Shown one piece after another: positions 1-64,000 of a stretch of DNA of 64,000 bases. The notes under the pieces are model-generated. The model was not told the DNA's origin. It was given only the letters and a program-made list of their open reading frames with translations, and ran no database searches. How positions within the stretch are numbered: position 1 is the stretch's first letter; each line of letters starts with the position of its first letter. Source of the stretch: Mycobacterium sp. (lineage in GTDB: Bacteria > Actinomycetota > Actinomycetes > Mycobacteriales > Mycobacteriaceae); assembly GCA_020438905.1 (NCBI GenBank), contig JAGQTQ010000024.1:19138-83137 (forward strand). The letters run 5' to 3'. Made by a program: the position numbers and the translations under genes.

Positions 1-711
1 AAGTACCGCCGATCGGTGCTGGGACCGTTCTGGATCACCATCGCCACCGGTACCACCGCAGTGGCGATGGGCCTGCTCTACTCCAAGCTGTTCAAACTGC
101 CGCTCTCCGAGCATCTTCCCTACGTGACGCTGGGTCTGATCATCTGGAACATGATCAACGCGGCCATCCTGGAGGGCTCGGAGGTCTTCATCGCCAACGA
201 GGGCCTGATCAAACAACTTCCGACCCCGCTGAGCGTGCATGTCTACCGGCTGGTGTGGCGCCAGATGATCCTGTTCGCGCACAACATCGTGATCTTCGTG
301 ATCATCGCGATCATCTTCCCCAAACCGTGGTCATGGGCCGACCTGACGGTTCTTCCCGCCCTGGCGCTGATCATGCTGAACTGCGTCTGGGTCTCGTTCT
401 GCTTCGGCATCCTGGCCACCCGCTACCGCGATATCGGCCCGCTGCTGTCCTCCCTGGTGCAGCTGCTGTTCTTCATGACGCCGATCATCTGGAACGCCGA
501 CACCCTCGAACAGCAGGGCGCCGGCGACTACTGGCGGATCATCGAACTGAACCCGCTTCTGCACTACCTGGACATCCTGCGCGCCCCCCTGCTGGGTGCC
601 CAGCAGGAACCACGGCACTGGATCGTCGTGATCGTGCTGACCGTGCTGGGCTGGGGTGCGGCCGCGCTGGCACTGCGGCAGTTCCGGGCCCGGGTGCCCT
701 ACTGGGTGTGA
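1..711 (+). CDS. wzm: ABC-2 permease Wzm (Rv3783/RfbD-like), 5'-truncated by the window edge
   Basis: Open frame from base 1 (KYRRSVLGPFW...), multiple TM helices, FFMTPIIW and NPLLHY motifs of ABC-2 permeases; position at the start of the cell-wall cluster. Confidence 0.85.
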   Translation, partial: KYRRSVLGPFWITIATGTTAVAMGLLYSKLFKLPLSEHLPYVTLGLIIWNMINAAILEGSEVFIANEGLIKQLPTPLSVHVYRLVWRQMILFAHNIVIFVIIAIIFPKPWSWADLTVLPALALIMLNCVWVSFCFGILATRYRDIGPLLSSLVQLLFFMTPIIWNADTLEQQGAGDYWRIIELNPLLHYLDILRAPLLGAQQEPRHWIVVIVLTVLGWGAAALALRQFRARVPYWV

Positions 712-723
712 GGGCCGACCGAC

Positions 724-1869
724 TCAACAGTGCAGCGGGGCCAGAGCGCCGGCGCGAACCAGTCCGACCGCGCGGTCGGACTCCTTGGGTCCGCGGCCCG
801 GGCCGGCCCAGAGATTCAGCGCGAGGGTGCCGCCCCTCGACGCCGTGACCATGTCGTACTGATCCGGGTTGCGCGGAGTCAATTCGGCCACCGCGCCCGA
901 TCGAGTGTCGACGATGGTCGCCGAAACTCCCAACGTTGACGTCATGCCACCCGCGCCGATGATGACGAACGAATCGAACACCAGGACGCGCGCGAATTTG
1001 GTCACGTCCGGGTGGAGGTCCACTCCGTTGACCTTGACGATTCCCGTCTGCGGTGACCAGTAGCCGATCCCGTCACCGCCGTGCGCCACATCAGCGATCC
1101 AGCCGAAGGCCGTGCCGTCGGTGCCGACCGAGGCCTTGTTGACCGACGGGATCGCGGCGACTGCGGCCGGCAGGTCGGCCGTAGTCCATGGCGCCCAGGA
1201 AGAACCGGTGCGAAGATCGCTGATCGGCCCGGCGGCAACATCGGTTTGCGTCCCGGTGGCCGGATCGAACGAGTGCACGACGCCGCTATCGCCGTTGTAG
1301 GTGTCGCGGGTGATCCAGTACGCCTTGCCTTCTGACAACACCACATCGTCGATAACGTTTCGGTCCGGCGTGGCCGCGGCATCCGCCGCGGACTGCTCGG
1401 CCACGGTGCGCAGCGACCCGACCTGCCGGTCGATGAGATCGATTCGCACTGTCTGGGGCAGTACTCCGTTGGCATCGCGCGGGTGACGAACAACCGCGAA
1501 CAGAATCCAGCGGTCATCGATCCCGGCATAGCCGATGGTGAACAGTTCGGGCCGCGCCATCGAAAAGAGTTGCCGAACCGACTTGTCGGTCCCTATCAGC
1601 AACAACTGCCGTTCTTCTCCGCTGTCCCTGACCGCGACGACCTCGCCCGAGGGACTGACCGCCCGAGGAGTGGTCGAGATGTCACCGGTGTCAACCGCGC
1701 TCGCGGCGATCGCCTCCGACCACTGGGCCGGCATATCGACCGTGCAGGTCCCCCGTTCGACGGGCGCCTCTTGCGCCATCCGGGGGTCGCCGCCCGTGTT
1801 CTGCCCGCACGCCGAGGCGACAAACAGCGGAATCGCCAACAAAAACGCCCTGGTAAGCACCCCCCTCAA
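724..1869 (-). CDS. Putative lipoprotein of unknown function
   Basis: 381-aa ORF with basic/hydrophobic N-terminus and lipobox-like FVASA|C; beta-strand-rich mature part. Confidence 0.65.
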   Translation of the reverse strand: MRGVLTRAFLLAIPLFVASACGQNTGGDPRMAQEAPVERGTCTVDMPAQWSEAIAASAVDTGDISTTPRAVSPSGEVVAVRDSGEERQLLLIGTDKSVRQLFSMARPELFTIGYAGIDDRWILFAVVRHPRDANGVLPQTVRIDLIDRQVGSLRTVAEQSAADAAATPDRNVIDDVVLSEGKAYWITRDTYNGDSGVVHSFDPATGTQTDVAAGPISDLRTGSSWAPWTTADLPAAVAAIPSVNKASVGTDGTAFGWIADVAHGGDGIGYWSPQTGIVKVNGVDLHPDVTKFARVLVFDSFVIIGAGGMTSTLGVSATIVDTRSGAVAELTPRNPDQYDMVTASRGGTLALNLWAGPGRGPKESDRAVGLVRAGALAPLHC

Positions 1870-1884
1870 CGCCCCCGCGCCGGG

Positions 1885-2319
1885 TCAGCTCGGCACGCCG
1901 CCATGCTGCGGTTCCGGACCGAACGTGAAGTGGCGAGCGGTCAACTCGGTGGGGGTCACCCGGACGTAGCGCAGTTTCTCGGTGGGGACCCAGGGCATGA
2001 GCCCGGCGCGGTCGGCCTCCTGGATCTCCTCGGCGCCGGTCAGCAACCGGGCGGTCCCGCGGACGATCACGCTCCAGCCCTCGGCCACGGTGTGGTCGTC
2101 GGCTTCGAACAGGACCTTTTCGTTCATCACCGTGGTGAAGAGTTTGGTTCCCTCAGCGGTGCGGAACAGGACGGTGTCGTTCTGTACGACGAAGTTGACC
2201 GGGAAAATCTCCAGTTGACCGCCGAATGACGTCACCAACCGGCCCAGCGCGACACTGGAAAGCCGGTTCCACGCCTCCCTGTCGTCGAGAACGGTTATCG
2301 GGCCATGTTCGATCGCCAT
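1885..2319 (-). CDS. Pyridoxamine 5'-phosphate oxidase-like (flavin/deazaflavin split-barrel) protein
   Basis: LGRL, IFPVNF, FRTAEGTKL, FEAD, GWSVIVRG motifs; ATG at 2319 (alternative 2328). Confidence 0.8.
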   Translation of the reverse strand: MAIEHGPITVLDDREAWNRLSSVALGRLVTSFGGQLEIFPVNFVVQNDTVLFRTAEGTKLFTTVMNEKVLFEADDHTVAEGWSVIVRGTARLLTGAEEIQEADRAGLMPWVPTEKLRYVRVTPTELTARHFTFGPEPQHGGVPS

Positions 2320-2393
2320 GGGCCACATAGTGTCTGCGCAACGGTCCGAGCGCAAGGGAAACGCTGCGATTCGGTGGCCTGAGTTCCATTCAC

Positions 2394-3044
2394 TCAGTCC
2401 GCAAACGGGACGCACAGGTCGGCCAACTCGGCGCGCATGTTCTCCCGCGCCGCGGCTTCCCAATGCTTTCGCCCGCGCGCGGTGCGGAACACCCCGGGAC
2501 CTTCCAGCAGCGCCACCAGAACCTGGATGCGATTCGCTCGGAAGACCTCCGTCGGGACGTGGGAGTACTCGGCCAGGATGGCCGCGGTGTTGTCCCGATA
2601 GCGATCCCGGGGCAGCGCCAGCGCGGCGAGGTCGGCATCGGAGAGCACCGCGCCGTTGCGATCCCCCGCCGCCGGATCGTGGGTGAGGGTCAGGCGCACC
2701 AGCCTGCCCACCTCCTCGACCAGTTCCGGCGCCACACCCAGGCCGTCCAGGTCCCGCTCCGCGCGCACCGCGCTGCGCTCCTCGTCGTCGGGCAGCCCGT
2801 CGTAGACCGCGTCGTGATACCAGGCCGCGAGGCGGACCGCGTCCAGGTTCTCGGCGTCGCCGGCGAGTTCCTCCACACGGGCGAGGATGTCGCGCAGGTG
2901 GGCCAGGCAGTGATAGCGGCGATGCGGCTCGGACCAGGCCTGGATCAATCGTCGCCCGACATCCGCCGCCTCGGGGTCGGTGGTGTGGCGGGCGATCAAC
3001 CCCGCCCACGAGTCGACAAGATCCTGCACACCGCCGTCGTGCAC
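2394..3044 (-). CDS. HD-domain metal-dependent phosphohydrolase
   Basis: [21 protein letters not shown] and LSDADL motifs; start codon uncertain. Confidence 0.8.
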
Positions 3045-3071
3045 ACCACCATCGTGCCCGTCCCGGCACCG

Positions 3072-3077
3072 TAAGCT
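3072..3077 (+). promoter_or_regulatory. -10 box (TAAGCT) of a probable leaderless transcript
   Basis: TANNNT 7 nt before ATG 3085, no Shine-Dalgarno. Confidence 0.5.
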
Positions 3078-3084
3078 TCCCGGG

Positions 3085-3504
3085 ATGGCCGAAATCGCCC
3101 ACCCGACACCGCTGAGCCTGAAAACTCAGGTGTTGCGCTTCGTGCTGACCGGCGGATTCTCGGCGATCGTCGACTTCGGCCTCTACCTGCTGCTCTACAA
3201 GTCATCCGGGGTTCAGGTCGACCTGGCCAAGGCGATCGGTTTCGTCGCCGGCACCCTCACCGCCTACCTGATCAACCGACGGTGGACCTTCGGCGCCGCC
3301 CCGAGTCGGTCGCGGTTCATCAAGGTGATGACGCTCTATGCCCTGACATTCGTCGTTCAGGTAGGTCTGAACCACCTGTGCCTGCGGATTCTGGAATACG
3401 AGGACTGGGCGGTCCCGGTCGCCTTCGTCGTCGCGCAGGGGACGGCGACCGTCATCAACTTCATCGTGCAGCGGGTGTGGATTTTCCGGCGGCCGGACGC
3501 CTAA
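3085..3504 (+). CDS. GtrA-family membrane protein (Rv3789-like, arabinan assembly)
   Basis: RFVLTGG...[23 protein letters not shown]; directly upstream of dprE1; ATG at 3085 preceded by TAAGCT. Confidence 0.9.
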
Positions 3505-3523
3505 CGGGCAGGAGCGCAGGCGG

Positions 3524-3529
3524 TACCCT
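3524..3529 (+). promoter_or_regulatory. -10 box (TACCCT), probable leaderless dprE1
   Basis: TANNNT 7 nt before ATG 3537. Confidence 0.5.
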
Positions 3530-3536
3530 CGTCACG

Positions 3537-4922
3537 ATGTCCGCAACGCCCACATCCCAGCGGTTGACCGGCTGGGGCCGTACCGCCCCCAGCGTGGCCG
3601 AGGTTCTGTCGACCCCCGATGCCGAGGAGATCGTCAACGCCGTCGCCCGGGTCGCCGCCGAGGCGGCTGAAGGACGTACCCGGGGGGTGATCGCACGCGG
3701 CATGGGCCGTTCCTACGGCGACAACGCCCAGAACGGCGGCGGCCTGGTCATCGACATGGCCGCGCTGAACCGGATCCACTCCATCGACGCAGCCTCCCGC
3801 ATGGTCGACGTCGACGGCGGGGTGAGCCTGGACCAGCTGATGAAGGCCGCGCTGCCGTGCGGACTGTGGGTCCCGGTGTTGCCCGGCACCCGGCAGGTGA
3901 CCATCGGTGGCGCCATCGGCTGCGACATCCACGGCAAGAACCACCACAGTGCCGGCAGCTTCGGCAACCATGTGCGGTCGATGGACCTGCTGACCGCCGA
4001 CGGGCAGGTGCGCACCGTCACACCGGACGGACCGGAGGCCGAACTGTTCTGGGCCACCGTCGGCGGCAACGGGCTGACCGGAATCATTCTGCGCGCCACC
4101 ATCGAGATGACCCCGACCGAGACGGCATACTTCATCGCCGACGGCGATGTCACCCGAGACCTGGACGAGACCATCGCCTTCCACAGCGACGGCAGCGAGG
4201 CCGACTACACCTACTCCAGCGCCTGGTTCGACGCCATCAGCCCACCGCCGAAACTGGGCCGTGCCGCCATCTCCCGCGGTTCGCTGGCCCGGCTGGACCA
4301 GCTGCCCGAGAAGTTGCAGCGCAATCCGCTGAAATTCGATGCGCCCCAGCTGTTGACGTTCCCCGACATCTTCCCCAACGGACTGGCCAACAAATACACC
4401 TTCGGCCCCATCGGTGAACTCTGGTACCGCAAGTCCGGGACCTACCGGAACAAGGTGCAGAACCTGACGCAGTTCTATCACCCGCTGGACATGTTCGGGG
4501 AGTGGAACCGCGCCTACGGACCGGCCGGCTTCCTGCAATACCAATTCGTGGTTCCCACCGAGGCGGTCGAGGAGTTCAAGGCGATCATCGTCGACATCCA
4601 GGCCTCCGGTCACTACTCGTTCCTCAACGTGTTCAAGCTCTTCGGACCCGGAAACCGAGCGCCGCTGAGTTTCCCCATCCCCGGGTGGAACGTCTGCGTC
4701 GACTTCCCCATCAAGGCCGGTTTGAGCGAGTTCGTGACCGAACTCGACCGCCGGGTGCTGCAGTTCGGCGGCCGGCTCTACACCGCCAAGGACTCCCGCA
4801 CCAGCGCCGAGACCTTCCACGCCATGTACCCGCGCATCGACGAGTGGATCGCGGTGCGCCGCAGGGTGGACCCGCACGCCGTGTTCGCATCCGACATGGC
4901 CCGACGTTTGGAGTTGCTGTAA
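3537..4922 (+). CDS. dprE1: Decaprenylphosphoryl-beta-D-ribose oxidase
   Basis: [55 protein letters not shown]; 461 aa. Confidence 0.97.
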
Positions 4923-5687
4923 ATGGTCATCGATGCGGTGGGTAACCCCCAGACGATCCTGCTGCTCGGCGGCACCTCGGAGATCGGGCTGGCGATCTGC
5001 GAGCGCTATCTGCGCGACGCGCCGGCCCGCATCGTCCTGGCCGCGCTGCCCGGTGATCCGGGCCGAGACGACGCCGTCGCCCAGATGACCCGCGCCGGAG
5101 CCAAATCGGTCGAGGTGGTCGACTTCGACGCCGTCGACACCGCAAGCCACCCGGCGGTGATCGACACCTGTTTCGGCTCCGGTGATGTCGATGTCGCGAT
5201 CGTGGCGTTCGGGCTTCTCGGCGACGCCGAGGAGCTGTGGCAGGACCAGCGCAAGGCCGTCCAGATCGCCGAGATCAACTACACTGCAGCGGTTTCGGTG
5301 GGGGTGCTGCTCGGGGAGAAGATGCGAGCGCAGGGTTTCGGGCGGATCATCGCGATGAGTTCGGCGGCCGGTGAGCGGGTGCGCCGGTCGAACTTCGTCT
5401 ACGGCTCCACCAAGGCCGGACTCGACGGCTTCTATCTCGGCCTCGGCGAGGCCCTGCGTCCGTTCGGGGTGAACGTTCTGGTGATCCGCCCCGGCCAGGT
5501 GCGCACCCGGATGAGCGCCCACGTCAAGGAAGCCCCGCTGACCGTGGACAAGGAGTACGTCGCCGACCTGGCCGTCACCGCCTCGGCCAAGGGCAAGGAT
5601 CTGGTCTGGGCGCCGGGCGCCTTCCGCTACGTCATGATGGTGCTGCGCCACATCCCGAGGCCCATCTTCCGCAAACTGCCGATCTGA
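4923..5687 (+). CDS. dprE2: Decaprenylphosphoryl-2-keto-D-erythro-pentose reductase (SDR)
   Basis: [27 protein letters not shown] catalytic motif; abuts dprE1. Confidence 0.97.
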
Positions 5688-5695
5688 GGTCGCCG

Positions 5696-7636
5696 GTGCA
5701 GTCGGTGCGCAACGGCCTGTCGGCCGCCGCGGAGATGGTGCTGGCGGCGGTCGTGGCGGTTGTCGTTTCCGTGGTCGCACTGGAGGCCATCGCGCGGGTG
5801 GAGTGGCCGGCCTTCCCGTCCTCCAACCAGCTTCACGCGCTGACGACCGCGGGCCAGGTCGGCATCCTGCTCGGACTGGTCGCCATGGGGTGGCTGTGGC
5901 GGTGGAACCGCGGGCTTTCCCGTCCGGTGGCGCGGCTCGGCGCTGTGGCGCTGCTGTCCGGCTTCGCCGTCGTGACGCTCGGAATGCCGTTGGGCGCCAC
6001 CAAGCTCTACCTTTTCGGGATCTCGGTGGATCAGCAGTTCCGCACCGAGTACCTCACCCGCCTGACCGACAGCCCGGCGCTGCACGACATGACCTACGCC
6101 GGCCTTCCGCCGTTCTACCCGCCCGGCTGGTTCTGGCTCGGCGGTCGAGCCGCCGCCTTCACCGGAACCCCGGCCTGGGAGATGTTCAAGCCGTGGGCCG
6201 TGGTCTCCATCGCCATCGCGGTCGCGGGGGCCTTCGTCCTGTGGTCGCGACTGATCCGCTTCGAGTACGCGCTGGCGGTCACCGCAGCCACCGCGGCGGT
6301 CACCCTGGCGTTCAGTTCACCAGAGCCCTACAGCGCGATCATCACGGTGTTGATCCCACCGGTATTGGTGCTGGCATGGTCCGGCCTGCAGGGCGGGGCT
6401 GGGCCACGGGACCCTGGGCCACGGGACTCAGAACCACGGCGCCCGGGGCCGCAACACTCGGGGCCGCAACACTCGGGGTGGGCGGCCATCGTCGGGGTCG
6501 GGGCGTTCCTCGGGTTCGCCGCCACCTTCTACACCCTGCTGCTGGCATACACCGCCTTCACCGTCACCGTCATGGCCGGAGCGGCCGCCGTTCTTCGGCG
6601 AAGCCTCGGCCCGTTGCTGCGACTGGTGGTGATCGCCGTGATCGCGGCGGCGATCGGGGCGATCACCTGGCTGCCGTTCCTGCTGCGGGCGGCCCGCGGC
6701 CCACTGGGCGACACCGGGACCGCCCAGCACTATCTGCCCGCCGACGGCGCGGTGCTGAACTTCCCGATGCTGCACTTCTCGATGCTCGGCGCGCTGTGCA
6801 TGCTCGGGACGCTGTGGCTGGCCTGGCGGGCACGAACTTCCACCCGGGCCGGCGCGCTCGGCATCGGGGTGCTCGCCCTCTACGCCTGGTCGTTGCTGTC
6901 GATGCTGACCACCCTGGTCGGCACCACGCTGCTGTCCTTCCGCCTCCAGCCCACCCTGACCGTCCTTCTCGCGGCCGCCGGGGTCTTCGGTTTCCTCGAT
7001 ATGACCGATGCCGCCGCACGGCGGTGGGGACGGCCTTCTTTCGCAGTGGCCACGGCCGTCGGCCTGATCGGAGCCATCGGGTTCAGCCAGGACATCCCGC
7101 AGGTGCTGCGCCCGGACATCAACGTGGCCTACACCGACACCGACGGTGACGGGCAGCGCGGCGACCGCAGGCCGCCCGGGTCGGAGAAGCACTACCCGCG
7201 GATCGACGCCGCCATCCGCGAGGCCACCGGCAGGCCCCGCGACGAGACGATCGTCATGACCGCCGACTACAGCTTCCTGTCCTATTACCCCTACTACGGC
7301 TTCCAGGGGTTGACCTCGCACTACGCCAACCCGCTGGCCGAATTCGACCGACGCGCCGCCGCCATCGAGTCGTGGGGCGAGGCGAAAAGCCCCGAGGAGT
7401 TCGTCAAGGCCCTGGATGCCATGCCCTGGCAGCCGCCGACGGTGTTCCTGATGCGCCGCGGGGGCGCGGCCGGCTCGGCCGACACCTACACCTTGCGGCT
7501 CGCCGAAGACGTGTACCCGAACCAACCCAACGTGCGCCGCTACACCGTGGATCTGGACGCCGGATTGTTCGCCGAACCGCACTTCACCGTCACCACGATC
7601 GGACCCTTCGTGCTGGCGATCCGGAATCGGGCGTAA
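5696..7636 (+). CDS. aftA: Arabinofuranosyltransferase AftA
   Basis: [42 protein letters not shown]; located between dprE2 and embC. Confidence 0.95.
6401..6475 (+). repeat. Five degenerate 15-bp tandem units within aftA ([25 protein letters not shown])
   Basis: gggccacgggaccct / gggccacgggactca / gaaccacggcgcccg / gggccgcaacactcg x2. Confidence 0.85.
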
Positions 7637-7669
7637 TTTTCCGCGGCCGGGCAATTACGATCTAGCCCC

Positions 7670-10600
7670 GTGACGCAGACCCGGGCGAACTACCACTCCG
7701 CCCGTCTGGTGGCCGCCGTCGCCGGCCTTCTCGGCGCCCTGCTGGCGATCCTGACGCCGTTCCTGCCGGTCAAGCAGACCACCGCGGAGCTGAACTGGCC
7801 CCAGAACGGCACCCTCGACAGCGTCACCGCCCCACTGATCGGTTATGTGCCGACCGAGTTGACCATCACCGTGCCCTGCACGGTGGCCGCCGGGCTCGAC
7901 GACACCCGTTCGGTCCTGCTCTCCACGGTTCCCAAACAGGCGCCCAAGGCGGTCGACCGCGGTCTGCTGATTCAGCGGGCCAACAGCGATCTGGTGGTCG
8001 TGGTGCGCAACACCCCCGTCGTGGTGGCACCGATGGCACAGGTACTCAGCCCGGCCTGTCAGGAGCTGCGCTTCACCGCCCACGCCGACAAGGTCACCGG
8101 GGAGTTCGTCGGCCTGACCAAGGGGCGCGACAGCGACGACCCGGGCGCAGCGCTTCGCGGTGAACGCGGCGGGTACGACTTCCGGCCGCAGATCGTCGGT
8201 GTCTTCACCGACCTGTCCGGACCGGCACCGCCAGGTCTGAGTTTCGCCGCGACCATCGACTCCCGCTACAGCACCGCCCCGACCGTACTGAAGATGGCGG
8301 CGATGGCGTTGGGCGTACTGCTCACCCTCGCCGCCCTGATCGCACTGCACGTTCTCGACACCGCCGACGGGATGCGGCATCGCCGCTTCCTGCCGGCCCG
8401 GTGGTGGTCGCTGACCGGACTGGACGGACTCGTGCTGGCCATCCTGGTGTGGTGGCACTTCGTCGGCGCCAACACCTCCGACGACGGCTACATCCTCACC
8501 ATGGCCCGCGTCTCGGAGAACGCCGGCTACATGGCCAACTACTACCGCTGGTTCGGCACCCCGGAGGCGCCGTTCGGCTGGTACTACGACCTGCTGGCGA
8601 TGTGGGCGCACGTGTCCACCGCCAGCATCTGGATGCGGCTGCCCACGCTGTTGATGGCGCTGGCGTGCTGGTGGCTGATCAGCCGGGAGGTGATTCCCCG
8701 GCTCGGCGCCGCCGTCAAACACAGCCGCACCGCCGTCTGGACCGCCGCGGGCCTGTTCCTGGCTTTCTGGCTGCCCCTGAACAACGGCCTGCGCCCCGAG
8801 CCGATCATCGCGCTCGGCATCCTGGCCACCTGGTGCTCGGTGGAGCGCGGCGTGGCCACCAGCCGCCTGCTGCCGGTGGCGACCGCCTGCATCATCGGCG
8901 CGCTGACATTGTTCTCGGGCCCGACCGGTATCGCCTCGATCGGCGCACTACTGGTGGCGATCGGACCGCTGCGCACGATCGTCGGCCGCCGCTCGCGGCA
9001 GTTCGGTTTGCTTCCGCTGCTGGCTCCGATCGCGGCCGCGGCGACGGTGCCGATCATCCTGATGTTCCGGGACCAGACCTTCACCGCCGTCTCCCAGGCC
9101 ACCGCGCTCAAGCGCGCGGTGGGCCCCAGCCTGAGCTGGTTCGACGAGCACACCCGCTACGAGCGGCTGATGATGGCCACTCCGGACGGCTCGATCGCCC
9201 GGCGTTTCGCGGTGCTGGCCCTGATCGTCGCACTGGCGGTGTCGGTCGCGATGATGCTGCGCCGCGGCCACATCACCGGCACCGCCGCCGGGCCGAGCCG
9301 GCGCATCATCGGCATCACCGTCATCTCGTTCCTGGCGATGATGTTCACCCCGACCAAGTGGACACACCACTTCGGCGTCTTCGCCGGGCTGGCCGGATCG
9401 GTCGGCGCGCTGGCCGCCGTCGCCGTCACCCCGCACGTGCTCGGATCACGCCGCAACAGGGCGGTGTTCGCCGCCGCAACGCTGTTCGTGACGGCGCTGT
9501 CCTTCGCCAGCGTCAACGGATGGTGGTACGTCTCGAACTTCGGCGTGCCGTGGGCCAACCAGTTCCCCGAGTGGCGGCTGGGGTTCACCACGGTGCTGCT
9601 GGGCCTGACCTTCGTCGCGCTCCTGGTAGCCACCTATTTCCACTTCGCCGACACCGACCGGCCCCTGGGCCGGGAGGAACGGACCGGGGAGGGATCGCCG
9701 AGGTGGTGGTCACGGCTGACCGGCTCACCCCTGGCGGTGGCGGCCTGGCTGTTGGTGGTCTTCGAGGTCGTCTCACTGACGCTGGGCATGGTCAACCAGT
9801 ACCCGGCCTGGTCGGTGGGCCGGTCGAACCTGCAGGCCCTCACCGGAAAGACCTGTGGACTGGCCGACGACGTACTGGTCGAACCCGACCCGAATGTCGG
9901 GCTGCTGCAACCGGTCGGCGTGCCGGCCGGCCAAGCACTGGGGTCGGCGCTCGCAGAAGGGTTCACCCCCAACGGGATCCCGGTCGACATCGCCACCAAC
10001 CCGGTGAAGGAACCGCCCGGCAGCGGCAACTTCGTCGACGCCGACACCGAGGAGGCCACCGCCGAGCAGACCGGAACCGAAGCGGGCCCGGCCGGGATCA
10101 ACGGCTCGAAGGTCGCACTGCCCTACGGACTGGACCCGGCCACGACACCGGTGCTGGGCAGTTGGCGCTCCGGAGTCCAGCAACCGGCACGGCTGCGCTC
10201 GGCCTGGTACCGCCTGCCGCCGCGGGAAACCGTGGGCGGGGACTCCGCACCGCTGTTGGTGGTCTCGGCGGCCGGCCGTTTCGACCAGGACGAGGTCACC
10301 GTGCAATGGGCGACCGACAAGCAGGCCGCCGAGGGCAAGGCGGGCGGCTCGCTCGGGTTCGCCGACATCGGGCCGGCGCCGTCGTGGCGGAACCTGCGGG
10401 CCCCGCTGGCGGCCATTCCCTCGGATGCGACCCTGATCCGGGTGGTGGCCGTCGACGACGACCTGGCCCCGCAGCACTGGATCGCCGTCACCCCGCCCCG
10501 CATCCCCAAACTGCGCACCCTGCAGGATCTCGTGGGTTCGCAGCAGCCGGTGCTGCTGGACTGGCTGGTGGGGCTGGCCTTCCCGTGCCAGCGGCCGTTC

Positions 10601-10894
10601 GGCCACAACGTCGGCGTCACCGAAGTGCCGAAGTGGCGGATTCTGCCGGACCGCTTCGGCGCGGAGTCCAACTCCCCGGTGATGGACAACATCGGTGGAG
10701 GCCCGCTGGGTATCAGCGAGCTGTTGTTCCGCGCGACGACGGTGCCCAGCTATCTGAAGGACGATTGGTTCCGCGATTGGGGTGCGCTGCAGCGGCTGAC
10801 TCCGTTCTATCCGGATGCGGCGCCGGCGCGGCTGGATCTGGGCACCGCCATCCGCAGCGGGTTCTGGAGCCCGGCCCCGTTGCGGCCCACCTGA
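7670..10894 (+). CDS. embC: Arabinosyltransferase EmbC
   Basis: [35 protein letters not shown]; first emb paralog; TACGAT -10 at 7656-7661. Confidence 0.96.
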   Translation: MTQTRANYHSARLVAAVAGLLGALLAILTPFLPVKQTTAELNWPQNGTLDSVTAPLIGYVPTELTITVPCTVAAGLDDTRSVLLSTVPKQAPKAVDRGLLIQRANSDLVVVVRNTPVVVAPMAQVLSPACQELRFTAHADKVTGEFVGLTKGRDSDDPGAALRGERGGYDFRPQIVGVFTDLSGPAPPGLSFAATIDSRYSTAPTVLKMAAMALGVLLTLAALIALHVLDTADGMRHRRFLPARWWSLTGLDGLVLAILVWWHFVGANTSDDGYILTMARVSENAGYMANYYRWFGTPEAPFGWYYDLLAMWAHVSTASIWMRLPTLLMALACWWLISREVIPRLGAAVKHSRTAVWTAAGLFLAFWLPLNNGLRPEPIIALGILATWCSVERGVATSRLLPVATACIIGALTLFSGPTGIASIGALLVAIGPLRTIVGRRSRQFGLLPLLAPIAAAATVPIILMFRDQTFTAVSQATALKRAVGPSLSWFDEHTRYERLMMATPDGSIARRFAVLALIVALAVSVAMMLRRGHITGTAAGPSRRIIGITVISFLAMMFTPTKWTHHFGVFAGLAGSVGALAAVAVTPHVLGSRRNRAVFAAATLFVTALSFASVNGWWYVSNFGVPWANQFPEWRLGFTTVLLGLTFVALLVATYFHFADTDRPLGREERTGEGSPRWWSRLTGSPLAVAAWLLVVFEVVSLTLGMVNQYPAWSVGRSNLQALTGKTCGLADDVLVEPDPNVGLLQPVGVPAGQALGSALAEGFTPNGIPVDIATNPVKEPPGSGNFVDADTEEATAEQTGTEAGPAGINGSKVALPYGLDPATTPVLGSWRSGVQQPARLRSAWYRLPPRETVGGDSAPLLVVSAAGRFDQDEVTVQWATDKQAAEGKAGGSLGFADIGPAPSWRNLRAPLAAIPSDATLIRVVAVDDDLAPQHWIAVTPPRIPKLRTLQDLVGSQQPVLLDWLVGLAFPCQRPFGHNVGVTEVPKWRILPDRFGAESNSPVMDNIGGGPLGISELLFRATTVPSYLKDDWFRDWGALQRLTPFYPDAAPARLDLGTAIRSGFWSPAPLRPT

Positions 10895-10952
10895 GTCTGC
10901 CGACGCAACCCGGCCGGGCAGCCCGGAGCCCGGTTATCGGAGTGAAATCGCC

Positions 10953-10958
10953 TACCAT
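10953..10958 (+). promoter_or_regulatory. embAB -10 box (TACCAT)
   Basis: TANNNT 8 nt before GTG 10967 in the embC-embA intergenic region. Confidence 0.6.
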
Positions 10959-10966
10959 CGACGCTC

Positions 10967-13900
10967 GTGCCCAGCCAGAGCGTCGAACCGAACCGGATCG
11001 CTCGGCTCGTCGCCGTCATCGCCGGTCTGGCCGGCATCCTGCTCTGCGCGCTCTCCCCCCTGCTGCCGGTGACCCAGACCACGGCCACCATCCTGTGGCC
11101 GCAGGCTCCCGGACCCGACGGGCTCGTCGGCGATATCACCGCCCCGCTGGTCTCCGGCGCTCCTGAGGCTCTTGACGCGTCGATCCCGTGCTCAGCCGTC
11201 GCCACCCTTCCGCCGTCCGGCGGAGTGCTGTTCTCGACCAACCCCGCCGACGGTATCGACGCCTCCCGCAACGGGCTGTTCGTGCGCGCGAATTCGGACA
11301 CGGTGCTGGTGGCCTTCCGCGACACCGTGGCGGCGGTCGCCCCCCGCAAGGCCGTGGAGTCCGGCGCCTGCAGCACCGTGCACGTCTGGGCCAACCCAGG
11401 TGCGGTCGGCGCGGACTTCGTCGGCATCCCCGGGGCGTCGGGCACCCTGAACCCCGATAAGAAGCCCCAGGTGACCGGTGTCTTCACCGATCTGAAGGTG
11501 CCCGCTCAGCCCGGACTGTCGGCCCGCATCGACGTCGACACCCGCTTCATCACCAGCCCCACAGCGCTGAAAACGGCGGTGATGGCGGCCGGGGTGTTGT
11601 GCGTGATCGCGGCGATGGTCTCGCTGGCCCTGCTGGACCGCGGCTGGGCCCCCGGCCGCGTCACCGCCGCGCGACGGCGGCTCTGGCGGCACTGGCCGGC
11701 CGATGTCGGTGTCGTCGGCACCCTGCTGGTCTGGCACGTCATCGGAGCGATCTCCTCCGACGACGGCTACAACCTGACCATCGCCAGAGTCTCCGGCGAG
11801 GCCGGGTACAACGCGAACTACTACCGGTTCTTCGGTACGAGCGAGGCCCCGTTCGACTGGTATCAGTCGCTGTTGGCGCAGTTCGCTTCGGTGAGCACCG
11901 CCGGGGTGTGGATGCGCCTTCCGGCGTTGGCGGCCGCGATCGGCAGCTGGCTGATCCTCAGCCACCGGGTGCTACCCCGGCTCGGACCCGCCGCCGGCGG
12001 CCTGACTCACAACCGGATCGCGGTGACCACCGCCGGCGCGGTCTTCCTGGCCGCCTGGCTGCCGTTCAACAACGGCCTTCGCCCCGAGCCCCTGATCGCC
12101 TTCGGCGTGCTGCTGGTGTGGATGCTGGTGGAGCGGACCATCGCCACCCGCCGCCTGGCGCCGACCGCCGTAGCGATCGTGGTCGCGGTGTTCTGTGTGA
12201 CGCTGGCCCCACAGGGACTGATGGCCGCCGCTCCCCTTCTGGTGGGCTCTCGGGCCGTGGCCCGGATCATCGGTGCCCGCCGGGTCCGCGACGGCGTGAT
12301 CGCCCCGCTGGCCACATTGACCGCGGCGGCCTCGGTGTTCTTCGTGGTGGTCTTCCGCGACCAGACCCTGGCCACCGTCGCCGAGTCGGTCCGGATCAAA
12401 TACGTTGTCGGCCCGACGATCTCGTGGTATCAGGACTTCCTGCGCTACTACTTCCTCACGGTCGAGGAGCACGTCGAGGCATCACTGACGCGGCGCTTCG
12501 CGGTGCTGGTGATGCTGCTGTGCCTGTTCGCCATTCTGGCGATGCTGCTTCGCAAGGGGCAGTTGCCCGGGCTGGCCCGCGGTCCGGTGTGGCGGCTGAT
12601 CGGCAGCACCGCCCTGGGACTGCTGCTGCTGACGTTCACTCCGACGAAGTGGGCGGTGCAGTTCGGCGTTTTCGCCGCACTGACCGCGGCGTTGGGAGCG
12701 GTGACGGCATTCGCCTTCGCCACCGTCGGACTGCACAGCCGCCGCAACCTCGCGCTGTACGTGACGGCCCTGCTGTTCGTCGTGGCCTGGGCCACCTCCG
12801 GGATCAACGGGTGGTTCTACGTGGGCAATTACGGGGTGCCCTGGTATGACCGCCAGCCCGTCCTGCTGCATCAGCCGGTGACCTCGATGTTCCTCGCGCT
12901 GGCGATCATCACCGGCCTGCTGGCCGGCTGGCTGCACTTCCGTATCGACTACGCCGGGCATACCGAGGTCGCCAACACCCGGCGCAACCGATTGCTGGCG
13001 TCGACCCCGCTGCTGGCTTTCTCGCTCATCATGGTGCTGCTGGCGGTGGGCTCGATGGCCAAGGCCTTCGCCCAGCGCTACCCGGCTTACACCAATGGCA
13101 AAGCCGGCCTGGAGGCGCTGCGCTCCGGGCTGTCGAAGAACAGCTGCGCGATGGCCGATGACGTCCTGGTCGAGGCGGATCCCAACGCCGGGATGCTGCA
13201 ACCCGCTCCGGGCCAGACCTGGGGACGGTACGGCCCACTGGGCGGCGAGAAGCCGATCGGGTTCACCCCCAACGGAATCAGCGACACCCTCGACCCCGTC
13301 GCACCCTTCATCGCCAACCCGGGAACGGTCAACTCCGACGGTTCGCCGAACAAGCCCAATGTCGGAATCGGGTTCTCCGGCGGCACCGGCGGCGGCTACG
13401 GACCGGTCGGCGTCAACGGCTCTAAGGTGTTCCTGCCGTTCGGACTGGACCCGAAAACGACGCCGGTGATGGGCAGCTACAAGGAGAACACGGTAGCGGC
13501 CAAGGCCACCTCGGCGTGGTACGAACTGCCGCCCCGCTCCCCCGACCGTCCGCTGGTCACCGTGGCCGCCGCAGGCGCGATCTGGTACTACGACGAAGAG
13601 GGCGAGTTCCACTACGGGCAGTCCCTCAAACTGCAGTGGGGCGTGCGCAAGCCTGACGGCACCTTCGAGGCCCTCGACAAGGTCCAGCCGATCGACACCA
13701 TCGAACAAGTGGCCTGGCGCAACCTGCGATTCCCGCTCTCCTGGGCCCCGGCAGAGGCCAACGTGGCCCGCATCGTCGCCGACGACCCCAACCTGAGCAG
13801 CGAGCAGTGGTTCGGGTTCACCCCGCCGCGCGTGCCGATCCTGCAGACCGCGCAGGATTTCCTGGGTACCCAGACCCCGGTGCTGATGGACATCGCCTCG

Positions 13901-14236
13901 GCGGCCCAGTTTCCCTGCCAGCGCCCGTTCTCCGAGCATCTGGGTGTCGCCGAGCTTCCGCAGTACCGGATACTGCCCAACCTCAAGCAGGTGGTGGTGT
14001 CATCGAACATGTGGCAGTCCGCGCGCGCGGGCGGCCCGTTCCTGTTCATTCAGGCGCTGCTGAGCACCGCCACGGTGCCGACCTATCTGCGCGACGACTG
14101 GTACCGCGATTGGGGCGAGATCGAGCGGTACATCCGGGTGGTGCCCGCCGCCGAGGCTCCCGACGCCGTCATCGACCAAGGCTCCCAGCGGGTGCTGGGA
14201 TGGAGCCGCAACGGACCGATCAGGGCACTCCCATGA
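10967..14236 (+). CDS. embA: Arabinosyltransferase EmbA
   Basis: [24 protein letters not shown] (EmbA-type), C-terminal GPIRALP. Confidence 0.96.
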
Positions 14237-14271
14237 ACCAAACGGCGTCCACGAATCAGACGGCACGATGA
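14233..14271 (+). other. 12-codon bridging mini-ORF ([12 protein letters not shown]) with ATGA overlaps to embA and embB
   Basis: ATG 14233 overlaps the embA TGA (14234-36); its TGA (14269-71) overlaps the embB ATG (14268). Confidence 0.55.
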
Positions 14272-17200
14272 CACAGGCAGCTGCGATGAGCCAGATCCCC
14301 TCGGACACCCCGGCCGACCGGGAGGTGACGATCACCCGATGGGTGGCCACCGTCGCGGGCCTGCTGGGATTCGTGATGGCAGTGCTGACCCCGCTGCTGC
14401 CGGTCGTACAGACCACCGCCACGTTGAACTGGCCGCAGGGCGGGCGCCTCGACAACGTCACCTCCCCGCTGATCTCGCTGAGCCCGGTGTCGATGACCGC
14501 GACCGTGCCCTGCGAGGTCATCCGCGCCATGCCGCCCAAGGGGGGCATGGTCCTCGGACTGGCACCGCAGAAGGCCAAGGACGCCGCGCTCAACTCGCTG
14601 TTCGTGACGGTCAACTCCCAACGGGTGGACATCACCGACCGCAACGTGGTGATCGCCAGCGTGCCGCGCTCGCAGGTGATCGCACCGGACTGTCAGCGCA
14701 TCGAGATCACCTCCACCGATAAGGGCACCTTCGCGGAGTTCATCGGGGTCCCGCCCGACCCGGAGGCGCTCAAGGACGAGGACTCTCCCCAGACCGGCTA
14801 CGACTACCTGCGCGGCGGCTTCGCCGATCCCAACCTCCGGCCCAACATCGTCGGGGTCTTCACCGACCTGACCGGCCCGGCCCCGCCCGGGCTGAGCGTC
14901 TCCGCCGTCATCGACACCCGCTTCACCACCAAGCCCACAGCGCTGAAACTGACCGCGATGCTGCTGGCGATCGCCGCGACGGTGGTGGCACTGGCTGCGT
15001 TGTGGCGACTGGACCGCCTCGACGGGCGCCGCATGCACCGGATCATCCCGCAACGCTGGCGCACCTTCACCGCGGTGGACCTCACCGTGGTCAGCGCCTT
15101 CCTGGTGTGGCACGTGATGGGCGCCAACTCCTCCGACGACGGCTACATCCTGGGCATGGCCCGGGTCGCCGACCGCGCCGGCTACATGTCGAACTACTTC
15201 CGGTGGTTCGGCAGCCCCGAGGATCCCTTCGGCTGGTACTACAACCTGCTCGCATTGATGACCCACGTCAGCGACGCGAGCATCTGGATTCGCCTCCCCG
15301 ACCTCGCCTGTGCGCTGATCTGCTGGCTGCTGCTGTCCCGCGAGGTGCTGCCCCGGCTCGGCCCGGCGGTGTCGGGCAGCAGGGCCGCGCTGTGGGCGGC
15401 GGGACTGGTGCTGCTGGCCGCATGGATGCCGTTCAACAACGGGCTTCGCCCGGAGGGGCAGATCGCCACCGGCGCGCTGGTCACCTACGTGCTCATCGAG
15501 CGGGCGATCACCTCGGGCCGACTGACACCGGCCGCGCTGGCCATCATCACCGCGGCGTTCACGCTCGGCATCCAACCGACCGGGCTGATCGCCGTCGCCG
15601 CACTGCTGGCCGGCGGCCGGCCCATCCTGCGAATCCTGATGCGCCGCCGCGCGATTGTCGGCACCTGGCCGCTGGTGGCCCCACTGCTGGCGGCTGGCAC
15701 CGTGATCCTGACGGTGGTGTTCGCCGATCAGACCCTGGCCACGGTGCTGGAGGCCACCCGCATCCGCACCGACATCGGCCCCAGCCAGGAGTGGTACACC
15801 GAGAACCTGCGCTACTACTACCTGATCCTGCCGACGGTCGACGGTTCGTTGTCGAGGCGGTTCGGATTCCTCATCACCGCGTTCTCGCTGTTCGCCTCGA
15901 TGTTCATCATGTTGCGGCGCAAGCGGGTTCCCGGCGTGGCGCGCGGGCCGGCCTGGCGGCTGATGGGCGTCATCTTCGCGACGATGTTCGTGCTGATGTT
16001 CACGCCAACGAAGTGGGTGCACCACTTCGGCCTGTTCGCCGCGGTGGGCGCGGCCATGGCAGCCTTGGCGACCGTTCTGGTGTCGCCGGCCGTGCTGCGC
16101 TGGTCGCGCAACCGGATGGCCGTCGTCACGGCGGTGCTGTTCCTGCTGGCTCTGACGTTCGCCACCACCAACGGCTGGTGGTACGTGTCGAGTTACGGGG
16201 TCCCGTTCAACAACACGATGCCCGCCATCGCCGGAATCAGCGTCAGCACAATGTTTTTGGGCCTGTTCTTCGTGTCCGCCATCTACACCGTCTGGCTGCA
16301 TTTCACCGCGCGCAGCCGCGGCGAAGGCACGATCGCACGGGCTCTGACGGCGGCGCCGATCCCGGTCGCGGCCGGGTTCATGGTGCTGGTCTTCGTAGCG
16401 TCGATGACCGCAGGCGTGATCCGCCAGTACCCGACCTACTCCAACGGCTGGGCCAACCTTCGGGCGCTGGCGGGCGGCTGCGGCCTGGCCGACGACGTGC
16501 TCGTCGAACCCGACCCGAACAACGGCTTCCTCACCCCGCAACCCGGCGATTACGGGCCGTTGGGCCCTCTCGGCGGAAGCAAGCCGGTCGGGTTCAGCGC
16601 CGACGGCGTTCCGGAGAAGATCGTGGCCGAGGCGATCCGGGTCAACAACCCGATGCCGGGTGTAGACCACGACTGGGAGGGGCCGTTCACCCTTTCCCAG
16701 CCCGGCGTCAACGGATCCACGGTGCCGCTGCCCTACCAGCTCGACCCCGCCCGGGTGCCGCTGGCCGGCAGCTACGCCGATACGGCACAGCAGGAAAGCC
16801 TGTTGACCTCGGCATGGTACGAGCTGCCACCGGATGACGGCACGCACCCGCTGGTGGTCGTGACCGCGGCCGGGACCATCTCCGGCAACAGTGTTCTCAA
16901 CGACCACACCGACGGGCAGACCGTGGAACTGGAGTACGGCAGGCCGGGACCCGGCGGCACCGTGGCGGCCGGACGGGTGCAGCCCTACGACCTGGGACCG
17001 GCTCCGTCGTGGCGCAACCTTCGCTATCCGCGCTCCCAGATTCCGGCGGATGCGACGGCGGTGCGGATCGTCGCCGAGGACCGCTCGCTGTCGATCGGGG
17101 ACTGGGTGGCCGTCACCCCGCCGCGGGTGCCTGACCTGCGGACCGTCCAGGAGTACGTGGGGTCCACCCAGCCGGTCCTGATGGACTGGGCGGTGGGGCT

Positions 17201-17522
17201 GGCCTTCCCGTGCCAGCAGCCGATGCTGCACTCCAACGGGGTGACCCAGGTGCCGAAGTTCCGGATCACGCCGGATTACACGGCCAAGAAGCAGGACACC
17301 GACACCTGGGAGGACGGCCGCAACGGCGGTCTGCTGGGGATCAGCGATCTGCTGCTGCGGGCGCATGTGATGGCCACCTATCTGTCGCACGACTGGGGCC
17401 GGGACTGGGGCTCGCTGCGCAAGTTCGACACCATCGTCGACGCCCAGCCGGCCGAGTTGGAACTGGGCACCGCGACCCGCGGCGGGTTGTGGAAGCCGGG
17501 GCAGATCCGGATCAAAGCCTGA
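14268..17522 (+). CDS. embB: Arabinosyltransferase EmbB
   Basis: NSSDDGYILGMARVA, YMSNYFRWFGSPEDPFGWYY, FTPTKWVHHFG. Confidence 0.96.
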   Translation: MTQAAAMSQIPSDTPADREVTITRWVATVAGLLGFVMAVLTPLLPVVQTTATLNWPQGGRLDNVTSPLISLSPVSMTATVPCEVIRAMPPKGGMVLGLAPQKAKDAALNSLFVTVNSQRVDITDRNVVIASVPRSQVIAPDCQRIEITSTDKGTFAEFIGVPPDPEALKDEDSPQTGYDYLRGGFADPNLRPNIVGVFTDLTGPAPPGLSVSAVIDTRFTTKPTALKLTAMLLAIAATVVALAALWRLDRLDGRRMHRIIPQRWRTFTAVDLTVVSAFLVWHVMGANSSDDGYILGMARVADRAGYMSNYFRWFGSPEDPFGWYYNLLALMTHVSDASIWIRLPDLACALICWLLLSREVLPRLGPAVSGSRAALWAAGLVLLAAWMPFNNGLRPEGQIATGALVTYVLIERAITSGRLTPAALAIITAAFTLGIQPTGLIAVAALLAGGRPILRILMRRRAIVGTWPLVAPLLAAGTVILTVVFADQTLATVLEATRIRTDIGPSQEWYTENLRYYYLILPTVDGSLSRRFGFLITAFSLFASMFIMLRRKRVPGVARGPAWRLMGVIFATMFVLMFTPTKWVHHFGLFAAVGAAMAALATVLVSPAVLRWSRNRMAVVTAVLFLLALTFATTNGWWYVSSYGVPFNNTMPAIAGISVSTMFLGLFFVSAIYTVWLHFTARSRGEGTIARALTAAPIPVAAGFMVLVFVASMTAGVIRQYPTYSNGWANLRALAGGCGLADDVLVEPDPNNGFLTPQPGDYGPLGPLGGSKPVGFSADGVPEKIVAEAIRVNNPMPGVDHDWEGPFTLSQPGVNGSTVPLPYQLDPARVPLAGSYADTAQQESLLTSAWYELPPDDGTHPLVVVTAAGTISGNSVLNDHTDGQTVELEYGRPGPGGTVAAGRVQPYDLGPAPSWRNLRYPRSQIPADATAVRIVAEDRSLSIGDWVAVTPPRVPDLRTVQEYVGSTQPVLMDWAVGLAFPCQQPMLHSNGVTQVPKFRITPDYTAKKQDTDTWEDGRNGGLLGISDLLLRAHVMATYLSHDWGRDWGSLRKFDTIVDAQPAELELGTATRGGLWKPGQIRIKA

Positions 17523-17539
17523 TCCCCGTGGCGGAGCCC

Positions 17540-17950
17540 TTAAGCGGTCCTGGCCAGGAGCTCATAGGCGACGCCCAGCGTGCGGTAGGTCTGCTCGGCG
17601 CGCTTGTCGCAGGTGATCAGGGGCAACTTGTGCTCGCGCGCGGCCACTCCGACCAGACCGTCGTAGAACGCGCCACCGGCCAGCCCTGCGTCGGCGAATT
17701 CCTGTAAAAGCTTCGCCATGCGCGTTGCCGAAAGAAACCGGGATTCGGGAAAGTTCACCCTCTCGAGGCGCAACGCCGTAGCTGGGTTGAGGCGCTGCGG
17801 CGGAGGCAGGCGGGTGAGGACGGACAGCAGTTCCACTGCGGCATGACCGGACATCCCCCGGCGGCACTGCAGCAGCCGGTGTTTGGCGGCCGGGTGAAAC
17901 GGATTCTCCGGCTGGACCAGGGCGATAGCCGCGCTGGTATCGACGAGCAC
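17540..17950 (-). CDS. vapC: PIN-domain toxin (VapC family)
   Basis: VLVDTSAAIA N-terminus, ELLSVLTR, FYDGLV, LITCDKR acidic PIN motifs; GTG at 17950 just downstream of the antitoxin. Confidence 0.88.
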   Translation of the reverse strand: MLVDTSAAIALVQPENPFHPAAKHRLLQCRRGMSGHAAVELLSVLTRLPPPQRLNPATALRLERVNFPESRFLSATRMAKLLQEFADAGLAGGAFYDGLVGVAAREHKLPLITCDKRAEQTYRTLGVAYELLARTA

Positions 17951-17954
17951 ATGC

Positions 17955-18188
17955 TCAGCGCTGGTCGGCAAGCCGCATCTCCCTGACGGCGTCTTCGTCC
18001 AGACCCAACCCGCCGGTCGGCAGCAGCAGCAGGCCGTCTGCCTCGACGAGATCGTCGGCGGCCACACTCTCGATCCGGATCGAAGCCCCCTCGACGGTGA
18101 TTTCCACCTCTCCGGCGCCGATACCCACCTGCTCGCGCAGCACCTTCGGTACTACCAATCTTCCGGCTTTATCAATGGTAGTTCGCAT
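17955..18188 (-). CDS. vapB: AbrB/MazE/SpoVT-family antitoxin (VapB)
   Basis: MRTTIDKAGRLVVPKVLREQVGI swapped-hairpin signature, 77 aa, upstream of the PIN toxin. Confidence 0.88.
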   Translation of the reverse strand: MRTTIDKAGRLVVPKVLREQVGIGAGEVEITVEGASIRIESVAADDLVEADGLLLLPTGGLGLDEDAVREMRLADQR

Positions 18189-18200
18189 ACCATTAAGCTA
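18174..18200 (-). promoter_or_regulatory. vapBC -10 (TAGCTT, 18200-18195) and operator-like inverted repeat AATGGTA-N7-TACCATT (18174-18194)
   Basis: Perfect 7-bp inverted repeat spanning the start codon; -10 is 6 nt before the ATG. Confidence 0.6.
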
Positions 18201-18221
18201 CCACCAGCGTGCGGCAGTCGG

Positions 18222-20264
18222 TCAGAGTCCGCTTTCGATCGGCTCGGGGACTGGGGCAACCGTGAGAATGGTTGCGCCGACAGTGATTTCACCGGATTCC
18301 ACCGGTTCGATCGGCCCGAATTTCCTGGCGTTCAGGATGATGACCGGAGTCACCAGGGAATAGCCGCCGTCCTCAATGACCTTGGGGTCGAAGCTCACCA
18401 GCGGAGTCCCCGCCGTGACCCGATCACCCTTGGCCACCTTGACATCGAACCCTTCGCCCTTCAGTTTCACGGTGTCGATGCCGATGTGGATCAGCACCTC
18501 GACGCCGCTGTCCAGCAGCAGCCCGAACGCATGGCCGGTTGGCTGCGCGGCGACGACCACCCCGGAACCGGGTGCGTACGCCGTGTTCCCGGAGGGCTCA
18601 ATCGCGACGCCCGGACCCATGATGCCCTTACCGAAAACGGGATCGGGCACCTCGCTCAGCGCCATCAACGTGCCGTCGAGGGGAGCCTTGATCTCGGTGG
18701 CCACACCGGCCTCGCCGGCGGCCTTGGTCGCGGCAGCGGCGACCAACGTGTCCGGGCTGGCTTCTCCGATCGGCCCTTCCAGGTCGGCGACCGGCACCTC
18801 TGCGGCCGCTGCGGCGGCGGCCTGCTCGGGTGTCCGGTAGCCGGAGATGATCACCAGCACCATCGAGGTGACGAAGGCCGCCAGGACGGCCCCCGCGTAG
18901 AGACCCATATTGCTGAACGCCGGAATGGTCAGCAGCGAGGTGAAGACGAAGGCACTGGTCTTGACTCCGCCGCCGATGCCGATGATCAATCCGCCCACCA
19001 GACAGCCCACCAGCATCCGCGGGTAGATCCGTTTGAACCGCAGATGGATTCCGTACAGCGACGGCTCCGATATGCCACCGAGCAACCCGGCGGCCAGACC
19101 GCCGATCGCGGTCTGGCGCATCTGCTTGTCGCGCTCCCGCCAGGCCAGGAACAGCACGCCTGCGGTGGCGCCGAAGCAGGCGAAGTTCCACGCGCCCATC
19201 GGACCCTGGATGTAGTCGTAGCCCAGCGTCTGGATGTTGAGCAGCATGATCGCGTTGATCGGCCAATGCAGGCCCAGCGGAACCATGAACGGATAGGCCA
19301 ACGGGATCAGGATCGCGAAGATGAACGGCGAGAAGTCGTTGATCGACTTCAGCAGGTTGGCCAGGCCCGCGCCGGTGTACACGCCGATCGGCCCGATCAC
19401 GAACGCGGTCAGCGGGAGCATGACGAGCATCGACAGGAAGGGCACGAAGATCAGCTGGACGTTCTCCGGGATGAGCCTCTTCAAGTACTTGTAGAGCGGT
19501 CCGAGCACCGCGGCCATGAGCAGCGGCGGGAAGACCTGGGAGCTGTAGTTGAAGATCGTCAGCGGCAGCCCGAAGACCTGCACGACGTCGACCTGGGAGC
19601 CGAAGATGTTCTTGGACTCGGTGAAATCCTTCAGCGCGGCGAACCCGGGCAGCATGACCACGGCCATGATGGCGAACCCGACCCACGGGTCGGCGCCGAG
19701 TTTCTTCGAGGCGTTGTAGGCGACCATCAGCGGCAGGAAGACGAACACGCTCTGCCAGCACAGGTTGACGAACTGCCAGGTCGGCGACAGCGCACTGGCC
19801 TCACGGGGGTCGGCCCAGTTGGGGATCACGCCCAGGGTGCTCATCAGCGCCATGAACGTGATGAACAGCGAAGCGCCCAACAGCGCGCCGAGGATCGGCC
19901 GGAACGAGTCGGACAGGAACTCGAAGAACGAGTCCAGCCAGGCCACCTTGCCCCTCGGCCCCTTGGCCCGGGCCGCGGCCTTGATCGCCGCGGCGTCCGC
20001 CCCGGCACCGCCTCCGTCCATACCGGGCAGCGCCTTGATCTGGTTGTAGACCGTCTGCACCCCGCCGCCGATGACCACCTGATAGCGGTTGCCGGCCTGG
20101 GGCACCGCGCCCATCACCCCGGACACCGACTCCAGATCGGACTGCTTGACCCCCGAGGCGTCGTGGAGTTGAAAACGCAACCGGGTGGCGCAGTGCGAGA
20201 GGCTCTCGATGTTCGCCGCCCCGCCGAGTTTGCTGACGATATCGGCAGCGGTGTTCGCAGACAT
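18222..20264 (-). CDS. PTS sugar permease EIIBCA (glucose/beta-glucoside type, resembling corynebacterial PtsG)
   Basis: EIIB HCATRLRF, EIIC PLGLHW and GGISEPSLYG, EIIA DPVFGKGIMGPG and EVLIHIGIDTVKL. Confidence 0.9.
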   Translation of the reverse strand: MSANTAADIVSKLGGAANIESLSHCATRLRFQLHDASGVKQSDLESVSGVMGAVPQAGNRYQVVIGGGVQTVYNQIKALPGMDGGGAGADAAAIKAAARAKGPRGKVAWLDSFFEFLSDSFRPILGALLGASLFITFMALMSTLGVIPNWADPREASALSPTWQFVNLCWQSVFVFLPLMVAYNASKKLGADPWVGFAIMAVVMLPGFAALKDFTESKNIFGSQVDVVQVFGLPLTIFNYSSQVFPPLLMAAVLGPLYKYLKRLIPENVQLIFVPFLSMLVMLPLTAFVIGPIGVYTGAGLANLLKSINDFSPFIFAILIPLAYPFMVPLGLHWPINAIMLLNIQTLGYDYIQGPMGAWNFACFGATAGVLFLAWRERDKQMRQTAIGGLAAGLLGGISEPSLYGIHLRFKRIYPRMLVGCLVGGLIIGIGGGVKTSAFVFTSLLTIPAFSNMGLYAGAVLAAFVTSMVLVIISGYRTPEQAAAAAAAEVPVADLEGPIGEASPDTLVAAAATKAAGEAGVATEIKAPLDGTLMALSEVPDPVFGKGIMGPGVAIEPSGNTAYAPGSGVVVAAQPTGHAFGLLLDSGVEVLIHIGIDTVKLKGEGFDVKVAKGDRVTAGTPLVSFDPKVIEDGGYSLVTPVIILNARKFGPIEPVESGEITVGATILTVAPVPEPIESGL

Positions 20265-20383
20265 TTAGGTCTCAACCCTCCATCGCCTTCGGCGCGCCCC
20301 GGCCGGGGGTGAGCAGATGGTATCGACGTTGCGGTCGTGACGGATCCGGATTACGCCGCAAAGCCGTGATCGAATACGGGGAT

Positions 20384-21646
20384 TCAGGGGGCGGCGGGCT
20401 GGGACGTTGGAAGCTGCGGGGCCGGGGTCGGGGAGGCCGGGTTCGGAATGGCCGGCGTCGGGGGAACCGCGGTGCGCAGTCGCTCGGGGATTCGCGACCA
20501 CACCGTCTGGTCGCCCTGTGAGTTCACCCGGGCGCAGTAGGCGTCGGTCCCGTCGGCGTCGACGGCCGCCGCGCCCAGGACCGCACAGTCGGCCCCCATC
20601 ACGACCACGGGCAGGTCCATCCGCGACGACGCCGCCGGCGGCGGTGCTGCGGGCTGCGGCCGGGCGGCCGGACGATCGTCATGCGTCAGCAACCACACCG
20701 CCGCGCCCACCGCGGCTCCGGCGAGAGCGGTGCCCAACACCGCCGGTAACCACCGACGTCGCAGCACCGACGTCGAACCGGATTTGCGATGCCTCGCCGA
20801 TCCGCCGGGCGGGGCGCCCAGTGCCTGCCCCATCGCCCGGGCGAAGTCGCGGCAGTTGCCGAACCGGCCGGCCGGATTCTTGGCCAGCGCCTTGACGAAG
20901 ACCGGGCCGAACCCCGAGAGGTCGGCCCGGTCGATGGACGGCGGCGCGGCGCTGAGGTGCTTGCTGATCACCACGGCCGGATTGCTGTTGGAAAACGGCG
21001 CCGCGCCGGTCAGCAGATGGAAGGCGGTGGCGGCCAGCGCGTACTGGTCGGCCCGGCCGTCGATCCGCTCTCCTTTGAGCTGTTCGGGCGCCGCGTAGGT
21101 CACCGTGCCGACCGTCATCTCCGCGCCGGTGAGATCGCTGGCCTGGTCGATCCAGCGGGCGACCCCGAAGTCGGCGAGCATCACCCGATCGTCTGCCGAG
21201 CCCGGCGTTCCGAGCAGGATGTTGGCCGGCTTGATGTCCCGGTGCAGCAGCTTGCGGCTGTGCGCGTAGTCGAGCGCCTCGGCCACTGCGCCGACGATCC
21301 GCACCACCTCGGCGGGCGGGATCCCCTTGGGGTACTTGTCCTGCAATAAGCGCCCGGCGTCGATGCCGTCGACGAACTCCATCGCGATCCACAGTTTGTC
21401 GTCGGCCTCGCCGCGGTCGTAGATGGTGACGATATGGGGATGGCGCAACGTCGCGACCATCTCGGCTTCCTGGTTGAACCGCTGCCGGTATTCCTCGTCG
21501 TGGCTGACGGCGGCACCGAGCACCTTCAGCGCGTCCCGGCGAGGCAACCTCGGGTGTTCGGCCAGGTACACCTCGCCCATACCCCCCGCGCCGAGGATGC
21601 GCAGGATCGTGTAACCGGCGAAGACCTGGCCGTCCGCTAACGGCAT
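20384..21646 (-). CDS. Hanks-type Ser/Thr protein kinase (PknF/PknI-like) with TM and a small Cys-pair extracellular domain
   Basis: [36 protein letters not shown]; TM segment WLPAVLG...VWLL. Confidence 0.92.
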
Positions 21647-21653
21647 CGGCGGA

Positions 21654-22415
21654 TCAACCCGCCGGCGGGAGGTTGGCCTTCAACCGTTCCAAAGCTCCGA
21701 CGCTGAGCCGGGCCAACTCCTCGGCTTCGGCGCGGTCGAGGGCGGCGTCGAAGATCTCGGTCATCCGACGGTTGGTCGCCTCCTCCACCTCGGCATAACG
21801 CTCCCGCTTGTGTGCTCCATCGGCGAATGGTCCGGGCCAGCCGAACATCCGGGTGTAGTCCTCGCCGCCGTGCAGCATATGGGCCTCCACCGGGGTGATC
21901 CCGGAGTTGGCCAGCAGGTTGAAGTGCACGTCACCGCGCAACTCCCGGAGCACGAACATGACCTGCAAGGCCCGCGCCGCGTCGTCGGTGGCCAGGGGCA
22001 TGTTGCGCCACCCGGCGTACATCGGCAGGCCGGCGATCGGCGTCTCGGCGATGATCTTCTCGCCCAGTTGCGCGATGCGGGCCACACCTTCGGCATCGGC
22101 AAGGTACTTGCGGCCGAAATCGCCGACCTGATCCCAGTAGACCTTGGCCGCGCCGGCCGCGCCACGCACCGCCACGCCCTCATCCCACATCGCGCAGACG
22201 AAGCTCGGCTCGAAGATCACGAAGACCGAGGCGACCGTGGTTCCGGTCGCCTCGCCCAGCACGCCGCCGCGGCCGGCCACGTAGCCGGCCAGCGGGTTCT
22301 GGTAGCCCGCGGCGATACTGCCGGTGAAGGTCTCCGGGTGCAGCATGAAGATGCTGATGGCCTCACCCATCGCAGCTCCGGTCTCAGCTACTGCGTTACT
22401 CGTGGCGTGGCTCAA
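21654..22415 (-). CDS. Conserved actinobacterial protein (SCO6745/EvbL-like), function unknown
   Basis: [25 protein letters not shown] motifs; TTG start at 22415 after a GAGGAGAGG RBS (start inferred). Confidence 0.65.
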
Positions 22416-22471
22416 GGGACCTCTCCTCACCGGCTGGATCGCGCAACCGTTTCGACGGGAATCGGAATCGG

Positions 22472-24022
22472 CTAGATCGGGATCAGGCCGTGTTTGCGCT
22501 GGACGCGCTGAATCTGCTTGCCGCGCAGCAGCCGCATCGAACGGCGCAACAGCAATCGGGTCTGGTGCGGCTCGATGACGGCGTCGATGAAACCGCGCTC
22601 GGCGGCGATGTAGGGGATCGCCATGTTGAGGTTGTAGCCCTCGATGAAGTCCGCACGGATCTTCTGCACCTCGGGAGCGGTGGGATCCGGGAAGCGCTTG
22701 ACCAGCAACTGTGCTGCGCCCTCGGCGCCGATCACGGCGATCCGCGCGGTGGGCCAGGCGAAATTCAGATCGGCGGTGAGCTGCTTGGAGCCCATCACCG
22801 CGTACGCCCCGCCGTAGGACTTGCGGATGGTCAGCGTCACCTTGGGCACGTCGGCCTCCACGACCGCGTAGAGGAAGCGGCCGCCGCGTTTGATGATGCC
22901 GTTCTTCTCCTGTTCCACGCCGGGAAGGAAACCCGGGGTGTCCACGACGAACACCAACGGCACGTTGAAGGAGTCGCAGAACCTCACGAACCGGGCGGCC
23001 TTGTCGGAGGCCTCGTTGTCGATCGCCCCGGACATGTGCATCGGCTGATTGGCGACGATACCGACCGGACGGCCGTCGACCCGGGCGAAGCCGGTGATGA
23101 TCGCCTGGCCCGCCTGCGCGGCGACGTCGAGGAAGTCGCCGTCGTCGAAGATCCGGATCAGGATCTCGTGCATGTCATAGGCCGTGTTGTCGGCGTCGGG
23201 CACGATGCTGTCGAGCTCGAGATCGTGCGGGGTGATCTCCGGCTCCAGGCCGGGGTTGATCACCGGGGCGTCGTCGAAGGTGTTGGGCGGCAGGAACTCC
23301 AGGAAGTCCCGCACGTAGGCGAAGGCCGCCTTCTCCGATTCGACCACCTGGTGGATGTTGCCGTAGCGGGCCTGGTAGTCGGCACCGCCGAGTTCGTCGA
23401 GGCTGACGTCCTCGCCGGTGACGTCCTTGATGACGTCCGGGCCGGTGACGAACATGTAGCCCTGATCGCGCACGGCGACAACCAGATCGGTCTGGATCGG
23501 CGAATACACCGCGCCGCCGGCGCACTTGCCGAGGATGATCGAGATCTGCGGGATCACACCGGAGAGCAGTTCGTGGCGCCGGCCCAGCTCGGCGTACCAG
23601 GCCAGCGATGTCACGGCGTCCTGGATGCGCGCGCCGCCGGAGTCGTTGATCCCGATGATCGGGCAGCCGACCATGGCCACCCACTCCATCAGCTTGGCCA
23701 CCTTGCGGCCGAACATCTCACCGACCGACCCGCCGAAAACCGTCTGATCGTGGGAGAACACCCCGACCGGGCGACCGTTGATGGTGCCGTGCCCGGTGAC
23801 CACGCCGTCGCCGAACAGCGCGTTGGGATCACCGGGGGTGCGGGCCATCGCGCCGATCTCCAGGAAGCTTCCCGGATCGAGCAGTTCATGGACGCGGGCC
23901 CGGGCGCTGGGGACGCCGCGCTTGTCGCGCTTGGCGGCGGCGGCCTCACCGCCGGGCTCCTTGGCCAGTTCGAGTTTCTCGCGCAGTTCGGCCAGCAGTT
24001 CGGCGGTGGTCCTGTTGGTCAC
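22472..24022 (-). CDS. accD4: Acyl-CoA carboxylase carboxyltransferase subunit AccD4
   Basis: [31 protein letters not shown]; GTG start overlaps the pks13 stop. Confidence 0.95.
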
Positions 24023-27000
24023 TGCTTCTCCTGTACCTGATCCCGTTGGGCCTGATCCCGTTGCGACTGAATCCGGTTGATGGCCTCGCTCATGTGCGCG
24101 CCCACCTTGGCAATGTACGGCTCGTCGATGGCCTGGATGTGCTCGCCCCCGATCGGCACCACCTCGAGGTCGGCGACGAACTCGCCCCAGCCGCCGTCGG
24201 GCCGGCGGATGCCGTATCGCGGCTCGAACATGATCGCGTCGTCGTGGTAGCGATCGGCCATGTAAAGGGTCACGTGCCCGTCGTAGGGCTCGATCTGGGC
24301 GGTGTCGATGGCGCGGTTGTCCAGATACGAGGTGCGCTGATGCTCGATGATGCCGCCCGGGATGTCCACCCCGCTCTCCTTGACCGCGTTGAGGACGAAG
24401 GTCACCTGACCCGCGTCGTCGAGAACCTCGAGTTCCTCGTAGGGAATCGCCGGTATCTCCACGTTGAACGTGCGCTGGGCGAACAGGGCGTAGCGGTCCC
24501 AGCGGGCCCTGATCTCCTCCTTGGTCTGGGGGATCTCCTCCCCGGCGCGCACCGTGTCGATCAGGCCGACGAACGGCACATCGGCGCCGGCCTTCTTCAG
24601 CCCGATCGCACAGGCGTAGGCCAGCACCCCGCCGAGTGACCAACCGGCCAGGATGAACGGGCCGTTGCCGCCCATCTCCATCAGCTTGGGCACGTAGTGC
24701 GCCGCACGCTCGGAGATCGAGCCCTCCACCCGCTCGAACCCGTACATCGGGGTGCCGGCTGGCAGCCGCTTGAGCAGTGGCTCGTAGACGACGGTCGAAC
24801 CGCCGGCCGGGTGGAAGACGAAGACCGGGATCCGGTCGGAACCTTCCGGCCTGGCCCGCAGGGTCCGCACGAAGCCGTCCAGTTCGCCGGACTCGAGGTA
24901 CTCCCGCACGACGGTGGCCAGTTCCTCGATGGTCTTCGCGGAGCTCACCTGCTCGGCGGTGATGGTTCCCTCGGCCCGCTCGGACAGCCGTGCGGCGATC
25001 TTGGCCGCGGTGTCGCCATCGACCTTCGGCAACTCGTTGAAGATGCCGCCCGGGGACTTCCCGGTGACGATCGCCCAGGTCGCGAAGGTCACCCGCTCGG
25101 AGGCCTCGCGCGGCGGGACATCGGTGCCCAGGGCGTCGACGACGGCCTGCTGGGTCAGCGCGCCGGCGGCCGCACCCGCGGCGGACTTGGCCCCGCCCGG
25201 ACCCGCCGGGTCGGTGGGCGGCGGCGGTACGCCCGGTCCCGACGGATCGGTCGGCGGGGGCGGGATGTCCGGGCCGGCCGGGTTGGCGGGCGGCGCCGGG
25301 ATGTGCGCCTCCGGATGCTTCTCGGAGAGCTTCTCGGCCAGTGCCTCCGGGATCTCCCCGGCGGCCAGCTTGGCCTGCTCGGCGGCGATCTCCTCGGCCG
25401 TCATCCCCTTCTGGTGCTCGGCGAGTTCGGCCACCTGGTCGCGGTTCTCGATCGCGTAGACGATCAGCTGCTCAACGGCGTAGAGATTGGCGTCACGCAC
25501 CGCGGTCAGCTGGATCGGCGGCAGGTCGAAGTCGTACTCCACCCGGTTCTTGATCCGCACCGCCATCAGCGAGTCCAGGCCGAGCTCGATCAGCGGCACC
25601 TCCCACGGGAGGTCTTCGGGCTCATAGCCCATCGCACTGCCGACGATCAGTCCGAGCCGGTCGTGCACGGTCTCCCCGGAATCCGGCGACCACTTGCCCA
25701 AGCTGGCCGCGACACCCGCCCCGGCGGCGAGGTTGTCGTGCAGGATCTCCGCGTCGTCGGCGGCTTCGGGCTCCGGTTGGCCCGGAACCTGCTGCACCGA
25801 ACCCTGTTGGGCCACAGCCACTCCGGTCGCGAGCGCCGCCGGCAGCGCGGACTGCGTCCCGCCGCGGCTGACGATCGCGTCGTAGACCAGCGTGAAGGAC
25901 TCGTCGATGCGGGCGTGCACCTGAACCGAAGCCCCGCCGGGATGCCGGGTCAGCGTGGTGACCAGCCGCGCGCCCTCGCCGGGCACCGCGCGCTGCTCGG
26001 AGGCGGTCAGCGTCGCATCCGGAAGAACCTGCACCGCAGCGGCTTTGACCAGCGCCGCCAGATCGGTGGTGCCGTCCCCGGCGTATTCCCAGACGTGCCG
26101 CCCGTCCGGCGTCGCGACGTGGGTGCCGGGGATGAGCGCCGATCCGTCGGCGGAGAAGTGCGCGTTGAGCCAGTGCTCCTTGCGCTTGAACCGGGTCGGC
26201 GGGATCTGGGCGTACTCGCCACGACTGAACAGGGTGCGGAAGTCCAGATCGTGGCCGTGGACGTAGAGCTGGGCCATCGCGGCCAGCATCGAGTCGACTT
26301 CGTCCTGCTTGCGGGCCAGGGTCGGGATCAGCTGCCCGTCGTGCAGGCCGGCTGCCGCGGTGGTCAACCCGACCTGCATGAGCGCCACCGGGTTGGGCGC
26401 CAGTTCCAGGAAGGTGGTGTGGCCGTTGTCCACCGCGTTGCGGATGCCCTGGGTGAAGTAGACGCTGTGGCGCAGTCCCTTTCGCCAGTAGTCGACGTCG
26501 TGGATGGCCTCGCCGGGGCGGATGTAACCGCCTTCGTGGACCGTGGAGAAATAGCCGATCTTGAGCGGGAGCGCCGTGATGCCCTGCAGTTCGGCGGCGA
26601 GCTCGCCCAGCAACGGGTCCATCTGGGTGGTGTGACTGGCACCCTTGGTCTGGAACTTGCGGGCGAACTTGCCCTCCTGTTCGCAGCGCTCGATGATCGC
26701 GTCGACCTGGGCGGGCGGTCCGCCGATCACCGTCTGGGTGGGGGCGGCGTAGACGCAGACCTCCAGGTCCGGGAAATCGGAGAACACGGCCGTGATCTCC
26801 TCGGCCGAGTACTCGACCAACGCCATCAACCGGATGTACTCGCCGAACAGCATGGCCTCGCCCTCGCCCATCAGATGCGAACGCGCGCAGATGGTTCGGG
26901 TGGCGTCGGCCAGGGACAGGCCGCCGGCGAAGTAGGCCGCAGCCGCCTCGCCCAACGACTGCCCCACCACCGCGGCGGGCTTCGCACCGTGGTGACGCAG

Positions 27001-29448
27001 CAGTTCGCCGAGGCCGATCTGGATGGCGAAGATGACCAGCTGAACGACTTCGATCGGATACTGGCAGGTCTCGTCGGTGTAGTCGACCGAGTCGTCGAGG
27101 ATCAATTCAAGGATCGAGTAGCCGCGCTCGTCCTGAATCAGGGCGTCGACCTTGTTGATCCACTCGGCGAAGACGTCGTCGCGCAGGTACAGGCTCTTGC
27201 CCATCTTGCGGTGCTGCGCCCCGAAGCCGGCCAGCACCCAGACCGGACCATTGGTCACCGGACCGTCCGCGCTGTAGACCAGCGGGCTCTGCTTGCCTTC
27301 GGCGAGGGTCCGCAGGCCCTTGACGGCCTCGTCGTGATCGTGAGCCATGACCACCGCGCGGGAACGGCCGTGGTTGCGCCGCGACAGCGCGCGGCCGATG
27401 GACTCCAGCGAGGACGCCCGGCCTTCCGGACTGTCGATCCAGTCCGCCAGTTCCGCAGCCGCCGCCCGCTTGCGCGAGGTCAGGAAACCCGAGACGGCCA
27501 GCGGCACAACGGGAATGTGCGGCTCGGCCGCCTGGGCCGCGGCCAACTCCTCGCGCGCGACCTCCAGCAGCCGAAGCGCCTCGTCGGTCAGTCCGGGCAG
27601 TTCGGGTTCCTCGTCGGAGACGTCGATCGCCCCACCGCCGTAACCGTCACCGCCATAACCGTCACCGCCGCCATCTTCGTCATCGTCGATGAACTCGCCG
27701 TACTCGTCCATCCGCACGCCACCGACGTAAACCGCGTCGGCCTCCGTCAGGGGCGAGTCGGCCGATTCCGGTTCCAGCTCGGGTTCGGGCTCGAGAAGAT
27801 CCTCCGGGAGCACCTCGCGGAGCACCAGGTGCGCGTTGGCTCCGCCGAAGCCGAATCCGGAGACCCCGGCGATCGCATGCCCGCTGTAACGCGGCCATTC
27901 GGTGACGGTGTCGGCAACCTTGAGGTGCACCCCGTCGAAGTCGATGTAGGGGTTGGGCCCGGCGTAGTTGATCGACGGCGGAATGACGTTGTTGCGCAAC
28001 GACAGGGCGACCTTGGCCAAACTCGCCGCACCCGCCGCCGACTCCAGGTGGCCCAGGTTGGACTTCACCGCTCCGAGCAGTGCCGGTGCGTCTGCGGCCC
28101 GGCCTCGGCCCACCACCCGGCCCAGCGCGTCGGCCTCGATCGGGTCCCCGAGGATGGTTCCGGTGCCGTGCGCCTCGATGTAGTCGACGGTGCGCGGATT
28201 GATGCCGGCGTCGCGGTAGGCCCGGCGCAGCACGTCGGCCTGGGCGTCGGGGTTGGGCGCCAGAAGTCCGTTGGACCGGCCGTCGTGGTTGACCGCACTG
28301 CCGGCGATCACGGCCAGGATGTCGTCGCCGTCGCGGCGGGCGTCGGACAGGCGCTTGAGCACCAGCATCCCGCCGCCCTCGGACCGTGCGTATCCGTCGG
28401 CGTCGGCCGAGAACGACTTGATCCGGCCGTCGGGTGCGAGCACCCCGCCGACCTCGTCGAACCCCAGTGTCACCGCGGGGGTGACCAGGGCATTGACGCC
28501 GCCGGCCAGCACCACGTCGGCCTCGCCGGCCCGCAGCGCCTGCACGCCGGAGTGCACCGCGACCAACGAGGATGAGCACGCGGTGTCCACCGCGACCGAG
28601 GGTCCGCGGAAGTCGTAGAAATAGGAGACCCGGTTGGCGATGATCGAACTGGCGGTCCCGGTGATCGCATAGGGATGCGCGGTGCGCGGGTCCATCATCG
28701 CCAGGTAGCTGTAGTCGTTGGTGGAACTGCCGACGAACACACCGACACTGGTCCCGCGCAAGCTCGAGGCCGGGATGCGGGCGTTCTCCAGCGCCTCCCA
28801 GGTGAGCTCGAGCGCCATCCGCTGTTGCGGGTCGATGTTGTCGGCCTCCATCTTCGACAGTGCGAAGAACTCGGCGTCGAACCCCTTGATATCGGAGAGG
28901 TAGCCCCCTCGGGTGCGGGCCTTGGCGATCCGCTCGGCCAGCCGCGGCTCGTCCATGAACTCCGCCCAGCGGCCCTCGGGCAGATCGGTGATGGCGTCGC
29001 GGCCGTCCAGCAGCGCCTGCCACATCTGATCGGGGGTGTTCATATCGCCGGGGAACCGGGTGGCCAGGCCGACGATGGCGATGTCCTCGACATCGCGGGC
29101 ACGAGTCCAGTCCTCGCCGTCCTCGGCGAACTCCGGCTCCGGCTCGCCTTCGACGATCACCGTCGCCAACGCCTCGATGGTCGGGTGGCGGAAGGCCACC
29201 GTCGCGGTCAGGGTGACCCCGGTCATGTCCTCGATGTCGCTGGCCATGGCCACCGCATCGCGTGAGGACAGCCCGAGTTCGACCATCGGGACGGACTCGT
29301 CGACCGCGTCGGGCGACTGCCCGGTGGCGTTGGCCACCCAGTTGCGCAGCCATTCCCGCATCTCGGTGACCGACATCTCGGTCCGGGGGGCGGTCAGCTC
29401 CTTTTCGGGAGCGATGACAAATTCGTCAGGGTTTTCCGATTCAGGCAT
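24019..29448 (-). CDS. pks13: Mycolate condensase Pks13 (ACP-KS-AT-ACP-TE)
   Basis: [44 protein letters not shown] thioesterase; flanked by fadD32 and accD4. Confidence 0.97.
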
Positions 29449-29454
29449 AAGTCC

Positions 29455-31347
29455 TTATTCCGACTCGTCCGGGAAGGCGTTGGCCACCTTCCCGGAGCGC
29501 AGGCTGCCGTCCAGGTAGGCCGAGCGGCAGGCGCTGCGGCCGATCTTGCCGCTGGAAGTGCGCGGGATCGCGCCGGCCGGGGTGAGCAGTACGTCGCGAA
29601 CGGTCACACCGTGCCGCACCGCGACGGCGGCGCGGATGGCGTCGGCGACCTGCCCGATCTCCAGCTTGTGGGCTCCGGCGGCCCGCTCTGCGACGATGAC
29701 CAACTGCTCGGAGGTGTCGCTCGGATCGCGCTTGAGCCCGGCGTGCGCGTCGGCGAACACCTCGTCGGGCAGCTGGTTGGCCGGTACCGAGAAGGCCGCG
29801 GCGAATCCGGTGCGCACCGCCTTGCTGGCCTCCTGCGCGGAGTGCTCCAGATCCTGCGGGTAATGGTTGCGGCCGTCGATGATCACCAGATCCTTGGTAC
29901 GGCCGGTGATGTAGAGCTCACCGTCGTAGAAGGTGCCGAGATCGCCGGTGCGCACCCAGGTGGCATCCTCGGCCGCGCCCTCGGCGTGCGATGGACTGGT
30001 CCGCGACTTGAGGGTGTTCTGGAATGTCTCGACGGTCTTCTCGGGCTTGTTCCAGTAGCCGGTGCCCATGTTGTTACCGCTGATCCAGATCTCGCCGATC
30101 TGCCCATCGGGCAATTCGCCGGCGCTCTCGGGCTCGACGATCGCCGCCCACTCCCCCACACCGACCCTGCCGGCGCCGGCCTGCGCGACGGCCTTCGGCG
30201 AATCGTCGGGCACCGGCACGAACCGGTTGGCGTTGAGTTCGTCGCGGTCGACGGAGATGATCGTCGGCTCCTCCGACGAGGGCGTGGTCGACACGAACAG
30301 GGTCGCCTCGGCCAGCCCGTAGGAGGGCTTGATCGCCTTGCGCGGGAACCCGAACGGGCCGAAGGCCGCGTTGAACCGCTCCACGGTCGCCGCCGAGATC
30401 GGCTCGCTGCCGTTGAGGACGGCCTTGACGTTGGACAGGTCCAGGGGCTCCTCGCCCTCCCTGGGCAGCCCTCGCGCGGCGGCATGGTCGAACGCGAAGT
30501 TCGGGGCCACCGAGATGGTTCCGCCGGTGTCACCGGGCTGCCGGGCGATCTCGCGCATCCAGCGGATGGGCCGGCGGACGAACGCCGCCGGGGTCATGAA
30601 GGTGAAGTAGTGCCCGATCAGCGACGGCAACAGCGCGGTGACCAGACCCATGTCGTGGAAGAAGGGCAGCCAGGAGACGCCCCGGTCACCTTCCTCGCCC
30701 TCGAGGGCTTCGATCACCTGCACCACGTTGGTGGCCAGATTCATCTGGGTGATCTGCACACCGGTCGGGACGCGGGTCGACCCGGAGGTGTACTGCAGGT
30801 AGGCGATGGTGTCCTCGTTGACTGCGTCGACGAGTTCCCAGGTGGCCCCGACCTCGTCGGGGATCGCATCGACGGCGATGACGCGCGGGCGCTCCTTGGC
30901 CGGGCGGGTGCGGAAGAACTTGCGAACGCCCTCGGCCGCCGCGGTCGTGGTCAGGATGGCCGAGGGCGCGCAGTCGTCGAGCACCGCGTGCAGGCGACCG
31001 ACGTGTCCCGGTTCGGAGGGGTCGAACAGCGGCACCGCGATCCGCCCGGAGTACAGCGTGCCGAAGAAGGCCACGAGGTACTCCAGGTTCTGCGGGCACA
31101 GGATCGCCACCCGGTCACCCGGCTGGGTCACCTGCTGCAGCCGGGCACCCAGGGCGCGGTTACGCTTGCCGAAGTCGGCCCAGGTCAGTTCGCGTGCGAT
31201 CCCGTCGCGCTCGGTGGAGAAGTCCAGGAACCGGTAGGCGGGCTTGTCACCGCGCACCTTGGCCCACCGCTCGACGTGCTTCACCAGGCTGGCGCCCTCG
31301 GGGAAGGTGATACGGCCGTCCTTGATGAACGGGTTATGGAACGGCAT
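29455..31347 (-). CDS. fadD32: Fatty acyl-AMP ligase FadD32
   Basis: [11 protein letters not shown] start, [28 protein letters not shown]; RBS CAGGAG upstream. Confidence 0.96.
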
Positions 31348-31514
31348 ACCACTTCTCCTGTCGACAACGCGGCCGTGGGGGGCCATCGGTCCGCCGCAGA
31401 CGACCCGAGACCCACCGATCGTACAGAGGACCTGCTGGTCGTAATCGTGTCTGTGGCGCGGGCGAACCGCCTCAATTAGACCCGATGCCTTGTCTCCGAA
31501 CCCTACACCGTGTC

Positions 31515-31531
31515 CTTAATTTTCTCTTAAT
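31515..31531. promoter_or_regulatory. Direct repeat CTTAAT-N5-CTTAAT upstream of fadD32 (possible regulator site)
   Basis: AT-rich 11-bp-period repeat in a GC-rich intergenic region. Confidence 0.4.
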
Positions 31532-31584
31532 GTTAGGTCCCGCGGCGCGGCTTGGCCAAATTCCGGCGCCCCCCGCGGACCATT

Positions 31585-32613
31585 TCAGCCGTGCGGTGGG
31601 TGCGGTGCGCTCTCGATGAGTCCGCGAGCCCAGTTCAGCGTCCAAGACGTGGCGGTTTGCCCGTCGATGTTCCAGAACTCCGGCGTGGCGTACATCGCGT
31701 GCACCGGCTGCCCGGCCCCCGCGGTCAGCACGTCGAGGGTCTTGGGCAGGTTGGCGATGTTGAAGGCCGACTGCGGCGCCGCGCAGATCAGGTCTCCGGG
31801 CGCGCAAATCTGGTTGACCCGGTTGTTCAGCGCACCGAAACCCCCCGGCCGTTCCCCACTCATCGTCAATCCGAGGGCCGACAGCGTCGGGATCTCCTTG
31901 AGGGTGATCTCCGCGCCCTGCCCGGGCGGATTGGGCCCGACCTCCTGGCCCACACCGGGCTGGCGGCGACCGTCGGCGATCAGGGTGACGCCCAGCACCA
32001 GGTCCTCGTCCACCGGCCCTCGCCCGTTGCCGATGTCGCTGGCCAGATCACCGGCGATCACCGCGCCCTGGGAGAACCCGACCAGCACATAGCTGGTCAA
32101 CGGGCAGCGGCTGTTCATCTCGGCCATCGCCCGCGCCGCAACCCCGCTGCCCTCGGCCCGGCTGTCGTTGTAGGACATCTGCTTATCGGCCGAGAGCGGA
32201 TTGTGGAACTGGGCGGTGTAGGGCACGGTGTAGACCTCGACCCGCTCCCGGCCGAACTCCCCTTGGATCGCCCGCGTCACATTGAGCAGCAGGGCTATGG
32301 GGAACTGGCCGGGGTTGTACGGGTCGTCGGTCGGCGAGGATTCCCAGGTGCCGGGTATGGCGATCATCTCGACGTCAGGACAGCTGGCGTCCTGGAAGGC
32401 CGGCCGCGGCTTCTTCACCGGGGCACTGGTGGGCGGCAGCGCCGTAGGCGGGATTGCGGTGGTCGACGGCTCCGGCCGACGCACCATGATGACGATGATC
32501 GCGACCACCAGGGCGACCACCACCGCGACCGCCCCGGCGGCGACCAACGCCAGAATGCGGTGTCGTCGGCGACGGTCGCTCGTCCGGCTTTTCGGTCGTG
32601 AGCGTTGTGACAT
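31585..32613 (-). CDS. Cutinase-like phospholipase/thioesterase (Rv3802c/Culp6)
   Basis: N-terminal TM, CPDV, IPGTWES, GFSQG nucleophile elbow, CAPGDLIC; upstream of fadD32. Confidence 0.92.
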
Positions 32614-32616
32614 CGG

Positions 32617-32673
32617 TCAGCAGCATCCCATGTATCGGCAGCGTCCCATGTATCGGCAGCGTCCCATGTATCA
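32617..32673 (-). repeat. About three copies of an 18-bp tandem repeat encoding the mini-ORF MGRCRYMGRCRYMGCC
   Basis: cagcgtcccatgtatcgg-like units on the + strand; minus-strand ATG 32667 to TGA 32617. Confidence 0.8.
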
Positions 32674-33228
32674 GCAGAGACGCTGGGTGGCGATGCGGAT
32701 GTAGCGGCCGACCACGGCGTCGGAGTCCGGGTCGGCGGACGGCCGTGGCGAGGTCGCGTGAGCGTTGGCGACATCGCTGCGCACCATCGGCGCCACCAGA
32801 TCCCAGACCGCCTGCTCGCTCTGGCCGGCAGCTTTCGCCTGGCAGACGTAGGAACCGATGCTCAAGGCGCGCAGATCGCTGGAGGGACGCACGTCCTCAG
32901 CCCAGAGCGCATCGAGGTACTCCCGTTGCGCGGGGGTCAGCGCTACCGTCCCCGCGTGCGGGTCGACATCCGGGGCGCCGAGGTCGACTCCCTCGGCGTA
33001 GCCCGAGGTCTGATGCGACGGCAGCGCCACCGAACTGATCAGGTCCCCCGCCGAGCCACACCCCGCCAGCAGCCAGGCCGCCGGCAGAAAACCGGCCAGC
33101 AACACCCGTCCCGCCGGCGCGCCGAGGCGCCGAGTTCCCCCGCGAGGGGGTTTGCTGGGTGATCCGGAGTACGGACGTTGCACAACGACCACAGTACCGG
33201 CTCCGCGCAAACGCTCAGACCACCGCAC
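32671..33228 (-). CDS. DUF732-like putative lipoprotein (start uncertain, probably downstream of 33228)
   Basis: LLAGC lipobox, QREYLDAL, ALSIGSYVCQA, C-terminal LC. Confidence 0.7.
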   Translation of the reverse strand: MRWSERLRGAGTVVVVQRPYSGSPSKPPRGGTRRLGAPAGRVLLAGFLPAAWLLAGCGSAGDLISSVALPSHQTSGYAEGVDLGAPDVDPHAGTVALTPAQREYLDALWAEDVRPSSDLRALSIGSYVCQAKAAGQSEQAVWDLVAPMVRSDVANAHATSPRPSADPDSDAVVGRYIRIATQRLC

Positions 33229-33276
33229 GATTGCAGATGGCTAACGGATCCAGCCGGTCGGACCGCTTGGAGATGT

Positions 33277-34167
33277 TCAGCCGATCGCGGCCGTGATGTC
33301 GCCGGCCATTGCACCGAGCTGACCAGCCCAGTTGCCCCAGTCGTGGTTGCCGCCCACCGGGAAGTCGAAATGGCCGTTGCGACCGCCGCTGGACCGGTAG
33401 TGCGCGTAGAAGGTGCGGTTGCTGCCCTGCGCCTCGGCGCACGCGCCGATCATCGCGGCCGGATCGCTGCAGGTGACGGTTTGCGGGCTGAACACCCACA
33501 TCCGGGTGTTGTTGTCGATCAGCAACTGGATGTGGACGTTGGGGTCGTGCCACTTCCAGCGGCCCAGCTGGGGCGCACCCCACATGGCGTCGATGTTGGC
33601 CCCGCTGGCGTTGATGCCGTTGGAGATGAGCCCGTTCATCTGCGTGTTGGACGGGGTCAGGAAGCCCGACAGCGAGCCGGCGTAGCTGTAGCGGTCGGGG
33701 CGGAACGCCGCCATCGCCATGGCCGCATAGCCGCCCTGCGCGGCGCCGACGATCGCATGCCGGTTCGGCGTCAGCCCCTTGTTGGCCGCCAGCCAGTTCG
33801 GCAATTCGTCGCCTAGGAAGGTCTCCCATTGCTTGCTGCCGTCCCGTTCCCAGTTGGTGTACATGCTGTAGGCGCCACCGGCCGGGGCAGCGACCGCCAG
33901 GCCGCTGCCGGCCAGGCTGCTCATCGCGTTGCCGACCGTCACCCAGTTGCTGACCTCGGGGGCGGCGTTGAACGCGTCGAGCAGCACCACGGCGTGGGGG
34001 CCACCGGCCTGGAACGCGACCGGGATGTCACGCCCCATCGCGGCCGAGGGCACCATCAGGTACTCGACCCCGGCGGCGGAGGCACTCGGTGCGGCCACAC
34101 CCCAGACGCCGAGCGCCAGGACCGCCGCGCCGAGGACGCGGAACAGTTTCGTCAGACCCACAGACAT
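33277..34167 (-). CDS. fbpD: MPT51/FbpD, non-catalytic antigen-85 paralog
   Basis: Signal peptide, EYLMVPSAAMGRDI, LLDAFNA; GAAQGG in place of the catalytic GLSM motif. Confidence 0.93.
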   Translation of the reverse strand: MSVGLTKLFRVLGAAVLALGVWGVAAPSASAAGVEYLMVPSAAMGRDIPVAFQAGGPHAVVLLDAFNAAPEVSNWVTVGNAMSSLAGSGLAVAAPAGGAYSMYTNWERDGSKQWETFLGDELPNWLAANKGLTPNRHAIVGAAQGGYAAMAMAAFRPDRYSYAGSLSGFLTPSNTQMNGLISNGINASGANIDAMWGAPQLGRWKWHDPNVHIQLLIDNNTRMWVFSPQTVTCSDPAAMIGACAEAQGSNRTFYAHYRSSGGRNGHFDFPVGGNHDWGNWAGQLGAMAGDITAAIG

Positions 34168-34252
34168 CTCACTCCCGCCTCACCACCGTCACCTGTAGGG
34201 GATTGCCTGCAGGTGTAGCGCCCGCGAGCCTTCGCAACCCCGGGAGCCGTCG

Positions 34253-34275
34253 CATCGTAGTGAATCACACCGATG
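34253..34275. promoter_or_regulatory. Inverted repeat CATCG-TA-GTGA-A-TCAC-AC-CGATG overlapping the fbpD -10 (TACGAT, minus strand)
   Basis: Symmetric sequence read directly; -10 at 34259-34254. Confidence 0.45.
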
Positions 34276-34495
34276 AAGCGGCAGTTCCGGGATTGGCTCC
34301 GATATTCCCCGCGCCGGTGGCGCCAAGCACCCGTGGGATGCCGGGCTTCCTCTGCTGGAGTTGCCAGCCCCGGTAACCGTCCCCGATTCCGTGAGCGGAG
34401 GTGGGTTCTGCTCGGGTGTGGCCCGAACGGTCTTGGCCGCGCGTGGTCCATGATGTCCGGCGGACCGCGACGCCTGCCGTGAAAAGCTTGATCCC

Positions 34496-36523
34496 TCAGG
34501 GGCCCGTCGCGGGGAGACCGGTGTAGGGCGGCTCGTCCGGTGGCGGCACGGCCAGTCCGCAGCGCAGCAATTCGTACTCCGGCACCCGGTCGATGCGGTA
34601 TCGGGTGAACTCCCAGGCGCGGTTGAGGTTGCCGATGAATCGGGGCCGGGTCATCGGATCCCGGATCGACTTGAGCATCTCCTCGGTCTGCGGGCAGCCC
34701 AGCGCGACTTCGGCCTGCTCGATCCAGTCCTCGTCGAGATACTGCGGCACCCACGGACGTTCCTTGAGCCAGGGACCCTCGGCGACCGCCCAGTCCGGGA
34801 AGAGGTTCTTGTCGTGGCCGATCCGGCCGTCCTCCAGTCGGGCGGTGTGCGCGGCCAACGGGTTGGCCAGGCCGATCTGGTCGATCACCCGGGTGTTGAG
34901 TCCGACGTTCATCCCCAGCATGCCCAGATTGGTGAAAAACACTGTGTGCGGTGCGATTTCGCGGCGCCAGCTATCCATCGGAACGCCGGCGGGAGGCGGT
35001 GGCGGCGGGAGGGCCGGAACCACGTCCCAGACGTCGTAGTTGCCGGACGGCAGCAATAGCGCACCGTCGGGGGTGTTGTTGATCGCCACCAGCACCGCGC
35101 GCATGCGCGGGTAGTCAAGATAGTCCGCCGCGGTCAGCGGATGCGCATGGCCGGTGGCTTGGGAGTAGAACCGGCGCTCGTCGACGATCCCCGAGTAGGT
35201 GACCCTTGTCCCATCGCCGCCCATTCCGGGTGAATTCGCCGCCCACAGCGCCCAGCCGGCCAACGCCGCCCAGAGCACGGCGACCACACCGGCCGGCAGG
35301 CGGCCGCCCTCCCGCGCGAACCAGCGGCCCTGCGGCAGCACCAGCGGTATCACCGCGATCGGCGCCAGGAGACAGAACAACGGGGCCAGCAAGACCCGGC
35401 CGTGCATGAAGTCGCCGCCCTGCCGGATCCAGTATGCGGCCTGCACCACACCGGAGAGGAGCATGAAGACGACCACCGCCTGCGGGCTTTGCACCCGGTC
35501 AACCAGCCGGGCACCGGGCCGGGACGCGGCGTCTTGCCCGGACCCGGCGGCCGCGGAGCCCAGCACCACGGCCAGCGCGACCAGCAGGACCGCCGGTATC
35601 CACAGCGCGTACGGCGCCGCGAAGTTGTTCAGGTAGACCATGCCCTGGCCCCACTTGCTGCCGGTGGCGTCCTTGGCGATCGCGGTCTGCGGCACCAGCA
35701 GCCCGTAGTAGCCCATCCGGAAGATCTGGTACCCGACCGGCAGCAGCCCGCCCGCCGCGACGATGAGCACCCGGCGCCGCCAGCCCCGCTCGGCGACGAG
35801 CAACATCACCAGCGCCAACCCGCCGATCAACGCGAGTTCCGGGCGAACGAGGACGCTCAGCCCCGCCACGAAGGACAGCACGCCGAGGAACCACGGCCCG
35901 GCCGGTCGTTTCGGGGACTGGGAGACTTGGGACTGGTGCTGGGACCAACAGACCATCATCCACCAGAGCAGTCCCAGCCAACAGGTCACCAGCCCGTTCT
36001 CCAGACCGGAGGTGGCGAAGTCACGGGCCGGCGGAACGGCGATGTAGACCAGCACGCCGGCGGGCAGCATCACCGCCCGGCGTCCGTTCAGACCCGGCCC
36101 GAGGAGCCGGGCGGTGCCCAGCATGACCATGATCACGCCGGCGACGCTGAAGATCAGGGCCAGCGCGAGGGCCACGTACTCCAGCCGCAGCGGACCACCG
36201 ATCAGGCTGCCCAGGTAGACCAGATAAGTCCATGCGGTGGAGGTATTGGACTCCACCCGCTCCCCGGCGTTGAACACCGGTCCGTTGCCGGCCAGCAGGT
36301 TGCGCACCGTCCGCAGCACGATCAGGCCGTCGTCGGCGATCCAGCGACGCTGCCAGGCGCCCCAAGCCCACAGCGCCGAGACCACCACGACACCGGCCCA
36401 CAGGCTGATCCGGGTCACGGCCGCGTAGTGGACCGCCCGGCGCGCAGACGCCGTCGCGGGACTCCCGGCCCGGGATTCGCCTGCGATGCCGGTGGGCGAG
36501 CTAACCGAGGACGACGGCGGCAA
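34496..36523 (-). CDS. aftB: Terminal beta(1-2) arabinofuranosyltransferase AftB
   Basis: WIADDGLIVLRTVRNL, FATSGLE, GGDFMHGR, RIGHDK. Confidence 0.95.
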   Translation of the reverse strand: MPPSSSVSSPTGIAGESRAGSPATASARRAVHYAAVTRISLWAGVVVVSALWAWGAWQRRWIADDGLIVLRTVRNLLAGNGPVFNAGERVESNTSTAWTYLVYLGSLIGGPLRLEYVALALALIFSVAGVIMVMLGTARLLGPGLNGRRAVMLPAGVLVYIAVPPARDFATSGLENGLVTCWLGLLWWMMVCWSQHQSQVSQSPKRPAGPWFLGVLSFVAGLSVLVRPELALIGGLALVMLLVAERGWRRRVLIVAAGGLLPVGYQIFRMGYYGLLVPQTAIAKDATGSKWGQGMVYLNNFAAPYALWIPAVLLVALAVVLGSAAAGSGQDAASRPGARLVDRVQSPQAVVVFMLLSGVVQAAYWIRQGGDFMHGRVLLAPLFCLLAPIAVIPLVLPQGRWFAREGGRLPAGVVAVLWAALAGWALWAANSPGMGGDGTRVTYSGIVDERRFYSQATGHAHPLTAADYLDYPRMRAVLVAINNTPDGALLLPSGNYDVWDVVPALPPPPPPAGVPMDSWRREIAPHTVFFTNLGMLGMNVGLNTRVIDQIGLANPLAAHTARLEDGRIGHDKNLFPDWAVAEGPWLKERPWVPQYLDEDWIEQAEVALGCPQTEEMLKSIRDPMTRPRFIGNLNRAWEFTRYRIDRVPEYELLRCGLAVPPPDEPPYTGLPATGP

Positions 36524-37415
36524 TGACGGTTCCGATCCAGGTCAGAGCCAGCAGCTGCAGCACCCGGTCGCGCAGCGCGATCTCCTCCGGCTCACCGGCG
36601 AGCCCGCCGTCAACATCGACGGCGTAGCGCAGGATCGCGACGGTGAAAGGGACCATCGAGATGACGAACCAGGATCCGGTGTTGCCGTCCCGCTCGAACG
36701 CCCACAAGCCGTAGCAAAGGACGACAGCCGTCGCCGAGAGCGTCCAGACGAACGTCAGGTAGGTGCTGGTGTAACTCTCCAGCGATTTGCGGATCTTCGC
36801 GCCGGTCCGCTCGGCGAGCTGCAACTCCGCATACCGCTTTCCGGCCGCCATGAACAACGAACCGAAGGCCATCACCAGAAGGAACCACTGCGACAGCGGG
36901 ATTCCCGCGGCCACGCCGCCGGCGATGGCACGGATCAGGAAGCCCGAGGACACGATGCAGATGTCCAGCACAGCCTGGTGTTTGAGCCCGAAGCAGTACG
37001 CGAGCTGGATGCCGAGGTACACCGCCATCACGACGGCCAGCTGGGGGGTCAGCCACCACGAGATCGCCAGACAGCCGATGCCCAGCGCCGCGGCGATCCC
37101 GTAGGCCAGTCCGACCGGCAGCACGCCGGCGGCGATCGGCCGGAATCGCTTGGTGGGATGCGCCCGGTCCGCTTCGACGTCACGGGCGTCGTTGACCAGG
37201 TAGATCGCCGAGGCCGCCATGCAGAACACCACGAAGGCGATCGACACCTTGAACAGCACGTCGCGGTAGTCGTAGTGCACGTCGCCGCCGAGCGCGGCCA
37301 GCGGGGCGGCCAGCACAAGGAGGTTCTTCACCCACTGCCGGGGCCGGATGGCCTTGACGATCCCTGCGAACAGGTTGCTCGGGGGGCCGGCGACCGTCGT
37401 CTCACTCATGGCCAC
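36501..37415 (-). CDS. ubiA: Decaprenyl-phosphate phosphoribosyltransferase (Rv3806c)
   Basis: RPRQWVKN, YLVNDARDVEADRAHPTKRFRPIAAG; start GTG 37415 or ATG 37409. Confidence 0.95.
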   Translation of the reverse strand: MAMSETTVAGPPSNLFAGIVKAIRPRQWVKNLLVLAAPLAALGGDVHYDYRDVLFKVSIAFVVFCMAASAIYLVNDARDVEADRAHPTKRFRPIAAGVLPVGLAYGIAAALGIGCLAISWWLTPQLAVVMAVYLGIQLAYCFGLKHQAVLDICIVSSGFLIRAIAGGVAAGIPLSQWFLLVMAFGSLFMAAGKRYAELQLAERTGAKIRKSLESYTSTYLTFVWTLSATAVVLCYGLWAFERDGNTGSWFVISMVPFTVAILRYAVDVDGGLAGEPEEIALRDRVLQLLALTWIGTVIAAVVLG

Positions 37416-38012
37416 TCACTCTGCCCTCTCCTGATCCGCTGCGGCCCGTTGCCCCCCGAAGCGGGCGGTAACCCCCGCTACCGCCGCGCCGACGCCGATC
37501 CCGGCGAGAACGTCGGTGGGATAGTGCACGCCGAGCACCAGTCGCGACAGCGCCATCAACGGCACCACCAACAGCGGCAGCGGTGACCGGGTGGCCCGGC
37601 ACAGCAGAATTGCGGCGGCGGTGCTCGACGTCGCGTGCGCGGACGGGAAGCTCAGCGAACTGGGCGTGCCCACGTTCACCGCAACGTCCGGGTGGTGCGG
37701 CCGGCGACGCCGTACCGCGAGTTTGATCACGATCGCAGCGGCGTGCGCCGCGACGGCCCCGATGCCGACCAGCAGCCAGTCGCGCCGCCGTCGGGGGACC
37801 AGCAGCGCACCGACCCCGCCCAGCGCCACCCATCCGGCCGCGTGCTCGCCGAAATGCGACATGGCCCGCGCAACCGTGAGCACCGGCGGGTTGGCCAGCT
37901 TGGACTGGACGTCGACCAGCACTGCAACTTCTCCGCTGGGAGGTTCTGCCCTGGGAGGTTCTGCACCGGGAGGTTCTGCACCGGGCCGGCCGTCCGGCAC
38001 GGGTTCAGACAC
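37416..38012 (-). CDS. PAP2-family phosphatase (Rv3807c-like)
   Basis: KLAVRRRRP, SFPSAHA, SRLVLGVHYPTD motifs. Confidence 0.92.
   Translation of the reverse strand: MSEPVPDGRPGAEPPGAEPPRAEPPSGEVAVLVDVQSKLANPPVLTVARAMSHFGEHAAGWVALGGVGALLVPRRRRDWLLVGIGAVAAHAAAIVIKLAVRRRRPHHPDVAVNVGTPSSLSFPSAHATSSTAAAILLCRATRSPLPLLVVPLMALSRLVLGVHYPTDVLAGIGVGAAVAGVTARFGGQRAAADQERAE
37938..37982 (-). repeat. Three 15-bp tandem units in the PAP2 N-terminus (GAEPP GAEPP RAEPP)
   Basis: gggaggttctgccct, gggaggttctgcacc x2 on the + strand. Confidence 0.85.
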
Positions 38013-39954
38013 CGGCTTTCGATTCGTCCAGCAACACCGATTCCCACCTGCTTCGGCTCGACAACTCCGGCAACGCCCGCCGATAGACCCTGCGCATGTG
38101 ATCGTACTTACGGGCCAGTCGGACGTGCTGGCGCAGCGAGGCTTTGAGCAACGCGGCCATCTTGGCCCGGTCCCGCTGCCGGTAGACCACGCCCCGGCCG
38201 TCAGCGGTGGTGACGGTCACCCCGTCGACGTTGCACAACAGAAACCACCGCGCGTCCTGAGTCGGGACGTTCAGTTGTGGCCGACGGTGATGCTCGGGAT
38301 CCGCCCGGCGTAACTGGTGGAGGAGTCCCTGAGCCAACCGCAGGCCGATGATCGGCGGAGCCACCGGAGGTTTGTGAACCCTCGTGCGGCCGCTCGGCGG
38401 TGGCAGCTCCGTCGCCGCGGCCAGCACCACCGCATCCGGATACTGTTGACGCATCGAACGCACCTCGGGCAGCGCGGACTCGAGGATCGAGAAGATGTGC
38501 TCCGGACCGGCCAGAAAGTCCTCGATCGCCTTGTTCTGGATCGCTACCGTCGAATACTCGAGGCACAGAAGATGTTTGAGTGTCGCCTTGATCGAGCTCT
38601 TGATCAGCCCACCGACCGGGGCGTCCCAGTGCAGCGCCGAGACCACCAGGCGATTGCGCAGGTGGAAGTAGGCCTGCCAGTCGATGGCGTCGTCCTTGTC
38701 GCTCCAGGCCATGTGCCAGATCGCGGTACCGGGCATGGTCACCGTGCCGTACCCGTGCTCGCCGGCCCGTAATCCGTAGTCGGCGTCGTCCCACTTGATG
38801 AACAGCGGCAGCGGCTGGCCAAGCTCCTCGGCCACCCGGCGCGGGATCATGCACATCCACCAGCCGTTGTAGTCGACGTCGATGCGCCGGTGCAGCAGCC
38901 TGCTTCGGGCGGACGATTCCTCGCTGAGTGCGCCGTCGTAGTCGAGCGGATATTTCGCGAAGTCGTGGTCGTACTCGGTGTGCGGGGCATTGGTCCACAT
39001 GAAGTTGGCGCGGTTGACCACCTCACCCATCACGTGCAGGTGCGAGGGCTCCTGCAGGTTGAGCATCTGGCCGCCGACGAGCATGGGCGCCTTGGCGAAC
39101 CGGCTCAGCGCCAGCGCCCGCAGAATCGAGTCCGGCTCGATACGGATGTCGTCGTCCATGAACAGGATCTGTTCGCAGTCGGTGCGGCCCAGCGCCTCCA
39201 GCATCACCCGGCTGTAACCACCGGAGCCGCCCAGGTTGGGCTGGTTGTGGACGGACAGCCGATCGCCCAGCGCGACGGCCGCCTCGGCGAAATCGGGGTG
39301 TGCCACGGCCTTGTCGGCACCCTGGTCGACGACGATGACGGCACCGATCACCTCGTCCACCAACGGATCGGAGGTCAGTGCACGCAGCGCGTTGACGCAG
39401 TCGGAGGGCCGGTTGAACGTGGGAATGCCGACGGCGATGTCGGCCCGGCCCGGCGTCGGCACCGGGGCGAACCAGGCGGCGCTGTGCATGGTGCACTTGG
39501 AGTCGGTGGTGATGTCGAACCAGATCCAGCCGCCGTCCTCGAACGGCTCGAGACCGACCTCGAATTCCATAGCGGCCGGACCGGGCCCGTCGCCGGCGAT
39601 CTCGGCCCCGCCCACGCTGATCCGCGCGCCGGTGGCCTTCGAACGGTAGACGTCCACCCGGGCCACTCCGGTCAGCTCCACGCGCAGCACGACCGACGTC
39701 AGCGTCGACCATCGCCGCCAGTAGCTGGCCGGGAAGGCGTTGAAATAGGTGGCGAAGGACACCTCGGACTCCGCGCCGATCTGCAAGGTCGTGCGAGTGG
39801 TCGCGTGCGCCCGCTGGGCGTTGGTCTCGGACTCCTCGATGTAGAGCTTGCGGACGTCGAGCGGTTCACCGGGCCGGGGCAGGATCACCCGGGCCAGCAG
39901 ACCCACGGCGCGGGATTGGTCCGAGGCGATCGGGCCGGAGGGTATTTCACTCAT
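38005..39954 (-). CDS. glfT2: Galactofuranosyltransferase GlfT2
   Basis: IPTFNRP, NLGGSGG, FMDDD, FIKWDDADY, DWQAYFHLRN. Confidence 0.96.
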   Translation of the reverse strand: MSEIPSGPIASDQSRAVGLLARVILPRPGEPLDVRKLYIEESETNAQRAHATTRTTLQIGAESEVSFATYFNAFPASYWRRWSTLTSVVLRVELTGVARVDVYRSKATGARISVGGAEIAGDGPGPAAMEFEVGLEPFEDGGWIWFDITTDSKCTMHSAAWFAPVPTPGRADIAVGIPTFNRPSDCVNALRALTSDPLVDEVIGAVIVVDQGADKAVAHPDFAEAAVALGDRLSVHNQPNLGGSGGYSRVMLEALGRTDCEQILFMDDDIRIEPDSILRALALSRFAKAPMLVGGQMLNLQEPSHLHVMGEVVNRANFMWTNAPHTEYDHDFAKYPLDYDGALSEESSARSRLLHRRIDVDYNGWWMCMIPRRVAEELGQPLPLFIKWDDADYGLRAGEHGYGTVTMPGTAIWHMAWSDKDDAIDWQAYFHLRNRLVVSALHWDAPVGGLIKSSIKATLKHLLCLEYSTVAIQNKAIEDFLAGPEHIFSILESALPEVRSMRQQYPDAVVLAAATELPPPSGRTRVHKPPVAPPIIGLRLAQGLLHQLRRADPEHHRRPQLNVPTQDARWFLLCNVDGVTVTTADGRGVVYRQRDRAKMAALLKASLRQHVRLARKYDHMRRVYRRALPELSSRSRWESVLLDESKAGV

Positions 39955-39966
39955 GCTGGGCTGCTT

Positions 39967-41208
<1,242 letters not shown>

Positions 41209-41465
41209 CTAGGTTATCCGACCCGGGAGGCGACGACCGCGCGGCGAACCGCGGCAAACCGCAGAAATCGGGGTGAGAACGGCCGCGCGGCAGAAGAACT
41301 GATGGTCGCGATTGGCTCACGATTCAGCATCGTCACTCCAGTATCAGCAGTCCCAAAATTACCATCGGTGTTGTCAGCTTTCGGCCTCGGCACAAGAGCC
41401 GGATCCGGAACTGGCACAGAGGTTCGAAATGTCCGAACCGCGCTATCCAGATTGAGGAGACTTCC

Positions 41466-42497
41466 GTGCCGAACCGTCGTCGACGCAAGATTTCGACAGC
41501 CATGAGCGCGGTCGGCGCCCTGGCCGTCGCCAGCCCGTTCGCGGTCATCGGCGCCATCGGGCTGACCTCCGGCCAGTCCGCGCCCGAGCATCGCGAGTTC
41601 ACCCGCGCGGCGGTCGTCACCGATCTGCCCAACGAGATCCTGTCCGCCCTGCAGGCGGGTCTGTCGCAGTTCGGGATCAACCTCCCGCCGCTGCCGACCG
41701 GACTCAGCCCGTCCGGCACGCAGCCGGTTCAGAGCGGGCCGCTGACCGCGCCCGGCCTGACCACACCCAGCCTCACCACACCCAGCCTCACCACGCCGGG
41801 TCTGACCACACCGGGCCTGACCACCCCGGGTCTGACCACCCCGGGTCTGACCACGCCGGGTCTGACCACACCGGGCCTGACCACACCGGGCCTGACCACA
41901 CCGGGCCTGACCACACCGGGTCTGACCTCGCCGGCCGCCGCGACACCGGGCCTGACCACACCCGGTCTGACCACACCCGGTCTTGACACCCCCGGGCTCA
42001 CCACGCCGGGGCTGACCACGCCGAGCCTCGACGCGCCCGGACTGACCACGCCGGGCCTGACCACCCCGGGAGCGGCGAGCACGGTTCCGTCGCTGACCGA
42101 CCCGGCGCTGGCCAACCCCGGACTCACCTCGCCCGGCCTCACCGCGCCGCAGGTCGGGATCGACCCGGCCCTGACCAGCCCGACCGGCATCGGACTGCCG
42201 ACCGAAATCCCGATCAGCACCCCGCTGTCGCCGATCGGCGGCACCTACCCGATCCTGGGCGACCCGACGATCGGCTTGCCCGCGGCCCCCGCCGCCGCGA
42301 GCTCCGGCGGGATCATCGGCGACATCAGCAGCGCCGCCAACCAACTCGGCGTGGGCCAGGCCATCGACCTGCTCAAGGGCATCGTCATGCCGGGGATCAC
42401 TCAGGCCATGCAGAACGCCGGGGCGGCTGCCGCCGCTCCCGCAGCAGCAGCGGCGCCCGCGGTCGAGGCCGCCGGCACCGCCTCGGCGATCGGCTGA
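41466..42497 (+). CDS. erp: Exported repetitive protein Erp/PirG
   Basis: MPNRRRRK signal peptide, central PGLTT repeats, hydrophobic C-terminus; divergent from glf; RBS GAGGAG. Confidence 0.95.
   Translation: MPNRRRRKISTAMSAVGALAVASPFAVIGAIGLTSGQSAPEHREFTRAAVVTDLPNEILSALQAGLSQFGINLPPLPTGLSPSGTQPVQSGPLTAPGLTTPSLTTPSLTTPGLTTPGLTTPGLTTPGLTTPGLTTPGLTTPGLTTPGLTTPGLTSPAAATPGLTTPGLTTPGLDTPGLTTPGLTTPSLDAPGLTTPGLTTPGAASTVPSLTDPALANPGLTSPGLTAPQVGIDPALTSPTGIGLPTEIPISTPLSPIGGTYPILGDPTIGLPAAPAAASSGGIIGDISSAANQLGVGQAIDLLKGIVMPGITQAMQNAGAAAAAPAAAAAPAVEAAGTASAIG
41751..42150 (+). repeat. 15-bp P(G/S)LT(T/S) coding repeat: about 21 contiguous units (41751-42065) plus about 4 degenerate units
   Basis: ccgggcctgaccaca-type units read directly. 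Confidence 0.95.
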
Positions 42498-42521
42498 TCG
42501 CCCGGGAGAGACCTGCACCCA

Positions 42522-42578
42522 AACGGCACCGCAGGGTGAGACTGGCCATCGGCCGGTGCAAGCCCCTGCGGTGCCGTT
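42522..42578 (+). terminator. Long stem-loop after erp
   Basis: AACGGCACCGCAGGG (42522-36) pairs perfectly with CCCTGCGGTGCCGTT (42564-78). Confidence 0.65.
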
Positions 42579-42691
42579 GCAGTTTGCGGCGATACCGCGA
42601 TCATCTACACCGAATTGATCAGCAGTCACTTTGTCATCACTAGCCCGTGTCGAAACGCTGGTAACAGCTGACTCATACGTAACATCGCGAT

Positions 42692-44305
42692 GTGCCGTCC
42701 CGTCGTCCCACCCCGACGATCCTGTTCACCGCCATCGCGGCGACAGTGATGGTCCTGCCATGGGCGGTCGGCGGAATACCCGGCGATGACAAAAGCCACG
42801 GCATCGCCGACGACACCGTGCTGGCCCGGCAACCACTCAGCGGGATCGGCGGCGGGGAGACCGTCCGCGAAATCAGCCAGGACACTCCGTTCTCGATGGT
42901 GGCGCTGACCGGAAGCGACCTCACCGGCACCTCGGCGCGGGTGCGCGCCAAGCGGGATGACGGATCGTGGGGCCCCTGGTATCAGGCCGAGCGGTTCGAG
43001 CTCGGCTCCGAGGACGCCGAAGGCAACGGCACGCACGGAACCGATCCGGTCTACGTGGGTCAGACCAGCGCCGTCCAGATCGCCGTCACCCGGCCCAAGG
43101 ACGCGCCGGTGACCGTCGACCCGCCCCAGAGCGCCGTGGACGCCGGCCGCGAGCTGGGCTACGTTCCGGCCAATGCCGAAGAACCGCTGAGCCAGACGAT
43201 GTCGGCGATCCTCATCACCCCGCCCACAGCCCCGGTCGACACCCAGTGGATACCACCGACCGCAACCCTGGGACCGGGCCAGCCGCCCAACATCATCAGC
43301 CGGGCACAGTGGGGGGCCGGAACCGGAACACGTTGCGGCGGACCGTCCTACGGGGACGGTGTCCGGGCGGCGGTGCTGCACCACACCGCCACCGGCAACG
43401 ACTACGAGCCCGAGGACTCCGCGGCCATTATCCGCTCGATTTACGCGTACCACACCATGACGCTGGGCTGGTGCGACATCGCCTACAACGCCTTGGTCGA
43501 TAAGTACGGGCAGGTTTTCGAGGGCAGGGCCGGCGGGATCACCAAGGACGTACTCGGTTCGCACACCGGCGGTTTCAACCGTGACGTGTGGGGTGTGTCG
43601 ATGATCGGCGACTTCGAGGAGGTCGCACCGCCGGAGGTGATGGTGCGGACCGTCGGCCGGCTGCTCGGGTGGCGGCTGAGCCTGGACAAGGTCGACCCGC
43701 TGGGAATGGTGAAGCTCAAATCCGCCGGCGGTCAGCACACCGTGGTTCCGGGCGGCAACACGGTCACCCTGCCGGAGATCTTCGCCCACCGCGACGTCGG
43801 CAACACCGAGTGCCCGGGGCAGGCCGGGTACGCGGCGCTGGAGGAGATCCGGCGTCTGGCTGCGGCGTTCAACGGCCCGCCCGACGTCGTGGACACCCTT
43901 CGCGGCGGGGCGATCCTCGCGCGTTGGGAGGCCGACGGCGCCCAGGCGAGCCCGCTGGGGATGCCGACCTCTCCGGAGGCCTCCGGTACCGGGCCCGCCC
44001 GCTACGCCACCTTCGAGCGTGGTGCGATGTACTGGTCGCCCAACACCGGCGCCCAGCCGCTCACCGGGGCGATCTACGAGGCTTGGGCGTCGCTGGGCTA
44101 CGAGCGCGGTGCACTAGGGCTGCCCACCAGCGGGGAGATCGCCGAACCGCAGTGGATCGTGCAGAACTTCCAGCACGGAACGCTGAACTTCGACCGGCAG
44201 ACCCACAACGTGATCCGGGTGATCGACGGCGTCAGCCTGGTGCTGCCGCCGCCGCCCCTCGACGGGCCGCCCACCCAGTTGGAGCGTTTCAGCCCGGTGC
44301 GCTGA
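42692..44305 (+). CDS. N-acetylmuramoyl-L-alanine amidase (Amidase_2/PGRP) with LGFP repeats (Rv3811/Ami3-like)
   Basis: SRAQWGA, LHHTA, WCDIAYN, FEGRAG, AHRD, TECPG zinc ligands; LGMPTS/LGLPTS repeats; TAACAT -10 upstream. Confidence 0.9.
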   Translation: MPSRRPTPTILFTAIAATVMVLPWAVGGIPGDDKSHGIADDTVLARQPLSGIGGGETVREISQDTPFSMVALTGSDLTGTSARVRAKRDDGSWGPWYQAERFELGSEDAEGNGTHGTDPVYVGQTSAVQIAVTRPKDAPVTVDPPQSAVDAGRELGYVPANAEEPLSQTMSAILITPPTAPVDTQWIPPTATLGPGQPPNIISRAQWGAGTGTRCGGPSYGDGVRAAVLHHTATGNDYEPEDSAAIIRSIYAYHTMTLGWCDIAYNALVDKYGQVFEGRAGGITKDVLGSHTGGFNRDVWGVSMIGDFEEVAPPEVMVRTVGRLLGWRLSLDKVDPLGMVKLKSAGGQHTVVPGGNTVTLPEIFAHRDVGNTECPGQAGYAALEEIRRLAAAFNGPPDVVDTLRGGAILARWEADGAQASPLGMPTSPEASGTGPARYATFERGAMYWSPNTGAQPLTGAIYEAWASLGYERGALGLPTSGEIAEPQWIVQNFQHGTLNFDRQTHNVIRVIDGVSLVLPPPPLDGPPTQLERFSPVR

Positions 44306-44338
44306 CACCTGGGCCGAACGGCTGACATCGCGATCGGT

Positions 44339-46186
44339 TCACAGGCTGATCGGAACATGTTTCTCCGCGCAGGCGTCGACGACGGCCGCGACGATGTCCT
44401 GGGTGCGCAACCTCTCCAGATCCGCGACGGTGACCGAGCCACGATCCGCCCTGTTCTGCGCGGCGACCCGCGAATCACGCAGCCGCTCGGCCCGTTCCAC
44501 CACGTTGCGGGCGAATCGCCCGTTCTGCATGAGGTCGATTCCGTGGGTGCCGTCGGCAGCGAGATAGTCACGCAACGCACGGCAGGCGACGTTGAGGGCA
44601 TGCCGGGCGTCGGGATCCAGCATGCTGGCCCGCGGGTTCCCGTAGCGAACGGCGATCTCCACGAGGTCGTCGGGGTCGTAGGAGGCGAAACGCAGCTTCC
44701 GGTTGAACCGGCCGGCCAGGCCAGGGTTGACCTTGAGGAACTCATCGACCTCGCGTTCGTAACCGGCTCCGATGAAGCAGAGGTCGAACCGGTGGACCTC
44801 CAGGGCGACCAGCAGTTGATTCACCGCCTCCATCCCGATCATGTCCGGGCGGCCGTCGTGGTGACGTTCAACGAGGCTGTAGAACTCATCGAAGAACAGG
44901 ATGCGCCCCAGCGAACGGTCGATCAGATCATTGGTTTTCGGCCCCGACGACCCGATGTGCTCACCGCAGAAGTCCGAGCGTTTGACCTCGACGATCTCGG
45001 GGTTCCGGACGATGCCGAGACCGGCGTAGATCTTGCCGAGAGCCTCCGCGGTGGTCGTCTTGCCGGTTCCGGGCGGCCCCACCAGCAGCATGTGGTTCGT
45101 CTGGTTGGTCACCGGCAGTCCATGCGCTAGGCGCAGAGCCCGCACCTCGATTTGGTCCTCGATCTCGGCGACCGCGCGCTTGACCTCGGCCAGACCGACC
45201 TGACCGTGCAGCAGGGCACGGCCCTCGGCCAGAAGTTCGGCCCGTCGCTCGCGATTGCGCTCCTCGGCGCGGGACTCCTCCGAGCGGCCGGTGGTGGCAT
45301 CCCACTTGTCGGTCCGGCTGTTGATCGTCTCCTCGTCGGTGACGACCAGTTGCAGCCTCGGATCGGCCAGCGCCTGTTTGGCCTGGGGGATCGGCACACC
45401 GTTGACGGTGGCCCTGGACAGCCAGATGTCGGCCCTGTCCTGCTCACCGAGTTGCCGGTAGGCCATGCCGCGCGCGTAGGCCAGGTCCGCGGCGATGAGC
45501 GGGAACTCGACAGGGTCGATCACTGCGACCGAGCTGCGGTTGTCCTTCCCGACGGCAACACCCGGGTCACACCGGGTTTGCGCATCGACCCTTTCGGCCC
45601 AGTCGAGGGCAAGGCGAGCCTGGCCGAGATGGGCCGCGGCGTGGGCCGCCAGGGCGGCGGTCCCGGCCGTCACCGCCGACATGATCAGCGCGTTGGCCGG
45701 CAGGACCCGCGCGGCCTCGGCGATGACGTCGGGCCACCGCTGGGTGGCGAACATCAGGTGGCCACGGATGTGCTGACACCACTGGTGGTTCTCCAGGCCG
45801 TCGAGCAGCGCATCGTCCTCGAGAAGAGCTTGGGCCTCCTCGAAGCGGCCCGCATCGACCAACGCACCGGCCAGCGCGATACCCACATGCGATGCCTCGG
45901 TGACCGTGATCGAAAGGTACGGCCCGGCCCGGACCGTTGCGACCAGATGAAGCCCCAGCCGGTTCGACTCCCGGTGCATCCGCGTGCCGCAGGCGAAAAG
46001 GCTCTCCAGCGTGGACAACTCGTCGTCACCGGCGGCGATCCGGCCCAGCCAGGCGTCGGCCATCGACGGGTCGATCTGCGTGGCTTCGCGAAAGAGCCGG
46101 CAGGCCGACGCCGGTTCGACCTCGAGTACCGACACGGCCTGGTCGAAGTGCCGCCGCGCGGCGGCGGTCATGGTGCTGCTGGACAT
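44339..46186 (-). CDS. eccA: Type VII secretion AAA+ ATPase EccA (EccA2-like)
   Basis: TPR-like N-terminus (MADAWLGRI), GPPGTGKTT, ILFFDEFY, NPGLAGRF, NGRFARN. Confidence 0.92.
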   Translation of the reverse strand: MSSSTMTAAARRHFDQAVSVLEVEPASACRLFREATQIDPSMADAWLGRIAAGDDELSTLESLFACGTRMHRESNRLGLHLVATVRAGPYLSITVTEASHVGIALAGALVDAGRFEEAQALLEDDALLDGLENHQWCQHIRGHLMFATQRWPDVIAEAARVLPANALIMSAVTAGTAALAAHAAAHLGQARLALDWAERVDAQTRCDPGVAVGKDNRSSVAVIDPVEFPLIAADLAYARGMAYRQLGEQDRADIWLSRATVNGVPIPQAKQALADPRLQLVVTDEETINSRTDKWDATTGRSEESRAEERNRERRAELLAEGRALLHGQVGLAEVKRAVAEIEDQIEVRALRLAHGLPVTNQTNHMLLVGPPGTGKTTTAEALGKIYAGLGIVRNPEIVEVKRSDFCGEHIGSSGPKTNDLIDRSLGRILFFDEFYSLVERHHDGRPDMIGMEAVNQLLVALEVHRFDLCFIGAGYEREVDEFLKVNPGLAGRFNRKLRFASYDPDDLVEIAVRYGNPRASMLDPDARHALNVACRALRDYLAADGTHGIDLMQNGRFARNVVERAERLRDSRVAAQNRADRGSVTVADLERLRTQDIVAAVVDACAEKHVPISL

Positions 46187-46189
46187 GGC

Positions 46190-47716
46190 CTATTCCGCCG
46201 CTTTCCACTCGGACACGTCCCACTCGGAGCCGGCCACATAGCGGTTCTCGGCCCGGAAGAACTCCGTTTCGATGTCGTAGAGCCGCCCTGCCGCGGTCAC
46301 CTCAACGATGGCCGGACCGGTCTGGGTGATCACGATGTCGGACGCGGGGGGCGCCGGACTACCCGGGGGCCCCACCGAGATCACGGTGCCGGGCCGTGGC
46401 GCGGGGGCCACGGTCCCATCCACCACGCTGACCGTGGTGCCCGGCGCCGGGCGTTGGTGCTCGAGGACGGCGACGCTGGGCATCCGCACGCTCTGCCATC
46501 CCGCGACATCGGTGGTGTGGACGGTCACCCGCTCCCCCGCCGCGGCCGTCCGGATAACGATCCGCTTGGCGATCTCCTGCTCGGCGGCGATGTGCACCCG
46601 GGTCTGTTCGAACGGGTCGCCCAGCGGCATCAGCAGACGCTCGCCGCCGGGCATCTTGCCGATCAGCACCCCGGATGGACCGACCGGGATCACCAGCGCC
46701 CGGGGAAGCGGACCGCGAGCCAGGCCGCGAACCTCCGGACGCGGTCCACAGCGGTTGCCCGCTGCGGCGGCCGCCTGCTCGCCGGGCAGCGTCTGCAGGA
46801 TCACCCCCGGCGGCGCGGTGGGAGGCCGCGGTGTTCGCACCGCTACCGTGGCCTCGACGGTCCCGTCGGGAAATACCGTGATGTTCTGGATGATTCCGTC
46901 CGCGCGCAGCGACCACGCCTGCGCCAGCGCCTCAGCGGTGATGTCTGCGGTCTGATAGCCGTAGCTGGTCTGCCACCCGGCTTCGCCACGCAGACTGAGC
47001 CAACGCCGGTTGTTCGGCCCGAGCGCACCGGTGTCGAGCCGTCTCTCCAGTTCGACCATCTCCGTGGCGCTGGCGACCTTGGCCCGCACGCCCCGGCACC
47101 GCAGCGCCGCGCCGACGCGTTGCGCCGCAGCCAGAGCTGCCGTGCCCACCGTGGGCCGGTCACGTAGCGCCTCGCCGTTGTCGAGAGCATGCAGCCTGAG
47201 CACCAGCCAGGTCTCGCGGCGGCCCGCGTAGGGAGGCGGACCGATCAACGTGTCGTAGATGCCCGGGTAGTCCCCGCTGTTTCGCCGGCGTGCGCCCACG
47301 GTGATGACGCTGAGCGACTCCAGTTCGAGCCCCAGGCTTTGACGCATCAGCGGCAACAGTTCGGCGACGTCGAGGGTGTTCGCCGTCTCAGCCGTCGTTG
47401 ATCCGGTGAAAAACGTTGGCTGCCATGCCTTTCCCAGAATCTGGATCGCCGCGACGGCGATACCGTCCTGATATCGAACTCCGCCACCGGAGCGGTCGTT
47501 GACGAGCGTGACCGGATCCGACAGGTCGAAACGCCGGTCCCGGGTGAGATAGAGCCGTGCCCACGACCACCCCGGTTGCCCCCGCCAGGGCACGGCGAGC
47601 ACGGCCAGCCCCAGTGCCACACCGGCGCCGGCGCCGATATGGGCCGCCAGACTCCAGCCGATGGTTCCGAAGACGAACAGAGCTGCCACCACGGCAAGCC
47701 GGATACCGTCCCTCAT
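46190..47716 (-). CDS. eccE: Type VII secretion membrane component EccE (EccE2-like)
   Basis: Two N-terminal TMs, NDRSGGGVRYQDG, PPPYAGRRETW; between mycP and eccA. Confidence 0.85.
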   Translation of the reverse strand: MRDGIRLAVVAALFVFGTIGWSLAAHIGAGAGVALGLAVLAVPWRGQPGWSWARLYLTRDRRFDLSDPVTLVNDRSGGGVRYQDGIAVAAIQILGKAWQPTFFTGSTTAETANTLDVAELLPLMRQSLGLELESLSVITVGARRRNSGDYPGIYDTLIGPPPYAGRRETWLVLRLHALDNGEALRDRPTVGTAALAAAQRVGAALRCRGVRAKVASATEMVELERRLDTGALGPNNRRWLSLRGEAGWQTSYGYQTADITAEALAQAWSLRADGIIQNITVFPDGTVEATVAVRTPRPPTAPPGVILQTLPGEQAAAAAGNRCGPRPEVRGLARGPLPRALVIPVGPSGVLIGKMPGGERLLMPLGDPFEQTRVHIAAEQEIAKRIVIRTAAAGERVTVHTTDVAGWQSVRMPSVAVLEHQRPAPGTTVSVVDGTVAPAPRPGTVISVGPPGSPAPPASDIVITQTGPAIVEVTAAGRLYDIETEFFRAENRYVAGSEWDVSEWKAAE

Positions 47717-49218
47717 CTGGCCCTCCGCGCCCTGCCGATGAGCGCGGACAGCGCCGCGCCCGCGGCCACCACTCCGGCGAAGGCCAGCGCAGCCGTGTGG
47801 GCTCGGCGGTCCGGGGGCGGGGGCGGCGGGGCCGGTGTCACCACCCGCGAATGTGCGCCGGGTGGCGCGGGATCGCCGACCGGAACGTCGAAGGTCAGCG
47901 CCGCAACCGGATCGACCACCCCGTACCCGATCCGGTTATCGACCCCGCGCGGCGGGTTGTGCGACGTCTGCAGAATCCGGTTGATCACCTGACGGGCTGT
48001 CAGGTGCGGATATTTCGCCCGGACCAGTGCGGCGACACCGCTGACATAGGCCGCCGAGAAGCTGGTGCCCCAGAACGGGACCGGGCTCTCACCCGGACGG
48101 GCCGGAGGGTACGCGTTGACCGGCGCGCCGTCGTGCGGGGAAAGACCCATGATCCCGACGCCGGGTGCGGCCACCGAGATCCACGGGCCGGCGAGGCTCT
48201 TGGCCACCGGGGCCCCCTTGTTGTCGACGGCCCCGACCGACAGCACGTAGTCGGCGAACCACGAAGGGGACGAGACCGTCTTGACCCGGCCCCAGTCCCG
48301 CGGGTCGTTGGTGTCCAGGGGGTTGAGCTCGGGGTTCTGCGCACAACCCTCCTCGCCCTCGTTGCCACCGGCAGCGACGATGACGGCGTCTTTGACCGTC
48401 GCGGCGTACCAGACCGCCGCCCCGATAGCGCTCTGGTCAAGCGGATCCGCCGCCGGGACGCAGGCCGTCACGCTGACGTTGATGACCTTGGCGCCCACGT
48501 TGGCGGCGTGCACGATCGCTCTGGCCAGAGTGGCCACGGTGCCCGCCTTGCGGCCCGCCTCGAGGCCGACCGTGCTCGGGCTCACCGGCTCGTAGGCCCG
48601 CGAGGACTGGCGAATCGAGATCACCGTTGCGTGCGGCGCGACTCCGGCGACCCCGTCCGGCGTGCCGGGCCGCGGGTCCGCCGGGCTGGGCGGTCCGGTC
48701 GGCGGCGCACCCCCACCGACGGCCGCGGGTACCCCGGCAGGCGGCGGGAACGCCGGTCTGGGCGGCATCGGCGCCGGCATCGGCGAGCCTTGCGGAGCCG
48801 CGTTGATCAACGAGGCCACGATCGTCCCGTGGGCATCGCAATCGGTCAGGCCGTCACCGCCCATGACGTAATCCCCGCCGGGGATGACCGGCAGACGACG
48901 ACTGGGCGTGACGCCGGTGTCGATGACTGCGACGGCCACCCCGTTACCGGTGGAGTATTGCCACGCCGCGCGGGTGTTCAGCATGGCGAAACCCGGAGCC
49001 GGCAGGGTGACGTCGGGATCGGCGGCGGCCACCGGCCGGGCGCAGATGTTGCTCTGACGCATGGGCTGTTCGGGTCCGGGCGTGCCATCGGTCGGCACCA
49101 GCGCGGGGTCGACGGAAGGGGGTTCGATGGCCAGCGCTTGCGGCAGAACGGACGCCGGCCCGGTCAGCAGAATGACCAGCGCGACGGCGCCGCACCGGAG
49201 GACCCCGAATCGCCTCAT
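47713..49218 (-). CDS. mycP: Mycosin subtilisin-like protease MycP
   Basis: Signal peptide, VAVIDTG (D), DAHGT (H), GTSFS (S), C-terminal TM; ATGA overlaps on both sides. Confidence 0.93.
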   Translation of the reverse strand: MRRFGVLRCGAVALVILLTGPASVLPQALAIEPPSVDPALVPTDGTPGPEQPMRQSNICARPVAAADPDVTLPAPGFAMLNTRAAWQYSTGNGVAVAVIDTGVTPSRRLPVIPGGDYVMGGDGLTDCDAHGTIVASLINAAPQGSPMPAPMPPRPAFPPPAGVPAAVGGGAPPTGPPSPADPRPGTPDGVAGVAPHATVISIRQSSRAYEPVSPSTVGLEAGRKAGTVATLARAIVHAANVGAKVINVSVTACVPAADPLDQSAIGAAVWYAATVKDAVIVAAGGNEGEEGCAQNPELNPLDTNDPRDWGRVKTVSSPSWFADYVLSVGAVDNKGAPVAKSLAGPWISVAAPGVGIMGLSPHDGAPVNAYPPARPGESPVPFWGTSFSAAYVSGVAALVRAKYPHLTARQVINRILQTSHNPPRGVDNRIGYGVVDPVAALTFDVPVGDPAPPGAHSRVVTPAPPPPPPDRRAHTAALAFAGVVAAGAALSALIGRARRAR

Positions 49219-50711
49219 CGCATCCGCACCCAGGCGAACAGGCCACCGATCCAGGCGGCCAGCGGCAACGCCACCACGATGGCGGCCAATTCGAACCACT
49301 CGGCGACCATCCGCACCAGCGGGGTGAACCGGGCGGCCGGTATCAACAGCGACGCGGCCAGACCGAGCCCGGCGAACGCGGTCAGGACCAGGGTTCCCCA
49401 CAGCAGTGGGGCAACGGAAGCCGCCGGAGCGGCCAGAACGTAGCGGACGACGCCGCTGCAGAACGCCGCCACGGCCCCGCCGACCAGCGCGATCGCCTGG
49501 ATCCGGTCGGTGAACGCCCGCCCCCTGCTGATGAAGATCAGTACGAAAAGGCCGGACAGGATCGCGGCGGGGATTCCTCTCGGTTGCCACGGCGTCAACG
49601 TCGCCCACACGGCGATCGGCAGAACGATCGCCGCCGCAAGGCAAATGCCGGCCAGAACACCGTTGGCGGTTCGGGCCGCCTCGGCGATCACCGTCCCCGA
49701 TGGTGTGCGGTCCGGACTCGGTTCCTCCTCGGCGTGCTCGTCAACCGGTGTGACGGCATCGACCGGCATACCGTCGCCGCGGCGGAAGAGATCGCGACCG
49801 GTGATCGACCCGAAGTGCGGCGGCCGTATCCGGGCCGCCCGCAGTGCGAGCGTCGGAGCGGCCGTGACCAGGACGAGAAGTCCGACCAGCGCCCCCATCC
49901 CCATCCGCTGCGCGTCCACAGGCTGCCACATGCGTACCGCCGAAACGAGTACGGCTACCGCACAGAGGGTTACGACGGTTGCCGCGATCGTCACGTAGGC
50001 ACGGGTTGCCGTTGCCAGCGTCGCCGCCATGACGCCCGCTGCCAGGGCGGCGATGAACAGGTGCGCCGCACCGACCTGACCGGGCGCAGCCGATGCCAGA
50101 CCGACCGACAACGGCATGACCGCCGACCAGCCCAGGATTCCCGACACTTCCGGGTACCCGGGCCACCATCTGCGGGTCCAGACGGCCCCGGCCACCAGAA
50201 GCGCTCCGGGAACCAGTGCGGCAAGCGATCCCGCCCACGAGTCGGTGAGGATCCGGGTGCGGACCGCGAGAGCGGTCGTGATCAGCACAGCCATCGCGAG
50301 GATCCCCAGCGCCGTGCGTTGCGCGGTCTGTGCGGTTACCGGCGCGAAAAGCTGCTTGCCGATACGCGCCAAACCCGTTGACAGTGACTCGTATTGGGGC
50401 AGGAAGGATTCGCCCGGTTCGGCCGGAACCAGCACCAGGGTTGCGCCGTCTTCGACACCCAGCTCGTCGAGATTCCTGGAGATGTCCAGACGGGTTCCGT
50501 TCGCACGGTGCAATTCATAGGCCAGCCCAGGGTCGAGGGCCGTGCCGCCGCGGCGCCTGAGGTCCTCGTCGAGGAGTTCGACGATGTCATCGATGAACGC
50601 CTCGACGGGTACCGAGGCCGGGTACACCTGGGAGACGAGGTGTTCGCCATAGATCACGGCGACGGCACAGCGCGCCGGAAAGGCGGCCTTGACGGTCATA
50701 GGAGCGGACAT
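49215..50711 (-). CDS. eccD: Type VII secretion membrane protein EccD (EccD2-like)
   Basis: Ubiquitin-like N-terminus (SQVYPASVPVE, LDELGVEDGA) followed by about 11 TMs; TGATG overlap with the upstream gene. Confidence 0.9.
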   Translation of the reverse strand: MSAPMTVKAAFPARCAVAVIYGEHLVSQVYPASVPVEAFIDDIVELLDEDLRRRGGTALDPGLAYELHRANGTRLDISRNLDELGVEDGATLVLVPAEPGESFLPQYESLSTGLARIGKQLFAPVTAQTAQRTALGILAMAVLITTALAVRTRILTDSWAGSLAALVPGALLVAGAVWTRRWWPGYPEVSGILGWSAVMPLSVGLASAAPGQVGAAHLFIAALAAGVMAATLATATRAYVTIAATVVTLCAVAVLVSAVRMWQPVDAQRMGMGALVGLLVLVTAAPTLALRAARIRPPHFGSITGRDLFRRGDGMPVDAVTPVDEHAEEEPSPDRTPSGTVIAEAARTANGVLAGICLAAAIVLPIAVWATLTPWQPRGIPAAILSGLFVLIFISRGRAFTDRIQAIALVGGAVAAFCSGVVRYVLAAPAASVAPLLWGTLVLTAFAGLGLAASLLIPAARFTPLVRMVAEWFELAAIVVALPLAAWIGGLFAWVRMR

Positions 50712-51742
50712 CAGCGGGGCCGGTCTGCATCCGGGACGTACTTGTCGGCGAGGGTCGCGGCGATCTCGAAGAGCCGAAGCCGCGCCTTCTTGTGTATTTC
50801 GCAACGGGTGTCGATGATCCCGCCCTCGGCCAGGTGCGGGTCGAAGGGCATGAACTCGACGTCCGCGCCGGTCCGGGCGAACCTCTCGGTGAGGTAGTCC
50901 CGGGCGTCCTTGTCGTATCCGTTGCGGCTGTCGTTGAGAATCACCGTGCTGCGCGACACCAACTCGTGATAGCCCATTGAGCGCAACAGGTCGATGGCCC
51001 GCGTGACGGGCAAGGACGCATCCGCGGTGAGGCCGGAGACGAAAACCAGTGTGTCGGCCGCGTCCAGGACTGCCTTCATCACCGGATGTTCGAGATCGTC
51101 GGAAGTGTCGACGAGAATCACATTGTGGGTTCGGCGAAGTCGCGCCAGGACGCCACTGAACATCGCGGGCACCAGAGGTCTGGGCTGATCGGACATCCGG
51201 TTGCCGGCCAGGACGTCAAGCCCGACGGCGTTCTGCCCAAGATGTTCCCGGATATCGGCGTAGCCTTGGACGTCGGCGTCATCGAGCACCCCCGCGTAGT
51301 CCCCGGGAGGGGATTCGTCGATGCGCCCGGCCAGCGTCCCGAAGCCCGGCGCGGCATCGACCGCGACGATGTTCTCGGTTCGGCATTCGCGGATAACCCC
51401 GCCGATGGACGCCGTCATGGTGGTCTTGCCGACGCCTCCCTTCCCGGAGACGAAGGCGATCACATACTGCTTGCGGATGTGCCGGCGAATCCGATCCCGG
51501 AGTTCTCTGTGGTGCCGTTCAGCGGGCGATTCACCGGGGTTGACGGTCTTGAAGGACAGCTTGAAAACGAGTCTGCGCCAACCCGCGGCGGGAGGAACCT
51601 TGCGGGGCGCCACCATGTCCGAGATCCGCAACGTCCCGGAGACCGAATCCGACCGGGGCCGGATGTGAGTCGTGGACGGATCTCTTTCGGTCGCCGAAGG
51701 CGGATCCTCCTGGAGTACCGCCTCCTTCCAGGGAGAGCTCAT
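50711..51742 (-). CDS. MinD/ParA-family ATPase of ESX loci (Rv3888c/EspI-like)
   Basis: Deviant Walker A GKGGVGKTT, VAVDAAPGFG, FMPFDPHL. Confidence 0.85.
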   Translation of the reverse strand: MSSPWKEAVLQEDPPSATERDPSTTHIRPRSDSVSGTLRISDMVAPRKVPPAAGWRRLVFKLSFKTVNPGESPAERHHRELRDRIRRHIRKQYVIAFVSGKGGVGKTTMTASIGGVIRECRTENIVAVDAAPGFGTLAGRIDESPPGDYAGVLDDADVQGYADIREHLGQNAVGLDVLAGNRMSDQPRPLVPAMFSGVLARLRRTHNVILVDTSDDLEHPVMKAVLDAADTLVFVSGLTADASLPVTRAIDLLRSMGYHELVSRSTVILNDSRNGYDKDARDYLTERFARTGADVEFMPFDPHLAEGGIIDTRCEIHKKARLRLFEIAATLADKYVPDADRPR

Positions 51743-52576
51743 CTAAACCACCTTTCTGTAGCAATGCCAGTCGTCTCGGGCCGGCAACCGGCGCAACATC
51801 CGCTGCACCGCCGAGGCGATACCGGAGGTCGAACCGGGGCCGACGATCATCCATGTCCTGCCGGCGCGTTGGTCGTGCTCGGAGAGCAGTCGGCCCTGCG
51901 GGGTGTCGATGACGGTCACGGTGGTCGATCCGATGCCCGAGTCGCCCGGGTGACCGGCCACGCCGGACTGGAGTGCCACCAGGGAGACCTGGACCGAGCG
52001 CTCCCCATCGGCCGCCAGCATCAGGGATCCGATTTGGTCGCCGTCGAATCCGCAGTCGCGGAGGAAGCTGCGCAGGCTCGTGCGGTCACGAACTGCGGCC
52101 AGCAGTTCAGTGCCGTCCAGCGTCACCGGCCTCACGTCGGCCGGGGCCTTGTCGCCGCAGAGACGTTGGATCTGGGACTGGATCAGCAGGCCCGCCGACC
52201 GCTCGGTTGCGGCCGTGCCGACACCGCCGAGGCGGATGAGGACTCCGCATCGCTCCAGGCTGACCCACCATTGCGCGAAGCGGGCCAACAGCACCCGCTC
52301 GAACCCGGGCCCCGTGCTGGGGGTCTGGGCGTGCAGCAGCAGGCCGACCTCCCGTCGCGCCAGGACGGTCATCCATTCGAGGACGGTCTGATCCACCTCA
52401 CCGGCAGGGCCGATGGCACCGACGTCCCGAAGCTCCTCCGCCACCGGATGCGCCAGCGCCATGTGGGTGGTCTCCACGCTGGGCAGGTGCGGGCGCAGAC
52501 CCAGTTCGGGCGCCAGCACCTCGATACCGGACAGGACCTGGAGAACCCAAAGGCCGTCAAGTGTGGTCGTCAACAT
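51743..52576 (-). CDS. espG: PE/PPE chaperone EspG (EspG2-like)
   Basis: MLTTTLDGLWVLQ N-terminus resembles EspG2; IDTPQGR near the C-terminus; alternative start 52594. Confidence 0.85.
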   Translation of the reverse strand: MLTTTLDGLWVLQVLSGIEVLAPELGLRPHLPSVETTHMALAHPVAEELRDVGAIGPAGEVDQTVLEWMTVLARREVGLLLHAQTPSTGPGFERVLLARFAQWWVSLERCGVLIRLGGVGTAATERSAGLLIQSQIQRLCGDKAPADVRPVTLDGTELLAAVRDRTSLRSFLRDCGFDGDQIGSLMLAADGERSVQVSLVALQSGVAGHPGDSGIGSTTVTVIDTPQGRLLSEHDQRAGRTWMIVGPGSTSGIASAVQRMLRRLPARDDWHCYRKVV

Positions 52577-52599
52577 GTACGTGTCCTCCGACATGACGT

Positions 52600-52629
52600 G
52601 GTGGGCGCGCACGATTCGGCGCGCCCACC
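52600..52629 (-). terminator. 11-bp GC stem-loop between esxC and espG
   Basis: GGTGGGCGCGC-acgattcg-GCGCGCCCACC. Confidence 0.6.
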
Positions 52630-52645
52630 GGCCGATGCCATCCGG

Positions 52646-52933
52646 TTAGAAGAGGTTCCCCATCATCAGGTCGGTCTGGTGGGCACTCTCGTTGACGCTG
52701 CTGATCGTCTGCCCGTGCTTGTTCATCGTGTGGATGAGCCCCTGCAGGCCGCCCAACATCTGCATCTGCGATTCGTGGAACGCGGTGGCCGCCGTGCCCT
52801 GAAAGAAGTCGGCGATCGCATTGGTGCGCTGCGCGATGTCGTCGTGGATCTGCATCAGCTGTGCCGAGCGGGCTCCGACATCGGAGGCGAAGTCGGCGAC
52901 ACCGCCGTGGTTGTAGGTGATGTGGTCTGACAT
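52646..52933 (-). CDS. esxC: WXG100 protein, EsxC-like
   Basis: MSDHITYN..VADFASDVG..FFQG..QMLGGLQGLI closely follows the recalled EsxC sequence; FxG replaces WxG. Confidence 0.85.
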   Translation of the reverse strand: MSDHITYNHGGVADFASDVGARSAQLMQIHDDIAQRTNAIADFFQGTAATAFHESQMQMLGGLQGLIHTMNKHGQTISSVNESAHQTDLMMGNLF

Positions 52934-52957
52934 TGGAAAGTCCTTTCGAGAGTGGGG

Positions 52958-53263
52958 TCAGGCGTTGGCGGCGAACGCCGTGAGGCTGTGGGCTGCTTCG
53001 GACTCGTGGCCTTCCATCAGCGAGGCGGCCTGGCCGAGCCCATGAGCGAGCCGGGTGCCGCCGGTGATCGTCTGCTGGAGGTCCTGATTGATCTGGGCGG
53101 CGGTGTGCACCGACGCGAGTTGGGCCTGACCGCCCCAGACGGCCGAGCCGAGACCCTCGTGGGTGCTCAGGTAGCCGTTGGCAATGGCCGTGGCGTGCTC
53201 GAGCGCCGATTCGATGGCCTGTCGGGTGCTGCGAAGCACCTCCGGTGTGACGACGAGTGGCAT
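52958..53263 (-). CDS. esxD: WXG100 protein, EsxD-like
   Basis: VTPEVLRST, central WGG, TGGTRLAHGLGQAASLMEGHE matches the recalled EsxD sequence. Confidence 0.85.
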   Translation of the reverse strand: MPLVVTPEVLRSTRQAIESALEHATAIANGYLSTHEGLGSAVWGGQAQLASVHTAAQINQDLQQTITGGTRLAHGLGQAASLMEGHESEAAHSLTAFAANA

Positions 53264-53399
53264 GTGTTCTTCCCTGTCTAGACGGATATGTGATCAACCC
53301 CGGACGGGGCGGATTTCGAGTATTCGACGCGGAATCGCGGGTGTCACTTCACCCTGTGGCAAACCGTTGTTTTCAACCCCCCTTGATGACGGTGATTAG

Positions 53400-54614
53400 C
53401 TACACAGCCCGATCCGGGGCCACCACCACCCGCGCTCGCGGCATCTCCTCGGCCTCGCCCGCATCTTTGCCATGGGCCGGGCGGGCCGGCGGGACCATCG
53501 GAATCCCCGGGCTCCCGATCGCCCCCGTCGTCGGACCCCGCTGTTCGGCCGCGCTGAGCAGACCGGCTTTCAACCCCACCGGCCGACCACCGCTCTCCGG
53601 CGGGAAGCTGCTGGCCGGCCGGCTGAAACTGGTCAGCCCGGCGCCGGGAATGCCGGCGCCGGCCGCACCGCCACCCGCCGTTGCGCCCGGGGCGGCTCCG
53701 GCGCCGAGACCCCCGGCGCCGGTCGGGTTCGCGGCGGCGCCGACCAGCGCGCCCGGCAGGCCGAACTCGCCCGTCGGAGCTCGGCCGATCAGTCCATCGA
53801 GCGAGCCGGTCATCGACTGCAGCAATCCGGGCATGCCCCCGGCGGCCTGCATCGGGCTCTGGAACATGCCCATCGCGGGCTGCATCGCCCCCAGAGCCGA
53901 CTGAACCGGCTGCATCATCGACCCGATCCGCCCAGCCTGTCCGGCCGGGGCCGCGGCAGCGTCGCCCGCCACCGCCCCAAGCTGCCCCGACTGCTCCAAC
54001 GCCCCGCCGGCGACGGCCTGCGCCGCGTTCTGCGCCGCCGCGGCCAGCGCCGGCGCGGCGGCCGATGCCCCCGGCGGCGACAGCGGCGGAGGCACGGTCA
54101 ACGCCGCAGCCAGCGCCCCGAGCGCGGATCCGTAGGCCGCCCCCGCCGCAGCGTTGTGCGGCCAGTACTCACCGAAATAGGCGGCGTCCAGCGCCACGAT
54201 CACGGGAGTGAGAGCCCCGAGCACCAGCGGGTTCAGCGCTACGTCGGCCGCCTGTTCGGTGCGATTGGCGATCGAGACCGCGGCCGGGATCATCGATGAC
54301 ACGGCGGTTTCGTAGGCCGAGACGGCACTCGCCGCAATCGGCGGCTTCTCCTGGGCCCAGCCCGCGAGCATCTGCAATGCGGAGTTGAGTCCGGTCACCG
54401 CGGCGGCCGAGCTCAGGCCGCCCACCCCCTCGAAGTCCGCGGCGGTGGCCGTCGCGTTGAGCGTCGAGGCCGAGAACGCCAGCTCGTCGCCGACCGTCAG
54501 CGCCTGCCAGGCCACCGCGCTGGCCACCGTGGTCGCGGTGCCGGCCACGCCCGGTCCCGCCAACCTCAGATAGTTGACTTCGGGCGGGGAGGACGACCAT
54601 GAGGGATCCGGCAT
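53400..54614 (-). CDS. PPE protein (PPE69-like)
   Basis: MPDPSWSSSPPEVN, ANRTEQ, YFGEYWPHN; Gly/Ala/Pro-rich C-terminus. Confidence 0.9.
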   Translation of the reverse strand: MPDPSWSSSPPEVNYLRLAGPGVAGTATTVASAVAWQALTVGDELAFSASTLNATATAADFEGVGGLSSAAAVTGLNSALQMLAGWAQEKPPIAASAVSAYETAVSSMIPAAVSIANRTEQAADVALNPLVLGALTPVIVALDAAYFGEYWPHNAAAGAAYGSALGALAAALTVPPPLSPPGASAAAPALAAAAQNAAQAVAGGALEQSGQLGAVAGDAAAAPAGQAGRIGSMMQPVQSALGAMQPAMGMFQSPMQAAGGMPGLLQSMTGSLDGLIGRAPTGEFGLPGALVGAAANPTGAGGLGAGAAPGATAGGGAAGAGIPGAGLTSFSRPASSFPPESGGRPVGLKAGLLSAAEQRGPTTGAIGSPGIPMVPPARPAHGKDAGEAEEMPRARVVVAPDRAV

Positions 54615-54626
54615 GGCAACGCGGCC

Positions 54627-54926
54627 CTACAGCGCCAGGGCCGCGTTGTTGACGGCATCGGTGACGGTGTAGGTCACCGCGGCGAGGTTCTGCGCGTCGG
54701 CGAACAGAGCGCGGTTCGCCAGATGCTCGCCCGCGGTTCCCACGTAGGCCGCCCCGGCCGAGTTCAGCGCGGCGGCGAAGGCCAGCGAATCCAGGTCCGC
54801 TCCCATCGGAAGGACACCGACCAGCGCCTCCGCGGCGGCTGCGGTTGCCGCCGCCAGCGCCGCGCCGATGCCCGTTTCCGTCGCAGCGGATGCGGCAACC
54901 GTTGCTGAGTTGACATTCAAGACCAT
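54627..54926 (-). CDS. PE-domain protein (PE36-like) lacking the literal PE dipeptide
   Basis: 99 aa, Ala-rich, PMGADLDS motif, C-terminal YxxxD (YTVTD); paired with the PPE. Confidence 0.85.
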   Translation of the reverse strand: MVLNVNSATVAASAATETGIGAALAAATAAAAEALVGVLPMGADLDSLAFAAALNSAGAAYVGTAGEHLANRALFADAQNLAAVTYTVTDAVNNAALAL

Positions 54927-55014
54927 GTTCGACCCCTGCTTCCCCCGCTCGCCAGGGCGGCGAGCCGGGGCCAGCCTAGAGTGTGCTGAAGCATGCTGTC
55001 GAGTCAGCTTGATC

Positions 55015-55028
55015 GTTTGCTAGCAAAC
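55015..55028. promoter_or_regulatory. Perfect 14-bp palindrome GTTTGCTAGCAAAC in the divergent ESX/sdh1 promoter region
   Basis: Read directly; candidate -10s are TAGGCT (minus, 54978-73) and TACCAT (plus, 55105-10). Confidence 0.5.
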
Positions 55029-55158
55029 TCCAGGTGAAGGCGCCGCCGGGAATCTTGCGACCCCGGAATTCCCGACCCCGCCGCCGGGTTTCGCGGGCAG
55101 CGCCTACCATCGGGGTCATAGTGTGATTCCCGACACTTTCGGCCCCGAGGAGGCCCCT

Positions 55159-55455
55159 ATGCCCAAAGCCGCTGAACTCGCCGAACTGCACCACCTGATC
55201 GGGAACATGCGCCGCTGCGTGACTGCACTGCAGGAGCGCTACGGCGATGCGCCGGCGATGCGCCGAGTGCTGATCGACACCGACCGCATCCTCGGTGACC
55301 TGGAGATTCTCGAGATGGACGCCGGCGAACTCGAGCACGCCGCGCACATGGTGGCGGCCACCGGGGAGAAGGTCCAGGTGCCCGACACGCCCTACGACAG
55401 GGAGTTCTGGCGGGGCATCGACGACGAGGGCGTGGGCGGGCGCAACCGCGACTGA
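55159..55455 (+). CDS. Small conserved protein of the sdh1 operon (Rv0250c-like)
   Basis: ELAELHHLIG..RYGDAPAMRR..PDTPYDREFW..DDEGVGG; GAGGAGG RBS. Confidence 0.8.
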   Translation: MPKAAELAELHHLIGNMRRCVTALQERYGDAPAMRRVLIDTDRILGDLEILEMDAGELEHAAHMVAATGEKVQVPDTPYDREFWRGIDDEGVGGRNRD

Positions 55456-55524
55456 CCCGACTTTAGAAACGGGTGCACGTCTGAGTAGTGTTCCGTGCAG
55501 TTGACTCGAAGGGGATCACTGCAG

Positions 55525-56352
55525 ATGAGCGCACCCGCAGCCAATCGTCCAGCCACCGGTGTCTTCTCACCCGGTCGGGCGCAGATTCCGCAGCGGACGC
55601 TGCGCACGGACAACTGGCTGAAGTCGCCCATTCTCGTCGACCTCGGTTTCGCCGCGTTCGTCATCTACGCGACGGTCCGGGCCTTCCAGCGTGACCACTT
55701 CTACGTCGAGAAGTACCACTACCTGACGCCGTTCTACTCGCCCTGCCTGTCCGTCAAGTGCGGCGAGGCCAGCGAGTTCTGGCCGCAGATCCTTCCCGGT
55801 TCCGGCCCACTGTCGCTGCTGCCCTACGCGCTGCTGTCGCTACCGTTCCTACTGTTGTTCCGGCTGACTTGCTACTACTACCGCGGCGCCTATTACCGGT
55901 CGGTCTGGCAGTCCCCGACAGCCTGCGCGGTGGCCGAACCCCACGCGACCTACACCGGCGAGACCCGCTTCCCCCTGATCCTGCAGAACCTGCACCGCTA
56001 CTTCTTCTACATCGCCGCGGTGATCTCGTTGATCAACACCTGGGACGCGATTCAGGCCATGCACTCGCCGTCCGGTTTCGGCTTCGGCCTGGGCAACGTC
56101 ATTTTGTGGACCAACGTCATCCTGCTGTGGACCTACACCGTCTCGTGCCACTCCTGCCGACACGTGATGGGCGGGCGGCTCAAGCACTTCTCCCAGCACC
56201 CCGTGCGCTACCGGCTGTGGACCGAGATCAGCAAGCTCAACGTCCACCACAAGAAGTTCGCGTGGATCACTCTGGGCACGCTGATGCTCACCGATTTCTA
56301 CATCATGCTGGTCGCCAGTGGCACCATCTCCGACCTGAGATTCATTGGCTGA
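55525..56352 (+). CDS. Sdh1 membrane anchor subunit (Rv0249c-like)
   Basis: YLTPFYSPC, FRLTCYYYR, SCHSCRH motifs, TM helices, upstream of sdhA. Confidence 0.88.
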   Translation: MSAPAANRPATGVFSPGRAQIPQRTLRTDNWLKSPILVDLGFAAFVIYATVRAFQRDHFYVEKYHYLTPFYSPCLSVKCGEASEFWPQILPGSGPLSLLPYALLSLPFLLLFRLTCYYYRGAYYRSVWQSPTACAVAEPHATYTGETRFPLILQNLHRYFFYIAAVISLINTWDAIQAMHSPSGFGFGLGNVILWTNVILLWTYTVSCHSCRHVMGGRLKHFSQHPVRYRLWTEISKLNVHHKKFAWITLGTLMLTDFYIMLVASGTISDLRFIG

Positions 56353-56391
56353 CCTGGGTTTTACCGATAGTTGCAGTGAGGACGAGAAGTT

Positions 56392-58308
56392 ATGGTTGAA
56401 GTCGAACGGCATTCGTACGACGTCGTCGTGATCGGTGCCGGGGGCTCGGGGCTGCGCGCGGTGATCGAGGCCCGTCAGCGCGGTCTGCGGGTCGCGGTGG
56501 TGAGCAAGTCTCTGTTCGGCAAGGCCCACACGGTGATGGCCGAGGGCGGTTGCGCCGCAGCGATGGGCAACGCCAACTCCAAGGACAGCTGGCAGGTGCA
56601 CTTCGCCGACACCATGCGCGGCGGGAAGTTCCTCAACAACTGGCGGATGGCCGAGCTGCACGCCCAGGAGGCACCCGAGCGGGTGTGGGAGCTGGAAACC
56701 TACGGCGCGCTGTTCGACCGGACCAAGGACGGCCGGATCAGCCAGCGCAACTTCGGCGGCCACACCTACCCGCGGCTGGCCCACGTCGGTGACCGCACCG
56801 GCCTGGAGATCATCCGCACCCTGCAGCAGAAGATCGTCTCGCTGCAGCAGGAGGACAAGGCCGAACTCGGCGACTACGAGGCCCGGATCAAGGTCTTCGC
56901 CGAATGCTCGATCACCGAGCTGATCACCGAGGGCGGCCGGATCGCCGGAGCGTTCGGCTACTGGCGCGAAACCGGCAAGTTCATCCTCTTCGAGGCGCCG
57001 GCGATCGTGCTGGCCACCGGCGGCATCGGCAAATCGTTCAAGGTGTCGTCGAACTCCTGGGAGTACACCGGCGACGGCCATGCGCTGGCGATGCGGGCCG
57101 GGTCCTCGCTGATCAACATGGAGTTCATCCAGTTCCATCCGACCGGCATGGTCTGGCCGCTGTCGGTGAAGGGCATCCTGGTCACCGAGGGCGTGCGCGG
57201 TGACGGCGGGGTCCTGAAGAACTCCGACGGCAAGCGGTTCATGTTCGACTACATCCCCTCGGTGTTCAAGGGCCAATACGCCGAAACCGAGGAGGAGGCC
57301 GACCAGTGGCTCAAGGACAACGACTCGGCTCGGCGCACCCCTGACCTGCTGCCCCGCGATGAGGTGGCCCGGGCCATCAACAGTGAGGTCAAGGCGGGCC
57401 GGGGCACCCCGCACGGCGGGGTGTACCTCGACATCGCCTCGCGGATGACCCCCGAGGAGATCAAGCGCCGGTTGCCGTCGATGTACCACCAGTTCCTCGA
57501 ACTGGCCGAGGTCGACATCACCAAGGACGAGATGGAGGTCGGGCCGACCTGCCACTACGTGATGGGCGGCATCGAGGTCGACCCCGACACCGGGGCCGCG
57601 GCCACCCCCGGCCTGTTCGCCGCCGGCGAGTGCGCCGGCGGCATGCACGGCTCCAACCGCCTGGGCGGAAACTCACTGTCGGACCTGCTGGTGTTCGGCC
57701 GGCGCGCCGGCCTCGGCGCCTCGGACTACGTTCGCGGACTGTCGAACCGGCCCACGGTGTCGGAGGCGGCCATCGAGGAGGCCGCCGGGATCGCGTTGGC
57801 TCCGTTCAAGGGACCCGAGGGCCGCGCGAAGCCGGAGAACCCATACACCCTGCACGCCGAGCTGCAGCAGACGATGAACGATCTGGTCGGCATCATCCGC
57901 ACCGGCGGGGAGATGCAGCAGGCGCTGGACCGGATCGAGGAGTTCAAGGTCCGCTTCCGCAACATCGAGTCCGACGGGCGCCGCGAATTCAACCCGGGCT
58001 GGCACCTGGCGATGGACATGCGCAACATGCTCCTGGTCAGCGAATGCGTGGCGCGCTCCGCGATGGCGCGCACCGAGAGCCGCGGCGGCCACACCCGCGA
58101 CGACTTCCCGCAGATGGACTCGCACTGGCGTCGCTCGCTGGTGGTGTGCCGCTCGGCCGGCGACGATCCGGTGATGCCGGAGGTTCGCGTCACCCCCGAG
58201 CAGCAGCCCGCGATGCGCGAGGATCTGCTCGAACTGTTCGACATCGAGGAACTCGGCAAGTACTTCACCGACGAGGAGCTTGCGCAACACCCGGGACGGA
58301 GGGGCTAG
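56392..58308 (+). CDS. sdhA: Succinate dehydrogenase/fumarate reductase flavoprotein (Sdh1, Rv0248c-like)
   Basis: IGAGGSG, AHTVMAEGG covalent FAD site, QFHPT, HYVMGG, HGSNRLGGNSL. Confidence 0.95.
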   Translation: MVEVERHSYDVVVIGAGGSGLRAVIEARQRGLRVAVVSKSLFGKAHTVMAEGGCAAAMGNANSKDSWQVHFADTMRGGKFLNNWRMAELHAQEAPERVWELETYGALFDRTKDGRISQRNFGGHTYPRLAHVGDRTGLEIIRTLQQKIVSLQQEDKAELGDYEARIKVFAECSITELITEGGRIAGAFGYWRETGKFILFEAPAIVLATGGIGKSFKVSSNSWEYTGDGHALAMRAGSSLINMEFIQFHPTGMVWPLSVKGILVTEGVRGDGGVLKNSDGKRFMFDYIPSVFKGQYAETEEEADQWLKDNDSARRTPDLLPRDEVARAINSEVKAGRGTPHGGVYLDIASRMTPEEIKRRLPSMYHQFLELAEVDITKDEMEVGPTCHYVMGGIEVDPDTGAAATPGLFAAGECAGGMHGSNRLGGNSLSDLLVFGRRAGLGASDYVRGLSNRPTVSEAAIEEAAGIALAPFKGPEGRAKPENPYTLHAELQQTMNDLVGIIRTGGEMQQALDRIEEFKVRFRNIESDGRREFNPGWHLAMDMRNMLLVSECVARSAMARTESRGGHTRDDFPQMDSHWRRSLVVCRSAGDDPVMPEVRVTPEQQPAMREDLLELFDIEELGKYFTDEELAQHPGRRG

Positions 58309-59058
58309 ATGAGCTACCAGGCAAACCTGCGGGTGTGGCGCGGCGACGACGAGGGCGGCGGGCTGCACGATTTCACCGTCGCGGTCAACGAGGGCGAGGT
58401 CGTCCTCGACATCATTCACCGGCTGCAGGCCGAGCAGGCCCCGGACCTCGCGGTGCGGTGGAATTGCAAGGCCGGCAAGTGCGGTTCCTGTTCGGCGGAG
58501 ATCAACGGCCGACCGCGGCTCATGTGTATGACCCGGATGTCGACCTTCGACCCCGCCGAGACCGTCACGATCACTCCTTTGCGCACCTTCCCGGTGATCC
58601 GCGATCTGGTCACCGATGTGTCCTTCAACTACGAGAAGGCCCGCGAGATCCCTTCGTTCGCACCGCCGAAGGATCTCCAGCCCGGCGAGTACCGGATGGC
58701 CCAGATCGACGTGGAACGCTCCCAAGAGTTCCGCAAGTGCATCGAATGCTTCCTCTGCCAGAACGTCTGCCACGTGGTGCGTGACCACGAGGAGAACAAG
58801 AAGGCCTTCGCCGGCCCGCGTTTCCTGATGCGCACCGCCGAGCTGGACATGCACCCGCTGGACACCCTGGACCGCAAGGACATGGCCCAGGAGGAATTCG
58901 GCCTCGGTTACTGCAACATCACCAAGTGCTGCACCGAGGTGTGCCCCGAGCACATCAAGATCACCGACAACGCCCTGATCCCGATGAAAGAACGGGTTGT
59001 CGACCGCAAGTACGACCCGGTGGTCTGGCTCGGCAACAAGCTGTTCAAGCGGAAGTAG
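58309..59058 (+). CDS. sdhB: Succinate dehydrogenase iron-sulfur subunit (Rv0247c-like)
   Basis: CKAGKCGSC, CIECFLCQNVC, CNITKCCTEVCP. Confidence 0.95.
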   Translation: MSYQANLRVWRGDDEGGGLHDFTVAVNEGEVVLDIIHRLQAEQAPDLAVRWNCKAGKCGSCSAEINGRPRLMCMTRMSTFDPAETVTITPLRTFPVIRDLVTDVSFNYEKAREIPSFAPPKDLQPGEYRMAQIDVERSQEFRKCIECFLCQNVCHVVRDHEENKKAFAGPRFLMRTAELDMHPLDTLDRKDMAQEEFGLGYCNITKCCTEVCPEHIKITDNALIPMKERVVDRKYDPVVWLGNKLFKRK

Positions 59059-59129
59059 ACCCGCCCGGCGCGCCCGCGGAGAAGCCACAACGGTTGGTCG
59101 GTTTGAGAGCGCGTGCTCCGCTGGGGAGA

Positions 59130-61395
<2,266 letters not shown>

Positions 61396-61406
61396 CTGAC
61401 CTGCTG

Positions 61407-62042
61407 ATGTGGATCACCCTGCTGGTGATGGCCGTCGCGGTGAGTCTGGAGCCGTTTCGGATCGGGATGTCGGTGGTGATGCTCAACCGTCCGCGCCCGC
61501 ACCTGCAACTGGCGGCATTTCTGTGTGGTGGTTTTCTGATGGGCTTGGCGGTCGGCACTGTGGTGTTGTTCGCCCTCGGGTCCAGACTGCCGGCATCCAC
61601 GCATTTCACCCTGCCCAAGGTGCAGATCGTCATCGGCGGGCTGGCCCTGCTGGCCGCTGCGGTTGTCGCCACCACCAACGCCGGCAACCACGCCCCACCG
61701 TCATGGCTGGCCCGACTGCTCGGCGGGCAGTCCTTGTGGGTCGCAGGTACCGCGGGCCTCGGCATCGCGCTGCCGTCGGTCGACTACCTGGCGGCGCTGG
61801 CGGTCATCGCCGCCGGCGCGACCACACCCGCGACCCGGATGTCGGCGCTACTGGTATTCAATGTTGTGGCCTTCGCCCCGGTGGAAGTCCCACTGCTGGC
61901 CTACCTGGTTGCCCCGGATCGGACGCTCGCAGCGATGACCAGGCTGCACCGCTGGATTCGCGCGCGCCAACGACACGAGGTCGCCGGGTTGCTGGCGGTG
62001 GTGGGCGGCGTATTGGTGACTGCCGGGGTGCTGGGGTCGTGA
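61407..62042 (+). CDS. Gap/Sap-family glycolipid-addressing membrane protein
   Basis: AVSLEPFRIG..LNRPRP, GIALPSVDYLAAL; about 6 TMs; follows the FAAL. Confidence 0.8.
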   Translation: MWITLLVMAVAVSLEPFRIGMSVVMLNRPRPHLQLAAFLCGGFLMGLAVGTVVLFALGSRLPASTHFTLPKVQIVIGGLALLAAAVVATTNAGNHAPPSWLARLLGGQSLWVAGTAGLGIALPSVDYLAALAVIAAGATTPATRMSALLVFNVVAFAPVEVPLLAYLVAPDRTLAAMTRLHRWIRARQRHEVAGLLAVVGGVLVTAGVLGS

Positions 62043-62083
62043 AGCCGCTCATTGCACTGAGCGATCCACCGTACCGAGCGTCG

Positions 62084-63295
62084 TCAGCCTGGGGCCTCGG
62101 CAGCCAAGGGTGGAGGAGGAGGAGCACCGGCGCTGTCGTCCGCCGAGCCGAAACTACCAAGAAGAGCCAGCATCTGCGAGAACGGGTCGTCACCGACCTG
62201 ATCTCCATAGGTCGCCTTCGATGCCGGCGCGGTCACCGCGGCCGGATCGTAGCCGTTGACCGGATCCACGGTGATCGGCGCGGTGGCGGGGTCGTCGTTG
62301 CGCGAGTAACCGGCGTCGACCATCGGCTGAAGGATGGCGTCGAGCCGGTTGAGGGTGTCTTCGTCCACCCCGAGGTATTTGAACGGCATCACCAGCGGAA
62401 GGTGCTGCTCGGGGATCATGAACGTCGTCGTCCTGCCGCCGCGGGAGTTGACCGTCGTCCGGATATTGCGCGCCGGAACATTCCTAGGATTGGTGAACGC
62501 CACGGCTGTGTGTCCCGTCGCCAGACCGGCGATCGAGTTGAGCAGCGACATCCAATTGTCGGTCCGATCCGGCCAGTCGGCGATGCTGTCATAGGCGGAG
62601 ACGAACGAGTAGGTGTCGTACTGGCTTTCCACCGGAGCGGGAATCCGGAAGTCCATCGACGGTACGACATCGCCCACCGCGAAATTCTGCCTCAGCCAAC
62701 CGTCACCGAAGGCGTGCTGCCCGATCGGGTCACCGTAGACCGCGAAGGACAGCTCGTCCGTGGGCGGAGCGTTGGGATCGGCGGCTAGCCGAGCCTGCAC
62801 GGCGTTGACCACCATCGCCCCCTCCGACAGGCCGAGCACCGTACCTGGACCGTCCCGATTCACCGTCTCGATGACGTTGCCGGCCCCCTGGTCCACCGAC
62901 TCCCCGATGCTCGGGCCGTTCAGTCCCAGCCCCGGAAGTGCCCGATCGATGCCGGGGAAGAGGCGCTCAAAGGTGTAGCCCTGGACCTGGCCGGCCCAGT
63001 AGTCCACCTTCTGGCGCTGCAGATCCGGAAACCATTGCGCACCCGTCATGCGGATGTACTCGTCATACGGAATCCCTGGAACATGGGCGCCGCCCAGCCC
63101 GTACCCCCGTGGGGGCGTGCCTTCCAGAGTGGTCGCGGTGCCTCCCGAAGAAAAATCGGGGAGCGAGAAGAAAGGAGCCGAGCCATCCGGCGACGGGGGG
63201 TTCGGCGAGTCGTCGGCGGCGGCGACGCCGCCGGACACCCCCAACAACGCTGCCATGCCGACCAGAGCGGCCACCGTCGCGCACAACTTCCTCAT
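62084..63295 (-). CDS. PE-PPE-domain alpha/beta-hydrolase acyltransferase (Chp/PE-like)
   Basis: Signal peptide MRKLCAT...AAA, GLSEG nucleophile, [12 protein letters not shown]; ATGA overlap with mmpL. Confidence 0.82.
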
Positions 63296-64000
63296 GCCTG
63301 CGCCCTCCCCCGGGTTGTCAGCCTCGACGGCCACCAATTGGTCCTGCCCATCAGGGTAGCGATCGCCGGCACCAAGACGGTCCGCACCAGGAACGTGTCC
63401 AGCAGGATCCCGGCGCCGATGACGAAGCCGCCTTGCACGACGGTGCCGATGCTGGAGAACAACAGGCCCCACATGGACGCGGCGAAAATCAACCCCGCGG
63501 CCGTGATGACCCCACCCGTAGAGGACAGCGTCCGGATGACACCGAAGCGAGTGCTGCGCGGAGACTCGTCACGCAACCGCGAAGCGAACAACAGGTTGTA
63601 ATCGGCCCCGACCGCGACCAGCACAACAAACGCCAGAGGCGGCACAGTCCAGTGCAGCGGCTGGTGCAGCCCGTACTGGAACGCCAGAACACCGATCCCG
63701 AGTGCACCAAAGAATGAAATCACCACGGAGCCAACCAGATAGAGCGGTGCGACGATGGCCCGCAGCAGGATCATCAGGGTGATCAGGACGACGACGACGG
63801 TCGCGGCGACGATGAATCGGATGTCCTCGCGGTAGTAGTCACGGGTATCACGCAGGGCGGCAGGATATCCGCCGATCGTGATCGTGGCGTCCTGCAGCGT
63901 TGTGTTGGGCTGGGCAGCCCGGGCGGTGTCCAGGATGTCATTGACCTGGTCCATCGCCGCGGGGCTGAAGGGATCGAGCCCGGTGAATACCAAATAGCGT
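63292..64000 (-). CDS. mmpL: MmpL (RND) lipid transporter, C-terminal part only
   Basis: [36 protein letters not shown]; runs off the window. Confidence 0.9.

What the first reader, a model, noticed from the sequence alone, without database searches (positions are those of the whole stretch)
44339..54926. ESX-2-type secretion locus with intact genes but no eccB or eccC
Seen: ten co-oriented ORFs without evident disruption (PE, PPE, esxD, esxC, espG, MinD-like ATPase, eccD, mycP, eccE, eccA). Catalytic motifs are intact and several junctions are ATGA/TGATG-coupled. Established: this is the order of M. tuberculosis ESX-2 (Rv3893c to Rv3884c), where eccC2 and eccB2 lie directly upstream of the PE gene. 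EccC is the motor ATPase and EccB a core membrane subunit. Here only about 230 bp separate the PE start from the divergent sdh1 operon, with no ecc remnant and a plausible promoter. Inference: it is either a split ESX with eccB/eccC elsewhere, a 'half' system borrowing EccB/EccC from another ESX, or a recently decapitated relic. ESX-2 is mostly described in slow growers and on related ESX-P plasmids, whereas this host looks like a rapid grower.
Basis: partly seen in the sequence, partly recalled or inferred. Interest (0 to 1): 0.85.

Follow-up and report, generated by a model that had tools for sequence, protein, structure and literature searches.

The report
Split ESX-2, a lineage's last ESX
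The two "missing" core genes of this wastewater mycobacterium's protein-secretion locus (ESX-2) lie elsewhere in the genome, so the system is split rather than headless and likely still works; in this lineage it is usually the only such system found, which would make it a natural model for the least understood of the five mycobacterial ESX systems.

Summary
The ten ORFs are real and intact, and eccB/eccC are absent upstream of PE. The system is not headless. Orthologous eccB2-eccC2, with a DUF2710 gene, form their own unit on contig C154, an inferred 53 kb away; relative G050 holds both halves 88 kb apart on one contig. The halves have congruent trees (35 genomes, no strong conflict) and dN/dS of 0.07-0.28. 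Each of three modules carries a conserved promoter-like element, and breaks fall at module borders at least five times in this clade, as general genome shuffling predicts. [quoted passage not shown]

The larger result is the host: a small-genome aquatic lineage outside the slow growers. Its ESX-3 site is empty in 26 of 30 and its ESX-4 site in 22 of 30 relatives (the rest unresolved), and 21 of 29 show ESX-2 alone. Published surveys call ESX-3/4 near-ubiquitous and chromosomal ESX-2 slow-grower-specific. Secretion, expression and function are untested. The window contig is chimeric at about 58.3 kb, outside the locus.

The parts
54627..54926 (-). PE (99 aa, YxxxD signal); first gene of module 2
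   Evidence: Pfam PF00934; motif
53400..54614 (-). PPE (404 aa); the only PPE besides that of the C157 ESX locus
   Evidence: Pfam PF00823; 2 PPE genes in G000, 1 each in G042, G046, G050
52958..53263 (-). esxD (WXG100); first gene of module 3
52646..52933 (-). esxC (WXG100)
51743..52576 (-). espG2 chaperone (start codon chosen by me; ORF opens at 52612)
   Evidence: PF14011
50711..51742 (-). MinD/ParA-like ATPase (EspI-type)
49215..50714 (-). eccD2
   Evidence: TIGR03920 over cut-off
47713..49218 (-). mycP2, catalytic triad present
   Evidence: TIGR03921 over cut-off
46190..47716 (-). eccE2
   Evidence: TIGR03923 over cut-off
44339..46186 (-). eccA2 AAA ATPase; the only eccA found in G000
   Evidence: TIGR03922 over cut-off
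54969..55028 (-). Conserved promoter-like element for PE-PPE: GTTTGCT box (55015-55028), TCGACA, 18 nt, TAGGCT. In intact loci it sits inside the 119-125 nt eccC-PE gap
   Evidence: alignment of 29 related upstream regions plus the window; coordinates; activity untested
53314..53364 (-). Conserved promoter-like element for esxD-eccA: GTTTGCC, GTGAAGTGACA, 17 nt, AATACT
   Evidence: alignment of 33 regions; the only consensus hit (0.2 expected); activity untested
55123..59058 (+). Divergent sdh1 operon: the neighbour gained at the break, not part of the system
58300..58360 (.). Chimeric assembly junction. Contig C154, which carries DUF2710-eccB2-eccC2 at C154:49574-55505 (minus strand), begins at the matching place

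Best explanation
This is one half of an ESX-2 type VII secretion gene set whose eccB2-eccC2 genes lie in a separate unit elsewhere in the genome, split by a rearrangement at an inferred internal promoter, and the two halves likely still assemble one working secretion machine. Shown: cognate, full-length eccB2 and eccC2 exist; both halves share one tree and are under purifying selection; each module has its own conserved promoter-like element. Inferred from ESX-5: EccB2 and EccC2 made from the distant unit would join EccD2, EccE2 and MycP2 in the inner membrane, EspG2 would chaperone the PE-PPE pair, and EccC2 would export EsxC-EsxD and PE-PPE. Inferred: the split is neutral, tolerated because it falls between transcription units in a lineage that shuffles its operons. 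Least certain (about 0.4 on its own): with ESX-3, ESX-4 and mycobactin synthesis gone, the exported PE-PPE/EsxCD set most likely serves as a housekeeping outer-membrane conduit or surface layer.
For: G000 has two eccB-eccC pairs. The C154 pair is 69-73% (EccB) and 77-82% (EccC) identical to the genes directly upstream of PE in 4 intact ESX-2 loci, against 26-37% to the other pair and to ESX-1/3/4/5-type loci. It groups with ESX-2 at support 1.0, and its third ATPase domain matches solved EccC2 best (E 7e-70 against 2e-38 for EccC5). G050 (99% complete under handle G099) has both halves on one contig about 88 kb apart, collinear with C154 then C106. An EccB2 ortholog was found in 29 of 30 relatives. 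Half-locus and EccB+EccC trees: 35 genomes, 21 of 25 strong splits shared, 0 conflicts, distance rho 0.91. dN/dS 0.07-0.28 for the ten genes against G042; 0.11 for eccC and 0.22 for eccB against G041. Promoter-like elements at all three modules. Shuffling control: embA-embB stays joined in every clade locus whose contig reaches that far, while the gene after embB has at least 6 different neighbours.
Against: No expression or secretion data exist here. G000 mixes two sister populations and the window contig is chimeric, so the 53 kb link inside G000 is inferred, not read from one contig. dN/dS is somewhat higher in split pairs (0.13-0.22 half, 0.09-0.14 eccB/C; 6 pairs) than in intact pairs (0.08-0.17 and 0.06-0.07; 3 pairs). 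G042 lacks eccB/eccC; I read this as an assembly gap. G104 (80% complete) and G006 (72%) have eccB2 but no window half was found. Three to ten MspA-family matches per genome (5 of 5 searched) weaken the need for a PE-PPE uptake channel.
Confidence: 0.88

Rival explanations
1. Headless ESX-2 that borrows EccB/EccC from another ESX (here the divergent C157 locus).
For: G000 carries a second complete eccB-eccC pair on C157, whose locus lacks eccA. The closest relative G042 shows no eccB/eccC.
Against: Cognate eccB2-eccC2 are present and co-inherited. C157 EccC is 26% identical to EccC2 and sits with its own eccD, eccE, mycP. 21 of 29 relatives have no second ESX to borrow from. G042's contig ends inside the intervening segment, and gltD and the echA neighbour are missing too. 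EccC sets substrate specificity even between species (10.1101/765206, abstract).
Confidence: 0.03
2. Recently decapitated relic, no longer functional.
For: True ESX-2 relics exist in larger relatives: G011 has a deletion joining eccC2 codon 350 to eccA2 codon 434, and G008 has frameshifts. dN/dS is slightly raised in split pairs.
Against: All genes are open across lineages with dS of 0.2-1.3 and dN/dS far below 1. Promoter-like elements are conserved.
Confidence: 0.04
3. Assembly or binning artefact: the halves come from different organisms.
For: The bin holds a 21.9 kb segment twice at 91.9% identity, and the window contig is chimeric at about 58.3 kb.
Against: The chimeric point is 3.4 kb outside the PE-sdh1 junction, which a single contig of run X2 bridges. 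C154 starts at the chimeric point and has the same distance to G042 as the ESX half. G050 has the whole arrangement on one contig.
Confidence: 0.03
4. On function: the system is kept to survive grazing by protists (phagosome damage), not for envelope housekeeping. Compatible with the split architecture; the confidence given is for function only.
For: EsxCD is reported as needed for phagosomal permeabilisation in M. tuberculosis (PMC12635105, passages). The window's DNA is found in sludge and wastewater runs of 11 studies. M. paragordonae, with a split ESX-2, resists killing by amoebae (PMC6616192, passages; no causal link shown there).
Against: No ESX-1 and no PE/PPE expansion (1-2 PPE genes). 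The same paper makes EsxC export depend on ESX-4's EsxUT, and the ESX-4 site is empty here.
Confidence: 0.3
5. On function: DNA transfer between cells, as for plasmid ESX and ESX-1/ESX-4. The confidence given is for function only.
For: ESX-2 descends from plasmid conjugation-linked loci (PMC4779608, PMC5381665, passages).
Against: Both halves are flanked by core metabolic genes, and the ESX trees match the EmbB host tree in their main groups. I did not search for type IV genes.
Confidence: 0.15

Closest known systems
M. tuberculosis ESX-2 (Rv3884c-Rv3895c)
   Same: Same ten genes in the same order, with eccA last; the distant EccC matches solved EccC2 best.
   Different: eccB2-eccC2 are unlinked; no ESX-1 next door; the host lies outside the slow growers and lacks ESX-3 and ESX-4 at their sites.
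[quoted passage not shown]
   Same: ESX-2 in two distant parts (PMC4791881 'transposition of EccB2 and EccC2'; PMC6616192, 8 + 4 ORFs; passages seen).
   Different: There the break is PPE|esxD and PE-PPE travel with eccB-eccC (also in G004, G010, G014, G023). Here it is eccC|PE, an independent event in another branch.
ESX-2AN of M. tusciae and plasmid ESX-P2 types
   Same: ESX-2-like systems in hosts of the rapid-grower branch (PMC4791881, passages).
   Different: This EccC is 76% identical to slow-grower EccC2 and groups inside chromosomal ESX-2; P2-like copies are 35-37%. M. tusciae itself was not compared.
ESX-5 membrane complex
   Same: Sister system; five membrane components plus Esx and PE/PPE are needed for secretion (PMC10597459, abstract). 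Basis of the mechanism inferred here.
   Different: 31% EccC identity to an ESX-5-like locus; no PE/PPE expansion.

Membership tests
ESX-2 (chromosomal) | Full core gene set eccA, B, C, D, E, mycP, espG, espI, PE, PPE, two esx | tested here: met
   Ten in the window, eccB and eccC on C154
ESX-2 (chromosomal) | Order PE-PPE-esx-esx-espG-espI-eccD-mycP-eccE-eccA with eccA last | tested here: met
ESX-2 (chromosomal) | EccB/EccC group with ESX-2, apart from ESX-1/3/4/5 and plasmid types | tested here: met
   support 1.0; best solved match EccC2. Labels of the reference loci rest on position and gene order
ESX-2 (chromosomal) | eccB2-eccC2 directly upstream of PE in one locus | tested here: not met
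   unlinked; also not met in published M. avium complex and M. paragordonae ESX-2
ESX-2 (chromosomal) | Restriction to slow growers | tested here: not met
   host outside the slow-grower clade; intact ESX-2 also in named Mycolicibacterium records L067, L078, L098
ESX-2 (chromosomal) | EccC2-dependent export of EsxC-EsxD | not testable with these tools
   needs culture or proteomics
M. avium complex-type split ESX-2 | Break between PPE and esxD, PE-PPE moving with eccB-eccC | tested here: not met
   break is eccC|PE in the window; the PPE|esxD break occurs in 24 of 80 related loci
Plasmid ESX-P | Plasmid location with type IV genes | tested here: not met
   flanked by sdh1, glf, embCAB, gltBD, echA; type IV genes not searched genome-wide
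Headless ESX borrowing EccB/EccC | No cognate eccB/eccC in the genome | tested here: not met

The most novel reading that the evidence does not exclude
[quoted passage not shown] ESX-2 is then an ancient, self-sufficient secretion system with an important job outside any animal host, working without the ESX-4 partner reported as needed in M. tuberculosis, and held together across scattered operons by a shared promoter signature.
Probability: 0.55. Interest if true: 0.72.

Novelty: new variant of a known kind. Interest (0 to 1): 0.5.

Why it matters
The split itself is minor: it is a known kind with a new breakpoint. It does show that ESX-2 has three separable modules, and that a locus read alone can look headless. 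The lineage context matters more. Surveys describe ESX-3 and ESX-4 as present in almost all mycobacteria and chromosomal ESX-2 as confined to slow growers, with unknown function (PMC4779608, PMC4791881, PMC8190616; passages). A lineage that dropped the first two and kept ESX-2 under purifying selection reverses that picture. It offers a non-pathogenic setting in which ESX-2 can be studied with no other ESX to mask it, and a direct test of whether ESX-2 export needs ESX-4 (PMC12635105).

Tried and rejected
Headless reading in G042: rejected as an assembly gap, because its contig ends inside the intervening segment and gltD and echA are missing too.

16S rRNA for host placement: not in the assembly. 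rpoB is only partial. EmbB was used instead; G017, G020, G052 and G059 were left out for lack of a full ortholog, and G017 was added.

Expression: no RNA holder listed, which is no evidence either way. Co-occurrence of the C154 block in the same sequencing runs remains unchecked.

Shared regulator: a pattern built from the esxD and DUF2710 promoters hits only those two sites in 3.69 Mb and 0 in a Markov background. The pattern was drawn from those sites, so this is circular and only suggestive. The TT[TA]GC[TC] box pattern matched 26 of 28 PE and 27 of 33 esxD regions but only 4 of 29 DUF2710 regions, where the box reads TTGCTG.

Selection for splitting: rejected as unnecessary; operon ends are shuffled generally in this clade.

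Porin loss as the reason for keeping PE-PPE: not supported. Mycobactin loss is not specific to the clade: MbtI passes its cut-off in 0 of 31 clade genomes but also in only 5 of 9 larger relatives.

No structure or complex prediction was run: textbook pairs would pass by likeness to solved structures. Earlier findings of this scan: four look-ups returned nothing.

Literature: ten searches found the two split-ESX-2 precedents and nothing on an eccC|PE break or an ESX-2-only lineage. Subscription papers are not in the library, and figure supplements of PMC4791881 gave only species lists as text, so locus diagrams there could bear on the breakpoint claim.
Full report
1. Observation. The ten minus-strand ORFs at 44339-54926 are open and are PE, PPE, esxD, esxC, espG, an EspI-type MinD-like ATPase, eccD, mycP, eccE and eccA. 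Catalytic motifs and coupled junctions are as described. No EccB or EccC family match lies on this contig. Upstream is the divergent sdh1 operon; downstream come an amidase/LGFP gene, a GLTT-repeat gene and glf. The PE-sdh1 junction is bridged by a 7.7 kb contig from run X2 and recurs in L061, L068, L073 and L109.

2. The missing genes. G000 is a 3.69 Mb, 84.9% complete assembly with exactly two eccB-eccC pairs. The pair on C154 stands alone as DUF2710-eccB-eccC between gltD and an enoyl-CoA hydratase gene (the gltD and echA names are my reading of the sequences). It is 69-73% and 77-82% identical to the eccB and eccC directly upstream of PE in four intact loci, groups with chromosomal ESX-2 at support 1.0, and its last ATPase domain matches solved EccC2 far better than EccC5, EccCb1 or EccC3. 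Both proteins are full length and pass the family cut-offs. The second pair (C157) belongs to a separate, divergent ESX locus with its own eccD, eccE, mycP, espG, esx and PPE, but no eccA.

3. Is the link real? The bin holds 21.9 kb twice at 91.9% identity. The window contig is 75-96% identical to G042 left of about 58,300 and 99.2-100% right of it, and C154 begins exactly there. I infer that C154 is the true continuation of the ESX-bearing population, which puts eccC2 about 53 kb from PE. Independent of this, G050 carries gltD-DUF2710-eccB-eccC-echA and sdh1|PE...eccA about 88 kb apart on one contig, collinear with C154 then C106. An EccB2 ortholog was found in 29 of 30 relatives that I chose from the 80 loci. 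The exception, G042, has a contig end inside the intervening segment and also lacks gltD and the echA neighbour.

4. One system under selection. Trees of the window half and of EccB+EccC over 35 genomes share 21 of 25 strong splits with no conflict. dN/dS is 0.07-0.28 for the ten genes and 0.11 and 0.22 for eccC and eccB. Split pairs run somewhat higher than intact pairs, which may reflect mild relaxation or the small genomes generally.

5. Why it can split. Each of three modules has a conserved promoter-like element: before DUF2710, before PE (inside the 119-125 nt eccC-PE gap of intact loci, and kept in the split loci aligned), and before esxD. Among the 80 related loci, 24 are intact, 15 start at PE, 24 start at esxD and 17 are too short to tell (two of the 80 come from one genome). 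Within the host clade, intact loci (G043, G044, G055) are nested among split ones with different new neighbours, so there were at least five independent breaks unless loci rejoined. One subgroup has the modules permuted. As a control, the gene after embB also varies widely while embA-embB stays joined. Neutral shuffling at operon borders is sufficient. That the elements are promoters is inferred from their form and conservation.

6. The host. By EmbB, G000 lies in a clade of 25 small assemblies (2.6-4.5 Mb; support 99), sister to a group with G071 and G072 and outside the clade of named slow growers (one marker, quick search). Its DNA occurs in sludge and wastewater runs from 11 studies. Of 29 small relatives, 21 show no core gene of any second ESX in three searches, 1 has a 45-residue fragment and 7 have extra loci of mixed types; G000 itself has the C157 locus. 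Six of the 29 were not placed by EmbB (three by ESX trees, three by identity only).

7. Empty sites. In G000 the two genes that flank ESX-3 in G021 are 74 nt apart on one contig. The site is 1.4 kb or less in 26 of 30 clade assemblies, unresolved in 4, and 18-40 kb with ESX-3 in 3 of 4 larger relatives; G002 also lacks it. At the ESX-4 site only an Rv3446c-type gene remains. In G000 a short run of N interrupts this site, but it is closed and empty in 22 of 30 relatives, on overlapping contigs in 1, unresolved in 7, and filled in 4 of 4 larger relatives.

8. Ascertainment. Those 29 genomes were found through an ESX-2 gene, so I also picked clade members by EmbB alone from genus-wide draws (50 matches were not listed). 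All 8 have eccB2, and 7 of 8 have no other eccB; 2 of the 8 repeat earlier genomes. The window half was found in 6 of 8 and not in two assemblies of 72% and 80% completeness. In the 14-genome sister group eccB2 was not found in 5, three of them at least 99% complete, and G011 carries a deletion relic. The numbers are small and kin are not independent.

9. Mechanism. Shown: a complete, co-inherited, conserved gene set in separate modules. Inferred from ESX-5 (PMC10597459 and 10.1101/765206, abstracts): the five membrane components assemble regardless of gene position, and cognate EccC2 exports EsxC-EsxD with the single PE-PPE pair. For purpose I put about 0.4 on an outer-membrane conduit or surface role, 0.3 on surviving protist grazing and 0.15 on DNA transfer. 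MspA-family porins are present, which counts against the first.

10. Comparison and novelty. Split ESX-2 is published for the M. avium complex (PMC4791881, passages) and M. paragordonae (PMC6616192, passages); the latter, and my own relatives G004, G010, G014 and G023, have the PPE|esxD break. The eccC|PE break and an ESX-2-only lineage were not found in ten searches. PMC4779608 calls ESX-3 and ESX-4 present in almost all species analysed and ESX-2 restricted to slow growers and the M. terrae complex; PMC8190616 knows no report of chromosomal ESX-2 in Mycolicibacterium (passages). PMC4791881 does describe an ESX-2-like ancestral locus in M. tusciae. PMC12635105 (passages) reports that EsxC export in M. 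tuberculosis depends on ESX-4-encoded EsxUT. PMC5381665 and PMC6917791 were seen as passages and add background only.

11. Verdict. The headless system is refuted and the split is a new variant of a known kind, worth perhaps 0.3 alone. The lineage-wide loss of ESX-3 and ESX-4 with ESX-2 retained is well supported by empty sites and would surprise specialists, but it rests on metagenome assemblies with no expression data. Overall interest 0.5.

Noticed in passing
window about 58300-64000 (C106:77494-99320) and C154:1-21829: The window contig is chimeric inside sdhB: the right part belongs to a sister population (99-100% to G042), and the bin holds this 21.9 kb segment twice at 91.9% identity. 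Findings right of 58.3 kb should be read with this in mind.
   Followed up: yes
G000:C157:1681-17691 (L010): A second, divergent ESX locus (PPE, ORF, two esx-like genes, espG, eccD, mycP, eccE, eccB, eccC; no eccA; a PE-like frame on the opposite strand). Its closest match among loci compared is G048:C23 (65%), where eccB-eccC come first, so it too is permuted at the eccC|PPE border. It groups with none of the ESX-1 to ESX-5-type references.
   Followed up: partly
G000:C147:21408-21482 (L282) and G000:C21:15489-16730 (L281): Empty ESX-3 site, and ESX-4 site reduced to a lone Rv3446c-family gene, which is kept at this site in many clade members.
   Followed up: yes
G000:C154:55182-55505 (L009:15183-15506): A DUF2710 gene (weak YbaB/EbfC match) travels with eccB2-eccC2 in nearly all loci that reach that far; a likely ESX-2 accessory. 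Its likeness to EspL is recalled, not tested.
   Followed up: partly
G000:C132:991-2921 (L312): A WXG100-like gene next to an alpha/beta hydrolase, single copy: a candidate ESX substrate pair outside the locus.
   Followed up: partly
G011:C1:5773001-5776092 (L050); G019:C347 (L059); G008:C3 (L049): ESX-2 relics in larger relatives: a deletion joining the start of eccC2 to the end of eccA2 (G011), a similar loss in G019, and many frameshifts in G008 (possibly sequencing errors).
   Followed up: no
L179, L183, L187 with L121, L122, L125; G240:C5 and C7: A subgroup has the modules permuted: PE-PPE-x-DUF2710-eccB-eccC beside glf, and esxD-eccA after gltD.
   Followed up: partly
L067, L069, L072, L076, L078, L098: Intact ESX-2 loci in named records of the rapid-grower branch, including a complete Mycolicibacterium chromosome (L078), at odds with published statements that chromosomal ESX-2 is confined to slow growers.
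   Followed up: partly
G017 and G208: No EccB match at all in two assemblies of 78% and 87% completeness; possibly mycobacteria without any ESX.
   Followed up: no
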